Source: Escherichia coli
GTDB lineage: Bacteria; Pseudomonadota; Gammaproteobacteria; Enterobacterales; Enterobacteriaceae
Assembly: GCF_024298765.1 (NCBI RefSeq)
Contig: NZ_CP101210.1
Direction: 5' to 3' (one strand)
DNA length: 64,000 nucleotides
Notes under the pieces: generated by a model
Told to the model about the DNA's origin: nothing
Database searches by the model: none
The model's input: only the letters and a program-made list of their open reading frames with translations
Position numbers and translations under genes: made by a program
Shown here: in pieces, positions 1-64,000 of the stretch
How positions within the stretch are numbered: the stretch's first letter is position 1
Layout of the letters: the number at the start of each line of letters is the position of its first letter

Positions 1-17
1 CGTTTAACGGTAACGGT

Positions 18-43
18 GTCCCGAAACGAAGCCGTTTCGGGAC
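18..43 (+). other. Perfect 11-bp stem-loop (gtcccgaaacg / cgtttcgggac) in the region upstream of gadC, presumably the gadB-gadC intercistronic spacer
   Basis: Inverted repeat read directly from the sequence; position is 110 bp upstream of the gadC start. Role (mRNA processing or stability element versus attenuator) not determinable from sequence. Confidence 0.4.
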
Positions 44-152
44 AATTTCCAAAGTCTGTTCACTGGCATTAGCAACGGAAAATATTGTTCTGAATACGCT
101 TCAGAACAAAACAGGTGCGGTTCCGACAGGAATACCGTTTTAGGGGGATAAT

Positions 153-1688
153 ATGGCTACATCAGTACAGACAGGTAAAGCTAAGCAGCTCACATTACTC
201 GGATTTTTTGCCATAACGGCATCGATGGTAATGGCTGTTTATGAATACCCTACCTTCGCAACATCGGGCTTTTCATTAGTCTTCTTCCTGCTATTAGGCG
301 GGATTTTATGGTTTATTCCCGTGGGACTTTGTGCTGCGGAAATGGCTACCGTCGACGGCTGGGAAGAAGGTGGCGTCTTCGCCTGGGTATCAAATACTCT
401 GGGGCCGAGATGGGGATTTGCAGCGATCTCATTTGGCTATCTGCAAATCGCCATTGGTTTTATTCCGATGCTCTATTTCGTGTTAGGGGCACTCTCCTAC
501 ATCCTGAAATGGCCAGCGCTGAATGAAGACCCCATTACCAAAACTATTGCAGCACTCATCATTCTTTGGGCGCTGGCATTAACGCAGTTTGGTGGCACGA
601 AATACACGGCGCGAATTGCTAAAGTTGGCTTCTTCGCCGGTATCCTGTTACCTGCATTTATTTTGATCGCATTAGCGGCTATTTATCTGCACTCCGGTGC
701 CCCCGTTGCTATCGAAATGGATTCGAAGACCTTCTTCCCTGACTTCTCTAAAGTGGGCACCCTGGTTGTATTTGTTGCCTTCATTTTGAGTTATATGGGC
801 GTTGAAGCTTCCGCAACCCACGTCAATGAAATGAGCAATCCAGGGCGCGACTATCCACTGGCTATGTTACTGCTGATGGTGGCGGCAATCTGCTTAAGCT
901 CTGTTGGCGGTTTGTCTATTGCGATGGTCATTCCGGGTAATGAAATCAACCTCTCCGCAGGGGTAATGCAAACCTTTACCGTTCTGATGTCACATGTGGC
1001 ACCGGAAATTGAGTGGACGGTTCGCGTGATCTCCGCACTGCTGTTGCTGGGTGTTCTGGCGGAAATCGCTTCCTGGATTGTTGGTCCTTCTCGCGGGATG
1101 TATGTCACAGCGCAGAAAAACCTGCTGCCAGCGGCATTCGCTAAAATGAACAAAAATGGCGTACCGGTAACGCTGGTCATTTCGCAGCTGGTGATTACTT
1201 CTACCGCGTTGATCATCCTCACCAATACCGGTGGCGGTAACAACATGTCCTTCCTGATCGCACTGGCGCTGACGGTGGTGATTTATCTGTGTGCTTATTT
1301 CATGCTGTTTATTGGCTACATTGTGTTGGTTCTTAAACATCCTGACTTAAAACGCACATTTAATATCCCTGGTGGTAAAGGGGTGAAACTGGTCGTGGCT
1401 ATTGTCGGTCTGCTGACTTCAATTATGGCGTTTATTGTTTCCTTCCTGCCGCCGGATAACATCCAGGGTGACTCTACCGATATGTATGTTGAATTACTGG
1501 TCGTTAGTTTCCTGGTGGTACTTGCCCTGCCCTTTATTCTCTATGCTGTTCATGATCGTAAAAGCAAAGCGAATACCGGCGTCACTCTGGAGCCAATCAA
1601 CAGTCAGAACGCACCAAAAGGTCACTTCTTCCTGCACCCGCGTGCACGTTCACCACACTATATTGTGATGAATGACAAGAAACACTAA
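153..1688 (+). CDS. gadC: Glutamate:GABA antiporter (APC-family permease)
   Basis: 511-aa ORF with a polytopic membrane profile; translation recognised as GadC; synteny with yddW-dosCP. Confidence 0.93.
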
Positions 1689-1712
1689 CCATGTCTGAAT
1701 GGTTATAAGATA

Positions 1713-1745
1713 AGGGAGCGATAATTCATCGCTCCCTTTTTCGTG
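1713..1745 (+). terminator. Rho-independent terminator after gadC
   Basis: GC-rich hairpin agggagcg...cgctccct followed by a T-run, 25 bp after the gadC stop. Confidence 0.7.
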
Positions 1746-1818
1746 CTTGCTGTCGTATTGACTTAACCGGGATAAGTACGAGAATGAGCGCACATCTGTT
1801 TACCGGAAACCAGCACAT

Positions 1819-3138
1819 ATGGATATCTGCTCCCGAAACGAGAAATTAGCGATTAGAAGACCAGCGATACTGGTTGCACTGGCACTTTTACTGTGTAGTT
1901 GCAAAAGCACGCCTCCAGAGTCAATGGTGACACCACCAACAGGTTCGAAGCCACCAGCTACGACGCAACAATCGTCACAACCGATGCGTGGCATCTGGCT
2001 GGCCACAGTGTCTCGCCTCGACTGGCCACCGGTTTCCTCGGTTAACATTAGTAACCCCACCAGCCGGGCCCGTGTACAACAACAGGCGATGGTCGACAAA
2101 CTGGATCATCTGCAACGTCTCGGCATCAACACGGTCTTTTTCCAGGTCAAGCCGGACGGTACCGCCCTGTGGCCATCGAAAATTTTGCCGTGGTCCGATC
2201 TTATGACCGGAAAGATTGGTGAAAATCCAGGTTACGATCCGCTGCAATTTATGCTCGACGAAGCCCACAAGCGTGGGATGAAAGTACACGCCTGGTTTAA
2301 CCCCTATCGCGTATCGGTTAATACGAAGCCCGGTACTATCAGGGAACTGAATAGCACTCTGTCTCAACAACCAGCGAGCGTCTATGTGCAACACCGCGAC
2401 TGGATCAGAACGTCCGGCGATCGCTTTGTCCTCGACCCGGGCATACCTGAGGTTCAGGACTGGATCACATCAATAGTCGCGGAAGTGGTTTCCCGCTATC
2501 CGGTAGATGGCGTGCAGTTTGACGACTATTTCTATACTGAGTCACCAGGTTCACGGCTAAATGATAACGAAACGTACCGCAAATACGGAGGCGCATTTGC
2601 GTCAAAAGCAGACTGGCGGCGCAACAATACTCAGCAGTTAATTGCAAAGGTATCGCACACTATTAAAAGCATTAAGCCGGAAGTCGAATTTGGCGTTAGC
2701 CCGGCAGGCGTGTGGCGTAACCGATCACACGATCCGCTCGGTTCCGATACCCGAGGCGCGGCAGCCTATGACGAATCCTACGCTGACACCCGTCGATGGG
2801 TGGAACAAGGATTGCTGGATTACATTGCTCCCCAAATTTACTGGCCGTTCTCACGGAGTGCCGCACGTTATGACGTTTTGGCAAAATGGTGGGCGGATGT
2901 CGTTAAACCGACCAGGACCCGCCTGTATATCGGTATCGCCTTCTATAAAGTAGGAGAACCTTCAAAGATAGAGCCAGACTGGATGATTAACGGCGGCGTA
3001 CCGGAACTGAAAAAGCAGCTCGATCTTAACGATGCCGTGCCAGAAATTAGCGGCACAATCTTGTTCCGTGAGGACTATCTGAATAAGCCACAGACTCAAC
3101 AAGCGGTCAGCTATCTGCAAAGTCGTTGGGGCAGTTAA
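1819..3138 (+). CDS. yddW: Lipoprotein YddW, glycoside-hydrolase-like
   Basis: 439-aa ORF; signal peptide with a lipobox (LLLCSCKS); recognised by translation and position between gadC and dosC. Confidence 0.85.
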   Translation: MDICSRNEKLAIRRPAILVALALLLCSCKSTPPESMVTPPTGSKPPATTQQSSQPMRGIWLATVSRLDWPPVSSVNISNPTSRARVQQQAMVDKLDHLQRLGINTVFFQVKPDGTALWPSKILPWSDLMTGKIGENPGYDPLQFMLDEAHKRGMKVHAWFNPYRVSVNTKPGTIRELNSTLSQQPASVYVQHRDWIRTSGDRFVLDPGIPEVQDWITSIVAEVVSRYPVDGVQFDDYFYTESPGSRLNDNETYRKYGGAFASKADWRRNNTQQLIAKVSHTIKSIKPEVEFGVSPAGVWRNRSHDPLGSDTRGAAAYDESYADTRRWVEQGLLDYIAPQIYWPFSRSAARYDVLAKWWADVVKPTRTRLYIGIAFYKVGEPSKIEPDWMINGGVPELKKQLDLNDAVPEISGTILFREDYLNKPQTQQAVSYLQSRWGS

Positions 3139-3513
3139 ACTCCCATTCTTACTTTGTAACAAGCCGGTGCTTTCCCCCCGGCTTGTTACCCTCTTGAAAT
3201 ATCCCACTAGTAATCATGCTTACTTAAGTCAAATTAACTACGCAATTAACCACACTTAGTTAAACAGTCATAAATCCCCTAATAAAAATGTATGAATATG
3301 AAAAAACATACGATATTCGCTGTCACCGAAAAATAATTACGATGGGCTATACTCTTCTGAAGAACAGTAGCGTAGATTGAAACTGTCCTAAGTCGCTTAT
3401 TTGTTTTCAGTATATCTTCATATTTCAGGAGAATATGGTGCAGTTAGTCGATCTCGCACATTGCGTTTCGTTTTGATTCCGTCTGCTTTCCCAGCCTTAT
3501 AAGGGTGTGAATT

Positions 3514-4896
3514 ATGGAGATGTATTTTAAAAGAATGAAAGATGAGTGGACCGGGCTTGTCGAACAAGCAGATCCGCTCATTCGTGCTAAAGCCGCGGAA
3601 ATTGCCGTTGCGCATGCCCATTATCTGAGTATTGAGTTTTACCGAATTGTCCGTATCGACCCGCATGCCGAAGAATTCTTGAGTAATGAACAAGTTGAGC
3701 GGCAGTTGAAAAGTGCGATGGAACGCTGGATTATTAACGTGCTTTCTGCCCAGGTTGACGATGTCGAAAGGCTAATACAAATCCAGCATACCGTTGCGGA
3801 AGTGCATGCCCGCATAGGAATTCCGGTAGAAATTGTCGAGATGGGGTTTCGGGTGCTGAAAAAAATCCTCTATCCAGTCATCTTCTCTTCGGATTATTCC
3901 GCCGCAGAAAAACTTCAGGTCTACCATTTCTCGATTAACAGTATTGATATCGCTATGGAAGTGATGACCCGCGCGTTTACCTTTAGTGACAATAGTGCCT
4001 CAAAGGAAGATGAAAACTATCGTATCTTCTCGTTACTGGAAAATGCCGAAGAAGAAAAAGAACGGCAAATAGCCTCATTACTTTCATGGGAAATAGATAT
4101 TATCTATAAAGTCCTGCTGGATTCTGATTTAGGCAGTAGTTTGCCTTTAAGCCAGGCTGATTTTGGCCTGTGGTTTAACCATAAAGGTCGACATTATTTT
4201 AGCGGCATAGCCGAAGTGGGCCATATCTCCCGTCTGATTCAGGATTTCGACGGTATTTTCAATCAAACCATGCGTAATACCAGGAATTTGAATAACAGAA
4301 GTTTGCGGGTGAAATTTTTATTACAGATAAGAAATACCGTATCGCAAATTATTACCTTGCTGCGTGAATTGTTTGAAGAAGTATCGCGCCACGAAGTCGG
4401 TATGGATGTCCTGACGAAATTACTTAACCGCCGTTTCCTGCCGACGATCTTCAAACGCGAAATTGCCCATGCCAACCGGACCGGTACACCGCTGTCAGTG
4501 CTGATTATTGACGTTGATAAATTCAAAGAGATCAACGATACGTGGGGCCATAACACTGGCGATGAAATTCTGCGTAAAGTCTCTCAGGCCTTTTATGACA
4601 ACGTCCGCAGTAGTGATTATGTTTTCCGCTACGGGGGCGATGAATTTATCATTGTTTTGACTGAAGCTTCGGAAAACGAAACGTTACGTACCGCAGAACG
4701 TATTCGCAGTCGGGTGGAGAAAACCAAACTGAAAGCCGCAAACGGCGAGGATATTGCCCTCTCACTTTCCATCGGTGCCGCCATGTTTAATGGTCATCCT
4801 GACTATGAGCGCCTCATTCAAATAGCCGATGAAGCTCTGTATATCGCCAAAAGACGAGGTAGAAACCGTGTTGAACTCTGGAAAGCCAGTCTTTAG
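3514..4896 (+). CDS. dosC: Globin-coupled diguanylate cyclase DosC
   Basis: 460-aa ORF; N-terminal globin-like sensor and C-terminal GGDEF domain (RYGGDEF motif); immediately upstream of dosP. Confidence 0.92.
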   Translation: MEMYFKRMKDEWTGLVEQADPLIRAKAAEIAVAHAHYLSIEFYRIVRIDPHAEEFLSNEQVERQLKSAMERWIINVLSAQVDDVERLIQIQHTVAEVHARIGIPVEIVEMGFRVLKKILYPVIFSSDYSAAEKLQVYHFSINSIDIAMEVMTRAFTFSDNSASKEDENYRIFSLLENAEEEKERQIASLLSWEIDIIYKVLLDSDLGSSLPLSQADFGLWFNHKGRHYFSGIAEVGHISRLIQDFDGIFNQTMRNTRNLNNRSLRVKFLLQIRNTVSQIITLLRELFEEVSRHEVGMDVLTKLLNRRFLPTIFKREIAHANRTGTPLSVLIIDVDKFKEINDTWGHNTGDEILRKVSQAFYDNVRSSDYVFRYGGDEFIIVLTEASENETLRTAERIRSRVEKTKLKAANGEDIALSLSIGAAMFNGHPDYERLIQIADEALYIAKRRGRNRVELWKASL

Positions 4897-4920
4897 ATGC
4901 GCCAGGATGCAGAGGTAATC

Positions 4921-7320
4921 ATGAAGCTAACCGATGCGGATAATGCCGCCGATGGCATTTTTTTCCCCGCCCTTGAGCAAAATATGATGGGCGCGGTGTT
5001 AATTAACGAAAATGATGAAGTGATGTTTTTCAACCCCGCCGCAGAGAAGCTCTGGGGGTACAAACGTGAAGAAGTCATTGGCAATAACATTGATATGCTG
5101 ATTCCGCGGGATTTGCGTCCTGCGCATCCTCAATACATTCGTCACAACCGTGAAGGTGGTAAAGCTCGCGTCGAGGGGATGAGTCGGGAGCTGCAGCTGG
5201 AGAAAAAAGACGGCAGTAAAATCTGGACCCGTTTTGCGCTATCGAAAGTGAGCGCCGAGGGGAAAGTTTATTACCTGGCGCTGGTACGGGATGCCAGCGT
5301 AGAAATGGCGCAAAAAGAACAGACCCGACAATTGATTATTGCCGTTGACCATCTCGACCGACCGGTGATTGTCCTCGATCCGGAACGCCATATTGTGCAG
5401 TGCAATCGCGCATTTACCGAAATGTTTGGTTACTGCATTAACGAAGCCAGCGGTATGCAGCCCGATACACTCCTGAACATTCCAGAATTCCCTGCTGATA
5501 ACCGTATTCGTTTACAGCAGTTGCTATGGAAAACCGCCCGCGATCAGGACGAATTTCTGCTGTTGACGCGCACCGGTGAAAAAATCTGGATTAAAGCCTC
5601 TATCAGCCCGGTTTATGACGTGCTCGCGCATCTGCAGAACCTGGTAATGACATTCTCGGATATCACCGAAGAAAGGCAAATCCGCCAGCTTGAAGGCAAT
5701 ATTCTCGCCGCCATGTGCAGCAGCCCCCCATTTCATGAAATGGGGGAAATCATTTGTCGTAACATCGAATCTGTTCTCAACGAATCGCATGTTTCGCTGT
5801 TCGCGCTGCGCAACGGGATGCCGATACACTGGGCGTCATCTTCGCACGGTGCAGAAGTTCAAAATGCGCAAAGCTGGTCAGCGACCATTCGTCAGCGCGA
5901 TGGCACGCCTGCGGGGATCCTGCAAATTAAAACCTCGTCAGGAGCAGAAACCAGCGCCTTTATCGAACGCGTGGCAGATATCAGCCAGCATATGGCCGCG
6001 CTGGCGCTGGAACAGGAAAAAAGCCGTCAGCATATTGAACAACTCATCCAATTTGATCCGATGACCGGTCTGCCAAATCGCAATAACCTGCACAATTACC
6101 TCGATGACCTGGTCGACAAAGCCGTCTCTCCGGTGGTGTATCTCATCGGTGTTGACCATATTCAGGATGTGATTGATAGCCTTGGCTATGCGTGGACCGA
6201 TCAGGCATTGCTGGAAGTGGTCAATCGCTTTCGTGAAAAACTCAAACCGGATCAGTATCTCTGTCGTATTGAAGGTGCGTCTTTTGTCCTCGTGAGCCTG
6301 GAAAACGATGTCAGTAACATTACCCAGATCGCCGATGAGCTACGGAATGTGGTCAGCAAGCCGATAATGATTGACGATAAACCATTCCCGCTCACCTTGA
6401 GCATTGGCATCAGCTACGACGAGGGTAAAAACCGCGATTACCTGCTCTCCACTGCTCACAATGCAATGGATTTTATTCGCAAAAATGGCGGTAACGGCTG
6501 GCAGTTCTTCAGCCCGGCGATGAACGAAATGGTAAAAGAGCGTTTGGTTTTAGGCGCAGCGCTAAAAGAAGCGATTAGTAATAACCAACTTAAACTGGTT
6601 TATCAGCCGCAAATCTTCGCAGAAACGGGTGAACTGTACGGCATCGAAGCCCTTGCTCGCTGGTACGATCCCCTGCATGGTCATGTGCCCCCTTCACGGT
6701 TTATTCCTCTCGCAGAAGAGATTGGTGAAATCGAAAATATTGGGCGCTGGGTCATCGCGGAAGCTTGCCGTCAGTTAGCAGAATGGCGTAGCCAGAATAT
6801 TCATATCCCGGCGTTATCCGTTAACTTGTCTGCGCTGCACTTTCGCAGTAATCAGCTGCCTAATCAGGTATCTGATGCAATGCACGCCTGGGGTATTGAC
6901 GGCCACCAGCTGACGGTGGAAATCACGGAAAGCATGATGATGGAACACGATACCGAAATCTTTAAGCGCATTCAGATCCTGCGCGATATGGGCATCGGTT
7001 TATCGGTAGATGATTTTGGTACAGGCTTTTCCGGATTATCCCGCTTAGTCAGTCTTCCGGTAACGGAAATCAAAATTGATAAAAGTTTTGTCGATCGTTG
7101 TCTGACCGAAAAACGCATCCTTGCCTTACTCGAAGCCATTACCAGCATTGGGCAAAGCCTCAATTTAACCGTCGTGGCGGAAGGCATCGAAACCAAAGAG
7201 CAATTTGAGATGCTACGCAAGATCCACTGTCGCGTTATTCAGGGATATTTCTTTTCCCGCCCCCTGCCCGCCGAAGAAATTCCAGGCTGGATGAGCAGCG
7301 TGTTACCGCTGAAAATCTGA
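4921..7320 (+). CDS. dosP: Heme-PAS c-di-GMP phosphodiesterase DosP (PAS-GGDEF-EAL)
   Basis: ORF track gives 4897..7320; start moved to the ATG at 4921 (RBS gaggtaa 6 nt upstream), giving the 799-aa product; degenerate GGDEF plus an EAL domain (EAL at EALAR); forms an operon with dosC. Confidence 0.9.
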   Translation: MKLTDADNAADGIFFPALEQNMMGAVLINENDEVMFFNPAAEKLWGYKREEVIGNNIDMLIPRDLRPAHPQYIRHNREGGKARVEGMSRELQLEKKDGSKIWTRFALSKVSAEGKVYYLALVRDASVEMAQKEQTRQLIIAVDHLDRPVIVLDPERHIVQCNRAFTEMFGYCINEASGMQPDTLLNIPEFPADNRIRLQQLLWKTARDQDEFLLLTRTGEKIWIKASISPVYDVLAHLQNLVMTFSDITEERQIRQLEGNILAAMCSSPPFHEMGEIICRNIESVLNESHVSLFALRNGMPIHWASSSHGAEVQNAQSWSATIRQRDGTPAGILQIKTSSGAETSAFIERVADISQHMAALALEQEKSRQHIEQLIQFDPMTGLPNRNNLHNYLDDLVDKAVSPVVYLIGVDHIQDVIDSLGYAWTDQALLEVVNRFREKLKPDQYLCRIEGASFVLVSLENDVSNITQIADELRNVVSKPIMIDDKPFPLTLSIGISYDEGKNRDYLLSTAHNAMDFIRKNGGNGWQFFSPAMNEMVKERLVLGAALKEAISNNQLKLVYQPQIFAETGELYGIEALARWYDPLHGHVPPSRFIPLAEEIGEIENIGRWVIAEACRQLAEWRSQNIHIPALSVNLSALHFRSNQLPNQVSDAMHAWGIDGHQLTVEITESMMMEHDTEIFKRIQILRDMGIGLSVDDFGTGFSGLSRLVSLPVTEIKIDKSFVDRCLTEKRILALLEAITSIGQSLNLTVVAEGIETKEQFEMLRKIHCRVIQGYFFSRPLPAEEIPGWMSSVLPLKI

Positions 7321-7333
7321 TAAATTCCTCTCG

Positions 7334-7352
7334 CCCGCACTCGCGGGTTTTT
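7334..7352 (+). terminator. Rho-independent terminator after dosP
   Basis: Hairpin cccgc-actc-gcggg followed by ttttt, 14 bp after the dosP stop. Confidence 0.75.
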
Positions 7353-7445
7353 ATTTAACGTGACACTGTCACTTAAATACTGTGATTTCCGCTACGTTTA
7401 GTTGGACAACGACAACGCATAGCCATGTCACAACAATCCCTTCTC

Positions 7446-7505
7446 AGCCTGATGTGATTGTGCTGACGCATCAGGCAATCACGCGCCTGACGCGTCATCC
7501 GGCAA
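7446..7505. repeat. REP-like palindromic element(s) in the dosP-osmC spacer
   Basis: Imperfect palindromes cctgatg...catcagg and gcctgacgcgtcatccggca resemble the REP consensus; located where the ddp operon sits in K-12. Confidence 0.5.
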
Positions 7506-7509
7506 CACT

Positions 7510-7941
7510 TTACGATTTCAACTGGTAATCAAGCGTAATTTCAGCTTTCAGTACCTGAGAAACCGGGCATCCTGCTTTTGCTTTCTGGATAATGCCGTCA
7601 AAAGTAGAGGCATCAATACCCGGCACCGCAACTTCGCTTTTCAGTGCGATTTTAGTAATCGCAAAACCGGCATCCACTTTATCCAGCGACACATCTGCGG
7701 TGGTATCAATCGATGTTGGCGTGAATCCCGCTTCCCCCAGCATTAATGAAAGCGCCATTGAGAAACATGCGGCATGCGCTGCGCCAATCAGTTCTTCAGG
7801 GTTGGTTCCTTTTTCGCCTTCAAAACGCGTGTTAAATCCATACGGCTGTTGGTTCAGCACGCCGCTCTCGGTGGATACAGTTCCCTTCCCGCGTTTGATA
7901 TCGCCTTCCCAGTGTGCCTGACCTTTCTTATGGATTGTCAT
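7510..7941 (-). CDS. osmC: Osmotically inducible peroxiredoxin OsmC
   Basis: 143-aa ORF; OsmC/Ohr family; translation recognised. Confidence 0.93.
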   Translation of the reverse strand: MTIHKKGQAHWEGDIKRGKGTVSTESGVLNQQPYGFNTRFEGEKGTNPEELIGAAHAACFSMALSLMLGEAGFTPTSIDTTADVSLDKVDAGFAITKIALKSEVAVPGIDASTFDGIIQKAKAGCPVSQVLKAEITLDYQLKS

Positions 7942-8285
7942 TGTTGCTCTCCTGTGGGCTTAAAAAGGAAATTATAGACTACGTGAGAAACAGCACGAGG
8001 ATAAGCAGGATATTCCGAATAAAATCCGGCGAAAACATTATCTCTGTACTTAAATTAAATTCCCACAATAGATAACAGGAAATATATGACTCAAAAGATA
8101 TTGTATCAATATTAATCGATTCACACCAATAACAATCCCTATCAATATCATAGTGTTAAAATATAAAACTCATCAACCAGGACTAATCTTAACAACGAAG
8201 CGGCAAATATTTGCCATGCTGAATGTGCTTTATAAATCTGCGATCCGTAGCAGACACCATAAATACACAGACACGGAGAATCACT

Positions 8286-8501
8286 ATGTTTACTTATTAT
8301 CAGGCAGAAAATTCAACAGCAGAACCCGCTCTGGTTAATGCCATTGAGCAAGGCCTTCGGGCAGAGCACGGTGTTGTCACTGAAGATGACATTCTCATGG
8401 AGCTGACCAAATGGGTGGAAGCTTCTGATAACGACATCCTCAGTGATATCTACCAGCAAACGATCAATTATGTGGTCAGTGGCCAGCACCCTACGCTTTA
8501 A
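8286..8501 (+). CDS. bdm: Biofilm-dependent modulation protein Bdm
   Basis: 71-aa product from the internal ATG at 8286 (MFTYYQAENSTAEP...); the ORF-track entry 8223..8501 is an upstream extension. Confidence 0.85.
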   Translation: MFTYYQAENSTAEPALVNAIEQGLRAEHGVVTEDDILMELTKWVEASDNDILSDIYQQTINYVVSGQHPTL

Positions 8502-8602
8502 GGTGCTATGCTTGATCGGCAACCTAATTTAGGGGTTTAGCACGTGTTTCTTCGCTACGGCGATGTTGTCCTTAAAACTAGCAACAGGATTGAGGAGTTA
8601 AA

Positions 8603-8740
8603 ATGAAATCGAACCGTCAGGCACGTCATATTCTTGGACTGGACCATAAAATTTCTAACCAGCGCAAAATAGTTACCGAAGGTGACAAATCCAGCGTGGT
8701 AAATAACCCAACCGGCAGAAAACGCCCCGCTGAAAAGTAA
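8603..8740 (+). CDS. sra: Stationary-phase ribosome-associated protein Sra (RpsV)
   Basis: 45-aa ORF ([22 protein letters not shown]...) with RBS ggag; below the ORF-track size cutoff; found by reading the bdm-maeA spacer. Confidence 0.85.
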
Positions 8741-8770
8741 TTCATAACCATCAGTCCTCAATGACGATTA

Positions 8771-8800
8771 AACACCATTGCCTGCGCAATGGTGTTTTTG
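8771..8800 (+). terminator. Rho-independent terminator after sra
   Basis: Hairpin aacaccattg-cctgcg-caatggtgtt followed by tttttgttttt. Confidence 0.7.
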
Positions 8801-8896
8801 TTTTTATCTGCTTTATACTTGGGGCCGACGCCCTGGCGGTAAAGCAAAGACGATAAAAGCACCCCAGGGATGGATATTCAAAAAAGAGTGAGTGAC

Positions 8897-10594
8897 ATGG
8901 AACCAAAAACAAAAAAACAGCGTTCGCTTTATATTCCTTACGCTGGCCCTGTACTGCTGGAATTTCCGTTGTTGAATAAAGGCAGCGCCTTCAGCATGGA
9001 AGAACGCCGTAACTTCAACCTGCTGGGGTTACTGCCGGAAGTGGTCGAAACCATCGAAGAACAAGCGGAACGAGCATGGATCCAGTATCAGGGATTCAAA
9101 ACCGAAATCGACAAACACATCTACCTGCGTAACATCCAGGACACTAACGAAACCCTCTTCTACCGTCTGGTAAACAATCATCTTGATGAGATGATGCCTG
9201 TTATTTATACCCCAACCGTCGGCGCAGCCTGTGAGCGTTTTTCTGAGATCTACCGCCGTTCACGCGGCGTGTTTATCTCTTACCAGAACCGCCACAATAT
9301 GGACGATATTCTGCAAAACGTGCCGAACCATAATATTAAAGTGATTGTGGTGACTGACGGTGAACGTATTCTGGGGCTTGGTGACCAGGGCATCGGCGGG
9401 ATGGGCATTCCGATCGGTAAACTGTCACTCTATACCGCCTGTGGCGGCATCAGCCCGGCGTATACCCTTCCGGTGGTGCTGGATGTCGGGACGAACAACC
9501 AACAGCTGCTTAATGATCCGCTGTATATGGGCTGGCGTAATCCGCGTATCACTGACGACGAATACTATGAATTCGTTGATGAATTTATCCAGGCTGTGAA
9601 ACAACGCTGGCCGGACGTACTGTTGCAGTTTGAAGACTTCGCACAAAAAAATGCGATGCCGTTACTTAACCGCTATCGCAATGAAATTTGTTCTTTTAAC
9701 GATGACATTCAGGGCACTGCGGCGGTAACAGTCGGCACACTGATCGCAGCCAGCCGCGCAGCAGGTGGTCAACTGAGCGAGAAAAAGATTGTCTTCCTCG
9801 GCGCAGGCTCTGCGGGGTGCGGCATTGCCGAAATGATCATCGCCCAGACTCAGCGTGAAGGATTAAGCGAGGAAGCGGCGCGGCAGAAAGTCTTTATGGT
9901 TGATCGCTTTGGCCTGCTGACCGACAAGATGCCGAACCTGCTGCCTTTCCAGACCAAACTGGTGCAGAAGCGCGAAAACCTCAGTGACTGGGATACCGAC
10001 AGCGATGTGCTGTCACTGCTGGATGTGGTGCGTAATGTAAAACCAGATATTCTGATTGGCGTCTCAGGACAGACCGGGCTGTTTACGGAAGAGATTATCC
10101 GTGAGATGCATAAACACTGTCCGCGTCCGATCGTGATGCCGCTGTCTAACCCGACTTCACGCGTGGAAGCCACACCGCAGGACATTATCGCCTGGACTGA
10201 AGGTAACGCGCTGGTCGCCACTGGCAGTCCGTTTAACCCAGTGGTATGGAAAGATAAAATCTACCCTATCGCCCAGTGTAACAACGCCTTTATTTTCCCG
10301 GGCATCGGGCTGGGCGTTATTGCTTCCGGCGCGTCACGTATCACCGATGAGATGCTGATGTCGGCAAGTGAAACGCTTGCTCAGTATTCGCCGCTGGTCC
10401 TGAACGGCGAAGGTCTGGTACTACCGGAACTGAAAGATATTCAGAAAGTCTCCCGCGCAATTGCCTTTGCGGTTGGCAAAATGGCGCAGCAGCAAGGCGT
10501 GGCGGTGAAAACGTCTGCCGAAGCTCTGCAACAGGCCATTGATGATAATTTCTGGCACGCCGAATACCGCGACTACCGCCGTACCTCCATCTAA
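8897..10594 (+). CDS. maeA: NAD-dependent malic enzyme
   Basis: 565-aa product from the ATG at 8897 ([18 protein letters not shown]...); malic enzyme family; the ORF-track start at 8870 is an N-terminal extension. Confidence 0.92.
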
Positions 10595-10600
10595 GCCTGC

Positions 10601-10630
10601 GCCCGGTGGTGAAAGCTGCCGGGCAATTTT
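10601..10630 (+). terminator. Probable terminator after maeA
   Basis: Hairpin gcccggtggtgaaagctgccgggc followed by aatttt. Confidence 0.55.
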
Positions 10631-10727
10631 CCTCTCCCTTTTTCAGATCTCATCCATACTGGGTAGTGGCGAATAAATCTCATTTGCCTCACCTGCTATG
10701 CAGAACATCATCCGAAAAGGAGGAACT

Positions 10728-11738
10728 ATGAAGGCTGCAGTTGTTACGAAGGATCATCATGTTGACGTTACGGATAAAACACTGCGCTCACTGAAACATG
10801 GCGAAGCCCTGCTGAAAATGGAGTGTTGTGGTGTATGTCATACCGATCTTCATGTTAAGAATGGCGATTTTGGTGACAAAACCGGCGTAATTCTGGGCCA
10901 TGAAGGCATCGGTGTGGTGGCAGAAGTTGGCCCAGGTGTCACCTCATTAAAACCAGGCGATCGTGCCAGCGTGGCGTGGTTTTACGAAGGATGCGGTCAT
11001 TGCGAATACTGTAACAGTGGTAACGAAACGCTCTGCCGTTCAGTTAAAAATGCCGGATACAGCGTTGATGGCGGGATGGCGGAAGAGTGCATCGTGGTCG
11101 CCGATTACGCGGTAAAAGTGCCAGATGGCCTGGACTCGGCGGCGGCCAGCAGCATTACCTGTGCGGGGGTCACCACCTATAAAGCGGTGAAACTGTCAAA
11201 AATTCGTCCCGGTCAGTGGATTGCTATCTACGGTCTTGGCGGTCTGGGTAACCTCGCCCTGCAATACGCGAAGAATGTCTTTAACGCCAAAGTGATCGCC
11301 ATTGATGTCAATGATGAGCAGTTAAAACTGGCAACCGAAATGGGCGCTGATTTAGCGATTAACTCACGCACTGAAGACGCCGCCAAAATTGTGCAAGAAA
11401 AAACCGGTGGCGCTCACGCCGCGGTGGTGACAGCGGTAGCTAAAGCTGCGTTTAACTCGGCGGTTGATGCTGTACGAGCAGGCGGTCGTGTTGTGGCTGT
11501 CGGTCTGCCGCCGGAGTCTATGAGCCTGGACATCCCACGCCTTGTGCTGGATGGTATTGAAGTGGTCGGTTCGCTGGTCGGCACGCGCCAGGATCTAACC
11601 GAAGCCTTCCAGTTTGCCGCCGAAGGCAAAGTGGTGCCGAAAGTCGCCCTGCGTCCGTTAGCGGACATCAACACCATCTTTACCGAGATGGAAGAAGGCA
11701 AAATCCGTGGCCGTATGGTGATTGATTTCCGCCGCTAA
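10728..11738 (+). CDS. adhP: Zn-dependent alcohol dehydrogenase (propanol-preferring)
   Basis: 336-aa product from the ATG at 10728 preceded by RBS aaaggagg; medium-chain dehydrogenase motifs (GHEGIG, Cys-rich Zn site). Confidence 0.92.
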
Positions 11739-11883
11739 GAGGCCTTTGCTGCGACTGCCATGTTTGGGTCGCAGCATCACACACTCTCCAACATGAAATG
11801 GCTAAATGGATTATTGTTGCGTAGGAAGGAACAATAATGATAGTGTTCCTGGTGAAGGAACGCTACTGAGAGTAAAGACACTA

Positions 11884-12168
11884 ATGAAAATGGCCAATCA
11901 TCCCCGCCCGGGGGACATTATTCAGGAATCACTGGACGAACTTAATGTCAGCCTGCGCGAGTTTGCCAGAGCAATGGAAATTGCGCCCTCAACGGCAAGC
12001 CGATTGCTGACCGGAAAAGCAGCTTTGACGCCAGAAATGGCGATTAAACTTTCCGTGGTGATCGGCAGTTCGCCGCAAATGTGGCTGAATCTGCAAAACG
12101 CCTGGAGCCTGGCAGAGGCTGAAAAAACGGTGGATGTGTCGCGACTGCGCCGTCTGGTTACGCAATAA
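11884..12168 (+). CDS. yddM: HTH (XRE/HigA-like) DNA-binding protein YddM
   Basis: 94-aa product from the ATG at 11884; helix-turn-helix region ([22 protein letters not shown]). Confidence 0.8.
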
Positions 12169-12175
12169 TAAATAT

Positions 12176-12199
12176 CCTCCGGCATAGCCGGAGGTTTTT
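12176..12199 (+). terminator. Rho-independent terminator after yddM
   Basis: Hairpin cctccgg-cata-gccggagg followed by ttttt. Confidence 0.7.
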
Positions 12200-12202
12200 C
12201 AA

Positions 12203-12875
12203 ATGCGCCTATAAGGCTCTCTTACCAGCCGCGCCCTAACAGGCGCACACGATCTGACATTTGCATCCAACTTCGTTACTTACGGCCCGTAAACGGGCTG
12301 CCCGGATAGGGAATCGATAACTGCTCTCCCATTTTATCCTCTTCAAGCTGGTGCTTTATGTAATCCTGTATCTTCGCCGTGTTCTTACCCACCGTATCGA
12401 CGTAGTACCCTCTGCACCAGAACTCTCTGTTCCTGTATTTGAATTTCAAATCACCAAACTGCTCGTAAAGCATCAGACTGCTTTTCCCTTTCAGATATCC
12501 CATAAAGCCGGATACACTCATTTTGGGCGGGATCTCCACAAGCATATGGATATGATCTGCACAGCATTCAGCTTCAAGAATCCGTACGCTTTTCCACTCA
12601 CACAGCTTTCTCAAAATACTGCCTATTGCTCTACGCTTCTCTCTGTAGAACACTTGTCTTCGGTATTTTGGCGCAAAAACTATGTGATATTTACAGTTCC
12701 ATCGGGTGTGCGCTAAGCTCTTTTCGTTCCCCATTGGGACCCCCTTTTGATTTCTTGTTTGACACTTGCAGTTGCCAGACCGCAAGGTGTTTTAACAAAT
12801 CAAAAGGGGTTTTAATAACTGGCTCAAAGCTGAAAGCTTTCCGGAACCCCCAGCCTAGCTGGGGGTTTTCTGTGC
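12203..12875 (-). mobile_element. IS200 insertion sequence (IS200/IS605 family); boundaries approximate
   Basis: Contains the Y1 (HUH) transposase gene, an RBS-sequestering stem upstream of tnpA, and the left-end hairpin (aaacccccagctaggctgggggtt on the minus strand, + coordinates 12843..12870); ends not mapped to the base. Confidence 0.8.
12276..12734 (-). CDS. tnpA: IS200 transposase TnpA (Y1 HUH transposase)
   Basis: 152-aa product starting MGNEKSLAHTRWNCKYHIVFAPKYRR with the HIHMLVEIPP (HuH) motif; recognised as essentially the Salmonella/E. coli IS200 TnpA. Confidence 0.9.
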   Translation of the reverse strand: MGNEKSLAHTRWNCKYHIVFAPKYRRQVFYREKRRAIGSILRKLCEWKSVRILEAECCADHIHMLVEIPPKMSVSGFMGYLKGKSSLMLYEQFGDLKFKYRNREFWCRGYYVDTVGKNTAKIQDYIKHQLEEDKMGEQLSIPYPGSPFTGRK

Positions 12876-12878
12876 ACA

Positions 12879-12909
12879 AAAAAATGGCGCTTCTTAAAGC
12901 GCCATTTTC
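12879..12909 (-). terminator. Rho-independent terminator of the fdnGHI operon
   Basis: On the minus strand, hairpin aaaatggcgctttaagaagcgccatttt followed by a T-run, 20 bp past the fdnI stop. Confidence 0.7.
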
Positions 12910-12929
12910 AGCTTAAAGTTCAAAAGAGA

Positions 12930-13583
12930 TTATATCCCTTCTTCACTCTCTTTTTTCGCTTCTGCCTTCTCGATTTCACGATACCAGCGCGGATGGTGTT
13001 TCTTCGCCCAGCGACGGCTCACCTTCCCTTCGATCATCCCTTTAATCGATCCTTTCACCCAGAATGCCATATACATATGGATCAGGATGGCGTGGATCAG
13101 GATGATACCCGCAGCCGCATGGATCAGCAGGCTATAACGGACAACCTGTATCGGGAAGTACTGCGCAAAGTACGGACGCCAGATAATCACCCCGGTCACC
13201 AGCAGCACGAAAATCATGCTCATGATCGACCAGAACATCATCTTTTGCCCGGCGTTGTACTTACCGACATCCGCCACTTTATGCTCATTGCCTTTCAATA
13301 CTTCGACAATGTTCAACAGCCACGGAATATCTTTCTTATCCGGGATGTTGTGATGCACAAAACGCACAAACATAAACATCAGTGCGACGAAAATCGCAAT
13401 GCCGAAGAACGGGTGCAAAATGCGTCCCATCTGCGGCGTACCGAAGGTTTGCGTCAGCCATTGCAGCGTCGGGAAGAAGAACGAAATCCCGGACAGCGCC
13501 ACCAGGAAGAAGCAAATCACCACGGTCCAGTGACAGGCGCGATCAATAAATTTGGTGCGCACAATCATTTTCGACTTACTCAT
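12930..13583 (-). CDS. fdnI: Formate dehydrogenase-N cytochrome b556 gamma subunit
   Basis: 217-aa product from the ATG at 13583 ([19 protein letters not shown]...); 4-TM heme-binding subunit. Confidence 0.9.
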
Positions 13584-14460
13584 GATGATCCTCCTCGTCA
13601 TCGTCCACTTCCTTATTCGGGCCAATACCGATGTAGTGGAAAATCAACCCGGCAAAAGTGGCAATAAAGCCAGCCGCTGCCAGCGGTTTCAACGCGCCTT
13701 TCCACAGGCTTACCGAGGTGTCGATCTTCGGATCTTTCGGCAGACCGTGATACAGCTCCGGCTGATCGGCGTGATGCAGCACGTACATAACGTGCGTACC
13801 ACCGACCCCTTCCGGGTTGTAGACGCCAGCATGTTCGTAACCACGCGCTTTCAGTTTCGCCACGCGCTGTTCCGCCAGCTCCAGCATCTCCTTCTTGGTG
13901 CCGAAGTGGATAGCCCCGGTCGGACAGGTTTTCACACAAGCCGGTTCCTGGCCGACGCTGACGCGATCGACGCAGAGCGTGCATTTATATACCCGGTTAT
14001 CCTCTTTGTTGAGGCGCGGAATATTAAACGGACACCCGGCAATGCAGTAACCACAGCCGATGCAGTTTTCCGACTGGAAATCGACAATCCCGTTAGCGTA
14101 CTGAATGATTGCACCAGCAGACGGGCACGCCTTCAGGCAGCCCGGATCTTCACAGTGCATACAGCCGTCTTTACGGATCAGCCACTCCAGCTTGCCGTTC
14201 TGTTCGGTTTCGCTAAAGCGCATCACCGTCCAGGACTTGGCGCTCAGATCGGCGGGGTTATCGTAAACCCCGACGCAGTGCCCCACTTCATCACGGATGT
14301 CGTTCCACTCTGAACACGCCACCTGACAGGCTTTACAGCCGATACAGGTGGAAACGTCGATAAGTTTCGCGACTTCTGCTTTGTAATCACGCACCTGAGA
14401 AGGCGGCGTGATGGAGTTAGTTGCGGACCTTTTGATAATGTCCTGCGTTTCCATAGCCAT
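13576..14460 (-). CDS. fdnH: Formate dehydrogenase-N iron-sulfur beta subunit
   Basis: 294-aa ORF with four ferredoxin-type Cys clusters (CxxCxxCxxxCP) and a C-terminal TM helix; overlaps the fdnI start by 8 nt. Confidence 0.93.
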
Positions 14461-14472
14461 CTGTTCGCCCCC

Positions 14473-17400
14473 TTACGCCTTCTCGATGTTGACTAAGAAC
14501 GCTTTATATTCCGGCGTTTGCGAGTTTGCATCACCGACATTCGGCGTCAGAGTGTTAGCGATATAACCTTTACGCGCGACACCCTCAAAGCCCCAGTGGA
14601 TTGGAATACCCACCGTTTCAACCTGCTGACCGTTTACATTCAGCGGTTTCAGACGGCGCGTTACCACAGCCACCGCGCGGATAAAGCCACGCTTGCTGGA
14701 GACAGTGACACGATCGCCATTGGCAATGCCTTTCGCCGCCGCCAGCGTTTCGCTGATTTCCACAAACTGTTCCGGCTGAGCAATTGCGTTGAGCAATGCG
14801 TGCTTGGTCCAGGTGTGGAAGTGCTCGGTCAGACGATAGGTCGTACCCACATACGGGAACTGCTCTTTTTTACCCATCCGCAGCGCGTCTTGTTCATACA
14901 GACGAACAACCGGGTTAGACACCACGTTCGGATGCAGCGGGTTAGTGCCCAGCGGCGTTTCGATTGGCTCGTAGTGTTCCGGGAACGGACCTTCCGCCAT
15001 TTTGTTGATGGCAAACAGGCGTCCCATCCCTTCCGGCTGCATGATAAACGGCCCGGTTGGCGTACCCGGTGCGGCATTGCCGAAGTCCGGAATATCGTTA
15101 CCCGTCCACTTGCTGCCGTTCCACTGGATCAGCATCCGTTTCGGATCCCACGGTTTACCGTTGATATCCGCCGAAGCACGGTTGTACAGCACGCGACGGT
15201 TGAGCGGCCACGCCCAGGCCCATCCCAGCGTATTCCCCAGACCGGACGGGTCGGAGTTATCGCGGTTAGCCATCTGGTTGCCCTGCTCTGTCCAGCTACC
15301 GGTGTAGATCCAGCAAGAAGATGCGGTTGTACCATCATCACGCAGATGCGCAAAGCTACTCAGCAACTGACCTTTCTTCGCAATCAGCACGCCATTAGCG
15401 TCATAGAGATCTTCCAGCGCATAGCCGTTGTTCTCTTTCGCCACTTCGTCAGATTGCGGTTCGTGCGGCTGCTTGTAGTTCCAGCTCATCTTCATCAGCG
15501 GTTCTACGCCTTTACCACCCTCGGCCTGGTACAGCTCGCGCAGATGATGGTAGATACCCGCCAGAATTTCGCCGTCGTTACGTGCTTCGCCCGGCGCGTC
15601 CTGACCTTTCCAGTGCCACTGCAACCAGCGACCGGAGTTAGCAATAGAACCATCTTCTTCAGCAAAGCAGGTCGAAGGCAGACGGAATACTTCAGTCTGA
15701 ATGGACGCCGGATCGACATCGTTCGACTCGCCGTGGTTCTGCCAGAAGGTAGAGGTTTCAGTCACCAGCGGATCGATAACCACCATGTACTTCAGCTTGC
15801 TCAGGCAGCTCACCACTTTGTTTTTGTCCGGGAAGGACGCAACCGGGTTAAAGCCCTGGCAGAAATAACCGGTGACTTTGCCTTCGTCCATCATGTTGAA
15901 ATACTTGATGACGTCGTAGGTCTGGTCCCACTTCGGCAGCCAGTCGTAGCCCCAGTTGTTCTCTTTTTGCGCGGCATCGCCGTAGAAAGATTTCATCAGG
16001 CTAACGAAGAACTTCGGATAGTTGCTCCAGTAGTTCACCTGATCAGCCAGCGTCGCTTTCGGCGTATTCGCTTCCAGATACGACTGCAAATCAACCTGTT
16101 TTTCTGACGGCAGCGTCAGATAACCCGGCAGGCTGGTTGAGAGCAGACCTAAGTCGGTCAGGCCCTGAATGTTGGAGTGACCACGCAATGCGTTCACGCC
16201 GCCACCGGCCATACCCATGTTACCGAGCAGCAACTGGATCATCGCCATAGTACGGATGTTCTGCGCACCCACGGTGTGCTGCGTCCAGCCCAGCGCGTAC
16301 AGGAAGGTGGTTGTGCGATCCGGTGCGCTGGTGGAGGCCAGCACTTCACACACTTTCAGGAAGTCGGCTTTTGGCGTACCGCAGATGTTTTCTACTACGT
16401 CCGGCGTGTAGCGGGAAACGTGCGCTTTCAGCAGGTTCCACACACAGCGCGGATGAGTCAGTGTTTCATCGCGTTTCGCATAGCCGTTTTCATCGAACTG
16501 ATAGTTCCAGGACGATTTATCGTATTGCCGTTTTTCAGCGTCGTAGCCGCTGAACAGACCGTCTTCGAAAGCAAAATCATCACGCACCAGCAGGCTGGCG
16601 TTGGTGTAATGCTTAACGTATTCGGCGTTGATTTTGTTGTTTTCGATCAGGTAGCGCAAAACGCCAGACAGGAACGTAATGTCCGTACCGGAACGAATAG
16701 GTGCGTAAATATCCGCCACAGAAGCGGTACGCGTAAAACGGGGATCGACAACGATCAAGGTTGCATCGTTGTTGTTTTTCGCTTCCATCGCCCAGCGGAA
16801 ACCGACGGGATGCGCTTCAGCAGCGTTACCGCCCATCACCATTACGACGTTAGCGTTTTTGATATCCACCCAGTGGTTGGTCATCGCACCGCGACCAAAT
16901 GTTGGAGCAAGACTTGCTACCGTTGGTCCGTGTCAGACGCGCGCCTGGTTGTCTACCGCCAGCATCCCGAGGGAGCGGGCAAATTTTTGAGTCAGCATCC
17001 CGGTTTCGTTGCTGGCACCGGAGGCACACAGCATACCGGTAGAAAGCCAACGGTTTACCGTTACGCCCTGCTCGTTCTTTTCAATAAAGTTAGCGTCACG
17101 GTCAGCTTTCATCAGCTTCGCAATACGGGAGAATGCTTCTTCCCAGCTAATGCGCTGCCATTTGTCAGAACCTGGCGCACGATATTCCGGGTAGCGCAGA
17201 CGGTTTTCGCTGTTGACGTAATCCAGCAAACCGGCCCCTTTCGGGCACAGCGCACCACGGCTTACCGGATGATCCGGGTCACCTTCAATGTGATAAATCG
17301 CTTCTCTGGCGTTTTTCGCGCCATCACCCAGGCTATACATCAATAGCCCGCAACCTACGGAACAGTATGTGCAGGTGTTACGGATCTCTTTCGCGCGTAA

Positions 17401-17520
17401 TAATTTGTAGTTTCGCGCCTGAGCCAGTGCTTGCTTCGGGGCAAAGCCCAATGCTGCTACTGTTGTTCCCGCCATACCGCCCGCGCAGATTTTAAAAAAT
17501 TGTCTGCGACTGACGTCCAT
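14473..17520 (-). CDS. fdnG: Formate dehydrogenase-N catalytic alpha subunit (selenoprotein, molybdopterin enzyme)
   Basis: Two consecutive in-frame ORFs (16933..17520 and 14473..16884) joined across a single in-frame TGA at 16933..16935, giving a 1015-aa protein; Tat signal peptide (SRRQFFK); TGA followed by a SECIS-like hairpin. Confidence 0.92.
16890..16935 (-). promoter_or_regulatory. Selenocysteine recoding site of fdnG: UGA codon plus 3' SECIS-like stem-loop
   Basis: mRNA reads UGA-CAC-GGA-CCA-ACG-GUA-GCA-AGU-CUU-GCU-CCA...; a stem-loop lies immediately 3' of the UGA, at the position typical of bacterial SECIS elements. Confidence 0.7.
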
Positions 17521-17639
17521 TGCTTTCCTCTTTTTTCAGGGGTATTACTGCGCGAGGAAACTAACAGTAAAATTCTGAATCTTTTTGCGCGAAATCAAAA
17601 AGAACACGTGTTTGCCACAAAATAATCCGCCTGCGCAAA

Positions 17640-17653
17640 TTGACCTACCTCAA
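17640..17653. promoter_or_regulatory. Candidate FNR box in the fdnG-yddG divergent promoter region
   Basis: ttgacctacctcaa matches TTGAT-N4-ATCAA at 8 of 10 positions, about 125 bp upstream of the fdnG start codon; distance to the transcription start unknown. Confidence 0.3.
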
Positions 17654-17751
17654 TAGCGGTAGAAAAACGCACCACTGCCTGACAGGCCAGTTAAAAAAAT
17701 GCTATAAAATTCAGCTTAATTTTTAACGGCAAGAGAGACAAAACAGCGAGC

Positions 17752-18633
17752 ATGACACGACAAAAAGCAACGCTCATAGGGCTAATAGCGATCGTCCTGT
17801 GGAGCACGATGGTAGGATTGATTCGCGGTGTCAGTGAGGGACTCGGCCCGGTCGGCGGCGCAGCTGCTATCTATTCATTAAGCGGGCTGCTGTTAATCTT
17901 CACGGTTGGATTTCCGCGTATTCGGCAGATCCCGAAAGGCTATTTACTCGCCGGGAGTCTGTTATTCGTCAGCTATGAAATCTGTCTGGCGCTTTCCTTA
18001 GGGTATGCGGCGACCCGTCATCAGGCGATTGAAGTGGGGATGGTGAACTATCTATGGCCCAGCCTGACAATTCTCTTTGCCATTCTGTTTAATGGTCAGA
18101 AAACCAACTGGCTGATTGTACCAGGATTATTATTAGCCCTGGTCGGCGTCTGCTGGGTGTTAGGCGGTGACAATGGGTTACATTATGATGAAATTATCAA
18201 TAATATCACCACCAGCCCATTGAGTTATTTCCTGGCGTTCATTGGGGCGTTTATCTGGGCAGCCTACTGCACAGTAACGAATAAATACGCACGCGGATTT
18301 AATGGAATTACCGTTTTTGTCCTGCTAACGGGAGCAAGTCTGTGGGTTTACTATTTTCTTACGCCACAACCAGAAATGGTATTTAGCACGCCCGTCATGA
18401 TTAAACTCATCTCTGCGGCATTTACCTTAGGATTTGCTTATGCTGCATGGAATGTCGGTATATTACATGGCAACGTCACCATAATGGCGGTAGGTTCGTA
18501 TTTTACGCCCGTCCTTTCCTCAGCGCTTGCAGCCGTGCTGCTCAGCGCCCCGCTGTCGTTCTCGTTCTGGCAAGGCGCGCTAATGGTCTGCGGCGGTTCC
18601 CTGCTCTGCTGGCTGGCGACACGTCGTGGCTAA
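17752..18633 (+). CDS. yddG: Aromatic amino acid exporter (DMT superfamily)
   Basis: 293-aa ORF; 10-TM EamA-like membrane protein; divergent from fdnG. Confidence 0.9.
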   Translation: MTRQKATLIGLIAIVLWSTMVGLIRGVSEGLGPVGGAAAIYSLSGLLLIFTVGFPRIRQIPKGYLLAGSLLFVSYEICLALSLGYAATRHQAIEVGMVNYLWPSLTILFAILFNGQKTNWLIVPGLLLALVGVCWVLGGDNGLHYDEIINNITTSPLSYFLAFIGAFIWAAYCTVTNKYARGFNGITVFVLLTGASLWVYYFLTPQPEMVFSTPVMIKLISAAFTLGFAYAAWNVGILHGNVTIMAVGSYFTPVLSSALAAVLLSAPLSFSFWQGALMVCGGSLLCWLATRRG

Positions 18634-18905
18634 AATAATTGTCGGGTCTACGGCCCGGCAGTTAATCAGATAAACTCTGACAATATTAAAAAATAAATTT
18701 CAAATACCAGAAAGTCATTTTAGTTACATTTAGTAACACATATCTGTCTGTTTAATCCACATTCTGCCCCCGCAGTTACGCTTTCTTATCTATTCTTCTA
18801 ATCAGCACTTCACCTGATTCATCCTTAATTCTAATAACTGGCTATTGCGCCTTACCTCCTGTTTTGTCTTTTTTTCATTACCAATGTGTGCATGTGAGGA
18901 ACAAT

Positions 18906-20294
18906 ATGGCACTGCAAAATGAGAAAAATAGTCGTTATCTTTTACGCGACTGGAAACCAGAAAATCCGGCCTTCTGGGAAAATAAAGGAAAGCACATTGC
19001 ACGAAGAAACCTCTGGATATCAGTCAGTTGTCTACTTCTTGCCTTCTGTGTCTGGATGCTATTTAGCGCAGTTACTGTTAATCTCAATAAAATCGGTTTT
19101 AATTTCACTACCGATCAACTCTTTTTATTAACCGCATTACCCTCCGTTTCTGGCGCATTATTGCGTGTCCCCTACTCCTTTATGGTGCCTATATTCGGTG
19201 GACGCCGATGGACGGTTTTTAGTACTGCAATCCTGATTATTCCTTGCGTCTGGCTCGGAATTGCCGTGCAAAATCCGAATACCCCTTTTGGGATATTTAT
19301 CGTTATCGCTTTGCTATGCGGTTTTGCAGGTGCGAACTTTGCTTCGAGCATGGGCAATATCAGTTTCTTCTTTCCAAAAGCCAAACAAGGGAGCGCTCTT
19401 GGGATTAATGGCGGATTAGGAAACTTAGGTGTAAGTGTGATGCAGCTGGTTGCACCGCTGGTCATTTTTGTCCCCGTATTTGCCTTTCTCGGCGTCAATG
19501 GCGTACCGCAGGCCGACGGTTCGGTGATGTCGCTGGCGAATGCCGCATGGATTTGGGTGCCATTACTGGCGATTGCCACGATCGCCGCCTGGTCAGGGAT
19601 GAATGATATCGCCAGTTCACGCGCCTCAATTGCCGACCAGCTGCCAGTGTTACAACGCCTGCATCTCTGGCTGCTGAGCCTGCTTTACCTTGCCACCTTC
19701 GGTTCGTTTATCGGTTTTTCTGCGGGTTTTGCCATGCTGGCGAAAACTCAGTTCCCTGATGTGAATATTCTGCGCCTGGCGTTCTTTGGCCCATTTATTG
19801 GTGCCATCGCGCGGTCGGTTGGTGGTGCTATTTCCGATAAATTCGGCGGCGTGCGGGTGACGTTGATCAACTTTATTTTTATGGCGATTTTCAGCGCCCT
19901 GCTGTTCCTTACCTTACCGGGCACAGGCTCCGGTAATTTCATCGCATTTTACGCCGTATTTATGGGGTTGTTTCTGACCGCAGGTCTGGGAAGTGGTTCT
20001 ACTTTCCAGATGATCGCCGTCATCTTTCGCCAGATAACCATTTATCGGGTGAAGATGAAAGGCGGTAGTGATGAGCAAGCTCAGAGAGAAGCCGTCACCG
20101 AAACGGCGGCGGCTCTGGGCTTTATCTCAGCCATTGGCGCAGTGGGCGGCTTTTTCATTCCGCAGGCGTTTGGCATGTCGCTCAATATGACCGGCTCTCC
20201 GGTGGGCGCGATGAAAGTGTTTTTAATCTTCTACATCGTTTGTGTGCTGCTGACCTGGCTGGTTTATGGTCGGCGGAAGTTCAGCCAAAAATAA
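18906..20294 (+). CDS. narU: Nitrate/nitrite transporter (MFS, NarK family)
   Basis: 462-aa product from the ATG at 18906 (MALQNEKNSRYLLRDWKPENPAFWEN...); MFS membrane protein upstream of narZYWV. Confidence 0.9.
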   Translation: MALQNEKNSRYLLRDWKPENPAFWENKGKHIARRNLWISVSCLLLAFCVWMLFSAVTVNLNKIGFNFTTDQLFLLTALPSVSGALLRVPYSFMVPIFGGRRWTVFSTAILIIPCVWLGIAVQNPNTPFGIFIVIALLCGFAGANFASSMGNISFFFPKAKQGSALGINGGLGNLGVSVMQLVAPLVIFVPVFAFLGVNGVPQADGSVMSLANAAWIWVPLLAIATIAAWSGMNDIASSRASIADQLPVLQRLHLWLLSLLYLATFGSFIGFSAGFAMLAKTQFPDVNILRLAFFGPFIGAIARSVGGAISDKFGGVRVTLINFIFMAIFSALLFLTLPGTGSGNFIAFYAVFMGLFLTAGLGSGSTFQMIAVIFRQITIYRVKMKGGSDEQAQREAVTETAAALGFISAIGAVGGFFIPQAFGMSLNMTGSPVGAMKVFLIFYIVCVLLTWLVYGRRKFSQK

Positions 20295-20388
20295 GAGATC
20301 GATGCCTGACACGTCTTATCAGGCTACAACCGTGTCGCATCCGACAAGGCATCAGATCCCAATTCATTCCTGGAGCAGGAGTTATGTC

Positions 20389-23300
20389 ATGAGTAAACTT
20401 TTGGATCGCTTTCGCTACTTTAAACAAAAGGGCGAAACCTTTGCCGATGGTCACGGACAGGTGATGCACAGCAACCGCGACTGGGAGGACAGCTATCGCC
20501 AGCGTTGGCAGTTCGACAAAATCGTGCGTTCCACCCACGGTGTTAACTGTACAGGCTCCTGTAGCTGGAAAATCTACGTTAAAAATGGTCTGGTGACCTG
20601 GGAAATCCAACAGACCGACTACCCGCGCACTCGCCCTGACCTGCCAAATCATGAACCTCGCGGCTGCCCGCGTGGCGCAAGTTACTCCTGGTATCTCTAC
20701 AGCGCTAACCGCCTGAAATACCCGCTCATTCGTAAACGACTGATTGAACTGTGGCGCGAAGCCCTCAAGCAACACAGCGATCCGGTACTGGCGTGGGCAT
20801 CGATTATGAACGATCCGCAAAAGTGCCTGAGCTATAAACAAGTGCGTGGACGCGGTGGCTTTATCCGCTCCAACTGGCAGGAGCTAAATCAGCTGATTGC
20901 CGCCGCTAACGTCTGGACCATCAAAACTTACGGCCCGGATCGCGTTGCCGGGTTCTCGCCGATTCCGGCGATGTCGATGGTTTCTTACGCCGCCGGAACA
21001 CGCTATCTGTCGCTGTTAGGTGGCACCTGTTTAAGCTTCTACGACTGGTATTGCGACCTGCCGCCCGCCTCGCCGATGACCTGGGGTGAGCAAACCGACG
21101 TGCCAGAATCTGCCGACTGGTATAACTCCAGTTACATCATCGCCTGGGGGTCTAACGTACCGCAGACACGTACGCCGGACGCCCATTTCTTTACCGAAGT
21201 ACGCTACAAAGGCACTAAAACCATCGCAATTACCCCTGACTACTCTGAAGTGGCCAAATTGTGCGACCAGTGGCTGGCACCAAAACAAGGCACTGATAGC
21301 GCCCTGGCGATGGCAATGGGCCATGTGATTTTAAAAGAGTTTCATCTCGATAATCCCAGCGACTACTTTATCAACTACTGCCGCCGCTACAGCGACATGC
21401 CGATGCTGGTAATGCTGGAACCTCGCGACGATGGCAGCTACGTACCCGGGCGCATGATCCGCGCGTCTGACCTGGTAGATGGACTGGGCGAAAGCAACAA
21501 TCCGCAGTGGAAAACCGTAGCAGTTAATACAGCAGGCGAACTGGTGGTGCCGAACGGTTCGATTGGTTTTCGCTGGGGAGAAAAAGGCAAATGGAATCTG
21601 GAATCCATTGCCGCCGGTACGGAAACCGAATTGTCGTTAACTCTGCTCGGTCAACATGATGCCGTTGCAGGCGTGGCCTTCCCCTACTTTGGCGGCATTG
21701 AAAATCCGCATTTTCGCAGCGTAAAACACAATCCGGTCCTGGTGCGCCAATTGCCCGTTAAAAACCTGACATTAGCCGATGGCAACACCTGTCCGGTGGT
21801 CAGCGTTTATGATTTGGTACTGGCGAATTACGGCCTCGATCGCGGGCTGGAAGATGAAAACAGCGCGAAAGATTACGCTGAAATCAAACCGTACACCCCA
21901 GCCTGGGGTGAGCAAATTACCGGTGTGCCGCGCCAGTATATTGAAACCATCGCTCGTGAATTTGCCGATACTGCCCATAAAACGCATGGGCGCTCGATGA
22001 TTATCCTCGGCGCAGGTGTTAACCACTGGTACCACATGGACATGAACTACCGGGGAATGATCAATATGCTGATCTTCTGCGGTTGTGTCGGGCAAAGCGG
22101 TGGCGGATGGGCACACTATGTCGGTCAGGAAAAACTGCGCCCACAAACTGGCTGGTTGCCGCTGGCCTTTGCGCTCGACTGGAACCGCCCACCGCGCCAG
22201 ATGAACAGCACCTCGTTTTTCTACAATCATTCCAGTCAATGGCGCTATGAAAAAGTCTCTGCTCAGGAGTTACTTTCACCGCTCGCCGATGCCAGTAAGT
22301 ACAGCGGTCATCTGATTGATTTCAACGTTCGTGCCGAACGTATGGGCTGGCTACCTTCTGCGCCGCAGCTGGGGTGTAACCCGCTCGGGATTAAAGCTGA
22401 AGCCGACAAGGCCGGATTATCCCCCACAGAATTTACCGCCCAGGCGCTGAAATCGGGCGATTTACGCATGGCCTGCGAACAACCAGATAGCGGCAGCAAT
22501 CATCCGCGTAATTTGTTTGTCTGGCGTTCTAACCTGCTTGGCTCCTCCGGCAAAGGCCACGAGTATATGCAGAAGTATCTGCTGGGAACCGAAAGTGGGA
22601 TTCAGGGTCAGGAACTCGGTGCCAGCGACGGGATCAAACCAGAAGAAGTCGAGTGGCAAACTGCGGCGATTGAAGGCAAGCTCGACCTGCTGGTGACGCT
22701 CGACTTCCGTATGTCCAGTACCTGCCTGTTCTCCGATATCGTTCTGCCCACCGCCACCTGGTACGAAAAAGACGATATGAACACCTCGGATATGCATCCG
22801 TTTATTCATCCCCTATCTGCGGCGGTCGATCCGGCGTGGGAATCACGCAGCGACTGGGAAATCTACAAAGGTATTGCCAAAGCCTTTTCGCAAGTGTGCG
22901 TGGGCCATCTTGGCAAAGAAACCGACGTGGTATTACAACCACTGCTGCATGACTCTCCGGCAGAACTCTCACAGCCGTGTGAAGTGCTCGACTGGCGCAA
23001 AGGCGAATGCGATCTGATTCCAGGTAAAACCGCGCCCAATATTGTGGCGGTGGAACGCGACTACCCTGCTACCTATGAACGCTTTACCTCGCTCGGGCCA
23101 TTGATGGACAAACTTGGCAACGGCGGTAAAGGGATTTCGTGGAATACCCAGGATGAAATCGATTTCCTCGGCAAACTCAACTACACCAAGCGTGAAGGCC
23201 CGGCACAGGGGCGTCCGCTGATTGACACCGCCATTGACGCATCAGAAGTGATTCTGGCTCTTGCACCGGAAACCAATGGTCATGTTGCAGTCAAAGCGTG

Positions 23301-24129
23301 GCAGGCGCTGGGCGAGATCACCGGACGCGAACATACCCATCTGGCGCTGCACAAAGAGGACGAGAAGATTCGCTTTCGCGATATTCAGGCGCAGCCACGT
23401 AAAATTATCTCCAGCCCCACATGGTCTGGTCTGGAAAGCGATCACGTCTCCTATAACGCGGGATACACCAACGTTCATGAGTTAATTCCGTGGCGCACGC
23501 TGTCGGGACGCCAGCAGCTCTATCAGGATCATCCGTGGATGCGTGCTTTTGGTGAAAGCCTGGTGGCTTATCGCCCGCCTATTGACACCCGTAGCGTCAG
23601 TGAAATGCGCCAGATACCGCCAAACGGCTTCCCGGAAAAAGCACTTAACTTCCTGACGCCGCACCAGAAATGGGGCATTCACTCAACCTACAGTGAAAAC
23701 CTGCTAATGCTGACGCTCTCTCGCGGTGGACCAATTGTCTGGATTAGCGAAACCGATGCCCGTGAACTGACCATTGTCGATAACGACTGGGTGGAAGTGT
23801 TTAACGCCAACGGCGCGCTGACGGCCCGCGCGGTGGTCAGCCAACGTGTACCGCCGGGTATGACCATGATGTATCACGCCCAGGAACGCATTATGAATAT
23901 TCCTGGTTCGGAAGTAACTGGCATGCGCGGCGGCATTCATAACTCGGTCACCCGCGTTTGTCCGAAACCAACGCATATGATTGGCGGTTACGCGCAGCTG
24001 GCCTGGGGCTTTAATTACTACGGCACCGTCGGCTCGAACCGTGACGAATTCATCATGATCCGCAAGATGAAGAACGTTAACTGGCTGGATGATGAAGGTC
24101 GCGATCAGGTACAGGAGGCGAAAAAATGA
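20389..24129 (+). CDS. narZ: Respiratory nitrate reductase Z alpha subunit
   Basis: 1246-aa product from the ATG at 20389 (MSKLLDRFRYFKQKGETF...); molybdopterin oxidoreductase; the ORF-track 1287-aa version is an upstream extension. Confidence 0.92.
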   Translation: MSKLLDRFRYFKQKGETFADGHGQVMHSNRDWEDSYRQRWQFDKIVRSTHGVNCTGSCSWKIYVKNGLVTWEIQQTDYPRTRPDLPNHEPRGCPRGASYSWYLYSANRLKYPLIRKRLIELWREALKQHSDPVLAWASIMNDPQKCLSYKQVRGRGGFIRSNWQELNQLIAAANVWTIKTYGPDRVAGFSPIPAMSMVSYAAGTRYLSLLGGTCLSFYDWYCDLPPASPMTWGEQTDVPESADWYNSSYIIAWGSNVPQTRTPDAHFFTEVRYKGTKTIAITPDYSEVAKLCDQWLAPKQGTDSALAMAMGHVILKEFHLDNPSDYFINYCRRYSDMPMLVMLEPRDDGSYVPGRMIRASDLVDGLGESNNPQWKTVAVNTAGELVVPNGSIGFRWGEKGKWNLESIAAGTETELSLTLLGQHDAVAGVAFPYFGGIENPHFRSVKHNPVLVRQLPVKNLTLADGNTCPVVSVYDLVLANYGLDRGLEDENSAKDYAEIKPYTPAWGEQITGVPRQYIETIAREFADTAHKTHGRSMIILGAGVNHWYHMDMNYRGMINMLIFCGCVGQSGGGWAHYVGQEKLRPQTGWLPLAFALDWNRPPRQMNSTSFFYNHSSQWRYEKVSAQELLSPLADASKYSGHLIDFNVRAERMGWLPSAPQLGCNPLGIKAEADKAGLSPTEFTAQALKSGDLRMACEQPDSGSNHPRNLFVWRSNLLGSSGKGHEYMQKYLLGTESGIQGQELGASDGIKPEEVEWQTAAIEGKLDLLVTLDFRMSSTCLFSDIVLPTATWYEKDDMNTSDMHPFIHPLSAAVDPAWESRSDWEIYKGIAKAFSQVCVGHLGKETDVVLQPLLHDSPAELSQPCEVLDWRKGECDLIPGKTAPNIVAVERDYPATYERFTSLGPLMDKLGNGGKGISWNTQDEIDFLGKLNYTKREGPAQGRPLIDTAIDASEVILALAPETNGHVAVKAWQALGEITGREHTHLALHKEDEKIRFRDIQAQPRKIISSPTWSGLESDHVSYNAGYTNVHELIPWRTLSGRQQLYQDHPWMRAFGESLVAYRPPIDTRSVSEMRQIPPNGFPEKALNFLTPHQKWGIHSTYSENLLMLTLSRGGPIVWISETDARELTIVDNDWVEVFNANGALTARAVVSQRVPPGMTMMYHAQERIMNIPGSEVTGMRGGIHNSVTRVCPKPTHMIGGYAQLAWGFNYYGTVGSNRDEFIMIRKMKNVNWLDDEGRDQVQEAKK

Positions 24130-25670
24130 AAATACGTTCGCAAGTCGGCATGGTGCTTAACCTCGATAAATGTATCGGCTGCCATACCTGTTCGGTGACC
24201 TGTAAAAACGTCTGGACCGGACGCGAAGGCATGGAGTACGCATGGTTTAACAACGTCGAAACCAAACCGGGCATTGGTTATCCGAAAAACTGGGAAGATC
24301 AGGAAGAGTGGCAAGGCGGCTGGGTGCGTGATGTGAATGGCAAGATCCGCCCGCGTCTGGGCAGCAAGATGGGCGTAATAACCAAAATCTTCGCCAACCC
24401 GGTGGTGCCGCAGATTGATGATTACTACGAACCTTTCACCTTCGACTACGAACATTTGCATAACGCACCGGAAGGCAAACATATCCCTACTGCTCGCCCG
24501 CGTTCACTGATTGACGGCAAACGGATGGACAAAGTGATCTGGGGGCCAAACTGGGAAGAATTGTTGGGCGGCGAATTCGAAAAACGCGCCCGTGACCGCA
24601 ACTTCGAGGCCATGCAAAAGGAGATGTACGGGCAGTTTGAAAACACCTTCATGATGTACCTGCCGCGCCTGTGCGAACACTGCCTCAATCCCAGTTGCGT
24701 GGCGACCTGCCCAAGCGGCGCTATCTACAAACGCGAAGAAGACGGCATTGTGCTGATCGATCAGGATAAATGCCGTGGCTGGCGTTTGTGCATTAGCGGT
24801 TGTCCGTACAAAAAAATCTACTTCAACTGGAAAAGCGGCAAGTCAGAAAAATGTATCTTCTGTTACCCACGAATTGAGTCAGGCCAACCCACCGTGTGCT
24901 CAGAAACCTGCGTGGGTCGCATCCGGTATCTGGGCGTGCTGCTTTACGACGCCGACCGCATCGAGGAAGCGGCGAGCACCGAGCGCGAAGTTGACCTCTA
25001 TGAACGCCAGTGCGAAGTGTTCCTCGATCCGCACGATCCCTCAGTGATCGAAGAAGCCCTGAAACAAGGTATTCCACAAAACGTGATTGAAGCTGCCCAG
25101 CGTTCGCCAGTCTACAAAATGGCGATGGACTGGAAACTGGCGTTACCGCTGCACCCTGAATACCGCACCCTGCCGATGGTCTGGTACGTTCCTCCGCTGT
25201 CACCGATTCAGTCTTACGCTGATGCGGGCGGTTTGCCGAAAAGCGAAGGCGTGCTGCCCGCCATCGAAAGCCTGCGTATTCCGGTGCAATATCTCGCCAA
25301 TATGTTGAGTGCTGGCGATACCGGTCCGGTACTGCGGGCGCTGAAACGGATGATGGCGATGCGCCACTATATGCGTTCACAAACCGTGGAAGGCGTTACC
25401 GATACCCGCGCCATTGACGAAGTAGGCCTGAGCGTCGCCCAGGTCGAAGAGATGTATCGCTACCTCGCCATTGCCAACTATGAAGACCGTTTTGTCATTC
25501 CAACCAGTCATCGGGAAATGGCGGGCGATGCCTTCGCAGAACGCAATGGCTGCGGTTTTACCTTTGGCGACGGTTGCCACGGTTCGGACAGCAAATTCAA
25601 CCTGTTCAACAGTAGCCGTATCGATGCCATCAACATCACCGAAGTGCGCGACAAAGCGGAGGGCGAATAA
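24126..25670 (+). CDS. narY: Respiratory nitrate reductase Z beta subunit (Fe-S)
   Basis: 514-aa ORF with multiple Cys clusters; overlaps the narZ stop by 4 nt. Confidence 0.93.
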   Translation: MKIRSQVGMVLNLDKCIGCHTCSVTCKNVWTGREGMEYAWFNNVETKPGIGYPKNWEDQEEWQGGWVRDVNGKIRPRLGSKMGVITKIFANPVVPQIDDYYEPFTFDYEHLHNAPEGKHIPTARPRSLIDGKRMDKVIWGPNWEELLGGEFEKRARDRNFEAMQKEMYGQFENTFMMYLPRLCEHCLNPSCVATCPSGAIYKREEDGIVLIDQDKCRGWRLCISGCPYKKIYFNWKSGKSEKCIFCYPRIESGQPTVCSETCVGRIRYLGVLLYDADRIEEAASTEREVDLYERQCEVFLDPHDPSVIEEALKQGIPQNVIEAAQRSPVYKMAMDWKLALPLHPEYRTLPMVWYVPPLSPIQSYADAGGLPKSEGVLPAIESLRIPVQYLANMLSAGDTGPVLRALKRMMAMRHYMRSQTVEGVTDTRAIDEVGLSVAQVEEMYRYLAIANYEDRFVIPTSHREMAGDAFAERNGCGFTFGDGCHGSDSKFNLFNSSRIDAINITEVRDKAEGE

Positions 25671-26365
25671 TGCAGATCCTCAAAGTGATCGGCCTGTTGA
25701 TGGAGTATCCGGACGAGCTGTTGTGGGAATGTAAGGAGGACGCGCTGGCGTTGATCCGCCGCGACGCACCGATGCTCACCGATTTTGCACTCGACCTGCT
25801 CAACGCGCCGCTGCTGGATAAACAGGCCGAATGGTGTGAAGTGTTTGACCGCGGGCGCACCACGTCGCTGCTGCTGTTTGAACATGTTCATGCCGAGTCC
25901 CGCGATCGCGGCCAGGCAATGGTGGACCTGCTGGCGGAGTATGAAAAGGTCGGTCTGCAACTGAATTGTAGGGAACTGCCCGATTATCTACCGCTGTATC
26001 TGGAGTATTTAAGCATACTTCCGGACGATCAGGCGAAAGAAGGATTACTCAACGTTGCGCCGATCCTCGCCCTGCTTGGCGGACGCTTAAAACAACGCGA
26101 GGCACCGTGGTACGCGTTATTTGACGCCCTGTTGCAACTGGCAGGAAGCCCTCTATCAAGTGACAGTGTCACAAAACAGATTCGCAGTGAAGAGCGTGAC
26201 GACACCCGCCAGGCGCTGGATGCGGTGTGGGAAGAAGAACAGGTGAAGTTTATTGAAGATAACGCCACGGCGTGTGACAGCTCGCCGCTTAATCAATATC
26301 AGCGACGCTTTAGCCAGGATGTCGCGCCGCAGTATGTCGACATCAGTGCGGGAGGTGGGAAATGA
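25670..26365 (+). CDS. narW: Nitrate reductase Z assembly chaperone
   Basis: 231-aa ORF; NarJ-like; translationally coupled between narY and narV. Confidence 0.9.
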
Positions 26366-27042
26366 TTCAGTATCTGAACGTCTTTTTTTACGATATCTAC
26401 CCGTACTTGTGTGGCACGGTTTTTATCCTTGGAAGCTGGCTGCGCTACGATTACGGGCAGTATACCTGGCGTGCCGCCTCCAGCCAGATGCTGGATAAAC
26501 GCGGGATGGTGCTATGGTCGAACTTGTTCCATATCGGCATTCTGGGGATCTTCTTCGGTCATCTGTTCGGCATGTTAACGCCGCACTGGATGTACGCGTG
26601 GTTTCTGCCGGTGGCGGTAAAACAGCAGATGGCGATGATCCTCGGCGGAATATGCGGGGTATTGACGCTGATTGGCGGTGCGGGGCTACTGGTGCGTCGT
26701 TTAACAAATCCGCGTATCAGGGCGACGTCTTCTGGTGCGGATATCCTGATCCTCGCCATTTTGTTAATTCAGTGCATTCTTGGGTTAACCACCATTCCTT
26801 TTTCAGCACAACATCCGGACGGCAGTGAAATGATGAAGCTGGTGGGCTGGGCGCAAAGCATTGTCACTTTCCAGGGCGGTGCATCTACGCATCTTGATGG
26901 TGTCGCCTTTATATTCCGCGTTCATCTGGTGCTTGGAATGACCATCTTCCTGCTCTTCCCGTTCACCCGACTGGTGCATGTCTGGAGCGCGCCGTTTGAG
27001 TACTTTACTCGTCGGTATCAGATTGTGCGTTCGCGGCGTTAA
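26362..27042 (+). CDS. narV: Respiratory nitrate reductase Z gamma subunit (cytochrome b)
   Basis: 226-aa ORF; 5-TM heme-b subunit. Confidence 0.92.
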
Positions 27043-27121
27043 TTCTCACGCGGGCCGGACAGCCCTTCGCTCTCCGGCCACTTGCAGGCTATGATAGTTC
27101 TCCAGCCACAGGAGAACATTA

Positions 27122-28015
27122 ATGAAACCGCAGGTTTACCACGTCGATGCTTTTACCTCTCAACCGTTTCGCGGCAATTCTGCCGGTGTTGTTTTCCCCG
27201 CCGATAATCTCAGTGAAGCGCAAATGCAGCTTATCGCCCGCGAGTTAGGTCATTCGGAAACTGCTTTTCTGCTGCACAGCGACGACAGCGATGTGCGCAT
27301 CCGCTACTTTACGCCAACGGTTGAAGTTCCGATTTGTGGTCACGCGACAGTAGCTGCGCACTATGTACGTGCAAAGGTGTTAGGTTTAGGAAATTGCACG
27401 GTCTGGCAAACATCGCTGGCAGGAAAACACCGCGTGACTATCGAAAAGCATAACGATGATTATCGTATTTCGCTGGAACAAGGTACGCCGGGCTTTGAGC
27501 CACCGCTGGAAGGTGAAACATGTGCGGCGATTATCAACGCGCTTCATCTCACTGAAGACGATATTCTGCCAGGCTTACCAATTCAGGTGGCAACCACAGG
27601 ACACTCAAAAGTGATGATCCCACTGAAACCGGAAGTGGATATCGACGCCCTTTCGCCTGACCTTAATGCGCTGACCGCTATCAGCAAACAGATTGGCTGC
27701 AATGGTTTCTTCCCGTTCCAGATCCGCCCAGACAAAAACGAAACCGACGGTCGTATGTTCTCGCCTGCGATTGGTATTGTGGAAGATCCGGTGACCGGCA
27801 ATGCCAATGGCCCGATGGGTGCATGGTTGGTACATCACAACGTATTATCCCACGATGGCAACGTGTTGCGTGTTAAAGGCCATCAGGGGCGCGCATTGGG
27901 GCGTGATGGTGTAATTGATGTGACGGTGACAATTCGAGATAACCAACCGGAGAAAGTTACCATTTCCGGCACGGCGGTGATTCTATTCCATGCTGAATGG
28001 GCCATTGATTTTTGA
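27122..28015 (+). CDS. yddE: PhzF-family isomerase-like protein
   Basis: 297-aa ORF; PhzF/DapF-like fold. Confidence 0.88.
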   Translation: MKPQVYHVDAFTSQPFRGNSAGVVFPADNLSEAQMQLIARELGHSETAFLLHSDDSDVRIRYFTPTVEVPICGHATVAAHYVRAKVLGLGNCTVWQTSLAGKHRVTIEKHNDDYRISLEQGTPGFEPPLEGETCAAIINALHLTEDDILPGLPIQVATTGHSKVMIPLKPEVDIDALSPDLNALTAISKQIGCNGFFPFQIRPDKNETDGRMFSPAIGIVEDPVTGNANGPMGAWLVHHNVLSHDGNVLRVKGHQGRALGRDGVIDVTVTIRDNQPEKVTISGTAVILFHAEWAIDF

Positions 28016-28021
28016 TGCCGT

Positions 28022-28100
28022 TGCCTGATGCGCTTCGCTTATCAGGCCTACAACCGGACTAATGTAGGCCGGATAAGGCGTTTACGCCACATCCGGCAAC
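28022..28100. repeat. REP elements (BIME-like pair) between yddE and nhoA
   Basis: Two palindromic units, gcctgatgcgcttcgcttatcaggcctac and gtaggccggataaggcgtttacgccacatccggca, matching the REP consensus. Confidence 0.75.
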
Positions 28101-28110
28101 CTGACATAAA

Positions 28111-28956
28111 TTATTTTCCCGCCTCCGGGTGCGTATCAAACGCCGCCATCACCAGCGCTAACTCATCCACAGTAAAGCCATGTTTCGCATCATCTACGCC
28201 CAGACCAAACTGTTCCTGCATCACGGCATATAACGACGCCACATCTGGTAGATTTCGCTGCTCAACTGCGTGCCCATTTTCATAATGGGTAAAATGAAAA
28301 TTGGTCAGCGTTAGCTTGCCACCGTCCGGCAAATGGCGACACATCAGCAAATGATGGCGAAAATGCGACTGCGGCCAGTGCGCCGACCAGAAATTGCCCA
28401 TCACATAATCGTTTTGTTGCTGCTCGCAGAGATCAAAACGGTACATCGACTGCCAGTGCTGATGATGATTAAACTGCAACACCCAATCATCACCCTCCTG
28501 TAACAACCGATACTCTCCGTGTGGCGTGATCTGCACGAGATCGGGAACTAAACGAATCGGCGCGGTTAGCGTCTGTCCACCGAAACCGACATCAGCAATC
28601 CATTTTTCCCCTTCCAGTTCCACCAACAACAAACGATGGGTGCGCGGCGGTAATGCTGGCGGATTTGATAACACTACGCGCCCTAACAAGCTGCGAACGT
28701 TAAACCCCAGCTCGCGTAACACCCGCTCAAACACGCCATTCTGCTCAAAACAGTAACCGCCACGATGGGCTGTCACCAGTTTCTCTTCCAGCGATTGATC
28801 ATCAAGCTGTATTTCCCTCGGCAGCAAAACGTCGAGGTTTTCAAACGGAATAGTGCAATTGTGTTTCAGGTGCAATGCACGCAGCGTATCAATATTGACC
28901 GCAGCAGCTCCCGACCAGTTAATACGGGCAAAATAATGATTCAGAATGGGCGTCAT
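28111..28956 (-). CDS. nhoA: Arylamine N-acetyltransferase / N-hydroxyarylamine O-acetyltransferase
   Basis: 281-aa ORF; NAT-family Cys-His-Asp enzyme. Confidence 0.92.
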   Translation of the reverse strand: MTPILNHYFARINWSGAAAVNIDTLRALHLKHNCTIPFENLDVLLPREIQLDDQSLEEKLVTAHRGGYCFEQNGVFERVLRELGFNVRSLLGRVVLSNPPALPPRTHRLLLVELEGEKWIADVGFGGQTLTAPIRLVPDLVQITPHGEYRLLQEGDDWVLQFNHHQHWQSMYRFDLCEQQQNDYVMGNFWSAHWPQSHFRHHLLMCRHLPDGGKLTLTNFHFTHYENGHAVEQRNLPDVASLYAVMQEQFGLGVDDAKHGFTVDELALVMAAFDTHPEAGK

Positions 28957-29130
28957 CAGGCGTTTCCCTTAGTGGTTTTCTCAACTTATAACCTGGAATA
29001 GGCGCCGCACCGGCTATTTTGTGCGATCGCGGACATGCATCACGTTCGCAAATCGCCAATCCCGTTAATTTCGTTACTTATTGCGTTACGAGCTACGCTT
29101 TTAAAACACCCTTCATAGCGAGGCGATATC

Positions 29131-29700
29131 GTGAGCCAATTCATTCCCGTCGAATTACACCATGCCAGCCGTCTGTTAAATCATGGCCCAACTGTCTTGA
29201 TCACCAGTTTCGATGAGCAATCCCAGCGGCGTAACATTATGGCTGCAGCCTGGTCAATGCCGGTGGAGTTTGAACCTCCACGCGTGGCGATTGTGGTAGA
29301 TAAGTCGACATGGACCAGGGAGTTGATTGAGCGTAACGGTAAATTTGGCATCGTTATCCCAGGCGTTGCAGCGACTAACTGGACGTGGGCAGTGGGAAGT
29401 GTATCTGGGCGTGAAGAGGATAAATTTTATTGCTATGGCATTCCGGTGGTGAAAGGTCCGGTGCTTGGTTTGCCACTTGTTGAAGAGAAATGTCTGGCGT
29501 GGATGGAGTGCCGATTGCTACCAGCGACTTCCGCGCAAGAGAAATACGACACGCTGTTTGGCGAAGTGGTATCAGCAGCGGCAGACGCACGGGTATTTGT
29601 CGAAGGCCGCTGGCAGTTTGATGATGATAAGCTCAATACGTTGCATCATTTAGGCGCTGGCACGTTTGTTACCAGCGGCAAGCGTGTTACGGCAGGTTAA
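29131..29700 (+). CDS. yddH: Flavin reductase-like domain protein
   Basis: 189-aa ORF. Confidence 0.88.
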   Translation: MSQFIPVELHHASRLLNHGPTVLITSFDEQSQRRNIMAAAWSMPVEFEPPRVAIVVDKSTWTRELIERNGKFGIVIPGVAATNWTWAVGSVSGREEDKFYCYGIPVVKGPVLGLPLVEEKCLAWMECRLLPATSAQEKYDTLFGEVVSAAADARVFVEGRWQFDDDKLNTLHHLGAGTFVTSGKRVTAG

Positions 29701-29703
29701 GCA

Positions 29704-29931
29704 TTACATGCTGTAACCGGGTTTCTTTATCAAAGCCTCCATTTGGGGCTCGATTTCGGCATCCCAGATAGCTTGCCAAGATTCTGGTTGAATCTGCTGT
29801 AGAGAAATGCTTATCGAGCTATCTTTACTGTTCAGATGGCGAATAATAACGTCGGTAATATCTGCAGCAAGTGCTGCTTTTTGTTGTTCGTCCAGTTCAC
29901 GCGGAAAACATTTAATGTCTATGTGCGGCAT
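29704..29931 (-). CDS. pptA: Tautomerase PptA (4-oxalocrotonate tautomerase family)
   Basis: 75-aa product from the ATG at 29931 ([21 protein letters not shown]...), with Pro at position 2 as the catalytic N-terminal residue after Met removal. Confidence 0.88.
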
Positions 29932-30236
29932 GATTGTGCTCCTTTTGAAAGATGTCAGTAAAATTAACACACGTTGTGAATGTCGTGTGTCCGGTAATGC
30001 GTTTTTACGGCAATAATGCCTACTTGAAATTGTACATATTTGTACTACACACTTTTAAATAAAGCGCCAATGAAAACGTTAACTTGCAGAATATATTCTT
30101 CGCCAACATGCCATTAAGAAAACATCAAGTTCCCGGCTTGCCAATTTGTTAACGCCCATTATAGTTATTCTTGCCCTCACTAAAAATTTTCATCCGTAAT
30201 TACCCCCAATAAAAATCCATTCTGGAGACGCTTAAG

Positions 30237-32213
30237 ATGCAGCTTAATCATATCGTTAAAAGTCTGCTAATAACGGGATTATTCACCACCAGTTCTTTAC
30301 CTCTCCTCGCGGCGGAAGCTCCTAAAGACGCCACCGCAGCCACACAACAAGCAAACAATTTACTCTACAACCAGTTGCCGTTTGCCGATAACACTGACTT
30401 TACTGATGCCCATAAAGGTTTTATTGCCCCTATCCCTCAAGACGTGATTAAGGGCGAACAAGGGAATGTTATCTGGGATCCACAACATTACGCTTTTATC
30501 AAAGAAGGCGATAAAGCCCCTGATACGGTGAATCCGAGTTTATGGCGTCAGGCGCAACTGATAAATATCAGCGGGTTATTCGAAGTAACTGAAGGTGTCT
30601 ATCAGATTCGCAATCTCGATCTATCAAATATGACCATCATTGAAGGCAAAGAGGGTATTACCGTCGTTGATCCCCTTGTTTCAGCAGAAACAGCCAAAGT
30701 GGGTATGGATCTCTATTACAAAAATCGCGGCAAAAAACCGGTAGTGGCGGTTATCTATACACACAGTCATGTCGATCACTACGGTGGTGTTCGTGGCGTA
30801 ATTGATGAAGCTGACGTTAAATCAGGCAAAGTTAAAATCTATGCGCCAGCCGGATTTTTGGAGGAAGCCGTTTCCGAAAACATCATGGCTGGCAATGTTA
30901 TGAGCCGACGAGCCAGTTATATGTATGGCAACTTATTGAAACCTGATGTTAAAGGCCAGGTGGGGGCTGGACTGGGAACGACTACTTCAGCAGGAACAGT
31001 CACGTTGATTGCTCCTACTAACTACATCACCAAAACCGGACAAATAGAAACTATTGACGGGTTGACTTATGATTTCCTGATGGCGCCAGGTTCTGAAGCG
31101 CCTTCTGAAATGCTGTGGTTTATTGAAGAAAAGAAACTGATCGAAACCGCTGAAGATGTCACGCACACCCTTCATAACACCTATTCGCTGCGTGGGGCTA
31201 AAATTCGCCAACCGCTGCCGTGGTCAAAATATATTAATGAAGCTCTCAATTTGTGGGGTGATAAAGCCGAGATTATTCTCGCTCAACATCACTGGCCAAC
31301 CTGGGGCAACGATAACGTGGTCAAACTGCTTAAAAGCCAGCGTGATTTGTATCGTTACATCAATGATCAAACTCTGCGCATGGCAAATCAAGGGATGACC
31401 CGTGATGAAATTGCCGCAAACTTTAAACTTCCCTCTTCACTGGCTAACACCTGGGCGAATCGCGGCTATTACGGTTCGGTAAGTCATGACGTGAAAGCAA
31501 CTTACGTGCTTTATCTCGGCTGGTTTGATGGTAACCCCGCGACGCTTGATGAACTGCCGCCAGAAGAAGGCGCAAAAAAATTCGTCGAGTATATGGGCGG
31601 TGCTGATGCCATTTTACAGAAAGCCAAACAGGATTATGACCAGGGTAATTTCCGCTGGGTTGCCCAAGTTGTTAGTAAGGTGGTGTTTGCCGATCCAAAC
31701 AACCAGGCAGCGAGAGATCTGGAAGCTGATGCGCTTGAGCAGTTAGGCTATCAGGCTGAATCTGGGCCGTGGCGTAATTTCTATCTCACTGGCGCACAGG
31801 AATTGCGTAATGGTGTACAAAAATTACCAACACCAAATACTGCCAGCCCAGACACCGTGCGTGCGATGACGCCGGAGATGTTCTTTGATTATCTTGCCGT
31901 CCATATTAATGGTGAGAAAGCGGCAGATGCCAAAACCGTGTTGAATTTCGATTTTGGTGAAGATGGCGGCACCTATAAAGTGGAGCTTGAAAATGGTGTT
32001 CTCAATCATACAGCTGGTGTAGAGGCTTCGGATGCTGATGCCACTATCACTCTGTCTCGTGATGTATTGAACAAAATTGTACTGAAAGAAGAGACGCTGA
32101 AAGAAGCCACGGCCAAAGGAGATGTCAAAATTACTGGCAATGCGGAAAAACTCAACGAGCTGTTAGGTTATATGGATAATTTTGAATTTTGGTTCAATAT
32201 AGTGACACCATAA
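30237..32213 (+). CDS. Secreted MBL-fold alkyl/aryl-sulfatase-like protein (SdsA1/YjcS family)
   Basis: 658-aa ORF; N-terminal signal peptide; metallo-beta-lactamase motif THSHVDHYGG; C-terminal SCP2-like region; not part of the K-12 gene order at this position as I recall it. Confidence 0.8.
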   Translation: MQLNHIVKSLLITGLFTTSSLPLLAAEAPKDATAATQQANNLLYNQLPFADNTDFTDAHKGFIAPIPQDVIKGEQGNVIWDPQHYAFIKEGDKAPDTVNPSLWRQAQLINISGLFEVTEGVYQIRNLDLSNMTIIEGKEGITVVDPLVSAETAKVGMDLYYKNRGKKPVVAVIYTHSHVDHYGGVRGVIDEADVKSGKVKIYAPAGFLEEAVSENIMAGNVMSRRASYMYGNLLKPDVKGQVGAGLGTTTSAGTVTLIAPTNYITKTGQIETIDGLTYDFLMAPGSEAPSEMLWFIEEKKLIETAEDVTHTLHNTYSLRGAKIRQPLPWSKYINEALNLWGDKAEIILAQHHWPTWGNDNVVKLLKSQRDLYRYINDQTLRMANQGMTRDEIAANFKLPSSLANTWANRGYYGSVSHDVKATYVLYLGWFDGNPATLDELPPEEGAKKFVEYMGGADAILQKAKQDYDQGNFRWVAQVVSKVVFADPNNQAARDLEADALEQLGYQAESGPWRNFYLTGAQELRNGVQKLPTPNTASPDTVRAMTPEMFFDYLAVHINGEKAADAKTVLNFDFGEDGGTYKVELENGVLNHTAGVEASDADATITLSRDVLNKIVLKEETLKEATAKGDVKITGNAEKLNELLGYMDNFEFWFNIVTP

Positions 32214-32227
32214 ATTTACTGCATACC

Positions 32228-32250
32228 GGGCAGGTATCCTGCCCTTTTTT
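32228..32250 (+). terminator. Rho-independent terminator after the sulfatase-like gene
   Basis: Hairpin gggcagg-tatc-ctgccc followed by tttttt. Confidence 0.75.
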
Positions 32251-32307
32251 GGTTAAAAAATGGCTGAACGAAGAAAAACGCATCACTCATGGAAAACCCG
32301 CCGCGAT

Positions 32308-33357
32308 ATGGTTATTCGCGGCATGACGATTAGTTTGCCATGGTTTGCTTTTATCAATGTCAGTTTTGCATTGATAATTTTGCTGCGCCGTGTTCTGTTT
32401 AATGACCTTACTCCACCCTGGTTAAATGAAAAAAGCCTTATACATTCTATTGATATATCTGCAACGGGTATTCTGCTAATTTGCAGTGGTTTACTACTCA
32501 TCCCTCGGCAAAAAACATTACCTATCCAGGTGCTATTAGTTGCCCTGAGCCTGCTATGGTCATGGTGTAGTTATCACTTTATTGCGTACTGGACGCTGCA
32601 GTTTGCTTATCCACTATGTGTATTATTAATGCTTAGTGGCGTTGTCGCACTTTATTTCCATACCCCATCATTGCTCGCATTTGTCATTCCCTTATGGTTC
32701 ACCACTCCAATAGCGAGTCTTATGCTTAATCAACAGATCAATATTCATTTTGCTGTTGTATGGTGTATTTTTTCACTGGCGCTATATGGTGGGCGACTCA
32801 TTTTGTTACGTTGGTTTGAAGAAGCATGGGTACAAAACAGTTATAACAACCAGTTAATTAATCGCCTTGATGCATTAGCACATCGTGATCCTTTAACTGG
32901 GATAGCAAACCGACGTGCAATGAACAGTATCTTACACGACGCGATAGATAACGGCGGGTCATTTGCTCTTATTATGCTGGATGTCGATTTTTTTAAACGT
33001 TACAACGACACTTACGGGCATCCTGCTGGGGATCGTTGTCTAATACAAGTTGCCGACGCTCTACAGCGTTCAACTCGCCAGTCGGAGGATGTTGTTGTCC
33101 GTTATGGTGGCGAAGAGTTTGCCATCATACTTTTTAATGCAACATTGCCGGAAGCAGAGACGGTAGCAGCCAGAGTGAAGCAAGAACTTAAACTGGCAGC
33201 TATCCCACATCAGGCATCTGCTGTTAATGCATTCGTTACGGTTAGTCAGGGGATTACCTGTTCTGCTCCCGCAAAAACGGCTGAACAAATTATTTCAGAT
33301 GCCGACGCTGCGTTATACCGGGCGAAAGAAAGTGGGCGAAATCGATGGGCTTTATAA
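32308..33357 (+). CDS. Membrane-anchored diguanylate cyclase (GGEEF), accessory
   Basis: ORF track gives 32260..33357 (365 aa); about 200 aa of polytopic membrane N-terminus followed by a GGDEF domain with an RYGGEEF active site and an I-site-like RxxD. Start uncertain because the ATG at 32260 directly abuts the upstream terminator; 32308 (MVIRGM...) is an alternative. Confidence 0.8.
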   Translation: MVIRGMTISLPWFAFINVSFALIILLRRVLFNDLTPPWLNEKSLIHSIDISATGILLICSGLLLIPRQKTLPIQVLLVALSLLWSWCSYHFIAYWTLQFAYPLCVLLMLSGVVALYFHTPSLLAFVIPLWFTTPIASLMLNQQINIHFAVVWCIFSLALYGGRLILLRWFEEAWVQNSYNNQLINRLDALAHRDPLTGIANRRAMNSILHDAIDNGGSFALIMLDVDFFKRYNDTYGHPAGDRCLIQVADALQRSTRQSEDVVVRYGGEEFAIILFNATLPEAETVAARVKQELKLAAIPHQASAVNAFVTVSQGITCSAPAKTAEQIISDADAALYRAKESGRNRWAL

Positions 33358-33430
33358 GCATTAGGGGACTGGACAGATTACGTCTCTCCTCGCTTAACAA
33401 GGGCTGACGGAGGGTAATAATTGTCTATAG

Positions 33431-33982
33431 CTATCTTCTTAGCGATGTCTTTCTGGTATCACATTGGATCGGTGCAATTATTTTTCCTTTAATACCCATT
33501 ATGTTAAGAAATTCAGAAACAGCTGTAATCTCATTGGTTTTTTCATTCGTCTTGATCTTCCAAGGAATCTGACTGTGCATTATTGAGAACACACTAATAA
33601 CGTGAATCGCTCCCTTGCGACGACTCTTGTCATAAGAGTACCGGAGCGTTTTTCCATCAATTGCAATGACGTCTTTATCATCTGAAGAATGGCAGTCAAG
33701 CATCCAGTTAATAAAGCACTCATGAAATTTTGCAGGACTGATACAGGATACAACTCTGGCAATGGTATCGTGAACAGGAATACCATTATCAAAATCACCA
33801 TATTGCTTCAAAAAATCGAGATGTGTTTCCCCAAAATCCTCTATATCTTCCCAGCCTTCTGCACCCGAAATAACGGCACAAATAGTCAACAGTAGAATAT
33901 CCGATAATTTATGTTCCACTTTCCAGGCTTGTCTGTAATCGGGGATAATAGAAATATGTTCCATCAATTTTTTAAGTTCCAT
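33431..33982 (-). pseudogene. ydcC: Truncated H-repeat-associated (ISAs1-family transposase-like) gene, N-terminal fragment
   Basis: 183-aa ORF matching only the N-terminal half of the roughly 378-aa H-repeat protein; the remainder is missing where the DGC gene begins. Confidence 0.7.
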
Positions 33983-34222
33983 TTTGTTCTCCTTAATTAT
34001 GTAAGGAGTATTTGATCATGTATAAGCAATAAAAAACAGCTTTAGATAATGAGGAATATCTCAATTTTTAAACATAAAATGCGAATTATTTAGTACAAAA
34101 AAGCAGCGTTACGTGATCTTTCCATGGAAAAGAGAGTAATACACTGATTTTTAACGCAGATTGCCAGTGCTACCAACACTGACAATCTGCTCACCACAAG
34201 CAACTAACAGAGGTAGTTAATC

Positions 34223-34552
34223 ATGGCTGAACACGATATTACGCCAGAAGTCGCCATTTCCAAAACACAGCGCCGCTATAAAGTCGGCTATGTCAGAGCC
34301 CGCCACATAAACAGCAAAACCTACATGACCACGTACTACTCACGACACCCCAGCCTGAACCTTAAGGGCGACTGGCTGAAAGAGGCCGGATTTGATACCG
34401 GACGGGGTGTCACGGTGAAGATTTCGGAGGGGTGCCTGACCATCATCGCTGACAGTGACGAGGTGCAGGAACTGCGGGAGGAACTTTATCAGGTTAAACA
34501 GGTGGTTAAGGGGATGCGGAACGGGATGTTTAGTGTGCTGAACGAGAATTAA
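34223..34552 (+). CDS. SymE-family type I toxin-like protein (AbrB/SpoVT-fold)
   Basis: 109-aa ORF with RBS agagg; core LKGDWLKEAGFDTGRGVTVKISEGCLTIIA closely parallels E. coli SymE as I recall it ([30 protein letters not shown]). Confidence 0.65.
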   Translation: MAEHDITPEVAISKTQRRYKVGYVRARHINSKTYMTTYYSRHPSLNLKGDWLKEAGFDTGRGVTVKISEGCLTIIADSDEVQELREELYQVKQVVKGMRNGMFSVLNEN

Positions 34553-34602
34553 ATAATAAAAAAGCCGGGGAGATTTAAAATCTTCCCGGCTTTCTTTATC
34601 AT

Positions 34603-34905
34603 CTAAAAAGGTAATAATCCTCTAATAGGAGAAAATTTTGTAATATCAATACCTTGTAATTTAAAGTAATTAAAAGCATCTTCTATATTGGAAAACGCAC
34701 TAATTTCTTCAGTTGCATAATCTTCGAACACTTCCATTTTATTTTCTGGTATTTTGAAAAAATAGGTATTGTATTTTTCATCCTGTTTTTTAATGGCATA
34801 TTGGAAAAAATAACTTTCACCATTTATTTCCTTTATCTCATCAAAACCTCTAACCTTACCATTCTCTATAGCAACAATTAATTTTTCAATAGACAAATCA
34901 ACCAT
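34603..34905 (-). CDS. Putative Rhs toxin immunity protein
   Basis: 100-aa acidic, AT-rich ORF; start overlaps the toxin-tip stop by 8 nt; strong RBS (gagga). Confidence 0.6.
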   Translation of the reverse strand: MVDLSIEKLIVAIENGKVRGFDEIKEINGESYFFQYAIKKQDEKYNTYFFKIPENKMEVFEDYATEEISAFSNIEDAFNYFKLQGIDITKFSPIRGLLPF

Positions 34906-35312
34906 CTATATCTATCCTCACCATTGTCCCATCAGAACGTTTAATATTTATATGAGGCAAAGAACCATGCCCTGTGCCTTTATGGTCATCATGACCATAT
35001 ACACGACCAGTATTAGAATCAATAGGGTAACCTTTCCTATAACGGACAGTACCATCTCTTTTCTTAAATTGTTCCATCTTATGTTTTTTTCTAATACCGG
35101 CGGCATCCTGCGAACCGATCCCTCTTACTTTTTGAGCATCAGGAAAGGCCTCCATCAATAAATCATGGGCTTCCTGTTTTGATTTAACTGTGACAACGGT
35201 TCCTTGAGGCCCCTCTCGCAAAGATTTCGCGTTTTTGGAACATGCAGTCAGTCCCAGCGGATCGATCCAAGAGAGCGGATTCGGCGCGTATTGGTAGAGG
35301 TTTATTCCCCCC
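34898..35312 (-). CDS. Rhs C-terminal segment (core end INLYQYAPNPLSWIDPLGL plus variable toxin tip), out of frame with the Rhs core ORF
   Basis: Reading frame B on the minus strand gives GGINLYQYAPNPLSWIDPLGL followed by about 117 aa of His-rich variable tip (YGHDDHKGTGHGSLPH); it is joined to the core only if the G7 run at 35307..35313 is read as G6. Confidence 0.65.
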
Positions 35313-38300
35313 CGCTAACCCTATCGGATCCGTTACCATGAACCGCCCGACATCCGGATCATAGTACCTGTGCAGATTGTAATGCAGTCCCGTTTCCCTG
35401 TCGAGGTACTGTCCCTGGTAGCGCAGGTTCTGCGCCACCCCGCCGTGGTCCTTCTCCTGTATCGTGTTACCCCAGACCTGATACCCCGTCTCCCACACGA
35501 TTTTCCCGTCACTGTCCGTCATCTCTTCCGGCGCGCCGTTCACATCCGTGTGAAAATACAGTATCCGGTTCGGGCCCTCTTTGCCCGCCTTATCCACCCG
35601 CGCCAGCGGTTCATAACTCCCCGGGTCCCTGTAGATGTACAGGCTGTCTGTTCCCTCCGGCCTGCTCTCCTGCGCCAGCCGCATTCCGTCCCATAAAAAT
35701 GCCGTCCGGTTGTACGGTTTACCGTCAGGGCTGATGTGCTGTTTTTCCGTCCGCCTCCCCAGCGCATCGTACACATACCGGTACGTTCCCCGCGCTGTCG
35801 TCACTTCCACCATCCGGTGTTCCGCATCATAACGGTAACTCTGCGTGCCGCTCCGCCCCTCCTTTTCCACCGCACGGCCAAATTCGTCGTAACGGTAGTG
35901 CACACCACGGTAAGACATCAGCCGGTTGAACGGCACCACGCTGTTTTCTGCCGTGGCCCTTTCCCCCGCGCGCCGCCCCAGCAGGTTTCCCGCCGCGTCG
36001 TACTGCCAGCTCGCCAGATACCCCTCATCCTCCGAGCGGCACGCCGTGATGCGCCCCGTGGGGTCGTAGAAGTAATCCGTTTCCCCCCGCCGGCTGTGCC
36101 GCGTCTTCAGCAGTTCATCCTCGCCACTGTAGCTGTACTGCCGGTCCGTGAACGTCTCCGGTACCACCCCGCGCATCCCGCTGTATGTCTCCCTGCGCTT
36201 CAGCCGCCCGGCGGGGTCGTAAAGCTGCCGCGTGCTCAGTCGCCCCTGACTTCTGAGCACTTCACGGTGCAGGGCGTCACGAGTGAACTCGCTGATGACC
36301 TCCCGGTCCAGATTTATCTGCTGGAGATGGCCGCTGCCGTAGTACAGATGACGCTGCGTTCTGCCGTCCGGAAAGGTGGTGGCTGTCCGGTTGCTGAGTT
36401 CATCGTACTGATGGGTCAGGACGCCCTGCGCCGTCTCCTCAGTCAGCATCCGCCCCAGTCTGTCGTAACTGAAACGGATAATCTCCGGTGCGTCTGTTTC
36501 CCCGGCATCCGACCGTCGGCGGCGGATTTCCAGTAACTGGTCTGCCGCATCATGGACGTATTCCGTACGGCTATCGGCTGTCTCCTTTGCCGTGAGCCGG
36601 CCCGCCGCATCACGTGCCAGCCGGTGGCGGATTTCACCGCCCCGGTCCCCGGTGAACACCACTTCCGTGACCGCGTTCAGCGCGTTGTAGCGGTACGTCT
36701 GGCGGCAGCCGTCCGGATTTATCTGCTCCGCCAGACGGTCCAGCACGTCATGGCGGAACCGGTAGCTTTCTCCGTTCTCGTTTGTCAGCGTGACCAGACG
36801 CCCGTAAGCATCGTACCCGAACGCCGTCCTGCGCCCCGTCGCGTCTGTCCGGCTGCGCACCCGGCCCTGCCCGTCCCGCTGCCAGCGCGTTATCCTCCCC
36901 ATCGGGCTGGTGTACTTCACCAGCCTGCCCGCCGCGTCCGACTGGTAATTCACCGTGCGGCCGTCCGCCAGTATCACCTCCGTCAGGTGGCCGCTGTCGT
37001 CATACCCGTAGCGCGTGCTGTGGCTCTGCGCGTCTGTCATCCGTATCAGCCGCGTGCGTTCGTCGTAGAACCAGGCCGTCTGCGAGCCGGAACAGTCCGT
37101 GTGCCGCATGAGCTGCCCGTCTTCGTTCCACTGAAGGTATTTATTCCCCCCGCGCGCATCGGTTATCTGCACCACCTGGCCGTGGCGGTCATACTGATAC
37201 CGGGTGTTCTGCTGCAGCGGGTCGGTCACCGCAAGAAGATTGCCGCGTTCATCGTACTCACAGCACCAGCTGTTCCCCGCCGCGTCCACCTCCGTTTCCG
37301 GCTGGTGCCACACCGGGTGCCACTGTGTCTGTGCCACCCGCCCCAGCGGGTCGTGCGTCTCCGTGATATGCCCCTGCCGGTCATACACATAGCGCCATTT
37401 GCCGCCCTGCGCATCGGTCATTCCCAGTAACAGCCGTTCTTCGTCGCTCCAGCGGAACGTCGTCACCTGCCCGGCTTCGTCCTGGTACGCCGTCACCTGA
37501 TTCTGCGCGTCCCACTGATGATAACGCGTGCGCCCCAGCCCGTCCGTCACGCACAGCCTGCGTGACGCCAGGCTCCACGCCAGCCGGTACTGTTCACCGC
37601 TGTCCGTGTGGTGCCCCGTCACCCGCCACGCTGCGTCATCCGGGCCTTCATACCAGCTCCACTGGTAATAATACCCTTCGCCGCCCGGCTGGCGGTGCAG
37701 GGTCATGCAGTGGTTTTCGTCGTAAGCAAACTCGCGCAGCAGGTGTCCCGTGCTGTCGTACACGCCGTTCAGGTCGCCGGCCTCGTCATAGCGGTAACGA
37801 CGCAGCAGTAAAGGAGCCGTCTCAGGGAAATGCTGATAAATCTGTGTCACCCGCCGGGGATGCGCCGCCAGTTCATAATGCAGACGGATGCACGGACGCT
37901 GCTGTTCACCGCTGATTTGCGTGATGCGCCCCAGCTCGTCGTAGTACAGATTCAGACAGTTGCTGTTGCGGTCGCCCAGCATTTTCAGCCGCTGGCGCTG
38001 CGGGTGATGCGGGTCGGCTTCAAACAGAAAAAACTGCCCGTCATCGCTGCTGATAAGCCAGTGCCCCTGCTCACCCCGCCTTACCGCCAGTCCTTCGCCG
38101 GGGCTGTAAAACCCGCTCCCCGGCAGCACGGCCTCCATATCCAGGCGTCGCCCCATGCCCGACACAAAGGTCATGCAGTTTTCGTCAGCAGTACCCGGCG
38201 TGCGCCCGAGGCTGACTTCATACATCACGCTCCAGCCCTGCCCGAACATCCCTTCCGTGCGGTCGTCACGACTGCTGTACACGCGCTGCCAGTCCAGCGG

Positions 38301-39560
38301 AAAGTGGCCCGGCAGACTGAAATCGAAGTCATCGTCATCGGCCAGATATTTGGCTCCGGTGGCGGCATTGACCGGATGCGGAAGGGCACTGATGGCCTTC
38401 TGCGTCATCACCCCCATCCCGACACTGGCAGCAAAACAGGCGATTTTAGAAAGCATTTTGCCCGGGCGAAGAAACATCAGCGCCACGGTTGCCACCAGGG
38501 TTATCTGCGACCTGCCGCTTCTGATATCCCTGACCACCAGTAACGGACCGCCAATGCGGACATCCGGTGACACAAACGCCCCGTTCCCCGGCTCATTCAC
38601 CACCCTGGCCTCGCAGGTGCAGCGTGCCCCGCTGCGTGCCGCCGGCTGGCTGTTGATACGCACATCCCGCGCGCCTTCCGCGATATATTCCGCTGCGGGC
38701 GGTTCATCATCGCCTTTGAACAGATTACTGATGCTGCCAATAACCGCATTCACTCCCTGAAAGGCGGTTTCCAGCATACCGTCCGGACTCAGCAGGTTAA
38801 GGGCCGTTCCCAGGGGGTCATCCAGAAAGGCGGCTTTTTTTTGTGCGAGAAACTGCGTCAGTGAGGAGGGATGTTTATGGCAGTCGATTTTATCGTCAGG
38901 GGTCGGGGTGGAGCCCGGGGCCGCACTGGCCACGGTGGGCTGCCATAGTTCCGACACAAAATGTGTCACGCCATCCACCATTTCAGAACGCCCTTCTTCC
39001 GTACTGAGCTGGTCGTGCAGCGCCCGGGACATCAGCACAGGCCCTGTCACCGGGTTAACCGCCAGGGCTATGGCCCCCGCCATTTCCAGATATTCCCCGG
39101 CCACATCCAGGAACGTTCTGGCATCCTCCTGACGCTGCGCTTCTTCCTGTTCCGCCTTCGCCTGCGCCTCCTGCGCCTCAATGTCCTGCCGCGATGCCGC
39201 AGTCGCCGCGGCCCGCGCGGCAGGTTTGCTGTTGATCCATGTGTCGCCAGAGCCGGTGAGGATGTAACCTTCAATCTGAGGCGGGAAAAGCATATTTGCG
39301 AGGTCTGAACAGACTTCGCTGACCGTGTCTGTCACGCCGGTGTACACCATCGCCACACCCGCCACAAAACCGGTCAGCACGACGGCCGTGCACCCCATCG
39401 TGATCCCCACTGACGCCGCCAGTAACGAGGTTGTGCCGACAATGAGGGCATCAATAACGACATTTGCGGCCACCTCCAGCACCGCCCCCAGCACATCTGC
39501 CATAAACGACGTATGCAGCAGGGCATCACCCTGCCTTGCCGCCCAGAATGCCTCTTCCAT
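35184..39560 (-). CDS. Rhs-family T6SS effector core (prePAAR motif, TM helices, PAAR, YD repeats), as the ORF in the present frame
   Basis: 1458-aa ORF; N-terminus MEEAFWAARQGDALLH matches the prePAAR AARxxDxxxH motif; hydrophobic helices follow; literal PAAR motifs; numerous YD/RHS repeats; core end RYYDPDVGRFMVTDPIGLAGG; after the G-run the frame runs 41 unrelated codons to a stop at 35184. Occupies the K-12 rhsE position by synteny. Confidence 0.85.
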   Translation of the reverse strand: MEEAFWAARQGDALLHTSFMADVLGAVLEVAANVVIDALIVGTTSLLAASVGITMGCTAVVLTGFVAGVAMVYTGVTDTVSEVCSDLANMLFPPQIEGYILTGSGDTWINSKPAARAAATAASRQDIEAQEAQAKAEQEEAQRQEDARTFLDVAGEYLEMAGAIALAVNPVTGPVLMSRALHDQLSTEEGRSEMVDGVTHFVSELWQPTVASAAPGSTPTPDDKIDCHKHPSSLTQFLAQKKAAFLDDPLGTALNLLSPDGMLETAFQGVNAVIGSISNLFKGDDEPPAAEYIAEGARDVRINSQPAARSGARCTCEARVVNEPGNGAFVSPDVRIGGPLLVVRDIRSGRSQITLVATVALMFLRPGKMLSKIACFAASVGMGVMTQKAISALPHPVNAATGAKYLADDDDFDFSLPGHFPLDWQRVYSSRDDRTEGMFGQGWSVMYEVSLGRTPGTADENCMTFVSGMGRRLDMEAVLPGSGFYSPGEGLAVRRGEQGHWLISSDDGQFFLFEADPHHPQRQRLKMLGDRNSNCLNLYYDELGRITQISGEQQRPCIRLHYELAAHPRRVTQIYQHFPETAPLLLRRYRYDEAGDLNGVYDSTGHLLREFAYDENHCMTLHRQPGGEGYYYQWSWYEGPDDAAWRVTGHHTDSGEQYRLAWSLASRRLCVTDGLGRTRYHQWDAQNQVTAYQDEAGQVTTFRWSDEERLLLGMTDAQGGKWRYVYDRQGHITETHDPLGRVAQTQWHPVWHQPETEVDAAGNSWCCEYDERGNLLAVTDPLQQNTRYQYDRHGQVVQITDARGGNKYLQWNEDGQLMRHTDCSGSQTAWFYDERTRLIRMTDAQSHSTRYGYDDSGHLTEVILADGRTVNYQSDAAGRLVKYTSPMGRITRWQRDGQGRVRSRTDATGRRTAFGYDAYGRLVTLTNENGESYRFRHDVLDRLAEQINPDGCRQTYRYNALNAVTEVVFTGDRGGEIRHRLARDAAGRLTAKETADSRTEYVHDAADQLLEIRRRRSDAGETDAPEIIRFSYDRLGRMLTEETAQGVLTHQYDELSNRTATTFPDGRTQRHLYYGSGHLQQINLDREVISEFTRDALHREVLRSQGRLSTRQLYDPAGRLKRRETYSGMRGVVPETFTDRQYSYSGEDELLKTRHSRRGETDYFYDPTGRITACRSEDEGYLASWQYDAAGNLLGRRAGERATAENSVVPFNRLMSYRGVHYRYDEFGRAVEKEGRSGTQSYRYDAEHRMVEVTTARGTYRYVYDALGRRTEKQHISPDGKPYNRTAFLWDGMRLAQESRPEGTDSLYIYRDPGSYEPLARVDKAGKEGPNRILYFHTDVNGAPEEMTDSDGKIVWETGYQVWGNTIQEKDHGGVAQNLRYQGQYLDRETGLHYNLHRYYDPDVGRFMVTDPIGLAGGNKPLPIRAESALLDRSAGTDCMFQKREIFARGASRNRCHS

Positions 39561-39578
39561 GTCCCGTTCCCTGTGTGA

Positions 39579-40031
39579 TTAATTCGTCCCGGCTTCCTGC
39601 CGCATCCTGAAGCGCAGATTCTTTTTAATTTCAGCCCAGCGCGTCATATCTGCCGGGGTCAGCGGTGTGGTTCGGGCGTAGGTGAAGGCCATCATGACCC
39701 GCTCACCCGGCAATACAAATGCCACCTGACACTGGTACACCTGCTCGTTACCCCGGAGAAACTGGCTCTGTATTTCCAGTCCTTCTTCACCGTCATTAAT
39801 CCCCACCCGTGTTACCTGAACGGGCGTGTAGTGAAGATCCTTTACCTGTTTCTCCAGTTTTTTCATTTGCTGTTCAATCTGGGAGGCTAATTCGTCTCCT
39901 TCCTGCATCTGGCCCCGGCTGATAATGAGTGCAGCGTCGGGATCGCTGAGGCGCAGCATATTAATAGTACTGTCCTGAATAATATTCCCGGAAAAAGTTA
40001 CAACAGTTTCATTGAGATAATACTCCGTCAT
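39579..40031 (-). CDS. DUF1795 (Eag-family) effector chaperone
   Basis: 150-aa ORF immediately upstream of the prePAAR Rhs gene; size and position typical of Eag chaperones. Confidence 0.7.
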   Translation of the reverse strand: MTEYYLNETVVTFSGNIIQDSTINMLRLSDPDAALIISRGQMQEGDELASQIEQQMKKLEKQVKDLHYTPVQVTRVGINDGEEGLEIQSQFLRGNEQVYQCQVAFVLPGERVMMAFTYARTTPLTPADMTRWAEIKKNLRFRMRQEAGTN

Positions 40032-40081
40032 AATGATATGAGTCCTTTTAAATTAATAAATTATTTAATGATGGTTTTTGT

Positions 40082-42076
40082 TTATTTTTTAGTCATGAAG
40101 GCGACATCTATCGCCAATTGAAGGGCTGTTTTTTCCGATGTTCCTGGCGGAAGTATATCTGCCGCCCTGTTATTCATATTTAAATCAAGCTGACCTGATT
40201 GTGTATTTATCTTTCCATTTTCTGTTGCAGTAATATTAAAATTCTTACAGGTTATATTAAATATTCCGTCACTGGTCATTTGCAGGATAGTGTTCCCACA
40301 ACTAAGAATTATGGAATCTCCCGCAGCAAGGCGTAAATTCTGTACGGCCTGAATCGTTTTATTTTGTCCGGCAAGGGAGGTATCATCCATCTGAACTGTA
40401 AGAGAACGTTCCTCACCAATTATCGCTGTTTCTGTTTTATCAATGACTTTAAGGCGATTATTGCCCACCCAGTGGCTTTCATTATTATTTACTTCAATGC
40501 GTTGATCTTTCTCGGCATGCAACCAGATTTCTTCTCCGCCAGTTTTATCCTCAAAACGCAAGGCGTTAGCATTGGTCGGGCCGCCGCCGATAGTGTGGCT
40601 GTAAAACCCGCTTTGCGTCGCTGCGCCCGGTAGTCCCCACGGTGGCATGGTGTCCTGATTGTAGGTACGCCCAACGATTATCGGTAAATCCGGATCACCG
40701 TTTTTGAAATCCACCAGTACTTCCTGACCAATGCGCGGGATCTGAATGCCACCGAATCCTTTACCCGCCCACGGATAACTGACACGGACCCAGCAGGAAC
40801 TATTTTCGTCATTCTTACCGTAACGATCCCAGCCAAACTGAACTTTCACCCGGCCATATTTATCTGTCCAGATTTCCTGCCCTGCCGGGCCGGTGACGAT
40901 GGCGCTCTGCGGGCCTTTAGTGTGGGGTTTGCTCAGGGTTCGTTGTGGGCGGTAAACTTCGCTGGTGGGATGCAGTTCAAAGCTGGTTGAGTAAGAGAAA
41001 TGCTGCTCCTGGCCGCTGTGTTGCGCATTGTCCTGTATAAATAGCGTGGTCTGTACCAGCAGATATTCCCGGTTCACTTCGGCTGTCGGATAGTTTTCCA
41101 GGGTGAAGGTAAAACCTGTCATCAGGGTACGAATATTGCCGCTGCCCTGTACCCGACTACCTGGGCTACGCTGTTCTTCCATGCGAATGCGTGTCAGCAT
41201 TTCACCTTCACTCTTTGTGAAGTAATCTCCCGGCCATTCGTAGTGCTCATATTCAGCAAGGCCGGTTTCACGCGGATTAGCCACGGTGCTCTTCAGCAGT
41301 GAACGCGGCTTCATAAAGTCGAAATCATTCAGCACCCACTGTCCGCTGCGCAGACTTTCATTTGCTGTGATGGTATGGATAAACTCCTTGTCCAGTTTCA
41401 GCCCTTTCTGGTAATAACACACCAGCGGCGAATCTGCGCATGCCTTGTGGACATTAATGGCATCAGCCAGCACTAACGTGTGACTGTTCTCGCTGTGCTC
41501 AAACCACCAGTAGATACCCCACTCCTGCATCAGGCGCTGAACAAAATCGAAATCTGTTTCACCGTACTGCACCTGCCAGGCGCGAGTCGGATAATTTTCC
41601 ACCAGTCGTTTTTCCACTGGCCAGGGGTACTCATCCAGTACCTCATCCAGGATCTCCACCACGTTTTTATTCTGAAACGCTTTGTAGTCACTAGTGTGGG
41701 TCAGTATTTTTAACCACGGTTCGAGCCGCAGTTCATACACCACCGAACGTCCTTGATGACCAGCCACGCGTGCCGCCGTCACCAGCCCGCTGATATAACG
41801 TTTTCCGCCGCCATCCAATTCGATATTGACGCACAGATCTTTGCCCACCATCGGTTTGAGCTGCAGGTTGGCTGCGGGGGAAACATAGCCCAGGTTCAGG
41901 ATGTCAGGAGTTTTTAATTTAATAGAATAAGTAAATAGTTCCCCTACTGTTTCTGTACCCCCTAAGCTTGCAAACAGTAACATTCCATCAGGAACTGCGC
42001 TGCCGCTCAAAGTCACGTTATGTGTACCCGATCCAGTTAGTGCGCCGGATGGATAATCTGTAGCTGCAAAACTCAT
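40082..42076 (-). CDS. vgrG: Type VI secretion spike protein VgrG
   Basis: 664-aa ORF; gp27/gp5-like architecture; directly precedes the Eag-Rhs genes. Confidence 0.85.
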
Positions 42077-42297
42077 AATTAATCCTTTTAACTAGAAATG
42101 GATAAGTGCTAATAAGAAATCTTACAGAGAATAAAATATGCAATATATTCGTAGCTGGCATAAAACATCTCAATACTTATGCGTGCTACTGAAGATACTA
42201 TCAACCATATATGCCTTGAAGAATGCACCGTCATGTTAACCTGGTGGAAACATTCACCTAAAGTACATTAATAAAACTAATAAAATTATTTAATTTG

Positions 42298-42654
42298 TTA
42301 TTTGATATGATTATCATCAAGTCTTAAAATACGTTCTCCGGTTCTAATTATGCTAAAACCATAGTATTCTTTTTTACTTCCGGAAGAGAGCATATATTTC
42401 CCTATATACATAACATCTGAAGATAGCTCACTTATATCAATACATACGGGTTCGAACTGACCTGTCACTCTTTTCAACTTTATTGCATTGCCATATTTAC
42501 CTTCATATAAAACATAATTTGAAATAATATTCCCATCGTCTGGTTTTGAACAAATCTGTCCGTCTTGCAAATATACACTACCGGGTAACAATGGGCGAAC
42601 ATAATCACCAACAGTGCATCCCGACAAAAAGAAAAACAAAAAGAATCTCTTCAT
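42298..42654 (-). CDS. Small lipoprotein of unknown function (candidate immunity protein)
   Basis: 118-aa ORF; signal peptide with lipobox FLSGC; AT-rich; start overlaps the stop of the upstream HExxH gene (ATGA). Confidence 0.6.
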   Translation of the reverse strand: MKRFFLFFFLSGCTVGDYVRPLLPGSVYLQDGQICSKPDDGNIISNYVLYEGKYGNAIKLKRVTGQFEPVCIDISELSSDVMYIGKYMLSSGSKKEYYGFSIIRTGERILRLDDNHIK

Positions 42655-43220
42655 ATGACACCCGCAGGAAATAAATTAAGCACCTTTTTGTATTTTTCCG
42701 ATAGAGTGTTCACTGATTCAGTTGTATCACCTACATAGTTAACATTTGCCAAATCAGCCACCAGTCCATAGTTAATTAATAGCCAATAATCAACAACTAT
42801 AGATGCTTGTTGTTCCATGGAATAAGAAGAAATTGACTGTAAATTAAGATCGTAATGATAATTTGCCGCCCAAGAAAATAAACCACGCAACTTAACTGCA
42901 TACCCTTTCTGATATTGCCAAACATGCATCATTTCATGAATAAACAAGTGAGAAGCACCTGCTACTGTTTCACGATCACCAGGCATTGCTTGCGATGAAT
43001 AATCTGAACTATAAACAGCATCAGGATAATACATTTCCCCGTTTGGGGTCATCGCTGTTCTTTCCCCTTGACCAGGCAAATATTTTTCATTGTGGATCCA
43101 TACCTTGCTATAATCAATTGTATTCTCAAAAATCGATCTGGCCAATGTTAATTCACCAGATGTCATTCTCCTTAATGACATATCCTTTCCCCTGGAAATA
43201 ATATCTTTCAGATAAAACAC
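42651..43220 (-). CDS. Cysteine-free HExxH zincin-like protein (candidate T6SS cargo effector)
   Basis: 189-aa ORF (alternative start at Met14, position 43181); single HEMMH motif within ASHLFIHEMMHVWQYQ; no signal peptide; AT-rich; translationally coupled to the lipoprotein gene. Confidence 0.55.
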   Translation of the reverse strand: MFYLKDIISRGKDMSLRRMTSGELTLARSIFENTIDYSKVWIHNEKYLPGQGERTAMTPNGEMYYPDAVYSSDYSSQAMPGDRETVAGASHLFIHEMMHVWQYQKGYAVKLRGLFSWAANYHYDLNLQSISSYSMEQQASIVVDYWLLINYGLVADLANVNYVGDTTESVNTLSEKYKKVLNLFPAGVI

Positions 43221-44118
43221 AAACGCCCTTTGATGTTCAATATTCCCACTTTATACAGTATTGATGACATCATCTTCATAGAAAATAAAATCAAAGCAAG
43301 TTATCAACGTTTCCCGTTATGATTTCTTAACATTAATTCTCAGCATTTTTATTAATCTATCTTCAATATCAATAACCGATGCAAATGATTACGCAGCTAA
43401 CATAATTCTCATCAATTGATTAATATCTGTAAACGCTACCGCCCCACCCTGATATCTTAATCTGCACATAGCAATCTTAACGTTATGCCCCATACATTAG
43501 TAATGTAAATTAAGAATTCGGAATATATCAAATTCACTTCATAAATTAATATCGGGAATGATATACACATTAATTATATTGAAGTAATGTTTTAAGAGTT
43601 GTAATGACCATGGAACAGGACTAATTCCAGAAACTCCTGTTGGGCAATAGCGCGTTTATCATCCTACATGCCTCTTACATTTTTTAGCCTTTTCTTTAAC
43701 GTCAGCAATTGGCTCATTTAATCAGCAATGGTATTGGTATTTGGCGTATTACCCCTGAAACCCGTCATGTGCTAGCACCTCACTATTCAATGAGCCAACC
43801 ACGCCAGTGTCCACTGCAACCACTGGCGTTCAGAGCGACGAACGAGTGGCGCAAGAGTAGGACTGCCGTCGGGCATCATCAAACCAATAGTGGTTGTTTC
43901 CGTCAAAATTTCATCAGGTTGCTATTTGGTTGCCGGCCGCCTTTATCCCCACATATTTATAGCGGGATTATTTTGCATCGTTACACGATAAAAGGTAGGA
44001 TTCTGCGCCGACAGTTATACCCATAAAGAATAATGGTGAATCTTGTCATCGCCAGGATGAATAAACATTGTTCATGGCAACTTATATGACTTTTTCATTA
44101 AAGCAATCAGGGAGAGCA

Positions 44119-45618
44119 ATGAGTAAACACGACACCGACACTTCAGATCAACACGCCGCGAAACGCCGCTGGCTTAATGCCCACGAAGAGGGGTATCACA
44201 AAGCGATGGGCAATCGCCAGGTGCAGATGATCGCCATTGGCGGCGCGATTGGTACGGGTTTGTTTTTAGGCGCGGGAGCCCGACTGCAAATGGCGGGGCC
44301 AGCACTGGCACTGGTCTATTTAATCTGCGGCTTGTTTTCGTTTTTTATTCTGCGTGCATTGGGTGAGCTGGTGCTACACCGCCCTTCCAGTGGCAGTTTT
44401 GTCTCTTATGCCCGTGAGTTTTTGGGTGAGAAAGCCGCTTATGTTGCAGGCTGGATGTACTTCATCAACTGGGCGATGACGGGGATTGTCGATATTACCG
44501 CCGTTGCACTGTATATGCATTACTGGGGCGCATTTGGTGGTGTACCGCAGTGGGTCTTTGCGCTCGCTGCGCTGACCATCGTTGGCACCATGAATATGAT
44601 TGGTGTGAAATGGTTTGCCGAGATGGAGTTCTGGTTTGCGCTTATTAAAGTGCTCGCCATTGTGACCTTTTTGGTCGTGGGTACAGTGTTCCTCGGTAGT
44701 GGTCAGCCGCTGGATGGCAACACCACTGGCTTTCATTTAATTACCGATAACGGCGGCTTCTTCCCCCACGGTTTGCTACCTGCGCTGGTGTTGATTCAGG
44801 GCGTAGTGTTTGCTTTTGCCTCCATTGAAATGGTGGGTACAGCTGCCGGAGAATGTAAAGATCCGCAGACCATGGTGCCTAAAGCGATTAACAGTGTGAT
44901 TTGGCGTATTGGCCTGTTTTACGTCGGCTCCGTGGTGTTGCTGGTTATGTTATTGCCGTGGAGCGCGTATCAGGCGGGGCAAAGTCCGTTCGTGACGTTT
45001 TTCTCTAAACTGGGTGTGCCGTACATCGGCAGCATTATGAACATTGTGGTGCTGACCGCTGCCCTCTCCAGCCTGAACTCAGGTCTGTACTGCACCGGAC
45101 GTATTCTGCGCTCGATGGCGATGGGCGGTTCCGCACCGAGTTTTATGGCGAAAATGAGTCGTCAGCATGTGCCGTATGCCGGGATTCTGGCGACACTGGT
45201 TGTGTATGTCGTCGGCGTATTCCTCAACTATCTGGTGCCGTCGCGCGTATTTGAGATTGTGTTGAACTTCGCGTCGCTGGGAATCATCGCTTCATGGGCG
45301 TTTATCATCGTGTGCCAGATGCGCCTGCGTAAAGCGATTAAAGAAGGCAAAGCAGCGGATGTCAGTTTTAAACTGCCTGGCGCGCCCTTCACTTCCTGGC
45401 TGACATTACTGTTTTTGCTGAGCGTCCTTGTGCTGATGGCGTTCGATTACCCGAACGGGACTTATACTATCGCGGCGCTGCCGATTATCGGTATTCTGCT
45501 GGTTATAGGCTGGTTTGGTGTGCGCAAACGCGTTGCTGAAATTCACAGCACTGCGCCAGTCGTCGAGGAAGATGAAGAAAAACAGGAAATTGTGTTTAAG
45601 CCTGAAACGGCGAGCTAA
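44119..45618 (+). CDS. ansP: L-asparagine permease (APC family)
   Basis: 499-aa product from the ATG at 44119 (MSKHDTDTSDQHAAKRRWLNAHEEGYHK...). Confidence 0.92.
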   Translation: MSKHDTDTSDQHAAKRRWLNAHEEGYHKAMGNRQVQMIAIGGAIGTGLFLGAGARLQMAGPALALVYLICGLFSFFILRALGELVLHRPSSGSFVSYAREFLGEKAAYVAGWMYFINWAMTGIVDITAVALYMHYWGAFGGVPQWVFALAALTIVGTMNMIGVKWFAEMEFWFALIKVLAIVTFLVVGTVFLGSGQPLDGNTTGFHLITDNGGFFPHGLLPALVLIQGVVFAFASIEMVGTAAGECKDPQTMVPKAINSVIWRIGLFYVGSVVLLVMLLPWSAYQAGQSPFVTFFSKLGVPYIGSIMNIVVLTAALSSLNSGLYCTGRILRSMAMGGSAPSFMAKMSRQHVPYAGILATLVVYVVGVFLNYLVPSRVFEIVLNFASLGIIASWAFIIVCQMRLRKAIKEGKAADVSFKLPGAPFTSWLTLLFLLSVLVLMAFDYPNGTYTIAALPIIGILLVIGWFGVRKRVAEIHSTAPVVEEDEEKQEIVFKPETAS

Positions 45619-45626
45619 TTGCAAAA

Positions 45627-45649
45627 TTGCCCGGCTACGTGCCGGGCAA
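45627..45649. terminator. Probable bidirectional terminator between ansP and yncE
   Basis: Hairpin ttgcccggc-tacg-tgccgggcaa flanked by A/T-rich runs on both sides. Confidence 0.5.
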
Positions 45650-45730
45650 ATTCAAATTACTGACGAAGGTGCCGGATACGGCGTGATAAAAGTCAGGCAA
45701 GTCTCTCCATTTTCACCCTCGCCATATCTA

Positions 45731-46792
45731 TTACAGCGCAATACGAATCACATCGTCCGGCTGGGTAGCTTCCTGCTGTTTAGTGGATTTTTGTTTCACA
45801 CTGACATACAGCGTTTTGCCATCGGCAGACAGTGCCAGGCTGTTCGGATGAGTCGGCGTATCGAACGTTTTCACCACTTTATAGCTTTTCGCGTCAATCA
45901 CACTGACTTTACCTGCCTGACGATGCGTCACGTAGGCTTCATTACGCGCGGGGTTAAACAGCACAGCCAGTGATTCCGGTGCCGCAACCTTCGCCAGAAT
46001 ATTGCCATTACGGGTATCGACCACTAACACTTCTGCCGCTTTAGAGTCGGTGATAAATGCACGCTGCCTTGCGGTATCAAGGCTGATGTTGATAAAGAAG
46101 TGCTCTTTGCCGTCATCCAGCAGCTTTTTACGGCTGAGGATTTTATTGTCGGCGGTGTCGATGGTAATCAATTCGCCGTCAGCGTTAGTGGTGTAAAGAC
46201 GTTTGCCTTTGCTATCCAGCGCTAAACCGGTACTCATTTTACCGGTGTTCTGGATGGCGGTTTTCAGTTTGATATTCTCGCCATCAACGACCCAAATCAC
46301 GCTCTCTTTACCAATACCACTGATGTAAACGGTGTTCGTGGCATCGTCTGCCACCAGCTCACGCGGTTGCAGCGGGCGCACCTCTTCAGTGCGCTTACGA
46401 TCATCCAGCACCAGACGGCCTTTCACTTCGCCCGTTTTGGCATCTATCGCCGTGACCGCGCTGTTTACAGTGTTACCAAACCACAACGTCTGAGTCGTGT
46501 TATTGATGGTAGCACCAAACGGCTTGAGATCGTTATGGATCGCCTGCGTCACTTCCAGAGTAACCGGATCAAGACGATAAACCACGCCGCCTTTATCCAG
46601 TTTGCGGCTTTGCGAAGTGGCGAGCCACAGCGCGTTTTCTTGCTGGCTATAAGCCATTTCGTAGGCACCTTTACCTACCGCTTTACGCAGCATTTCTTCT
46701 GCGGCCTGCGTACTGAATGATGAAGCAACAAGCAATGAACCTAACAGTAATGAACCACGCAGGCGCGATGAAAACAGATGACGTAAATGCAT
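45731..46792 (-). CDS. yncE: Periplasmic beta-propeller protein YncE
   Basis: 353-aa ORF with signal peptide and repeated propeller-blade motifs. Confidence 0.9.
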   Translation of the reverse strand: MHLRHLFSSRLRGSLLLGSLLVASSFSTQAAEEMLRKAVGKGAYEMAYSQQENALWLATSQSRKLDKGGVVYRLDPVTLEVTQAIHNDLKPFGATINNTTQTLWFGNTVNSAVTAIDAKTGEVKGRLVLDDRKRTEEVRPLQPRELVADDATNTVYISGIGKESVIWVVDGENIKLKTAIQNTGKMSTGLALDSKGKRLYTTNADGELITIDTADNKILSRKKLLDDGKEHFFINISLDTARQRAFITDSKAAEVLVVDTRNGNILAKVAAPESLAVLFNPARNEAYVTHRQAGKVSVIDAKSYKVVKTFDTPTHPNSLALSADGKTLYVSVKQKSTKQQEATQPDDVIRIAL

Positions 46793-46866
46793 GACGACTC
46801 CCTTTGATGAACCGATATTTTTGCTGCTTCACAATGCTTCGCTAAGCGTAATCATCGTTACGCTCT

Positions 46867-46885
46867 TGTTATAAATGGGAATGGT
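46867..46885. promoter_or_regulatory. Fur box in the yncE-yncD divergent promoter region
   Basis: gggaatggtaatcattatt matches GATAATGATAATCATTATC at about 15 of 19 positions, 75 to 95 bp upstream of yncE; consistent with known iron regulation of yncE. Confidence 0.6.
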
Positions 46886-47033
46886 AATCATTATTTTCTC
46901 AAATGTGGAGCATTTCTTGCCGTTACGACTACAATTTTCTCAATTACTTAACATATCGTGCCGTTTCGTTTTCCATAAATTTACAATTTTATTACCATGA
47001 CGGTGTTTTCCCATTCTTAACCTGGCTTTTTTC

Positions 47034-49136
47034 ATGAAGATTTTTTCCGTCCGACAGACCGTTTTTCCCGCGCTGCTTGTCCTTTCCCCCACCGTTTTTG
47101 CCGCTGATGAACAGACCATGATTGTCAGTGCCGCGCCGCAGGTGATTTCAGAACTGGATACCCCAGCAGCCGTGAGCGTGGTGGATGGCGAGGAGATGCG
47201 CCTGGCAACACCGCGCATTAACTTGTCTGAATCACTGACTGGCGTGCCTGGTTTGCAGGTACAAAACCGGCAGAACTATGCGCAAGATTTACAGCTGTCG
47301 ATTCGCGGATTTGGCTCCCGCTCCACTTACGGAATTCGCGGTATTCGCCTGTATGTTGACGGTATTCCCGCTACCATGCCCGACGGACAAGGGCAGACAT
47401 CCAATATCGATTTAAGCAGTGTGCAAAATGTGGAAGTGCTGCGTGGCCCCTTCTCTGCTCTGTATGGCAACGCGTCTGGCGGTGTAATGAATGTCATCAC
47501 CCAGACCGGACAACAGCCACCAACCATTGAAGCCAGTAGTTACTACGGCAGTTTTGGCAGCTGGCGCTATGGGCTGAAAGCAACGGGCGCAACGGGAGAC
47601 GGCACACAGCCAGGCGATGTCGATTACACCGTCTCAACCACGCGCTTTACGACCCACGGCTATCGTGATCATAGTGGCGCACAGAAAAATTTAGCCAATG
47701 CCAAACTGGGCGTTCGCATTGATGACGCCAGCAAATTAAGCCTGATTTTCAATAGTGTGGATATCAAAGCAGATGACCCAGGTGGGCTAACCGAAGCAGA
47801 ATGGAAGGCGAATCCACAACAAGCGCCCCGTGCAGAACAGTACGACACGCGAAAAACCATCAAGCAAACTCAGGCTGGGTTGCGCTATGAACGTAGCCTG
47901 AGCGCGCAAGATGATATGAGTGTAATGATGTATGCCGGAGAGCGAGAAACGACCCAGTACCAGTCAATCCCCATGTCCCCGCAACTTAACCCGTCACATG
48001 CGGGCGGCGTGATTACCCTGCAACGCCATTACCAGGGGATAGACAGCCGCTGGACACACCGTGGTGAATTGGGCGTTCCAGTCACGTTCACAACCGGCCT
48101 GAACTACGAAAACATGAGTGAAAACCGCAAGGGTTACAATAACTTCCGCCTGAATCGCGGCGTGCCGGAATACGGGCAAAAAGGTGAGTTGCGCCGCGAC
48201 GAACGCAATTTGATGTGGAACGTCGATCCCTATTTACAAACCCAGTGGCAACTGACCGACAAACTTTCGCTGGATGCTGGCGTGCGCTACAGCTCTGTGT
48301 GGTTTGATTCCAATGATCATTACGTTACTCCGGGTAACGGCGACGACAGCGGTGATGCCAGTTATCACAAATGGCTACCAGCCGGATCGTTAAAATATGC
48401 AATGACCGATGCCTGGAATGTCTATCTGGCAGCCGGGCGCGGTTTTGAAACGCCGACGATTAATGAGCTGTCTTATCGCGCTGATGGGCAAAGCGGTATG
48501 AACTTTGGTTTAAAACCCTCCACCAACGATACAATTGAGATCGGCAGTAAAACGCGTATTGGTGATGGGCTGCTTAGTCTCGCATTGTTCCAGACCGACA
48601 CCGATGATGAAATTGTTGTCGATAGCAGTAGCGGTGGGCGTACGACTTACAAAAATGCCGGAAAGACCCGTCGTCAAGGCGCTGAACTGGCATGGGATCA
48701 ACGTTTCGCGGGAGATTTTCGCGTAAAAGCGTCCTGGACCTGGCTTGATGCGACCTATCGCAGCAATGTTTGCAATGAACAGGATTGTAACGGTAACCGG
48801 ATGCCAGGGATCGCCCGTAATATGGGCTTTGCGTCGATAGGTTATGTACCGGAAGATGGCTGGTATGCAGGTACGGAAGCGCGTTATATGGGCGATATTA
48901 TGGCAGATGATGAAAATACGGCCAAAGCGCCGTCTTATACTCTCGTCGGCTTATTCACCGGGTATAAATACAATTACCACAATTTAACTGTGGATTTATT
49001 TGGTCGTGTCGATAATTTATTCGATAAAGAATACGTTGGCTCTGTCATTGTCAATGAGTCAAACGGGCGATATTACGAACCTGCGCCCGGGCGAAATTAT
49101 GGTGTCGGCATGAATATTGCGTGGCGATTTGAGTAA
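47034..49136 (+). CDS. yncD: TonB-dependent outer-membrane receptor
   Basis: 700-aa ORF; signal peptide, plug and beta-barrel regions, C-terminal aromatic residue (WRFE). Confidence 0.9.
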   Translation: MKIFSVRQTVFPALLVLSPTVFAADEQTMIVSAAPQVISELDTPAAVSVVDGEEMRLATPRINLSESLTGVPGLQVQNRQNYAQDLQLSIRGFGSRSTYGIRGIRLYVDGIPATMPDGQGQTSNIDLSSVQNVEVLRGPFSALYGNASGGVMNVITQTGQQPPTIEASSYYGSFGSWRYGLKATGATGDGTQPGDVDYTVSTTRFTTHGYRDHSGAQKNLANAKLGVRIDDASKLSLIFNSVDIKADDPGGLTEAEWKANPQQAPRAEQYDTRKTIKQTQAGLRYERSLSAQDDMSVMMYAGERETTQYQSIPMSPQLNPSHAGGVITLQRHYQGIDSRWTHRGELGVPVTFTTGLNYENMSENRKGYNNFRLNRGVPEYGQKGELRRDERNLMWNVDPYLQTQWQLTDKLSLDAGVRYSSVWFDSNDHYVTPGNGDDSGDASYHKWLPAGSLKYAMTDAWNVYLAAGRGFETPTINELSYRADGQSGMNFGLKPSTNDTIEIGSKTRIGDGLLSLALFQTDTDDEIVVDSSSGGRTTYKNAGKTRRQGAELAWDQRFAGDFRVKASWTWLDATYRSNVCNEQDCNGNRMPGIARNMGFASIGYVPEDGWYAGTEARYMGDIMADDENTAKAPSYTLVGLFTGYKYNYHNLTVDLFGRVDNLFDKEYVGSVIVNESNGRYYEPAPGRNYGVGMNIAWRFE

Positions 49137-49143
49137 TTACCTT

Positions 49144-49170
49144 GATGCCCGGTATTTGCCGGGCATTTAA
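49144..49170. terminator. Bidirectional terminator between yncD and mcbR
   Basis: Hairpin gatgcccgg-tattt-gccgggcat followed by ttaattt. Confidence 0.6.
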
Positions 49171-49171
49171 T

Positions 49172-49837
49172 TTAACGATTGTATTGCTGGTATAAAATAG
49201 CAATATTTTGTTGCATAATTTCAGCAAGACAATGTCTGCATCCCTCTTTGTCTTTTGCTTTTAACGCGGCGAGTAATAGACGATAGTTTTCTATACGCTC
49301 CCGTAATTCCGCTGGATTAATCGCTTCATAGAGATAATGTAAACCAGGTCCCATCCTGACCCACAGTTGCTCAATCATCTCACACAGGATGGGCATATTT
49401 GAACGATGATAAATCGCTAAGCGAAATAGCCTGTTCGCATTAATGATTTGTTCCATGTCGCCCTTTTCTTGCGCCTGCTGTAATTTCTCGAGCAATTCCT
49501 CGAGTTCCGCCAGGTCTTGCGGGGTGAGGTTTTCAACAGCCAGAGTAACTGCCATTAATTCCAGCTCGTAGCGGATCCGATTGATTTCGTCTAATTGACG
49601 TTTCCCCACTTCCGGAACTGTAAATGCTTGCGCTGGTGCGACAGAAAGCGCATTCACCGAAACCAGACGTAATAATGCTTCACGCACAGGTGTAATACTC
49701 ATACCTAATTGCTCCGCCAGATTTTTAGTAATCAGGCGTGCGCCAGGTTTTAATGCGCCAATACTAAGCTGATGTTTCAGGTCGTTCTCAACCTGCAGAG
49801 TCAAACTGACATGTTTCATTTTTTCCGTTCCAGGCAT
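49172..49837 (-). CDS. mcbR: GntR-family transcriptional regulator McbR
   Basis: 221-aa product from the ATG at 49837 (MPGTEKMKHVSLTLQVENDL...); winged HTH plus FCD domain. Confidence 0.88.
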   Translation of the reverse strand: MPGTEKMKHVSLTLQVENDLKHQLSIGALKPGARLITKNLAEQLGMSITPVREALLRLVSVNALSVAPAQAFTVPEVGKRQLDEINRIRYELELMAVTLAVENLTPQDLAELEELLEKLQQAQEKGDMEQIINANRLFRLAIYHRSNMPILCEMIEQLWVRMGPGLHYLYEAINPAELRERIENYRLLLAALKAKDKEGCRHCLAEIMQQNIAILYQQYNR

Positions 49838-50034
49838 TTTAATTCCTTCGCGTGTTTTCTGTCCAACCCTGCCTGCATGGCAGAAGGAGTTCACCTGGTG
49901 TATTAAAGTGAATAATCATAAACCACTCACCTTTGTTGTTATTAGCAGCAGAACAATGACGTGGTTAGTTAATTAAAGCTGAAAATAAGCTTTTTGCCTG
50001 GATTTTTATGGCGGCTTACGCCGCCGTTGAAACT

Positions 50035-51072
50035 TTAATCATCAACCGCCACGCGGATCACCACTTTGCCGAAGTTTTTACCCTTCAGCAGGCCGATAAA
50101 CGTCTGTGGCGCATTCTCTAAACCGTCAGTAATTTCTTCGCGGTAGTGGATTTTATCCTCTTTCACCCATTGCCCCATCTCCTTCTGAAACTCTTGGATG
50201 CGGTGACCATAATCCTGAGCGATAATAAATCCTTGCAAGCGAATACGTTTTTTCAGCACCGTAGCCATCAGCAGAGGTAAACGATCCGGACCGGGTGGTA
50301 GCTCTGTAGCGTTATAGCTGCTCACTAAGCCACAAACGGGAATGCGCGCAGATGTATTAAGTAAAGGTAGCACTGCATCAAATACCTTACCGCCCACGTT
50401 TTCATAATAGATATCAATACCTTTTGGGCACGCTTTCGCCAGTTGTTCGGCAAAATCATCCGCGTGATGGTCAAGACAAACATCGAAGCCCAGCACCTCA
50501 GTAGCATGGCGGCATTTTTCCACGCCACCGGCCACCCCCACCACCCTGCAACCTTTAAGTTTGCCGATTTGACCCACCGTCGCCCCCACAGGACCTGTCG
50601 CCGCAGCAACAACCAATGTTTCGCCCTCTTTGGGCTGACCGATATCCAGCAGCCCCATATAAGCGGTAAAGCCTGGCATCCCCAGCACACCCAGCGACCA
50701 CGATGGATTTTGCGGATGATCGCCAAGTTTCACCAGATCATCACCACTGGATATGTCATAGTCCTGCCATCCACTGTAGCCCAGCACCCAGTCGCCAGGC
50801 TGGTAATCAGGATGATTCGACTCCACAACACGGCTCACCGTACCGCCGACCATTACGCCACCAATATCAACCGGCGGTGAATAAGATGGCTCATCGCTCA
50901 TACGTCCACGCATATACGGGTCCAGTGACAAATAAACTGTGCGCAGTAACACCTGTCCTTCACCCGGTGTGGCGATATCATCTTCTTCAAGACGGAAATT
51001 CTCCGGAACCGGCGCGCCATGCGGACGCGAGGCCAGAACCCAACGTCGATTACGCTGCTTTTGTTGCCCCAT
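50035..51072 (-). CDS. curA: NADPH-dependent curcumin/enone reductase (MDR family)
   Basis: 345-aa product from the ATG at 51072 (MGQQKQRNRRWVLASRPHG...). Confidence 0.88.
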   Translation of the reverse strand: MGQQKQRNRRWVLASRPHGAPVPENFRLEEDDIATPGEGQVLLRTVYLSLDPYMRGRMSDEPSYSPPVDIGGVMVGGTVSRVVESNHPDYQPGDWVLGYSGWQDYDISSGDDLVKLGDHPQNPSWSLGVLGMPGFTAYMGLLDIGQPKEGETLVVAAATGPVGATVGQIGKLKGCRVVGVAGGVEKCRHATEVLGFDVCLDHHADDFAEQLAKACPKGIDIYYENVGGKVFDAVLPLLNTSARIPVCGLVSSYNATELPPGPDRLPLLMATVLKKRIRLQGFIIAQDYGHRIQEFQKEMGQWVKEDKIHYREEITDGLENAPQTFIGLLKGKNFGKVVIRVAVDD

Positions 51073-51252
51073 AATGCTCTCCTGTGCTTTTGGCATGAAT
51101 CCATCAATAGTAGCAGGCTCGCAGGAATGGTTTTGTTTGCAGCCGTCACATCCCCTCTGCAACACGCAATAATTTCATCGAGGAATCCGTTGCTTCGGGC
51201 TGTTTTCGATAGTATTGATAACGTCATCATCATTATTTAATCGAGGCCAAAC

Positions 51253-51768
51253 ATGTCCATCCGTTTTGCCCGCAAAGCCGACTGTGCTGCCATTGCGGAA
51301 ATTTATAACCACGCCGTGTTGTATACGGCGGCTATCTGGAATGACCAAACGGTGGATGCAGATAACCGCATTGCCTGGTTTGAAGCGCGGACCATAGCAG
51401 GTTATCCAGTGCTGGTGAGCGAAGAAGATGGCGTAGTGACGGGATATGCCTCGTTTGGCGACTGGCGTAGTTTCGATGGTTTTCGCCATACCGTGGAACA
51501 TTCGGTTTATGTCCATCCCGATCATCAGGGCAAAGGTCTGGGGCGTAAATTGTTAAGCCGATTGATTGATGAAGCGCGGGATTGCGGGAAGCATGTCATG
51601 GTCGCCGGGATCGAATCGCAAAATCAGGCGTCTTTGCATCTGCACCAGTCGCTGGGATTTGTCGTCACCGCGCAAATGCCGCAGGTGGGCACTAAATTTG
51701 GGCGCTGGCTGGACCTGACATTTATGCAGTTGCAACTCGACGAACGCAGTGAACCGGACGCAATCTGA
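51253..51768 (+). CDS. mnaT: GNAT-family L-amino acid N-acyltransferase
   Basis: 171-aa ORF; GNAT acetyltransferase fold motifs. Confidence 0.88.
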   Translation: MSIRFARKADCAAIAEIYNHAVLYTAAIWNDQTVDADNRIAWFEARTIAGYPVLVSEEDGVVTGYASFGDWRSFDGFRHTVEHSVYVHPDHQGKGLGRKLLSRLIDEARDCGKHVMVAGIESQNQASLHLHQSLGFVVTAQMPQVGTKFGRWLDLTFMQLQLDERSEPDAI

Positions 51769-52217
51769 TGAATCAGTCGCTCACCCTTGCTTTTTTGATT
51801 GCCGCCGGGATTGGTCTGGTAGTCCAGAACACGCTGATGGTGCGCATCACCCAGACCTCCTCTACCATTCTCATCGCCATGTTGCTGAACTCTTTGGTAG
51901 GAATTGTGCTCTTTGTTTCTATTTTATGGTTTAAACAAGGTATGGCGGGGTTTGGCGAACTGGTGTCCAACGTGCGCTGGTGGACACTTATACCTGGCTT
52001 GCTGGGATCGTTTTTTGTCTTCGCCAGTATCAGCGGATATCAGAATGTGGGAGCGGCGACAACTATTGCGGTACTGGTCGCCAGCCAGCTGATTGGCGGT
52101 CTGGTGCTGGATATCTTCCGCAGCCATGGCGTACCACTACGGGCGTTGATCGGCCCAATTTGTGGCGCAATTTTACTTGTGGTTGGTGCCTGGCTGGTGG
52201 CCAGGCGCACATTTTAA
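51768..52217 (+). CDS. ydcZ: Inner membrane protein YdcZ (DMT-like)
   Basis: 149-aa hydrophobic ORF; overlaps the mnaT stop by 1 nt. Confidence 0.85.
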   Translation: MNQSLTLAFLIAAGIGLVVQNTLMVRITQTSSTILIAMLLNSLVGIVLFVSILWFKQGMAGFGELVSNVRWWTLIPGLLGSFFVFASISGYQNVGAATTIAVLVASQLIGGLVLDIFRSHGVPLRALIGPICGAILLVVGAWLVARRTF

Positions 52218-52451
52218 TCAGAGGATGGTGCCACCTTTGGTTAACTGTTCGTGGCGCGCTTCCATATCTTCTTTATGTTTGCGACCGTGATGGGCGATCG
52301 CTGTGCGAAGACGCTGCTGCTGGGTATAGCGTTCTTCCCGACTTAACTCCGCATCATCGCTCAGGGCGATTAATAATTCGTTCATATGGGCAATGACGCT
52401 CTCTTCAATCGCGGCATCCACGCGCGCGATGACTTCATCCAGATGCGACAT
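52218..52451 (-). CDS. ydcY: Small conserved protein YdcY
   Basis: 77-aa ORF. Confidence 0.8.
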   Translation of the reverse strand: MSHLDEVIARVDAAIEESVIAHMNELLIALSDDAELSREERYTQQQRLRTAIAHHGRKHKEDMEARHEQLTKGGTIL

Positions 52452-52536
52452 ACTTTCTCCTTAGCCACTTGTGAAATTTATCGATTCATCCAAATGATAT
52501 AAGTCTGCGTGGTGCCGTCAAGCCAGTGAGTAAGAT

Positions 52537-52710
52537 TTAAAACAGTGAAAACAACAGCGCCACCGGGAAACTCATCGGCCATGTTGCCCCCACCAGAAAG
52601 GCGCTTAAGAAACGGATGCGTTTCTTATCGTGAGAAAGAAACCAGGTGATAAGAAATGCGATTGCTGCCATAACCGCATAAAAAACAAGCATGTGTTGAT
52701 AGAGAGACAT
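52537..52710 (-). CDS. ortT: Orphan membrane toxin OrtT (YdcX; GhoT-like)
   Basis: 57-aa product from the ATG at 52710 (MSLYQHMLVFYAVMAAIAFLITWF...); two predicted TM helices. Confidence 0.8.
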   Translation of the reverse strand: MSLYQHMLVFYAVMAAIAFLITWFLSHDKKRIRFLSAFLVGATWPMSFPVALLFSLF

Positions 52711-52904
52711 GTACGGGCGTCCAGCCAGATGAATAAAACGCGCGCAAATATGCGTCATTTTTTGACGTACATCAAGTTTTTTAACCGGTTTGAGAAAAAA
52801 ACATCAAACAGCAACTTGCCCTTATCCATCTTCAGAATGAGTATTATTGTGGATTTTCTTAACCCGTACTATACACATAGGGGCAATGATAAAAGGTGGC
52901 AAAA

Positions 52905-53000
52905 ATGAATGTTTCCAGTAGAACTGTAGTACTGATAAATGTCTTTGCTGCTGTTGGTTTGTTTACTCTTATCTCTATGAGATTTGGCTGGTTTATTTGA
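52905..53000 (+). CDS. yncL: Small membrane protein YncL
   Basis: 31-aa ORF MNVSSRTVVLINVFAAVGLFTLISMRFGWFI preceded by RBS aaggtgg; found by reading the ortT-patD spacer. Confidence 0.75.
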   Translation: MNVSSRTVVLINVFAAVGLFTLISMRFGWFI

Positions 53001-53096
53001 TGTAGTGATTTTGCACGCAGCACGTACTGTCAGAGAAATCAGTGCTCTGACAGTACGCAAGATCATCTCATACTCTTACGATCTGCAATATTATCC

Positions 53097-54521
53097 TTAA
53101 TGTTTAACCATGACGTGGCGGACGACGGTGTAATCCTCCAGCCCATAAAGTGACATATCCTTGCCGTAACCAGAAAGTTTCTGCCCACCGTGCGGCATTT
53201 CACTTACCAGCATGAAATGGGTATTGACCCAGGTACAACCATATTGCAGCCGTGCGCTGACGCGATGCGCCCTGCCCACATCTTTCGTCCATACCGAAGA
53301 TGCAAGTCCGTACTGGCTGTCATTCGCCCAGTTTACCACCTGTTCTTCGTTGTCGAAGAGTGTAACACTCACTACTGGACCAAATACCTCTTTTTGCACG
53401 ATGGCATCGTCCTGTAATGCGCCAGCCAGCAGCGTCGGCGCATAGTAATAGCCATTACCCTTGCGCTTTTCACCGCCAGTGATCACTTTGATGTGCCCTG
53501 TCGCTTTCGCCTCTTCTACTGCCTTGCTGACGCGTTCGAGATGCGCCAGCGAGCTTAAAGGTCCAAGCTCCGTAGACTCGTCATCCGGCGCACCAGATTT
53601 TAACGTTGCCACCGCAGCACCCAGTTTTTCCACCAGCGTATCGTAAATGCCTTTTTGCGCGTAGATCCGACAAGCCGCTGTACAATCCTGTCCGGCATTG
53701 TAATAGCCAAATGTACGTACACCTTCGACCACTGCCTCAATATCCGCATCATCAAAAACAATCACTGGCGCTTTGCCACCAAGTTCCATATGAGTACGCT
53801 TTATGGACGGCGCGGTATGGCTGATGATGTGTTCCCCAGTGGCGATAGAGCCCGTCAGCGACACCATCCGCACTTTGGGATGACCGGTCAGCGGATCGCC
53901 CACCGTTTTGCCTCTGCCAAACAGTACATTAATCACGCCAGCCGGGAAGATATCTTTCGCCAACTCTGCCAACTTCAACGCTGTCAGCGGGGTAATTTCT
54001 GATGGTTTAAGCACTACGCAGTTCCCTGCCGCCAGCGCCGGAGCCAGTTTCCACGCAGCCATCATCAGCGGATAATTCCACGGTGCGATAGAAGCCACGA
54101 CCCCCAACGGATCGCGACGGATCATCGAAGTATGACCTTCAAGATATTCACCTGCCGCCAGACCATTCAGACAGCGCGCCGCACCAGCGAAAAAGCGAAA
54201 AACATCGACAATCGCCGGGATTTCATCATTGAACGCACTATGCAGCGGTTTGCCACAATTACGGGACTCCAGTTCGGCAAAAACCTGACCATTTTCTTCG
54301 ATAACATCAGCCAGTTTCAGCAGACATTCCGCACGCACTTTCGGCGTGGTTTGCCCCCATTCGGCAAATGCTGCATCTGCCGCGCGAACAGCAGCATCGA
54401 CCTGCTCTGCGGATGCCTCGGCAATCTCCAGTAAAACGTCCCCCGTTGCCGGATTATAGACAGGCTGTTTTTCCCCTTCGCCGCTAACCAGTTCTCCGTT
54501 AATCAGTAACTTATGTTGCAT
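53097..54521 (-). CDS. patD: Gamma-aminobutyraldehyde dehydrogenase (ALDH family)
   Basis: 474-aa ORF; aldehyde dehydrogenase with catalytic Cys/Glu motifs. Confidence 0.92.
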
Positions 54522-54542
54522 AGCATATTCCTGTATCAGTGG

Positions 54543-55337
54543 TTATTGACCATTGTCGCCTTCGCGGGTTAGCCACCAGGCCCCCAGGATCGGCAAGGTT
54601 GTTACCAACATAACCAGCAGTGCCACCACGTTAGTTACCGGTACATCACGCGGTCGCCCAAGCTGATTGAGCAACCACAACGGTAACGTTCGTTCATGAC
54701 CTGCCGTAAAGGTCGTAACGATGATTTCATCGAACGACAAGGCAAACGCCAGCATTCCTCCTGCCAGTAACGCCGAACTGAGATTCGGCAACACTACGTA
54801 GCGGAAGGTTTGCCAGCCATTAGCCCCAAGATCCATTGACGCCTCAACCAGACTCCACGAGGTGCGGCGAAAACGGGCGATGACATTGTTAAAGACCACC
54901 ACTACACAAAAAGTCGCATGACCGACCACGATGGTGAAAAATCCCGGCTCCAGATTGATGGTTTTAAAGGCGGTTAATAACGCCAGACCAGTGACAATGC
55001 CCGGCAGCGCAATGGGCAGCAGCAGTAACAGCGAAATGGCGTTTTTGCCGAAAAAGTCTCGTCGCCACAGCGCGGCAGCGGCCAGCGTCCCTAACACCAG
55101 CGCGATTAATGTCGCCAGCGCCGCCACTTTAAGTGACAGTGTCACGGCATCAAGAATATCACTACGCTGTGCTGCCACGCTAAACCAGCGCAGCGTCAGG
55201 CCTTGCGGTGGAAAACTAAACGCCGCATCTTCAGTGTTAAACGCATAAACGGCGATAATCAGAATGGGAAAATGTAAGAAAACCACGCCGCCCCAGGCCG
55301 CCAGTTTGAGGAAAAACGGTGCGCGTTCAGAGTGCAT
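54543..55337 (-). CDS. ydcV: ABC transporter permease
   Basis: 264-aa ORF; binding-protein-dependent permease fold. Confidence 0.9.
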
Positions 55338-56268
55338 CGAACGCTCCCAGACGTTTCACGAACGCCAGGTAAAGTGCGATGAGTACAATCGGCACTAGGG
55401 TGAATGCCGCCGCCATCGGCATATTGCCAATCGCCCCCTGCTGGGAATAAACCATATTGCCGATAAAATATCCTGGAGGGCCAACCAGCTGCGGGACAAT
55501 AAAATCGCCCAGCGTGAGTGAGAAGGTAAAGATAGAGCCAGCGGCAATACCCGGGATTGCCAGCGGCAGCACCACATAGCGAAAGGTTTGTCGTGGACGT
55601 GCGCCGAGATCAGCTGACGCCTGCAACAATGACGGCGGCAAACGCTCAAGCGCCGCCTGCACCGGGAGGATCATGAACGGCAACCAGATATAGAGAAACA
55701 CCAGAAAGCGCCCCAGCCCGGAAGTTGACAGCGTATTACCTCCCACCGCCGGTAGCGTGAGGAACGCAGTCAGCAGTGGTTCCAGCCCCAGATGTTGTAA
55801 AAACCACTGCGCCACGCCATCTTTTGCCAGCAATAACGTCCAGGCATAGGCTTTCACAATGTAGCTCGCCCACATCGGCAACATTACCGCGATATAAAAA
55901 AACGCTTTCATTTTCCCGCTGGTATAGCGCGCCATATACCACGCCATTGGAAAAGCCAGAATGGCGCTGGCGATAGTGACTGCCACAGCCATAATCAGCG
56001 TGCGGAGAATGATGTCGTAATTCGCCGGATTAAACAGCGCACGGATATTCGCCAGCGTCAGTTCCGGCGTTACCGACATGGTGAAATCGTCAAAGGTATA
56101 AAAGCCCTGCCATAACAGCGTTAGCAGCGAGCCGAAATAGACAATGCCAAACCACATTAGCGGGCCAAGCAGCAGCAAAAACAGCCCCAGCCCCGGATTA
56201 CGCCAGAAGAAACCGGACACCTTACCCAGACCTGGACGTGAAGGTGATTGCAATACGTTCATCGCCAT
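55327..56268 (-). CDS. ydcU: ABC transporter permease
   Basis: 313-aa ORF; overlaps the ydcV start by 11 nt. Confidence 0.9.
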
Positions 56269-57282
56269 TCACCTCTCCTCAACCAGCGGTACCATCACAT
56301 CACGCGACCAGGAAACCATCACCTGTTGTCCGGGCGTGAGCGTGGCGGGCAGTTCTTCGCCTGTCATATTGGCCTGACTCACCAGCAGTTTTTCACCGCC
56401 GTTCAGTCTCAGTTCAAAACGGGTCGCCGCGCCCTGATACTGCACCGCCTGGATCGTGCCATTAGCCTGCACTTCGCCGGGGATGTTGAAGCGGATATGT
56501 TCCGGTCGCAGGGCGAAGCTTCCCGTCATGCCACAAAGTTTGTCTGCCATCAGTGCATCAAAAACATTCGATGTCCCGACAAACCCGGCAACAAACGGCG
56601 TGCGCGGGCGCATATAGAGATCACGCGGGGAATCGACCTGCTCAATGCGTCCATTATTGAAAACCGCCACACGATCGGACATCGATAACGCTTCGCCCTG
56701 ATCGTGGGTAACGAAGATAAAAGTGATACCGAGAGACTGTTGCAGCTTTTTCAGCTCAAGCTGCATTTGCTCTCGCAATTTGAGATCCAGCGCGCCGAGC
56801 GGTTCATCCAGCAACAACACACGCGGTTCGTTCACCAGTGCTCTGGCGATAGCAACCCGCTGGCGCTGACCACCAGAAAGTTGTGACGGTTTACGTTGCT
56901 GAACAAAACCAAGCGCCACTTTCTCAAGCGCCTCTTGCGCCATTGCGTGCCGCTGCTTTTTATTCACGCCTTTGACCATCAGCCCATAGGCTACGTTGTC
57001 AAGAATCGACATATGCGGAAATAGCGCGTAGTCCTGGAAGACAGTATTCACGTCCCGCTCCCACGGTGGCAGATTGCTGGCGGATTTACCAAAGATAGAG
57101 ATAGCCCCGCCGGAAAGCTGTTCGAAGCCAGCAATCAGGCGCAGGCAGGTGGTTTTGCCGGAGCCGGACGGCCCCAGCATAGAGAAGAACTCACCATCTT
57201 TTATCGCAACACTGACGCCATCTACTGCGCGCACGTCACCGTACAACCGTGAGACGTTGTCAAACTCCACTGCGTACGTCAT
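56269..57282 (-). CDS. ydcT: ABC transporter ATP-binding protein
   Basis: 337-aa ORF; Walker A GPSGSGKTT, ABC signature LSGGQRQR, Walker B LLLDEP. Confidence 0.92.
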   Translation of the reverse strand: MTYAVEFDNVSRLYGDVRAVDGVSVAIKDGEFFSMLGPSGSGKTTCLRLIAGFEQLSGGAISIFGKSASNLPPWERDVNTVFQDYALFPHMSILDNVAYGLMVKGVNKKQRHAMAQEALEKVALGFVQQRKPSQLSGGQRQRVAIARALVNEPRVLLLDEPLGALDLKLREQMQLELKKLQQSLGITFIFVTHDQGEALSMSDRVAVFNNGRIEQVDSPRDLYMRPRTPFVAGFVGTSNVFDALMADKLCGMTGSFALRPEHIRFNIPGEVQANGTIQAVQYQGAATRFELRLNGGEKLLVSQANMTGEELPATLTPGQQVMVSWSRDVMVPLVEER

Positions 57283-57299
57283 AAAACACCCCAGCGAAG

Positions 57300-58445
57300 T
57301 TAGCGACCGCCCATAATGGCAATGTAATCCTGCGTCCAGCGACTGTAGGGAACAAACTTGCCCCCTTCTGCTATAGGCGTTTTCCAGAAGGCGATTTTAT
57401 CGAAATAGTTAAAACCGTTTGTTTCACAACCTTTCTCGCCTAATAACGGACTGGCTTTACACCCTTGCGGCACTACTGGTAACGAGCCAAACCAGGCCGC
57501 CACATCGCCCTGCACTTTTGGGGTTAATGACCAGTTCATCCATTTGTAGGCGCAAACCGGATGTTTCGCTTCGCTATGTAGCATGGTGGTGTCAGCCCAA
57601 CCGGTAACGCCCTCCTTCGGGAAAACGGTAGCGACAGGCTGGCCTTCGGCTTTCAGGGCGTTGGCCTGATAAGGCCATGCACTGGAAGCAACCACACCCT
57701 CGTTTTTGAAATCGCTCATTTGCACGGTAGTGTCATGCCAGTAGCGATGGATCAAACTATGTTGATCGCGCAGCACTTTCAGCACCGCCTGGTACTGTTC
57801 TTCGGTGAGTTGATACGGATCGCTGATGCCCAACTGCGGCTGCGTGGCTTTAACGAACAACGCAGCGTCCGCAATGTAGATAGGGCCATCATAAGCCTGT
57901 ACCCGGCCTTTATTGCTCTTGCCGTCCGGCAGATTCTGCTCAACAAAAACCACTTGCCAGCTATCCGGCGGCGTCGGGAAGGTTTTAGTGTTGTACATCA
58001 GCAGGTTCGGCCCCCATTGGTAAGGTGTGCCGTAAACTTTGCCGCCAACGTTAAACCAGTCGCCTTTAACCACGCGCGGATCGAGCGCTTTCCAGTTGGG
58101 AATCAAGGCGGTATTAATTGGCTGCACGCGTTTACCCATAATCAAACGCAGCGAGGCATCGCCGGATGCCGTAACCAGATCGTAACCCCCTTTGGCCATC
58201 AGACTGACCATTTCATCGGAAGTCGCGGCGGTTTTAACATTCACCGCGCAGCCTGTCTCTTTTTCGAATTGCGTTACCCAGTCGTATTGTTTATCAGTTT
58301 GTCCGCGTTCGATGTATCCCGGCCAGGCGATAATATCCAGTCGCCCTTCCGGTTTATCTAAATTGGTAGGTGGTTCGGCGGCGTGAGCGGTCATTATTGT
58401 CATGGTGAGCGCACACAGGCTGCTGCGGGCAAATGTCTTGCTCAT
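57300..58445 (-). CDS. ydcS: Periplasmic substrate-binding protein (polyamine-type)
   Basis: 381-aa ORF with signal peptide; first gene of the ydcSTUV-patD cluster. Confidence 0.9.
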   Translation of the reverse strand: MSKTFARSSLCALTMTIMTAHAAEPPTNLDKPEGRLDIIAWPGYIERGQTDKQYDWVTQFEKETGCAVNVKTAATSDEMVSLMAKGGYDLVTASGDASLRLIMGKRVQPINTALIPNWKALDPRVVKGDWFNVGGKVYGTPYQWGPNLLMYNTKTFPTPPDSWQVVFVEQNLPDGKSNKGRVQAYDGPIYIADAALFVKATQPQLGISDPYQLTEEQYQAVLKVLRDQHSLIHRYWHDTTVQMSDFKNEGVVASSAWPYQANALKAEGQPVATVFPKEGVTGWADTTMLHSEAKHPVCAYKWMNWSLTPKVQGDVAAWFGSLPVVPQGCKASPLLGEKGCETNGFNYFDKIAFWKTPIAEGGKFVPYSRWTQDYIAIMGGR

Positions 58446-58689
58446 AAAGTCTTACTCCTGTCGTAATTAATTGTTCAGCCGCCGTGCCGTAAAAATATCT
58501 CCTTGTTTAACCATAGACGGCGGCTAGCAGGCACACCTTCGCCCCTGAGAAAATTTAATCAGGTTGTGAGCTACCGCGCATTATGCCGTATGTAAGGTTA
58601 TCTTCTGGAGTATAGACAAGGAGTTAGGAAATATGACTGCTATTCGAAATTCATATTACCCAACCTGAGAGGAATTTAATTAAACGCTA

Positions 58690-60096
58690 TTACAGCCGTT
58701 CTTGAATAAGTTTGCCTAATTGTTTAACCGCCTGTTCTTCACGTTCTCCCCACTGCCACGCGGTATTAAAACGGAAAAAACGTGACCAGTTTTCACCGGT
58801 AGAAAACATTTTACCCGGCGCAATACTGATATGATGCGTCAGTGCTGCCAGGCTTAATTCGCCCGCATCTAACGGCTCGGGGAGCTCCAGCCAGAGAAAA
58901 TAACCGCTGTCATTATGATGAATTTTCACTTCCGCAGGCAGATAACGCAGCAGTGCTTGCCAGGCACGTTGTTTACGTTCCGCAAGCTGGCGACGCAGGC
59001 GACGAAGATGGGCGTCGTATCGGCGCGTGGAAAGGTAATCCACCAGCGCAAGCTGCATCGGTGAGCTGGTGGAAAGCGTACTCATCAACTGCAAGCGTTG
59101 AATTTTACGTGCATGTTTTCCGGCGGCGACCCAACCAATACGAAAACCAGGCACCAGACATTTCGAAAACGAAGAGCAATGCAAAACACCATCGTGGCGA
59201 TCCCACGCTTTCGCAGGCAGCGGTTTTTCCCGTCCAAAATAAAGTTCGCTGTAAACGTCATCTTCAATCAGCGTTACGTTGTACTGATTGAGCAACGCTA
59301 CCAGCCGCGCTTTTTTCTGCGGCGTTAAGGTAAATCCGAGTGGATTCTGGCTATTAGTCATCAGCCAGCACGCTTTCACCGGATACTCCTGCAACGCCAG
59401 TTCCAGCGCCTTGAGATCAATCCCTTCTTTAACGTCCGTCGCCACCGATAACGCCTTCAGCCGTAACCGCTCCAGCGCCTGCAACGCACCGTAGAAACAA
59501 GGATTCTCTACTATCACCCAATCGCCCGGTTCAGTGACCGCTTGTAAACTGAGGTTTAATGCCTCTAACGCCCCGGCAGTAATGACAATTTCATCGGGTG
59601 AAATGGTGATGCCCTGTAAGGCATAGCGACGAGCTATAGCCTGACGCAGTTCAGCGTTTCCTGGCGGTAAGTTTTCAATCACGCTCATCGCCGTGGCGGT
59701 TTTGCTTACCTGTGCCAGCGAGCGGTTGAGTTGTTGGAGGGGGAAAAGTCGCGGGTCGGGAAAGGCCGAGGCAAACGGAACTACCGACGGATCGCGACTG
59801 GCCTGCAACATATCAAAAATATAGGTGTTGATATCGACTGCTTCATCTCGAGTGACTGGAATGACTGGCGCTTTCGGCATTTTTATTGCCTGTGTCGCAA
59901 CGTAATAACCCGACTGCCGTCGCGCGATAATATGTCCCTGACTTTCGAGCAACTGATAGGCATGGCTGACAGTCATAAAGCTCATGCCAGAAAGCGCCAC
60001 CTGGTCACGCAACGAAGGCAAACGATCGCCAGGTTGCCAGATACCCGACGCAATCTGCTCGCGTAATTGTTCTGCAAGCTGCTGGTATTTTTTCAT
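58690..60096 (-). CDS. ydcR: MocR-type regulator (GntR HTH fused to an aminotransferase-like domain)
   Basis: 468-aa ORF; N-terminal winged HTH and C-terminal fold-type I PLP domain. Confidence 0.9.
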   Translation of the reverse strand: MKKYQQLAEQLREQIASGIWQPGDRLPSLRDQVALSGMSFMTVSHAYQLLESQGHIIARRQSGYYVATQAIKMPKAPVIPVTRDEAVDINTYIFDMLQASRDPSVVPFASAFPDPRLFPLQQLNRSLAQVSKTATAMSVIENLPPGNAELRQAIARRYALQGITISPDEIVITAGALEALNLSLQAVTEPGDWVIVENPCFYGALQALERLRLKALSVATDVKEGIDLKALELALQEYPVKACWLMTNSQNPLGFTLTPQKKARLVALLNQYNVTLIEDDVYSELYFGREKPLPAKAWDRHDGVLHCSSFSKCLVPGFRIGWVAAGKHARKIQRLQLMSTLSTSSPMQLALVDYLSTRRYDAHLRRLRRQLAERKQRAWQALLRYLPAEVKIHHNDSGYFLWLELPEPLDAGELSLAALTHHISIAPGKMFSTGENWSRFFRFNTAWQWGEREEQAVKQLGKLIQERL

Positions 60097-60174
60097 TATC
60101 GAATCGTAATTATGTGCAGATGATTCGGCAGTCTATATCAGTTGTTAAAAATGACAACTTTTCATTAACTGTTA

Positions 60175-60591
60175 TCAAACCATCACCAGTGATAACTCTT
60201 TGCCAAGCGCCTTAGCCGCAAGCTGGACGGCGTCGATTTTTGTAGCATGGTGCAAGTTAAATAAGCGAGTAATCTCCTGTTTAGGTTTGCCAATTCGTCT
60301 GGCTAACTCTTGCTGAGTGATTTCTGACTGTAAAAAAGCATTTAACAGCAATACTTTAGAGGCGATACTTAAAGGCACTTCAATAAAGTGATCGTTGTTA
60401 GTTAATGGCGAAGGCAACGGGATTAGCTCATTATCTTCAAAATAAAAATCAAATGCGGTGAGTAAGGCATCTTTTGCTGCTTCCATCGCTTCAGCAACAG
60501 TTTCTCCCTGCGTCAACGCTTCAGGGATATCTACAAAAGAAACCACATAACCGCCTTCCGGCGCAGGAGTAAGAGTGACGGGATAACGCAT
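60175..60591 (-). CDS. hicB: HicB antitoxin
   Basis: 138-aa product from the ATG at 60591 (MRYPVTLTPAPEGGY...); the ORF-track start at 60612 is an alternative. Confidence 0.85.
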   Translation of the reverse strand: MRYPVTLTPAPEGGYVVSFVDIPEALTQGETVAEAMEAAKDALLTAFDFYFEDNELIPLPSPLTNNDHFIEVPLSIASKVLLLNAFLQSEITQQELARRIGKPKQEITRLFNLHHATKIDAVQLAAKALGKELSLVMV

Positions 60592-60634
60592 AATTTTGAC
60601 TGTCTCTCGCATGTCATTAACCTTCTTATGGCGA

Positions 60635-60811
60635 TTAATTTAAACCGAGTTGCTTCAGGATTGCTTTACGCAATGGTTCTTTTATCTCATCACTGGGGTG
60701 ACGCGGCATGACACTGCGTCGCCCTTGAAACCTGAGTTTCAAATGGTTGCTGCCATTCGCCACATCGACGCCCTGAGATTCGAGCCAACGTCTGAACTCG
60801 CTTTGTTTCAC
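60635..60811 (-). CDS. hicA: HicA mRNA-interferase toxin
   Basis: 58-aa ORF (VKQSEFRRWLESQGV...GRRSVMPRHP...) starting at GTG with RBS ggagg; below the ORF-track cutoff. Confidence 0.8.
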   Translation of the reverse strand: MKQSEFRRWLESQGVDVANGSNHLKLRFQGRRSVMPRHPSDEIKEPLRKAILKQLGLN

Positions 60812-61032
60812 ATCGCCTCCCTGCCGCTGAGTATATCAACAAAGTAAACATTAGTGTTTACCTCCGTGTGTAATTTGCTCGAAAATAGCACTAAATCGCC
60901 GCAACGGCAGAATGCAATGCAAAATCAGGAAGGAAGATTCCAGAATTTCTTTGCGCTAATTTGCAAAACTGAATAATAACCTCAAGAAACGATCGGCATC
61001 ATAGCGACAAAAGGTAAGAAAAAGGTGGCAGG

Positions 61033-61263
61033 ATGTTTACGAAGGCGTTATCAGTTGTCTTATTAACGTGTGCGCTGTTCTCAGGACAACTCATGGCAGG
61101 GCACAAAGGACATGAATTTGTGTGGGTAAAGAATGTGGATCATCAGCTGCGTCATGAAGCGGACAGCGATGAATTGCGTGCTGTGGCGGAAGAGTCGGCG
61201 GAAGGTTTGCGCGAGCATTTTTACTGGCAAAAATCGCGCAAACCAGAAGCGGGACATCGTTGA
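61033..61263 (+). CDS. yncJ: Small secreted protein YncJ
   Basis: 76-aa ORF with signal peptide. Confidence 0.85.
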   Translation: MFTKALSVVLLTCALFSGQLMAGHKGHEFVWVKNVDHQLRHEADSDELRAVAEESAEGLREHFYWQKSRKPEAGHR

Positions 61264-61354
61264 GTCATTTGTTGCCGGATGCGGCATGACGCCTTACCCG
61301 GCAGGCAATATCATGCAGATTTGATGAGTTGTGAGTAACCAGAAAACTGGCGTT

Positions 61355-63316
61355 TTACCCTTTTCGCTTCGGTAAAGTTTTCAGCAGCTCATCCGGACTT
61401 ACGGATGCCACTACGCTTCCCGGTAACGGCATTTTCAGTATGTGATTTTTGATTTTGCCAATGACGTGCATCTCGCATGGGCGGCAATCAAACTTTAGCG
61501 TTAATACTTCATCGCCGTTAACCAGTTGCATTGGCGTCGCCTTCCAGCTTTTGATATTGCCTTTCGCCTGTTTCGGGCACAGATTGAAGGCAAAGCGCAG
61601 ACAATGCTTAGTGATCATCACCGGGACTTCGCCCTTCTCTTCATGCGCTTCATACGCCGCATCAATCAGTTGCACACCATAGCGATGATAAAATTCACGC
61701 GCTTTCTGGTTGTAAACGTTCGCGAGGAAACTCAAATGCGTTTGCGGATAAACCGGCGCAGGATCAGCAACCGGTTTACGGCTGCCGCGCTGGTAACTGG
61801 CAAGACGCGCAGCATCTAGCATGTCGGCGGCTTCACGGCGGAACTGGTTTAACAGACTGTTTGGTACAAACAGCGCACCCGGCAAATTAATTTGCACATC
61901 GCGGGCGTAATAGATGGTTTGCCCCAGTTTTGCCAGACCATCCTTTAGATTGTTCATTGCTTTTTCGGCGTTATTGGCTTCGTCGAACTGCCCGTCCAGC
62001 GTATGCGTGATGCTGACACCCTCTTCACTGGTGAGGGTCAGAATCAGTTGTTCCTGCCAGCCGCCCAGTTCAATGTCTACCGCCACCCGACGTTCGCTGG
62101 AAGTTTTTGTCAGTGCCTGCTGCCAGTTATGATCAAGATTACGGTTTAGTGGGTGATGCGGGCGAATTTTGTGCAACTCTGCTGGCATTTCATTGGGCCA
62201 GACGCGGTACTGATTTTCTCCGGTTTTCTCGACCGTATTGGCACGAAAGCCGACGACTTCACGTTTAATCATCACGTTCAGGCCATCGCCATTTGCCAGT
62301 GGCTCGGTAACGGCAACATCGAGATGATCTTTCGCCACTTTCAATACTTCACCCACCGGCAGGCCGATAAATTTCGGCGAATCGAACGCGCCAATATCGC
62401 CTTTACGGGCATTCACAAAATAATCTGTGCTACCACGGTGGAAAGTCTTTTCCGTCGATGGAACAAAGAAATGTTCAGTACGACCTGATGAAGCACGCGT
62501 CAGATCGCCACGTTCTTCAATAATGGCATCCAGCATCTGGCGATAATGGGCGGTGATATTCTTCACGTAGCTCATATCTTTGTAACGCCCTTCAATCTTG
62601 AAGGAGCGTACGCCAGCATCAATCAGCGCGCCGAGGTTGGCAGTCTGATCGTTATCTTTCATCGACAGCAGATGTTTTTCATAGGAAACCACCCGCCCCT
62701 GATCGTCTTTCAATGTGTATGGCAAACGGCACGCCTGCGAGCAATCGCCACGGTTGGCGCTACGCCCTGTTTGCGCATGAGAAATGTAGCACTGACCCGA
62801 ATAGGCCACGCACAGTGCGCCATGAATAAAGAATTCAATGGTCGCGTCCGTGGCCTGGTGAATCGCGCGGATCTGCTCAAGATTCAGCTCTCGCGCCAGC
62901 ACAATCTGCGTGAAGCCAACATCAGAGAGGAACTTCGCTTTTTCTACTGTACGAATGTCGCACTGCGTACTGGCGTGCAGTTCAATCGGCGGAATATCAA
63001 GTTCCAGAATCCCCATATCCTGAACAATCAGCGCGTCGACGCCGGTCTGGTAGAGGTCGGTAATCAGCCGTTGCGCAGGTTCCAGCTCATCATCATGCAA
63101 AATGGTGTTAAGCGTGACGAAAATTTTTGCACCATAACGATGGGCAAATGGCACCAGTTCGGCAATATCTTTCAGGCTATTACTGGCATTATGACGGGCA
63201 CCAAAACCAGGGCCGCCGATATAAACAGCATCGGCACCGTGCAAAATAGCTTCGCGGGCAATGGCGGCATCGCGTGCCGGGCTTAACAGTTCAAGTCGAT
63301 GAGAAGATACGGTCAC
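61355..63316 (-). CDS. rlhA: U32-family peptidase-like protein (23S rRNA 5-hydroxycytidine synthase RlhA/YdcP)
   Basis: ORF track gives 61355..63358 from a GTG; the internal GTG at 63316 gives a 653-aa product; U32-type N-terminus (ELLSPA); start uncertain. Confidence 0.85.
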   Translation of the reverse strand: MTVSSHRLELLSPARDAAIAREAILHGADAVYIGGPGFGARHNASNSLKDIAELVPFAHRYGAKIFVTLNTILHDDELEPAQRLITDLYQTGVDALIVQDMGILELDIPPIELHASTQCDIRTVEKAKFLSDVGFTQIVLARELNLEQIRAIHQATDATIEFFIHGALCVAYSGQCYISHAQTGRSANRGDCSQACRLPYTLKDDQGRVVSYEKHLLSMKDNDQTANLGALIDAGVRSFKIEGRYKDMSYVKNITAHYRQMLDAIIEERGDLTRASSGRTEHFFVPSTEKTFHRGSTDYFVNARKGDIGAFDSPKFIGLPVGEVLKVAKDHLDVAVTEPLANGDGLNVMIKREVVGFRANTVEKTGENQYRVWPNEMPAELHKIRPHHPLNRNLDHNWQQALTKTSSERRVAVDIELGGWQEQLILTLTSEEGVSITHTLDGQFDEANNAEKAMNNLKDGLAKLGQTIYYARDVQINLPGALFVPNSLLNQFRREAADMLDAARLASYQRGSRKPVADPAPVYPQTHLSFLANVYNQKAREFYHRYGVQLIDAAYEAHEEKGEVPVMITKHCLRFAFNLCPKQAKGNIKSWKATPMQLVNGDEVLTLKFDCRPCEMHVIGKIKNHILKMPLPGSVVASVSPDELLKTLPKRKG

Positions 63317-63388
63317 ATTCTTATCCAGTAGCTGAAAAATGGCGGCTATTTTAGCCACAAGCGCGACGTTGCGAAATAGTTTTCCCGC

Positions 63389-63925
63389 TTAACTGCGTGG
63401 GTAATGGATGAGGGAATGAAAATGTACGATTTGCTCCCCACCATTACGATAGATATGCGTAACGTCTGCAGCAAATCGAGCGCCTTCTCCACAATTAAGG
63501 CTCTGCCATTCACCATCAACGCACAGATCAAGTTGCCCATCAATGACGACAACATGTTCGATTACTCCCTTCTCATGGGGCGTCGATTCACTTATTGCAC
63601 CAGGTGCCATCTGAATCGAGAAGTGTTCAAAGCAGAGTTGTGGATCATAAGGAAACAGCGAAGTGATCACCATCGCCTGCTGTTGAGGATCATAAACTGA
63701 AGGCGTAGCGGACTGCGGCGGAGAAATAAATGTCGAAAATGGCACATTCAACCCGGTGGCAATTTTCCATAATGTCGCGACCGTCGGGCTGGACTCATTA
63801 CGCTCAATCTGCCCTAACATCGCTTTAGAAACGCCCGTCGCTTCTGCCAGTCGCGAAAGACTCCAGCCGCGCTGCTGACGTAGTTGTTTAAGTGTGGTGG
63901 ATAAAAAGCGAGCGAGATTTTCCAT
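63389..63925 (-). CDS. ydcN: XRE-HTH plus cupin transcriptional regulator (SutR/YdcN)
   Basis: 178-aa ORF; N-terminal HTH and C-terminal cupin. Confidence 0.88.
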   Translation of the reverse strand: MENLARFLSTTLKQLRQQRGWSLSRLAEATGVSKAMLGQIERNESSPTVATLWKIATGLNVPFSTFISPPQSATPSVYDPQQQAMVITSLFPYDPQLCFEHFSIQMAPGAISESTPHEKGVIEHVVVIDGQLDLCVDGEWQSLNCGEGARFAADVTHIYRNGGEQIVHFHSLIHYPRS

Positions 63926-64000
63926 GCGACTCCTCCGGCAAAACGTAAGTTTATCACTTGTGCGTTATAACGGACAAATGCTACGGTGCCTGTATGCTAT

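What the first reader, a model, noticed from the sequence alone, without database searches (positions are those of the whole stretch)
43221..44118. About 0.9 kb of very AT-rich non-coding DNA between the vgrG-linked module and ansP
This unusually long spacer has no convincing ORF; the 105-aa ORF at 43709..44026 has no RBS and an implausible composition. It replaces the genes K-12 has next to ansP (yncG and yncH, from memory). The extreme AT-richness of 43221..43700 is what an H-NS-silenced promoter region for the HExxH-lipoprotein-vgrG-rhs operon would look like, and the GC-normal part (43700..44060) may be a decayed gene remnant or the ansP leader.
Basis: partly seen in the sequence, partly recalled or inferred. 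Interest (0 to 1): 0.35.

Follow-up and report, generated by a model that had tools for sequence, protein, structure and literature searches.

The report
Patchwork spacer beside ansP in E. coli
The 0.9-kb gap upstream of ansP is ordinary non-coding DNA made of three pieces: the short ansP promoter, the dead remains of the yncG gene, and the AT-rich control region of a type VI secretion toxin island, which holds one unusually conserved 57-bp motif of unknown function.

Summary
The window is E. coli and is 100% identical to strain 104. The HExxH gene starts at ATG 43181, so the spacer is 43182-44118. It has no credible gene, and 43221-43700 is 31.9% G+C, within the lowest 0.7% of the window.

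It is not a blank replacement of yncG/yncH. It is colinear with the K-12 ansP-yncG-yncH-rhsE interval and has three parts:
- **ansP promoter and leader (43926-44118).** About 155 bp is present in 5405 of 5426 genomes. By transfer of K-12 data, the transcription start sites fall near 44079 and 44088.
- **Decayed yncG glutathione-S-transferase relic (43673-43925, minus strand).** It carries stop codons and two large deletions. yncH is absent.
- **AT-rich upstream region of the HExxH-lipoprotein-vgrG-rhs operon (43182-43600).** It includes a 190-bp element (43388-43577) also found upstream of vgrG1 next to cusS, of vgrG2/rhsE, and of a PAAR-vgrG module.

Inside the 190-bp element, a 57-bp core (43430-43486) is far better conserved than its flanks. 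The core is also present in Superficieibacter.

The homologous K-12 spacer binds RNA polymerase and H-NS in vitro, so the H-NS-silenced promoter reading is plausible by homology. It was not shown for this allele.

The 105-aa ORF is spurious, and no RNA family or structure was found. The result is mostly ordinary; the conserved core is a modest lead.

The parts
43182..43387 (-). Allele-specific part of the upstream region of the HExxH-lipoprotein-vgrG-rhs operon. It is expected to hold the promoter and 5' UTR. The best conserved sigma-70-like candidate is TTGATA (43372-43367), 16 nt, AAAAAT (43350-43345).
   Evidence: Present only in the 229 of 5426 genomes that carry the whole spacer. G+C is 30%. 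Promoter-like sites number 9 against 4.8 +/- 2.0 in shuffles. The candidate hexamers are kept in L006 and L009. No minus-strand terminator or promoter-like site lies between the lipoprotein gene and vgrG. The promoter assignment is inference, not a mapped start site.
43388..43577 (-). Element of about 190 bp shared by the upstream edges of several orphan T6SS cargo islands.
   Evidence: It is 70-75% identical to DNA upstream of vgrG1 next to cusS (L004, L005), upstream of rhsE' in K-12 (L003), and upstream of intact vgrG2 in FRIK1989 (L012). The orientation relative to the island genes is always the same.
43430..43486 (-). Conserved 57-bp core: AACGTTAAGATTGCTATGTGCAGATTAAGATATCAGGGTGGGGCGGTAGCGTTTA. 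It is probably a DNA-level cis element. Its function is unknown.
   Evidence: Window versus K-12: 86% identity in the core against 46% in the rest of the element, binomial P=5e-10. Window versus Superficieibacter: 69% against 35%, P=1e-8. A match to the core is found in 5265 of 5426 E. coli genomes, at 1-3 places each, although the weakest hits (35 bp, E about 0.5) are marginal. It is also present in E. whittamii, Escherichia sp. E1V33 and Superficieibacter electus, and upstream of a PAAR-vgrG module in SCU-387. There is no RNA structure signal and no Rfam hit.
43578..43672 (.). Unassigned 95-bp linker at the position where K-12 has about 600 bp that include yncH.
   Evidence: No similarity to K-12 L003 4669-5272. 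YncH tblastn gives only a chance 6-residue match.
43673..43925 (-). Decayed relic of yncG, a glutathione S-transferase family gene. The first ~57 codons and ~60 internal codons are missing, and three stop codons are in frame.
   Evidence: tblastn with K-12 YncG matches residues 59-101 at 53% identity, E=5e-10. A second block matches residues ~173-200. blastn is colinear with K-12 and FRIK1989 yncG at 66-70%. The 39-aa ORF at 43787-43906 matches a 39-aa protein (87% identity) that NCBI records name 'glutathione S-transferase'. The same relic is in L002, L006, L008 and L009.
43926..44118 (+). ansP promoter region and short leader. The transcription start sites are inferred to lie near 44079 and 44088.
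   Evidence: 43964-44118 matches in 5405 of 5426 genomes. Identity to K-12 is 100% over 44071-44170 and 86% over 43971-44070. The K-12 sigma-S ChIP-seq peak at 1524000-1524199, with TSSs at 1524035/1524044, is assigned to ansP (PMC4447067). Mapping used the ansP coordinates from NC_000913.3. The 1,976-bp offset between the two genome versions is taken from memory.
43709..44026 (+). Spurious 105-aa ORF, antisense to the yncG relic.
   Evidence: It has a TTG start and no ribosome-binding site. It is broken in L008 and L009, with no third-position bias in substitutions, and has no Pfam match.
42651..43181 (-). Context: the HExxH gene (176 aa), the first gene served by the AT-rich region.
   Evidence: RefSeq CDS WP_052263728.1. 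No Pfam family matches.
44119..45618 (+). Context: ansP, the L-asparagine permease gene.
   Evidence: RefSeq CDS WP_001300590.1, the same protein accession as in K-12 BW25113.

Best explanation
The interval is a composite divergent intergenic region at the edge of a known hypervariable Rhs/T6SS cargo site, 'Rhs locus 6' between yncG and pptA.

- **ansP promoter (right ~100-190 bp).** This is the core-genome ansP promoter, which sigma-S RNA polymerase binds in K-12. It drives a leader of only about 31-40 nt.
- **yncG relic (middle ~250 bp).** This is a dead, drifting yncG gene with no function of its own. yncH has been lost.
- **Island control region (left ~400 bp, 30% G+C).** This belongs to the horizontally acquired island and carries the promoter and upstream control region of the HExxH-lipoprotein-vgrG-eagR-rhs operon on the minus strand.

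By homology with the K-12 yncH-rhsE spacer, the left part is most likely occupied and silenced by H-NS under laboratory conditions. The promoter probably lies downstream of the conserved 57-bp core.

The core is most likely a binding site for a protein that controls these cargo operons, either an activator or counter-silencer, or a nucleation or boundary site. The anatomy is shown by the analyses here. H-NS silencing, the promoter position and the role of the core are inferred.
For: **Anatomy and population distribution**
- The full spacer is in 229 genomes.
- 43447-43963 is in 781 genomes.
- The last ~155 bp is in 5405 of 5426 genomes.

**Colinearity with K-12 and FRIK1989**
- The order is element, then yncG 3' block, then yncG middle block, then ansP upstream.

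**yncG relic**
- tblastn gives E=5e-10, a second block also matches, and in-frame stops are present.
- NCBI names the fragment a GST.

**ansP promoter**
- K-12 has a sigma-S ChIP peak and TSSs 31 and 40 nt upstream of the ATG.
- The sequence there is 100% identical to the window.

**Island control region**
- G+C is about 30%.
- Promoter-like sites number 9 against 4.8 expected.
- The same element sits upstream of vgrG1, vgrG2, rhsE' and a PAAR-vgrG module.
- The K-12 homologous spacer is listed as binding RpoD holoenzyme, is marked HNS, and has the predicted promoter TTGACT-17-TATTAC (PMC3946193).
- I located that predicted promoter 85 bp downstream of the core.
- In EHEC the full-length rhsF start site is inactive and the T6SS is H-NS-repressed (PMC7618764).

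**Core**
- It is conserved far above its flanks and is near-universal in E. coli.
Against: - No binding or expression data exist for this allele.
- The sequence downstream of the core, including the K-12 predicted promoter, is not conserved in the window. The promoter here is therefore only guessed.
- The H-NS high-affinity motif is not enriched beyond composition: 3 hits with at most 2 mismatches against 1.6 in shuffles, and 104 of 500 shuffles reach the observed count.
- AA/TT helical phasing is below the shuffle mean and A-tracts are not enriched.
- The promoter-like excess is only about 2 sd.
- The K-12 promoter is a best-match prediction inside a SELEX peak, not a mapped TSS.
- I could not match the core to any regulator motif.
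- The coordinate frame of the ansP TSSs rests on a version offset recalled from memory.
Confidence: 0.7

Rival explanations
1. The conserved core is not a transcription signal. It is a recombination or insertion-sequence-related boundary: the fixed upstream edge at which cargo modules are exchanged, or a preferred landing site for ISAs1-family (H-repeat) elements.
For: - Homology between alleles breaks 10-113 bp downstream of the core in every comparison.
- In about 550 genomes the ISEc1 end (CAGGGAAAGATCACG...) is joined inside the core at its own CAGGG.
- In SCU-387 an ISAs1-type end remnant lies 20 bp after the core in the same orientation.
- The window has an ISAs1 end remnant at the far end of the island, 34112-34126.
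Against: - No inverted or direct second copy of the core occurs anywhere in the 64-kb window.
- No recombinase gene is adjacent.
- The core shares only CAGGG with the IS inverted repeat.
- A passive boundary does not explain why the core is conserved far above the DNA on both of its sides, including in Superficieibacter.
- The element is absent from the phage collection, and its hits in the plasmid collection are almost all multi-megabase E. coli records.
Confidence: 0.15
2. The core encodes a small protein or leader peptide: 34 aa in the window (43493-43389, minus strand) and 25 aa in K-12, with a shared ...C-R-x-x-Y-Q-G-G-A-V-A... motif.
For: An ORF spans the core in every allele. The two substitutions inside the 22-mer in the O157 copy are synonymous in that frame.
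Against: - Start codon, length and C-terminus differ in every lineage.
- E. whittamii lacks the internal ATG.
- No Shine-Dalgarno sequence is present.
- In Superficieibacter an 8-nt indel separates two conserved blocks, so both cannot be conserved through one reading frame.
- There is no Pfam match.
- Nothing is annotated there in MG1655.
Confidence: 0.06
3. The core, or the AT-rich region around it, is a structured RNA: a small RNA or a regulatory 5' UTR acting after transcription on the vgrG operon.
For: An EHEC study found no VgrG1 or RhsF protein after swapping the vgrG1 promoter, and its authors suggested post-transcriptional control (PMC13141884).
Against: - No Rfam match reaches significance. 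The best is a eukaryotic snoRNA model at E=0.16.
- The minimum-free-energy z-score is +0.5.
- The consensus fold is -5.4 kcal/mol with no compensatory pair.
- No terminator-like site is found.
- In K-12 the predicted promoter lies downstream of the core.
Confidence: 0.06
4. The GC-normal right half (43700-44060) is a long ansP leader, or it encodes the 105-aa protein.
For: It lies directly upstream of ansP. One 105-aa ORF is open in the window and in close relatives.
Against: - K-12 TSSs lie 31 and 40 nt from the ATG.
- The region is homologous to yncG on the opposite strand.
- It is absent from about 85% of E. coli genomes.
- The ORF is broken in two sister species and has no ribosome-binding site.
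Confidence: 0.03

Closest known systems
E. coli K-12 yncH-rhsE intergenic spacer, listed as a 'constitutive' RpoD promoter with an H-NS site (Shimada et al. 2014, PMC3946193)
   Same: It is the orthologous position, between the ansP/yncG side and the Rhs locus. It shares the 145-190-bp element and the 57-bp core at 73-77% overall identity and in the same orientation.
   Different: In K-12 the element is followed by the predicted TTGACT-17-TATTAC promoter and a truncated rhsE, and in other strains by vgrG2. In the window the sequence after the core is unrelated and leads into an HExxH/lipoprotein pair. K-12 also keeps intact yncG and yncH.
H-NS-silenced promoters of horizontally acquired T6SS and rhs loci, such as the EHEC T6SS and the vgrG1-rhsF island (PMC7618764, PMC13141884)
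   Same: AT-rich foreign DNA lies upstream of a vgrG-rhs operon. The vgrG1 island carries the same upstream element. The operon is reported to be silent in vitro.
   Different: No H-NS or expression data exist for this allele. No enrichment of the Lang et al. motif and no A-tract phasing was found here.
yncG (b1454), a glutathione S-transferase family gene
   Same: Sequence homology in two blocks, the same strand, and the same position next to ansP.
   Different: It is not a gene here. It has stop codons, about 57 N-terminal codons are missing and about 60 internal codons are missing. Nucleotide identity to K-12 yncG is only 66-70%, far below normal allelic divergence in E. coli.
Rhs locus 6 (yncG to pptA) and locus 4 (nfrB to cusS) of Jackson et al. 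2009 (PMC2935791)
   Same: The island next to this spacer occupies locus 6. The shared element also marks the upstream edge of locus 4.
   Different: The passages of that paper retrieved by my term search catalogue rhs genes and their C-terminal displacement. They do not mention an upstream non-coding element. I did not read the whole paper.
'Promoter islands' in foreign DNA (Panyukov and Ozoline 2013, PMC3661553)
   Same: AT-rich, H-NS-associated foreign DNA with several overlapping promoter-like sites.
   Different: The excess of promoter-like sites here is modest (9 against 4.8). The listed K-12 island in this neighbourhood is ydcD/yncI, not this spacer.

Membership tests
yncG / glutathione S-transferase gene | Significant protein-level similarity to YncG | tested here: met
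   tblastn matches residues 59-101 at 53% identity, E=5e-10. A second block matches residues 173-200.
yncG / glutathione S-transferase gene | Conserved position and strand next to ansP | tested here: met
   Colinear with K-12 and FRIK1989.
yncG / glutathione S-transferase gene | Intact reading frame of about 205 codons | tested here: not met
   Three in-frame stops, and the N-terminal ~57 and internal ~60 codons are missing. It is a pseudogene relic, not a member gene.
H-NS-bound silenced region | AT-rich DNA well below the genome average | tested here: met
   G+C is 30-32% against 50%, in the lowest 0.66% of windows.
H-NS-bound silenced region | High-affinity nucleation motif TCGATAAATT (PMC2094087) | tested here: inconclusive
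   The best match is 8 of 10 in the window, at 43531 on the minus strand. By eye the K-12 and O157 copies read TTGATAAATT, 9 of 10, in the sequences printed. The count is not above composition-matched shuffles.
H-NS-bound silenced region | Intrinsic curvature (phased A-tracts) | tested here: not met
   AA/TT power at 9.5-11.5 bp is below the shuffle mean, and A/T tracts are not enriched. This is a crude proxy only.
H-NS-bound silenced region | Direct H-NS occupancy and derepression in an hns mutant | not testable with these tools
   Only the K-12 homologue has in-vitro SELEX evidence.
Sigma-70 promoter of the HExxH-vgrG-rhs operon | -35/-10 hexamers with correct spacing on the minus strand | tested here: inconclusive
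   Four minus-strand consensus matches of 9 of 12 lie within the spacer. The one at 43372-43345 is kept in L006 and L009.
Sigma-70 promoter of the HExxH-vgrG-rhs operon | Mapped transcription start site | not testable with these tools
   No data for this allele.
ansP promoter (core genome) | Sequence conserved across E. coli immediately upstream of ansP, with a mapped TSS in K-12 | tested here: met
   Present in 5405 of 5426 genomes. Identity to K-12 is 100% over 44071-44170. K-12 TSSs lie at -31 and -40.
Any Rfam RNA family | Covariance-model score at or above the gathering threshold | tested here: not met
   The only hit is snoR27 at 28.8 bits against a threshold of 41, E=0.16.
Mobile-element end (IS or transposon inverted repeat, att site) | A second copy, inverted or direct, at the other end of the island, or an adjacent recombinase | tested here: not met
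   The core has a single copy in the 64-kb window, even allowing 3 mismatches. No tRNA is present.

The most novel reading that the evidence does not exclude
The 57-bp core (43430-43486) may be an undescribed, dedicated cis-regulatory operator. It is shared by otherwise unrelated orphan T6SS cargo islands at two chromosomal sites in Escherichia: HExxH-vgrG-rhs, vgrG1-rhsF, vgrG2-rhsE and PAAR-vgrG-DUF2169. It also lies next to small accessory genes in Superficieibacter. An unknown regulator could act through it to switch these H-NS-silenced toxin modules on together. That would give a concrete handle on why orphan vgrG/rhs islands stay silent in the laboratory.
Probability: 0.3. Interest if true: 0.45.

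Novelty: new member of a known kind. Interest (0 to 1): 0.22.

Why it matters
Mostly this is annotation housekeeping. It explains an oddly long gap as an ansP promoter, a yncG fossil and a foreign control region. It corrects the start of the HExxH gene, and it shows that the 105-aa ORF should not be called.

The population data also give a clean history of a hypervariable T6SS cargo site:
- An old, diverged allele is shared with E. whittamii and another Escherichia species (Escherichia sp. E1V33).
- In about 550 genomes the whole island was removed by an ISEc1-adjacent deletion that ends inside the spacer.

The one item of wider interest is the conserved core. Orphan vgrG/rhs islands of E. coli are reported to be silent in vitro, and their regulation is not understood. 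A short, near-universal motif at their upstream edge is an obvious target for reporter and pull-down experiments.

Tried and rejected
- **Rfam scan of 42000-45000 at E<=1:** only a sub-threshold eukaryotic snoRNA model.
- **RNA folding of the core region, alone and as an 8-sequence alignment:** z=+0.5 and no covariation.
- **tRNA, tandem-repeat and inverted-repeat searches:** nothing beyond short chance pairs.
- **Small ORF over the core:** rejected on start, length and indel grounds.
- **YncH relic:** only a chance FLIYIT hexapeptide.
- **HExxH/lipoprotein cassette as a simple insertion between the shared element and a K-12-type vgrG promoter:** rejected. The 221 bp upstream of this vgrG has no similarity to the vgrG1 or rhsE upstream regions.
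- **H-NS motif enrichment and A-tract phasing:** both negative or not above composition.
- **Mobile-element origin:** the phage collection has no match, and the plasmid-collection hits are almost all multi-megabase E. coli records. The one IMG/VR hit is ordinary E. coli chromosome.
- **Closest intact relative of the yncG relic:** the word-indexed protein search returned only the 39-aa fragment itself.
- **By-eye comparison of the core with sigma-54, CRP, Fur, IHF, RcsAB and ERIC consensus sequences recalled from memory:** no convincing match. This was not a formal test.
- **A dRNA-seq paper on K-12 start sites:** not held in the library.
Full report
**Identity of the window and the observation**

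The spacer is 100% identical to Escherichia coli strain 104, a chicken isolate from China (NZ_CP029164). RefSeq annotates, in order:
- on the minus strand: RHS protein, DcrB-related protein, VgrG, a 118-aa hypothetical protein and a 176-aa protein.
- then an unannotated gap;
- then ansP, yncE and pqqU.

ansP begins at window 44119. The ATG has a GGGGAAAGGA ribosome-binding site. In Escherichia sp. E1V33 only the 176-aa form is open. The gap is therefore 43182-44118, 937 bp.

G+C is 31.9% over 43221-43700, against 50.2% for the window. Only 0.66% of 480-bp windows are as low. The right-hand part is closer to normal.

**No gene or known RNA**
- ORFs of at least 30 aa in the gap are short or implausible.
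- The 105-aa ORF (43709-44026) has a TTG start and no Shine-Dalgarno sequence.
  - It carries stops in E. whittamii and a frameshift in Escherichia sp. E1V33.
  - It shows no third-position excess of substitutions (7/3/3) and no Pfam match.
- Rfam gives nothing.
- There is no tRNA, tandem repeat or terminator-like site.

**Population anatomy**

Megablast against 5,426 complete E. coli genomes splits the spacer into nested pieces:
- the whole 898 bp is in 229 genomes;
- positions 227-898 of the query (window 43447-44118) are in a further set;
- only the last ~155 bp (43964-44118) is in 5,405 genomes.

A second search shows that 43447-43963 is present in 781 genomes. The spacer is therefore not core sequence, apart from its ansP-proximal end.

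**Colinearity with K-12**

Sensitive blastn against the K-12 locus gives four colinear matches. The same four are found in FRIK1989.

| Window | K-12 locus (L003) | What it is |
|---|---|---|
| 43430-43574 | 4523-4668 | spacer between yncH and rhsE' |
| 43673-43769 | 5283-5377 | 3' end of yncG |
| 43795-43925 | 5590-5720 | middle of yncG |
| 43919-44130 | 5955-6168 | ansP upstream region and start |

The interval is the diverged orthologue of K-12 ansP-yncG-yncH-(spacer)-rhsE. It is not a replacement of it.

**The yncG relic**
- tblastn with K-12 YncG finds residues 59-101 at 53% identity (E=5e-10) on the minus strand.
- The same frame continues into a match to the C-terminal ~28 residues and is interrupted by stops.
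- About 57 N-terminal codons and about 60 internal codons are missing.
- The same two-block relic occurs in class-2 E. coli (L002), FHI_NMBU_03 (L006), E. whittamii (L008) and Escherichia sp. E1V33 (L009). The decay is therefore old, or the allele has moved between species.
- A 39-aa ORF inside the relic matches a protein (87% identity) that NCBI records name 'glutathione S-transferase'.
- No trace of yncH was found.

**The ansP end**
- Identity to K-12 is 92-100% per 100 bp from 44071 onwards: 100% over 44071-44170, and mostly 95-100% through ansP and yncE.
- It drops to 86% in 43971-44070 and then disappears.
- The ansP protein accession is the same as in K-12.
- Peano et al. list a sigma-S RNA polymerase ChIP-seq peak at 1524000-1524199, with TSSs at 1524035/1524044, for ansP (PMC4447067).
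- ansP is complement(1524481..1525980) in NC_000913.3.
- Subtracting the 1,976-bp difference between genome versions gives 1522505..1524004. That offset is from my memory.
- The TSSs then lie 31 and 40 nt upstream of the ATG, at window 44088 and 44079.
- The ansP promoter and leader therefore occupy only the last ~100-190 bp. The 'long ansP leader' idea is not supported.

**The AT-rich left part and its shared element**

Window 43388-43577 is 70-75% identical to DNA in the same orientation at three other positions:
- upstream of vgrG1 next to cusS, in O157:H7 and other strains (L004, L005);
- upstream of rhsE' in K-12;
- upstream of an intact vgrG2-RHS pair in FRIK1989, where the order is ansP-yncG-yncH-spacer-vgrG.

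The K-12-type spacer is present in 3,558 genomes, often with a second copy at the cusS site. These two sites are Rhs loci 6 and 4 of Jackson et al. (PMC2935791). They correspond to the vgrG2 and vgrG1 islands of EHEC (PMC7216683).

Within the element, alignments show a 57-bp core at 43430-43486. On the minus strand it reads AACGTTAAGATTGCTATGTGCAGATTAAGATATCAGGGTGGGGCGGTAGCGTTTA. Its conservation is far above that of the flanks:

| Comparison | Core identity | Rest of element | Binomial P |
|---|---|---|---|
| Window vs K-12 | 86% | 46% | 5e-10 |
| Window vs Superficieibacter | 69% | 35% | 1e-8 |

The core boundaries were chosen after seeing the alignment, so these P values are generous. The contrast is nevertheless large.

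A 20-mer from the core was scanned over 100,044 species representatives. It occurs only in E. whittamii, Escherichia sp. E1V33 and Superficieibacter electus. In Superficieibacter it precedes small hypothetical and lipoprotein-like genes rather than vgrG.

Searching the 66 bp around the core finds a match in 5,265 of 5,426 E. coli genomes, at 1-3 places each. The weakest matches (35 bp, E about 0.5) are marginal. One of these weak hits led to a fourth cargo type at the ansP site in strain SCU-387: yncG (frameshifted), the core, then PAAR-vgrG-DUF2169.

**What the core is not**
- **Not a structured RNA.** The fold z-score is +0.5, the consensus energy is -5.4 kcal/mol, and there are no compensatory pairs.
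- **Not a convincing small ORF.** Start codon, length and tail differ in each lineage. There is no ribosome-binding site. An 8-nt indel separates conserved blocks in Superficieibacter.
- **Not a repeated mobile-element end.** It has a single copy in the 64-kb window even with 3 mismatches. It is absent from the phage collection, and its hits in the plasmid collection are almost all multi-megabase E. coli records.

**Evidence on function**
- Shimada et al. list the K-12 yncH to rhsE spacer among spacers that bind RpoD holoenzyme in genomic SELEX. They mark it as containing an H-NS site and predict the promoter TTGACT-17-TATTAC (PMC3946193).
- I located that promoter at L003 4438-4410, 85 bp downstream of the core. 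In the K-12-type allele the core is therefore an upstream element, at roughly -95 to -150.
- In EHEC the full-length rhsF (vgrG1 island) start site is reported inactive, and the T6SS is reported H-NS-repressed (PMC7618764).
- Swapping the vgrG1 promoter did not yield VgrG1 or RhsF protein (PMC13141884).
- For the window allele itself I have only sequence:
  - G+C is 30%.
  - There are nine promoter-like sites against 4.8 +/- 2.0 expected.
  - There is a candidate TTGATA-16-AAAAAT promoter at 43372-43345, kept in two relatives.
  - No terminator or promoter-like site lies on the minus strand between the lipoprotein gene and vgrG. This fits one transcript from the spacer.
- The Lang et al. H-NS motif (PMC2094087) is not enriched beyond composition.
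- A simple curvature proxy is negative.
- H-NS silencing is therefore a reasonable inference from homology and composition. It is not a result obtained here.

**History of the alleles**
- In about 550 genomes (781 minus 229), homology to the window stops at 43447. There it abuts an ISEc1/H-repeat element that lies next to yddH (L002).
- Comparing the two ends of that IS gives inverted repeats that begin CAGGG(C/A)AAGAT(T/C)ACG. The junction therefore falls on the core's own CAGGG (43447-43451).
- The window carries a remnant of such an IS end at 34112-34126, at the far end of the island. It faces the same way.
- The class-2 structure is thus what a single IS-adjacent deletion of the ~9.3-kb island would leave.
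- SCU-387 has another ISAs1-type end remnant 20 bp after the core.
- These junctions motivate the rival reading that the core marks a recombination boundary. The lack of any partner copy, and the conservation of the core above both of its flanks, argue against that as the whole story.

**Verdict**

Four points need correcting or adding:
1. The decayed remnant is yncG itself, so the spacer is orthologous to the K-12 interval and does not replace it.
2. The ansP leader is short.
3. H-NS silencing is supported only by homology to K-12 and EHEC data.
4. The AT-rich region is not featureless. It contains a conserved 57-bp core shared by several T6SS cargo islands.

Overall this is an ordinary composite intergenic region. 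It carries one modest lead that can be tested by experiment.

Noticed in passing
window 43447-43451; L002 7862-8005: In about 550 complete E. coli genomes an ISEc1 (H-repeat, ydcC) element abuts the spacer exactly at the CAGGG inside the conserved core, and the whole vgrG-rhs island is missing. The structure looks like one IS-adjacent deletion of about 9.3 kb that then spread.
   Followed up: partly
window 34112-34126 (minus strand), with the partial ISAs1 transposase at about 33441-33991: A remnant of an ISAs1-family end (CATGGAAAGATCACG) lies at the far end of the island, next to a symE-like toxin gene. It has the same orientation as the ISEc1 in the island-less genomes.
   Followed up: partly
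L013 (E. coli SCU-387) 4197-10035: This is a fourth allele of the same site. yncG is frameshifted, the core is followed 20 bp later by an ISAs1-type end remnant, and then comes a PAAR - Vgr - DUF2169 - PAAR-like - DUF4279 cargo module.
   Followed up: partly
window 42651-43220: The HExxH gene most likely starts at ATG 43181 (176 aa, good ribosome-binding site), not at GTG 43220. PGAP names it 'type IV secretion protein Rhs'. Neither it nor the overlapping 118-aa lipoprotein gene (42298-42654) matches any Pfam family.
   Followed up: partly
window 43971-44170: Identity to K-12 drops from 100% (44071-44170) to 86% (43971-44070), although the AnsP protein accession is identical to that of K-12. 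This suggests that a recombination boundary or an old polymorphism begins inside the ansP promoter region.
   Followed up: partly
L007 (Superficieibacter electus) 2226-3915: In this species the conserved core precedes three small hypothetical genes of 106, 134 and 196 aa. One has a lipoprotein-like signal sequence and none has a Pfam match. No vgrG lies within the 3.8 kb downstream.
   Followed up: no
window 34421-35140 and 41901-42760: These are two further patches with G+C at or below 34%. The first lies at the distal side of the island. The second spans the gap between the lipoprotein gene and vgrG, together with the lipoprotein gene itself.
   Followed up: no
L010 (IMGVR_UViG_2700989274_000006): The part of this IMG/VR 'viral' contig that was fetched is 97% identical to the ordinary E. 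coli chromosomal yncG-yncH-vgrG2 spacer. Several PLSDB 'plasmid' hits are multi-megabase E. coli records and so are probably chromosomes.
   Followed up: partly
L003 4600-4625 and L004 about 5060-5085 (block B of the shared element); window 43520-43545: The palindrome GAATTTGATAAATTC contains TTGATAAATT, a 9 of 10 match to the H-NS high-affinity motif. It is conserved in the K-12-type and vgrG1-type copies. In the window it is weakened to GAATTTGATATATTC.
   Followed up: partly

Follow-up and report, generated by a model that had tools for sequence, protein, structure and literature searches.

Fur boxes in short divergent spacers are well described for the enterobactin operators fepA-fes, fepD-entS and fepB-entC, which score 18-24 bits (leave-one-out) with the Fur matrix used below and where both divergent units are derepressed in fur mutants. 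One Zur box, the site of a Fur-family repressor, likewise lies in the divergent spacer of znuA/znuCB, where back-to-back promoters are placed over that single box. At the post-transcriptional level, cirA and shiA are activated by RyhB, cirA being repressed by Fur as well. The Fur operator of yncE (b1452) is itself already known: it has been in the literature since McHugh et al. 2003, was later reported for MG1655, CFT073 and seven other strains, and is ChIP-confirmed in several strains. Two sources credit McHugh et al. 2003 with both the yncE Fur box and an iron repression of up to 18-fold.

The site analysed here is that same yncE Fur box in another strain of Escherichia coli, and nothing of substance differs between them. 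As at the enterobactin and znu loci, the box lies in a short spacer between divergent genes. However, only yncE is derepressed here, and unlike in the enterobactin operators the predicted promoter of the other gene, pqqU, has no Fur-like site and is separated from the box by some 75 bp or more. In contrast to the znu arrangement, the two predicted promoters are approximately 130 bp apart and only one of them overlaps the box. In being both Fur-repressed and RyhB-activated yncE resembles cirA, whereas its leader, compared with those of cirA and shiA, possesses a separate covarying hairpin in addition.

The genes concerned and the spacer between them are located as follows in the window (the whole 64,000-nucleotide stretch of DNA that was analysed, or 64 kb):

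45731..46792, minus strand: yncE, an ORF of 353 aa encoding a periplasmic seven-bladed beta-propeller protein; the regulated gene
46793..47033: the yncE-pqqU intergenic spacer, 241 bp between the divergent ORFs
47034..49136, plus strand: pqqU (yncD), an ORF of 700 aa encoding a TonB-dependent PQQ importer; the divergent neighbour of yncE

The ORF ends agree exactly with the 241-bp spacer (46793..47033) between a beta-propeller gene and a TonB-dependent receptor gene that had been described in an initial annotation of this DNA. Pfam family YNCE matches the YncE orthologue, and pqqU is the current name of yncD, whose product imports pyrroloquinoline quinone in a TonB-dependent manner. An 851-bp stretch around the site shows 100% identity to E. 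coli chicken isolate 104 (NZ_CP029164.1) and 97-98% identity to nearly all of the 5,411 matching complete genomes. Five differences from K-12 occur in the spacer, all of them in its pqqU half (46953..47004), the yncE half being identical; they include positions in the spacer of the predicted pqqU promoter (46990) and in the start region (47004). Further along, beyond ansP (approximately 40000..44000), genes for a type VI secretion Vgr protein and for Rhs-family proteins are found where K-12 has yncG, and this segment marks the boundary of a strain-specific island near the yncE locus.

The Fur-binding sequence of the spacer comprises the following:

46877..46895: classical 19-bp Fur box, GGGAATGGTAATCATTATT on the plus strand and AATAATGATTACCATTCCC in the yncE sense, matching the consensus at 15 of 19 positions
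46874..46899: extended Fur-binding array, consisting of the best matrix register and three overlapping 7-1-7 half-site pairs

The initial annotation had placed the box at 46867..46885, which is wrong by exactly 10; GGGAATGGTAATCATTATT occurs a single time in the 64-kb window and lies to the right, at 46877..46895. The annotation's estimate of about 15 of 19 consensus positions is borne out by counting against GATAATGATAATCATTATC, and no other 19-mer in the 64-kb window, whichever strand is read, reaches this level of agreement. A Fur matrix was derived by expectation-maximisation motif search, started from arbitrary seeds, on 16 intergenic regions of K-12 whose repression by Fur is well established (fepA-fes, fepD-entS, fepB-entC, fhuA, fiu, fhuE, tonB, cirA, exbB, feoA, fecI, fhuF-yjjZ, ryhB, sufA, nrdH and bfd), with yncE left out. 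All six best seeds arrived at AATGAtAATgATTATCATT, the Fur motif. Scoring against background with such a matrix, which had been proposed as a check, gives 19.6 bits for the yncE-spacer site (register 46874..46892), the top score of the window; the next best match, at the narU start codon, reaches 13.6 bits and the rest of the spacer at most 6.5. Scored leave-one-out, the 16 genuine sites span 5.1 to 27.4 bits (median 20.5), and the yncE site stands above seven of them, a mid-range value. The site is above chance expectation and typical of real Fur boxes. The three 7-1-7 pairs (46876..46890, 10/14; 46882..46896, 11/14; 46885..46899, 10/14) overlap as would be expected if two or more Fur dimers bound there, a number suggested by the half-site pattern. 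Two further Fur-like matches in the window were rejected as chance, on account of scores no higher than 13.6 bits or agreement at no more than 14 of 19 positions: 18918..18936, at the start codon of narU, and 13209..13227, within fdnI.

A score of 19.6 bits was contained in 12 of 200 first-order-Markov randomised 64-kb windows, corresponding to P of ~0.06 per 64 kb and ~2e-4 per single 241-bp spacer. By itself the motif would fall short of proving function, because an equal score arises in 6% of random 64-kb sequences. This frequency, together with four mismatches to the consensus, is what can be said for the site being a chance match, that is, an AT-rich intergenic 19-mer without regulatory role. 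Against that reading stand the uniqueness of the site, which leads the runner-up of the window by 6 bits, and its invariance across genera at a fixed position; the cited in vivo occupancy and expression data (ChIP and RNA-seq) already refute it, and it is the least probable of the alternatives considered, with a probability that is close to nil.

Conservation of the box was followed in a YncE scan using one genome per species, which yielded 80 loci from approximately 20 enterobacterial genera. At ~75 of these 80 Enterobacteriaceae loci the orthologous box gives the best Fur-matrix match within 300 bp of upstream yncE sequence, and its centre lies 85-95 bp (about 88 bp) from the yncE ATG. The E. 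coli version is a degenerate one, with its four consensus mismatches; the version carried by most other genera, AATGAGAATAGTAATCATT, is nearer the consensus (25.7 bits compared with 19.6). An alignment of the whole spacer from 20 genera shows 14 of 18 box positions to be invariant while the flanks diverge. Within the species, 5,411 out of 5,426 complete E. coli genomes share 95% identity or more over the 60 bp around the box, and the identical 19-mer is found in K-12 (NC_000913.3, 1523204..1523222) and in CFT073 (NC_004431.1, 1711864..1711882).

Fur ChIP-seq of CFT073 has been reported to give a peak with its maximum at 1711868 and a height of 845 (PMC7157518, Tables S5A and S1). Mapped onto NC_004431.1, this maximum falls within the identical 19-mer, 5 bp from its centre. 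RNA-seq of the same strain gave yncE ratios of 147-fold for fur-/wt, 0.93 for ryhB-/wt and 18.4 for fur-ryhB-/wt (PMC7157518, Table S1). Binding of Fur upstream of yncE has also been described in MG1655 (PMC4676285), and yncE is a member of the Fur-1 and Fur-2 iModulons in a nine-strain study of the Fur pan-regulon (PMC10164565). It has further been published that yncE belongs to the core Fur regulon and is up 16-fold under iron limitation. These published ChIP and expression data agree with the statement of the initial annotation that yncE is known to be Fur-regulated. The iron-responsive control that it proposed is upheld for yncE by the matrix score, the conservation across ~20 genera, the ChIP maximum inside the box and the 147-fold derepression in the fur mutant.

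Promoter positions in the spacer are predictions and were obtained by scoring sigma-70-like hexamer pairs in 20 aligned spacers. For yncE, the elements are:

46881..46886, minus strand: predicted yncE -10, TACCAT, within the Fur box
46904..46909, minus strand: predicted yncE -35, TCCACA, in a nearly invariant GCTCCAC(A/T)TT block, with a spacing of 17 bp to the -10

In 13 of 20 genera the pair TCCAC(A/T)-17-TA(C/T)(C/T)AT ranks within the best three predictions and occupies identical alignment columns, while any other promoter position in the yncE direction recurs in at most four. The box overlaps this sole recurrent prediction, covering its spacer, its -10 and the predicted start near 46872..46875. 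Placed over the predicted yncE promoter, the box would have the classical geometry of repression by occlusion, the -35, -10 and start being assigned from aligned hexamers. The covarying leader hairpin at 46845..46864 (described below) implies that transcription starts upstream of 46864, at or beside the box. An alternative -10, TATAAC (46868..46873), is less favoured: the position is AT-rich in many species, yet it is without a plausible -35, and its spacing from the box is variable (by 1-3 nt), whereas the TCCACA-17-TACCAT spacing is invariant. If TATAAC were the -10, the box would lie over the -35 and the spacer, and the functional conclusion would be the same.

As the predicted yncE -10 falls within the box, the conservation might come mainly from the core yncE promoter, or from a MarA/SoxS/Rob site at -41.5 of yncEp, with the likeness to a Fur box due to incidental AT-richness. 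According to one source RegulonDB is without an annotated Fur site at yncEp, and it reportedly annotates MarA there, not Fur; a marbox-like sequence, ACGGCAAGAAATGCTCCACA (46904..46923, minus strand), abuts the box, its likeness being judged by eye only. However, the conserved tract runs over at least 18 contiguous positions in keeping with the Fur matrix, which is much longer than a hexamer, and orthologous boxes move toward the Fur consensus (AATGAGAATAGTAATCATT, 25.7 bits) and not away from it. The maximum of the Fur ChIP peak lies inside the box (CFT073), yncE is massively fur-dependent, and the MarA site gave no footprint in a published reporter study. We consider a promoter or MarA/SoxS/Rob origin of the conservation to be very unlikely, and read the tract as a Fur operator placed over the predicted yncE promoter. 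As to the marbox-like sequence itself, the centre of ACGGCAAGAAATGCTCCACA would be near -41.5 of the predicted yncE start, matching the RegulonDB MarA annotation, which is of low confidence and found no confirmation in the reporter study.

The initial annotation had left it open whether one or both of the divergent genes would respond to the box. The evidence indicates that yncE responds and that yncD/pqqU most likely does not, given the published non-regulation of the latter, its distant predicted promoter and the situation in Citrobacter. The predicted promoter in question is:

46970..46998, plus strand: predicted pqqU promoter, with -35 TTTCCA at 46970..46975, a 17-bp spacer and -10 TACCAT at 46993..46998

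The prediction in the pqqU direction, TT(T)TCA-16/18-TA(A/C)CAT, occurs in the same alignment columns in ~16 of 20 genera. Its -35 begins 75 bp past the end of the Fur box, and the box does not overlap or abut both predicted promoters.

A shared bidirectional operator, in which the one Fur box would repress both yncE and pqqU/yncD in the manner of fepA-fes, fepD-entS and fepB-entC and PQQ uptake would be iron-controlled, has several points in its favour. The box sits in a short 241-bp divergent spacer beside the gene of a TonB-dependent receptor, and seven of the nine TonB-dependent receptors of K-12 are Fur-regulated (PMC7193533). The ChIP table for CFT073 assigns the peak to both yncD_1 and yncE (PMC7157518), simply because the peak lies between the two. 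In a published RyhB pull-down, yncD/yncE were among head-to-head pairs with possible co-purification through overlapping UTRs, and a weak promoter-like match on the plus strand, TTCACA-16-AATCAT (46828..46855), would put the box downstream of the start of a long pqqU transcript; matches of this kind are, however, no commoner than in shuffled sequences. Against shared control, YncD is according to Grinter and Lithgow not under Fur control and not induced when iron is limiting (PMC7193533, with reference to McHugh 2003 and Seo 2014), Hantke and Friz likewise describe YncD/PqqU as not regulated by Fur or iron, and expression of pqqU in P. aeruginosa has been published as not responding to iron. 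The box centre lies ~119 bp upstream of the pqqU start predicted from 46970..46998, and the 130 bp nearest to pqqU contain no Fur-like site in 61 genomes, with scores of 0.2 bits at the median and 12.3 at most.

The arrangement in Citrobacter bears on the same question. At nine loci another gene stands in the place of pqqU, and the box is kept at -88 to -91 from yncE, so that co-inheritance of the box with both genes fails there; homology to relatives containing pqqU stops approximately 165 bp upstream of yncE. The 20-genus alignment shows two conserved halves of the spacer parted by a non-conserved stretch. These halves, the divide between them and the retention of the box without pqqU together indicate that the spacer consists of two independent regulatory modules. 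The pqqU gene is very probably not controlled by the box, promoter positions in the spacer being predicted ones, and a modulating effect of the box on pqqU under other conditions is much less likely than the leader RNA module considered below. Common control of both genes is given a small residual probability because of the co-purification in the RyhB pull-down and because the promoter positions are predicted, and we regard it as improbable.

Several observations on pqqU were made alongside. The nine Citrobacter loci without upstream pqqU are L024, L025, L027, L029, L032, L034, L035, L039 and L093, and at the first of these a gene for a 470-aa hypothetical protein lies upstream of yncE. The relatives listed in a PqqU protein search were all at least 85% identical (Citrobacter koseri, Salmonella), and in C. 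koseri yncE adjoins pqqU. E. albertii (L020) has a short pqqU fragment only, and in CFT073 (L099) pqqU is frameshifted; the gene has been lost, replaced or broken in several lineages in which yncE and the Fur box persist. The pqqU-proximal module (alignment columns 45-130) contains the predicted promoter and the blocks TTGAAAAC and GCACATTnCGTTAA. In most genera ATGTTCCATTTGGTTCG lies between the predicted pqqU -10 and the ATG; Escherichia, Citrobacter and Salmonella have lost this block or have a diverged form of it. The conserved pqqU-proximal blocks are candidate operators for regulators of pqqU.

On the yncE side of the box, two conserved elements were identified in the leader:

46845..46864, minus strand: covarying hairpin AGCGUAA-CGAUGA-UUACGCU in the yncE 5' leader
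46823..46840, minus strand: leader block GAAGCAUUGUGAAGCAGC, complementary to RyhB nucleotides ~40-60 (CAUUGCUCACAUUGCUUCC)

All seven pairs of the hairpin show compensatory changes among 52 sequences, and 95.9% of cells are paired, compared with 32-56% in slid controls. The covariation score was reached by none of 500 shuffles, RNAalifold recovers the hairpin, the minimum-energy fold contains it, and its loop, C(C/G)AUGA, is conserved. G.U pairs occupy 43 cells on the yncE sense strand and 5 on the antisense strand, which identifies the hairpin as a structure of the yncE leader RNA and not as a DNA palindrome or a plus-strand terminator. No Rfam family match was found in 46700..47100, and no description of the hairpin was found in the published work on yncE, Fur and RyhB that was examined.

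Three other readings of this region were rejected. A terminator-like match on the plus strand near 46828..46864 is the leader hairpin seen on the wrong strand and is no commoner than in shuffles; the T-run that follows it is absent in other genera. An upstream ORF starting from the AUG of the hairpin loop was discarded, as several sequences from Escherichia and Salmonella have AAG in its place. A long-range pairing between the RNA of the Fur box and the Shine-Dalgarno sequence, proposed by RNAalifold, shows no compensatory changes and needs a transcription start upstream of the box.

Activation of yncE by RyhB is established, with published support from ribosome profiling, from a yncE-lacZ fusion that is higher with RyhB, and from RIL-seq and a quantitative model. 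The fall from 147-fold in fur- to 18-fold in fur-ryhB- in CFT073 supports this activation, and with the box it means that Fur controls yncE both directly and indirectly through RyhB. The published RyhB work examined gave no description of a pairing site or mechanism for yncE. Using the single-stranded core of RyhB only, a duplex of -20 to -33 kcal/mol with the leader block is predicted at the homologous position in ~50 species (mean z -3 against shuffles); unrestricted folding of RyhB with the leader was discarded, as it gave an unrealistic full-length duplex. Judging from this complementarity, the block at 46823..46840 is likely where RyhB pairs to activate yncE. The minimum-energy leader fold has the RyhB block paired around the Shine-Dalgarno region (z = -0.9, not statistically distinguished), a modelled pairing that hints at an anti-antisense mechanism.

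Both leader elements are deleted at three loci from Pseudescherichia and relatives (L045, L051 and L053), and here the Fur box is at approximately -46 to -50 from the yncE ATG. By their sequence, these deletion loci should represent a natural variant without RyhB control.

Taken as a whole, we hold with high confidence that the 19-mer is a genuine Fur operator of the yncE promoter that acts on yncE only. Motif quality, conservation, occupancy by Fur in vivo and the dependence of yncE on Fur, iron and RyhB have been shown, in this analysis or in the cited work; the exact hexamers and start site, the occlusion and the dimer number are inferred. The degenerate form of the E. coli box, the frequency of equal scores in random sequence, the alternative -10 and the reported lack of a RegulonDB entry do not contradict control of yncE by Fur. 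In iron-replete cells, Fe2+-Fur dimers, probably two or more, would occupy approximately 46874..46899 on the overlapping 7-1-7 units. The DNA so covered would include the predicted yncE -10, the promoter spacer and the start region, so that RNA polymerase would be excluded by occlusion and yncE would be off. When iron is scarce, Fur would depart and yncE would be transcribed. Loss of Fur would also derepress RyhB, which may then pair with the conserved block of the yncE leader and raise yncE further, and the two regulators would thereby form a coherent feed-forward loop on yncE. The pqqU gene would be served by its own promoter module in the opposite half of the spacer. More tentatively, as a plausible reading of which we are rather less than convinced, the hairpin followed by the RyhB block may constitute an undescribed cis-regulatory RNA module in which RyhB pairing relieves an inhibitory fold or stabilises the mRNA, the box being one arm of a Fur-RyhB-yncE feed-forward loop that extends across the Enterobacteriaceae.

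The iron signal at this locus thus acts on yncE and, very probably, not on pqqU. Such one-sided control agrees with PqqU serving in PQQ import and not in iron transport. It also cautions that a Fur box beside the gene of a TonB-dependent receptor does not imply that the receptor is an iron transporter. The leader hairpin and the block complementary to RyhB offer a concrete handle on the activation of yncE by RyhB.

Follow-up and report, generated by a model that had tools for sequence, protein, structure and literature searches.

OrtT, a two-helix inner-membrane toxin, damages the membrane and loses its toxicity when its start codon is changed from ATG to ACG; in the stringent response it lowers ATP, and it is reported to have no cognate antitoxin (PMC4344625). 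The same study reported a 2-fold rise in ortT upon heat shock, gave the intergenic distances around the gene as 194 bp and 85 bp, and described the 194 bp toward yncL as lying upstream of ortT; RNA antitoxin activity was not found in the spacers that flank the gene (PMC4344625). Predictions of sigma-E, sigma-H, and sigma-70 promoters for ortT have also been published. YncL, encoded next to ortT, is induced by stress and heat and depolarizes the membrane when overproduced, with nucleoid condensation upon early production (PMC12542507). It is cleaved in vivo by RseP (PMC10470546), and RIL-seq and TRIC-seq data place the yncL mRNA among sRNA targets. On its other side, yncL is paired with patD, and patD-yncL is among the convergent excludons, or overlapping-transcript pairs, of MG1655 (PMC12288877).

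We studied these genes in a 64,000-nucleotide stretch of Escherichia coli chromosome (the window). It is 99.95 to 99.98% identical to strain 104 (NZ_CP029164.1) over nearly its full length and, bar some accessory differences, collinear in reversed orientation with ~1.505 to 1.572 Mb of K-12 MG1655. A preliminary description of the window had named four short genes, sra, hicA, ortT, and yncL. All four have the coordinates, strands, lengths, and start codons that it gave, and RefSeq puts the same names on the same bases in the near-identical strain 104 and in K-12. Each protein matches a curated family (PF08136 for sra, PF07927 for hicA, PF10753 for ortT, and NF000537 for yncL). Nothing speaks against these identities, and the set almost certainly consists of four small-protein genes already known from enterobacteria, all of them catalogued in RefSeq and described in publications. 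The identities, coordinates, and geometry given here were observed directly; the protein functions are taken from the literature. The preliminary description identified these known genes correctly and described their arrangement wrongly. The features of the ortT-yncL-patD region are as follows.

52537-52710, minus strand: ortT (ydcX), 57 aa, ATG start, no clear Shine-Dalgarno (SD) sequence; annotated "orphan toxin OrtT"
52711-52904, no strand: divergent control region of 194 bp, common to ortT and yncL, with two conserved blocks
52775-52770 (TTGATG), 17 nt, 52752-52747 (CATATT), minus strand: promoter-like block of ortT
52847-52852 (TTGTGG), 17 nt, 52870-52875 (TATACA), then the SD, plus strand: promoter-like block of yncL
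52905-53000, plus strand: yncL, 31 aa, ATG start, SD AAGGTGG at 52893-52899; annotated YncL
53023-53057, no strand: hairpin with a perfect 13-bp stem and a 9-nt loop, in the 96-bp yncL-patD spacer
53097-54521, minus strand: patD, gamma-aminobutyraldehyde dehydrogenase, stop codon at 53097-53099; converges on yncL

The ortT product matches the GhoT/OrtT profile PF10753 over residues 4 to 57 with a score of 96.9 bits (cutoff, 22.1; E = 8.3e-28) and shows the traits of that family, namely, a length of 57 aa and two hydrophobic segments with a short basic loop between them, the segments being visible as Kyte-Doolittle peaks at residues 9 to 25 and ~37 to 53. It aligns with K-12 GhoT, which also has 57 aa, free of gaps and with F38 aligned, at 63% identity, which is also the published figure (PMC4344625). 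Unlike its paralogue ghoT, which has ghoS directly upstream, ortT has no adjoining ghoS-like gene; its neighbors are ydcY and yncL, and no GhoS-type antitoxin gene is among them, as the term orphan toxin implies. The gene is identical to K-12 ortT (YdcX, b1445) in nucleotide sequence (0 differences in 174), with F38 present, and its surroundings are the same in K-12, with ydcY on one side and yncL and patD on the other. The membrane-damaging toxicity was reported for this identical K-12 protein (PMC4344625).

The yncL product scores 72.5 bits (E = 1.8e-20) with NF000537, an NCBIfam equivalog whose cutoff is 35, and has the features of YncL, being ~31 aa long, with a single transmembrane segment, and encoded between patD and ortT. 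The preliminary description had assigned two transmembrane helices to OrtT and one to YncL, and the hydrophobic segments that we counted agree with both numbers. In comparison with K-12 YncL (b4598), position, length, and SD are the same, and there is one nucleotide difference; the hydrophobic segment carries the change F13V, at a residue where other species have V or another hydrophobic amino acid (L or I). The ortT/yncL locus was found in ~5410 of 5426 complete E. coli genomes. Every part described here, sra and hicA included, belongs to a described family and shows all of the defining traits that we tested, except for the U-tract of the hairpin.

The hairpin between yncL and patD

A palindrome had been reported at 53028 to 53060. 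There is indeed an inverted repeat near those positions, but its arms lie at 53023 to 53035 and 53045 to 53057. The folding energy of the hairpin is −21.6 kcal/mol in the yncL-sense RNA (z = −4.4) and −22.5 kcal/mol in the patD-sense RNA (z = −4.0), and the stable stem-loop of an intrinsic terminator is therefore present. The U-tract is absent: no T-run follows the stem on either strand (the plus strand continues with CAAGATCAT and the minus strand with TGCTGCGTG), and a terminator scan was silent at this site. As there is no T-run on either strand, the hairpin is not a canonical intrinsic terminator, and we rejected that assignment. It resembles the hairpins of convergent excludons and bidirectional terminators in being a single stable hairpin in a short convergent spacer, and it differs from canonical bidirectional intrinsic terminators in that its stem has no flanking A-tract or U-tract.

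Of 5426 E. coli genomes, 5411 carry a single copy of the hairpin, which is unannotated. Citrobacter and Salmonella also have a hairpin at this place in the corresponding spacer, but its sequence is different. When ten sequences from Escherichia, Citrobacter, and Salmonella were aligned, 90.8% of the cells were paired, and 7 of the 13 base pairs had changed on both sides with pairing kept, a count that was matched by 1 of 500 shuffles. As a control, we slid the partner strand by 1 to 3 columns, which left pairing at 34 to 51%. The sequence thus varies with its complementarity kept, which indicates selection on pairing and not on a recognition sequence. This structural conservation, with the covariation observed directly in the alignment, is a small new piece of knowledge about the region.

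The main alternative is that the palindrome acts as DNA, either as a protein-binding site or as a REP-like mobile repeat, and not as an RNA hairpin. The lack of a U-tract would fit such an element, and perfect palindromes are typical of operator sites. However, with one copy per genome there is no repeat family, for which reason we rejected the repeat version outright, and the retention of complementarity across genera despite sequence change, at the 7 of 13 pairs noted above, is also at odds with a DNA element. We therefore consider this alternative unlikely. An RNA hairpin on which yncL and patD converge may instead set or shield the 3′ ends of the two transcripts as a common element, with some read-through, a role that we infer and to which we give about an even chance. 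A structurally conserved hairpin that lacks a U-tract would allow the read-through overlap that has been reported for patD-yncL.

The divergent spacer and the genes on either side

In a twelve-species alignment, the spacer between ortT and yncL shows two conserved blocks with a variable middle. The invariant bases of the block near ortT are TTGA-(N)-TCA-(N)-GCAT.T, and those of the block near yncL are CAA...TATAGT...CCC...CCACC. We infer from these sequences that the two blocks are promoters, one per gene; the assignment is a tentative one since both are weak matches that fell below the threshold of our consensus promoter scan and went unreported. The two genes are transcribed away from each other out of a conserved ~194-bp spacer, in which each has its own promoter-like block. 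The best sigma-70-like match of the region (TTGACG, 16 nt, TATCAT; 10/12) is located elsewhere, at 52494 to 52521 on the minus strand in the 85-bp ortT-ydcY spacer. It points into ydcY, which agrees with published work according to which ortT and ydcY do not form an operon. We also searched positions 52400 to 53100, covering ortT and yncL, for an sRNA or antisense partner and obtained no Rfam family match. The antisense or adjacent sRNA antitoxin that characterizes type I toxin-antitoxin systems was accordingly not seen for either gene.

A scan with one genome per species yielded 80 loci that encode OrtT, at 73 to 96% identity, in the Enterobacteriaceae and Erwiniaceae. A divergent yncL lies beside ortT in 25 of them, 176 to 197 bp away. 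The spacer measures 189 to 197 bp in Escherichia, Citrobacter, Salmonella (arizonae and diarizonae), and Intestinirhabdus, and Pluralibacter has a more diverged, 30-aa form of yncL at 176 bp from ortT. In the remaining 55 loci, for example, those of Enterobacter, Kosakonia, Lelliottia, and Pantoea, tblastn detected no yncL, and a search for a diverged version found no SD-preceded hydrophobic short ORF at the equivalent place. The pattern, in which ortT is widespread and yncL adjoins it only in the Escherichia/Citrobacter/Salmonella group, appears to be new, judging from the genomes sampled. Separately, we observed that the end of patD is ~186 bp from ortT in some Enterobacter genomes (L056, L057, and L078; ~2315-2501), with yncL missing between them, and that the patD-ortT gap is 1.2 to 2 kb in many other loci. 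This variation suggests a variable slot that is filled by yncL only in the Escherichia/Citrobacter/Salmonella group.

The neighborhood of the two genes raises the question of whether YncL is the missing partner of the "orphan" toxin OrtT, as its modulator or its antitoxin. The head-to-head spacing is kept in four to five genera, heat induction and membrane activity have been reported for both genes, and the clones tested for antitoxin activity in the earlier study contained the intergenic region and ydcY, with yncL itself never among them (PMC4344625). On the other hand, most sampled genera carry ortT with no yncL-like ORF beside it (the 55 loci above), a genomic library with 2.9x coverage gave no antitoxin (PMC4344625), and YncL itself depolarizes the membrane, the opposite of a protective role (PMC12542507). 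Such a partnership seems very unlikely to us. We are equally doubtful of a broader proposal in which ortT and yncL would form a two-gene membrane depolarization module, with YncL modulating or coregulated with OrtT and the hairpin coupling the module to putrescine catabolism via the overlap. In its favor, the 189- to 197-bp spacer and the two promoter-like blocks are kept across Escherichia, Citrobacter, Salmonella, and Intestinirhabdus; against it, ortT lacks a neighboring yncL in most genera and the published antitoxin screen was negative.

Both reading frames are conserved and under purifying selection, with dN/dS far below 1. The 57-aa ortT ORF is intact with the same ATG in all 80 species loci, and its pairwise dN/dS values against the window are ~0.03 to 0.07 across genera. 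The yncL ORF is kept together with its ATG and the AAGGTGG SD in Escherichia, Citrobacter, Salmonella, Intestinirhabdus, and Pluralibacter, with a median pairwise dN/dS of ~0.10 against the window. A 34-aa, GTG-started YncL was rejected because in one Citrobacter the GTG and the ATG are separated by a stop codon.

Mechanical ORF calling gives 73 aa at ortT, from an ATG at 52758. The frame is open for 16 further codons and ATG initiated both here and in K-12-like strains, so the real OrtT might be this longer product. However, Citrobacter, Kosakonia, Enterobacter, Pantoea, and other genera have in-frame stops in the extension or have it out of register, the Pfam model spans residues 4 to 57 of the shorter form, and GhoT likewise has 57 aa. 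Furthermore, the upstream ATG has no SD and falls within the conserved promoter-like block. A 73-aa OrtT is thus most improbable; with the extension broken in many genera and the 57-aa frame intact in every locus, we rejected the upstream start on comparative data and regard the 57-aa start as settled.

The preliminary description had ortT and yncL converging around a shared palindrome, which would then serve them as a bidirectional terminator, a layout with virtually no chance of being correct, since a strong palindrome does sit near yncL but the coordinates place ortT (minus strand, 52537 to 52710) and yncL (plus strand, 52905 to 53000) divergently, with their 5′ ends facing each other across 52711 to 52904, and the palindrome (53023 to 53057) beyond the yncL stop codon on the patD side, where it is shared by yncL and patD. 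The geometry is the same in K-12, with ortT and yncL head-to-head and yncL and patD convergent.

sra, hicA, and the remaining spacers

Sra is a stationary-phase ribosome-associated protein in K-12, and HicA is a type II toxin, the mRNA interferase of the hicAB operon. Their genes, and a further small gene discussed below, are located in the window as follows.

3435-3476, plus strand: yddY homologue, 13 aa (MVQLVDLAHCVSF), SD CAGGAG, 38 nt upstream of dosC
8603-8740, plus strand: sra (rpsV), 45 aa, ATG start, SD GAGGAG
8770-8797: terminator-like hairpin after sra, followed by a T-run
60175-60591, minus strand: hicB, the cognate antitoxin gene, 43 nt past the hicA stop codon and in the same orientation
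60635-60811, minus strand: hicA, 58 aa, GTG start, SD GGGAGG

The Sra sequence matches PF08136 (108.2 bits against a cutoff of 25) and NF007473 (74.5 bits against 35). The protein is identical to K-12 Sra (RpsV, protein S22, b1480), the bdm-sra-maeA synteny is the same, and the sra locus, like that of ortT/yncL, is present in ~5410 of 5426 complete E. coli genomes. A PDB sequence search with Sra found no chain. HicA scores 34.5 bits with PF07927 (cutoff, 27) and matches chain A of PDB entry 6HPB, a solved HicA (E = 1.7e-33). In comparison with K-12 hicA (b4532), there are 3 amino acid and 10 nucleotide differences, and the 58-aa length, the GTG start, and the order with hicB are the same. A hicAB sequence in some form is found in 5386 complete E. 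coli genomes, and the allele of the window is rare: over positions 60150 to 60870, identity to it is 99% or more in 75 of these 5386 genomes and 90 to 95% in 5142. The core genes that flank hicAB have ~97 to 99% identity to most strains.

A 53-aa ORF at 60690 to 60851 (minus strand) starts 40 nt upstream of the hicA GTG, in another frame, and spans the hicA start. Its SD (GGAGGT; −10.8 kcal/mol) is among the strongest in the window, and the K-12 version is open, with 54 aa. Most of the nucleotide differences in hicA alter residues of this ORF, which argues that the overlapping part is not under selection. Its first ~13 codons are identical to those of K-12 and may represent a short upstream translated element.

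All four named genes had been credited with ribosome-binding sites. Measured as anti-SD pairing, the claim is sound for sra (−8.8 kcal/mol), yncL (−7.2 kcal/mol), and hicA (−11.1 kcal/mol), for which the yardstick is the median of −6.55 kcal/mol over annotated genes in the window, but not for ortT, which has no recognizable SD and a best pairing of only −3.3 kcal/mol. The same gene is the exception to the claim that a 60-aa ORF cutoff hides all four. The cutoff does hide sra, hicA, and yncL, whose longest ORFs have 45, 58, and 34 aa, and above all the 13-aa yddY, but it would still list ortT through its 73-aa mechanical ORF. The four genes are textbook cases of small proteins hidden by length cutoffs, and the finding has little biological import.

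The preliminary description had also called for a small-ORF scan with ribosome-binding-site scoring and had suggested that spacers of the accessory region could hide similar genes. We searched the spacers between mapped annotated genes for ATG- or GTG-started ORFs of 10 to 75 aa at an anti-SD cutoff of −6 kcal/mol. At this cutoff or below, the simple SD-plus-start scan recovered sra, yncL, hicA, and yddY and missed the SD-less ortT. Among ORFs that lie entirely in spacers (7.46 kb in all), 15 SD-preceded short ones were counted, in comparison with 8.2 ± 2.7 in shuffled spacers. Eight of the 15 belong to known genes (one each to sra, yncL, and hicA, two starts of yddY, two inner frames of ortT, and the hicA-overlapping ORF), and those left are about the number expected by chance. 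Ten further spacer ORFs, including those of the 937-bp accessory spacer at 43182 to 44118 and the hicA-overlapping ORF, gave no significant NCBIfam or Pfam match. With a remainder near chance and no family match, the suggestion about the accessory spacers found no support within the window, and the scan added one gene, yddY, which had already been published, and nothing else beyond chance.

The yddY homologue is a fifth small gene that the preliminary description had overlooked. It differs from the curated and syntenic K-12 YddY (b4746) by the change R9H and is absent from the PGAP annotation of other E. coli strains. The YddY protein has been detected by epitope tagging (PMC6001520).

That the short ORFs are chance reading frames and not genes has next to no probability, since such ORFs do arise randomly (~8 SD-preceded ones in the shuffled spacers) and ortT lacks an SD, but every family match (34.5 to 108 bits) exceeds its cutoff, ORF length and start codon are kept across genera with dN/dS values of 0.03 to 0.1, and protein-level evidence has already been published; we rejected this reading. 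A lack of conservation or of evidence for translation, which had been named as what would undermine the four genes, was thus not encountered, given the family matches, the low dN/dS for ortT and yncL, and the published experiments.

Several differences from K-12 were seen elsewhere in the window. In K-12, osmC and dosP are separated by the ddpXABCDF operon; the entire operon is missing here, and the two genes adjoin each other at 7399 to 7466. An IS200C insertion occupies 12172 to 12881 between yddM and fdnI, with tnpA at 12276 to 12734 (minus strand) and, as a match to Rfam STnc490, the IS200C 5′ structured RNA at 12744 to 12867 (minus strand). Inside fdnG, a match to the Rfam family SECIS_3 (84.3 bits) at 16880 to 16938 (minus strand) is the expected selenocysteine insertion signal. 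The K-12 genes yncG-yncH-rhsE-ydcD-yncI-ydcC are replaced by an accessory block at 30020 to 43964, and two small genes of K-12, yncO and yncH, are missing. In its last ~780 bp (43182 to 43964), this block has no annotated gene or convincing ORF. It encodes an alkyl/aryl-sulfatase, a GGDEF protein, an ISAs1 remnant, SymE, an RHS toxin with downstream small ORFs, a DcrB-related protein, and a type VI secretion system Vgr protein. The SymE-family type I toxin gene of this accessory region, which is located at 34223 to 34552 (plus strand), makes up a further pair of toxin and antisense RNA, one that the preliminary description had left out: a match to the Rfam sRNA isrA (118.8 bits) lies antisense within its coding sequence, at 34294 to 34422 (minus strand).
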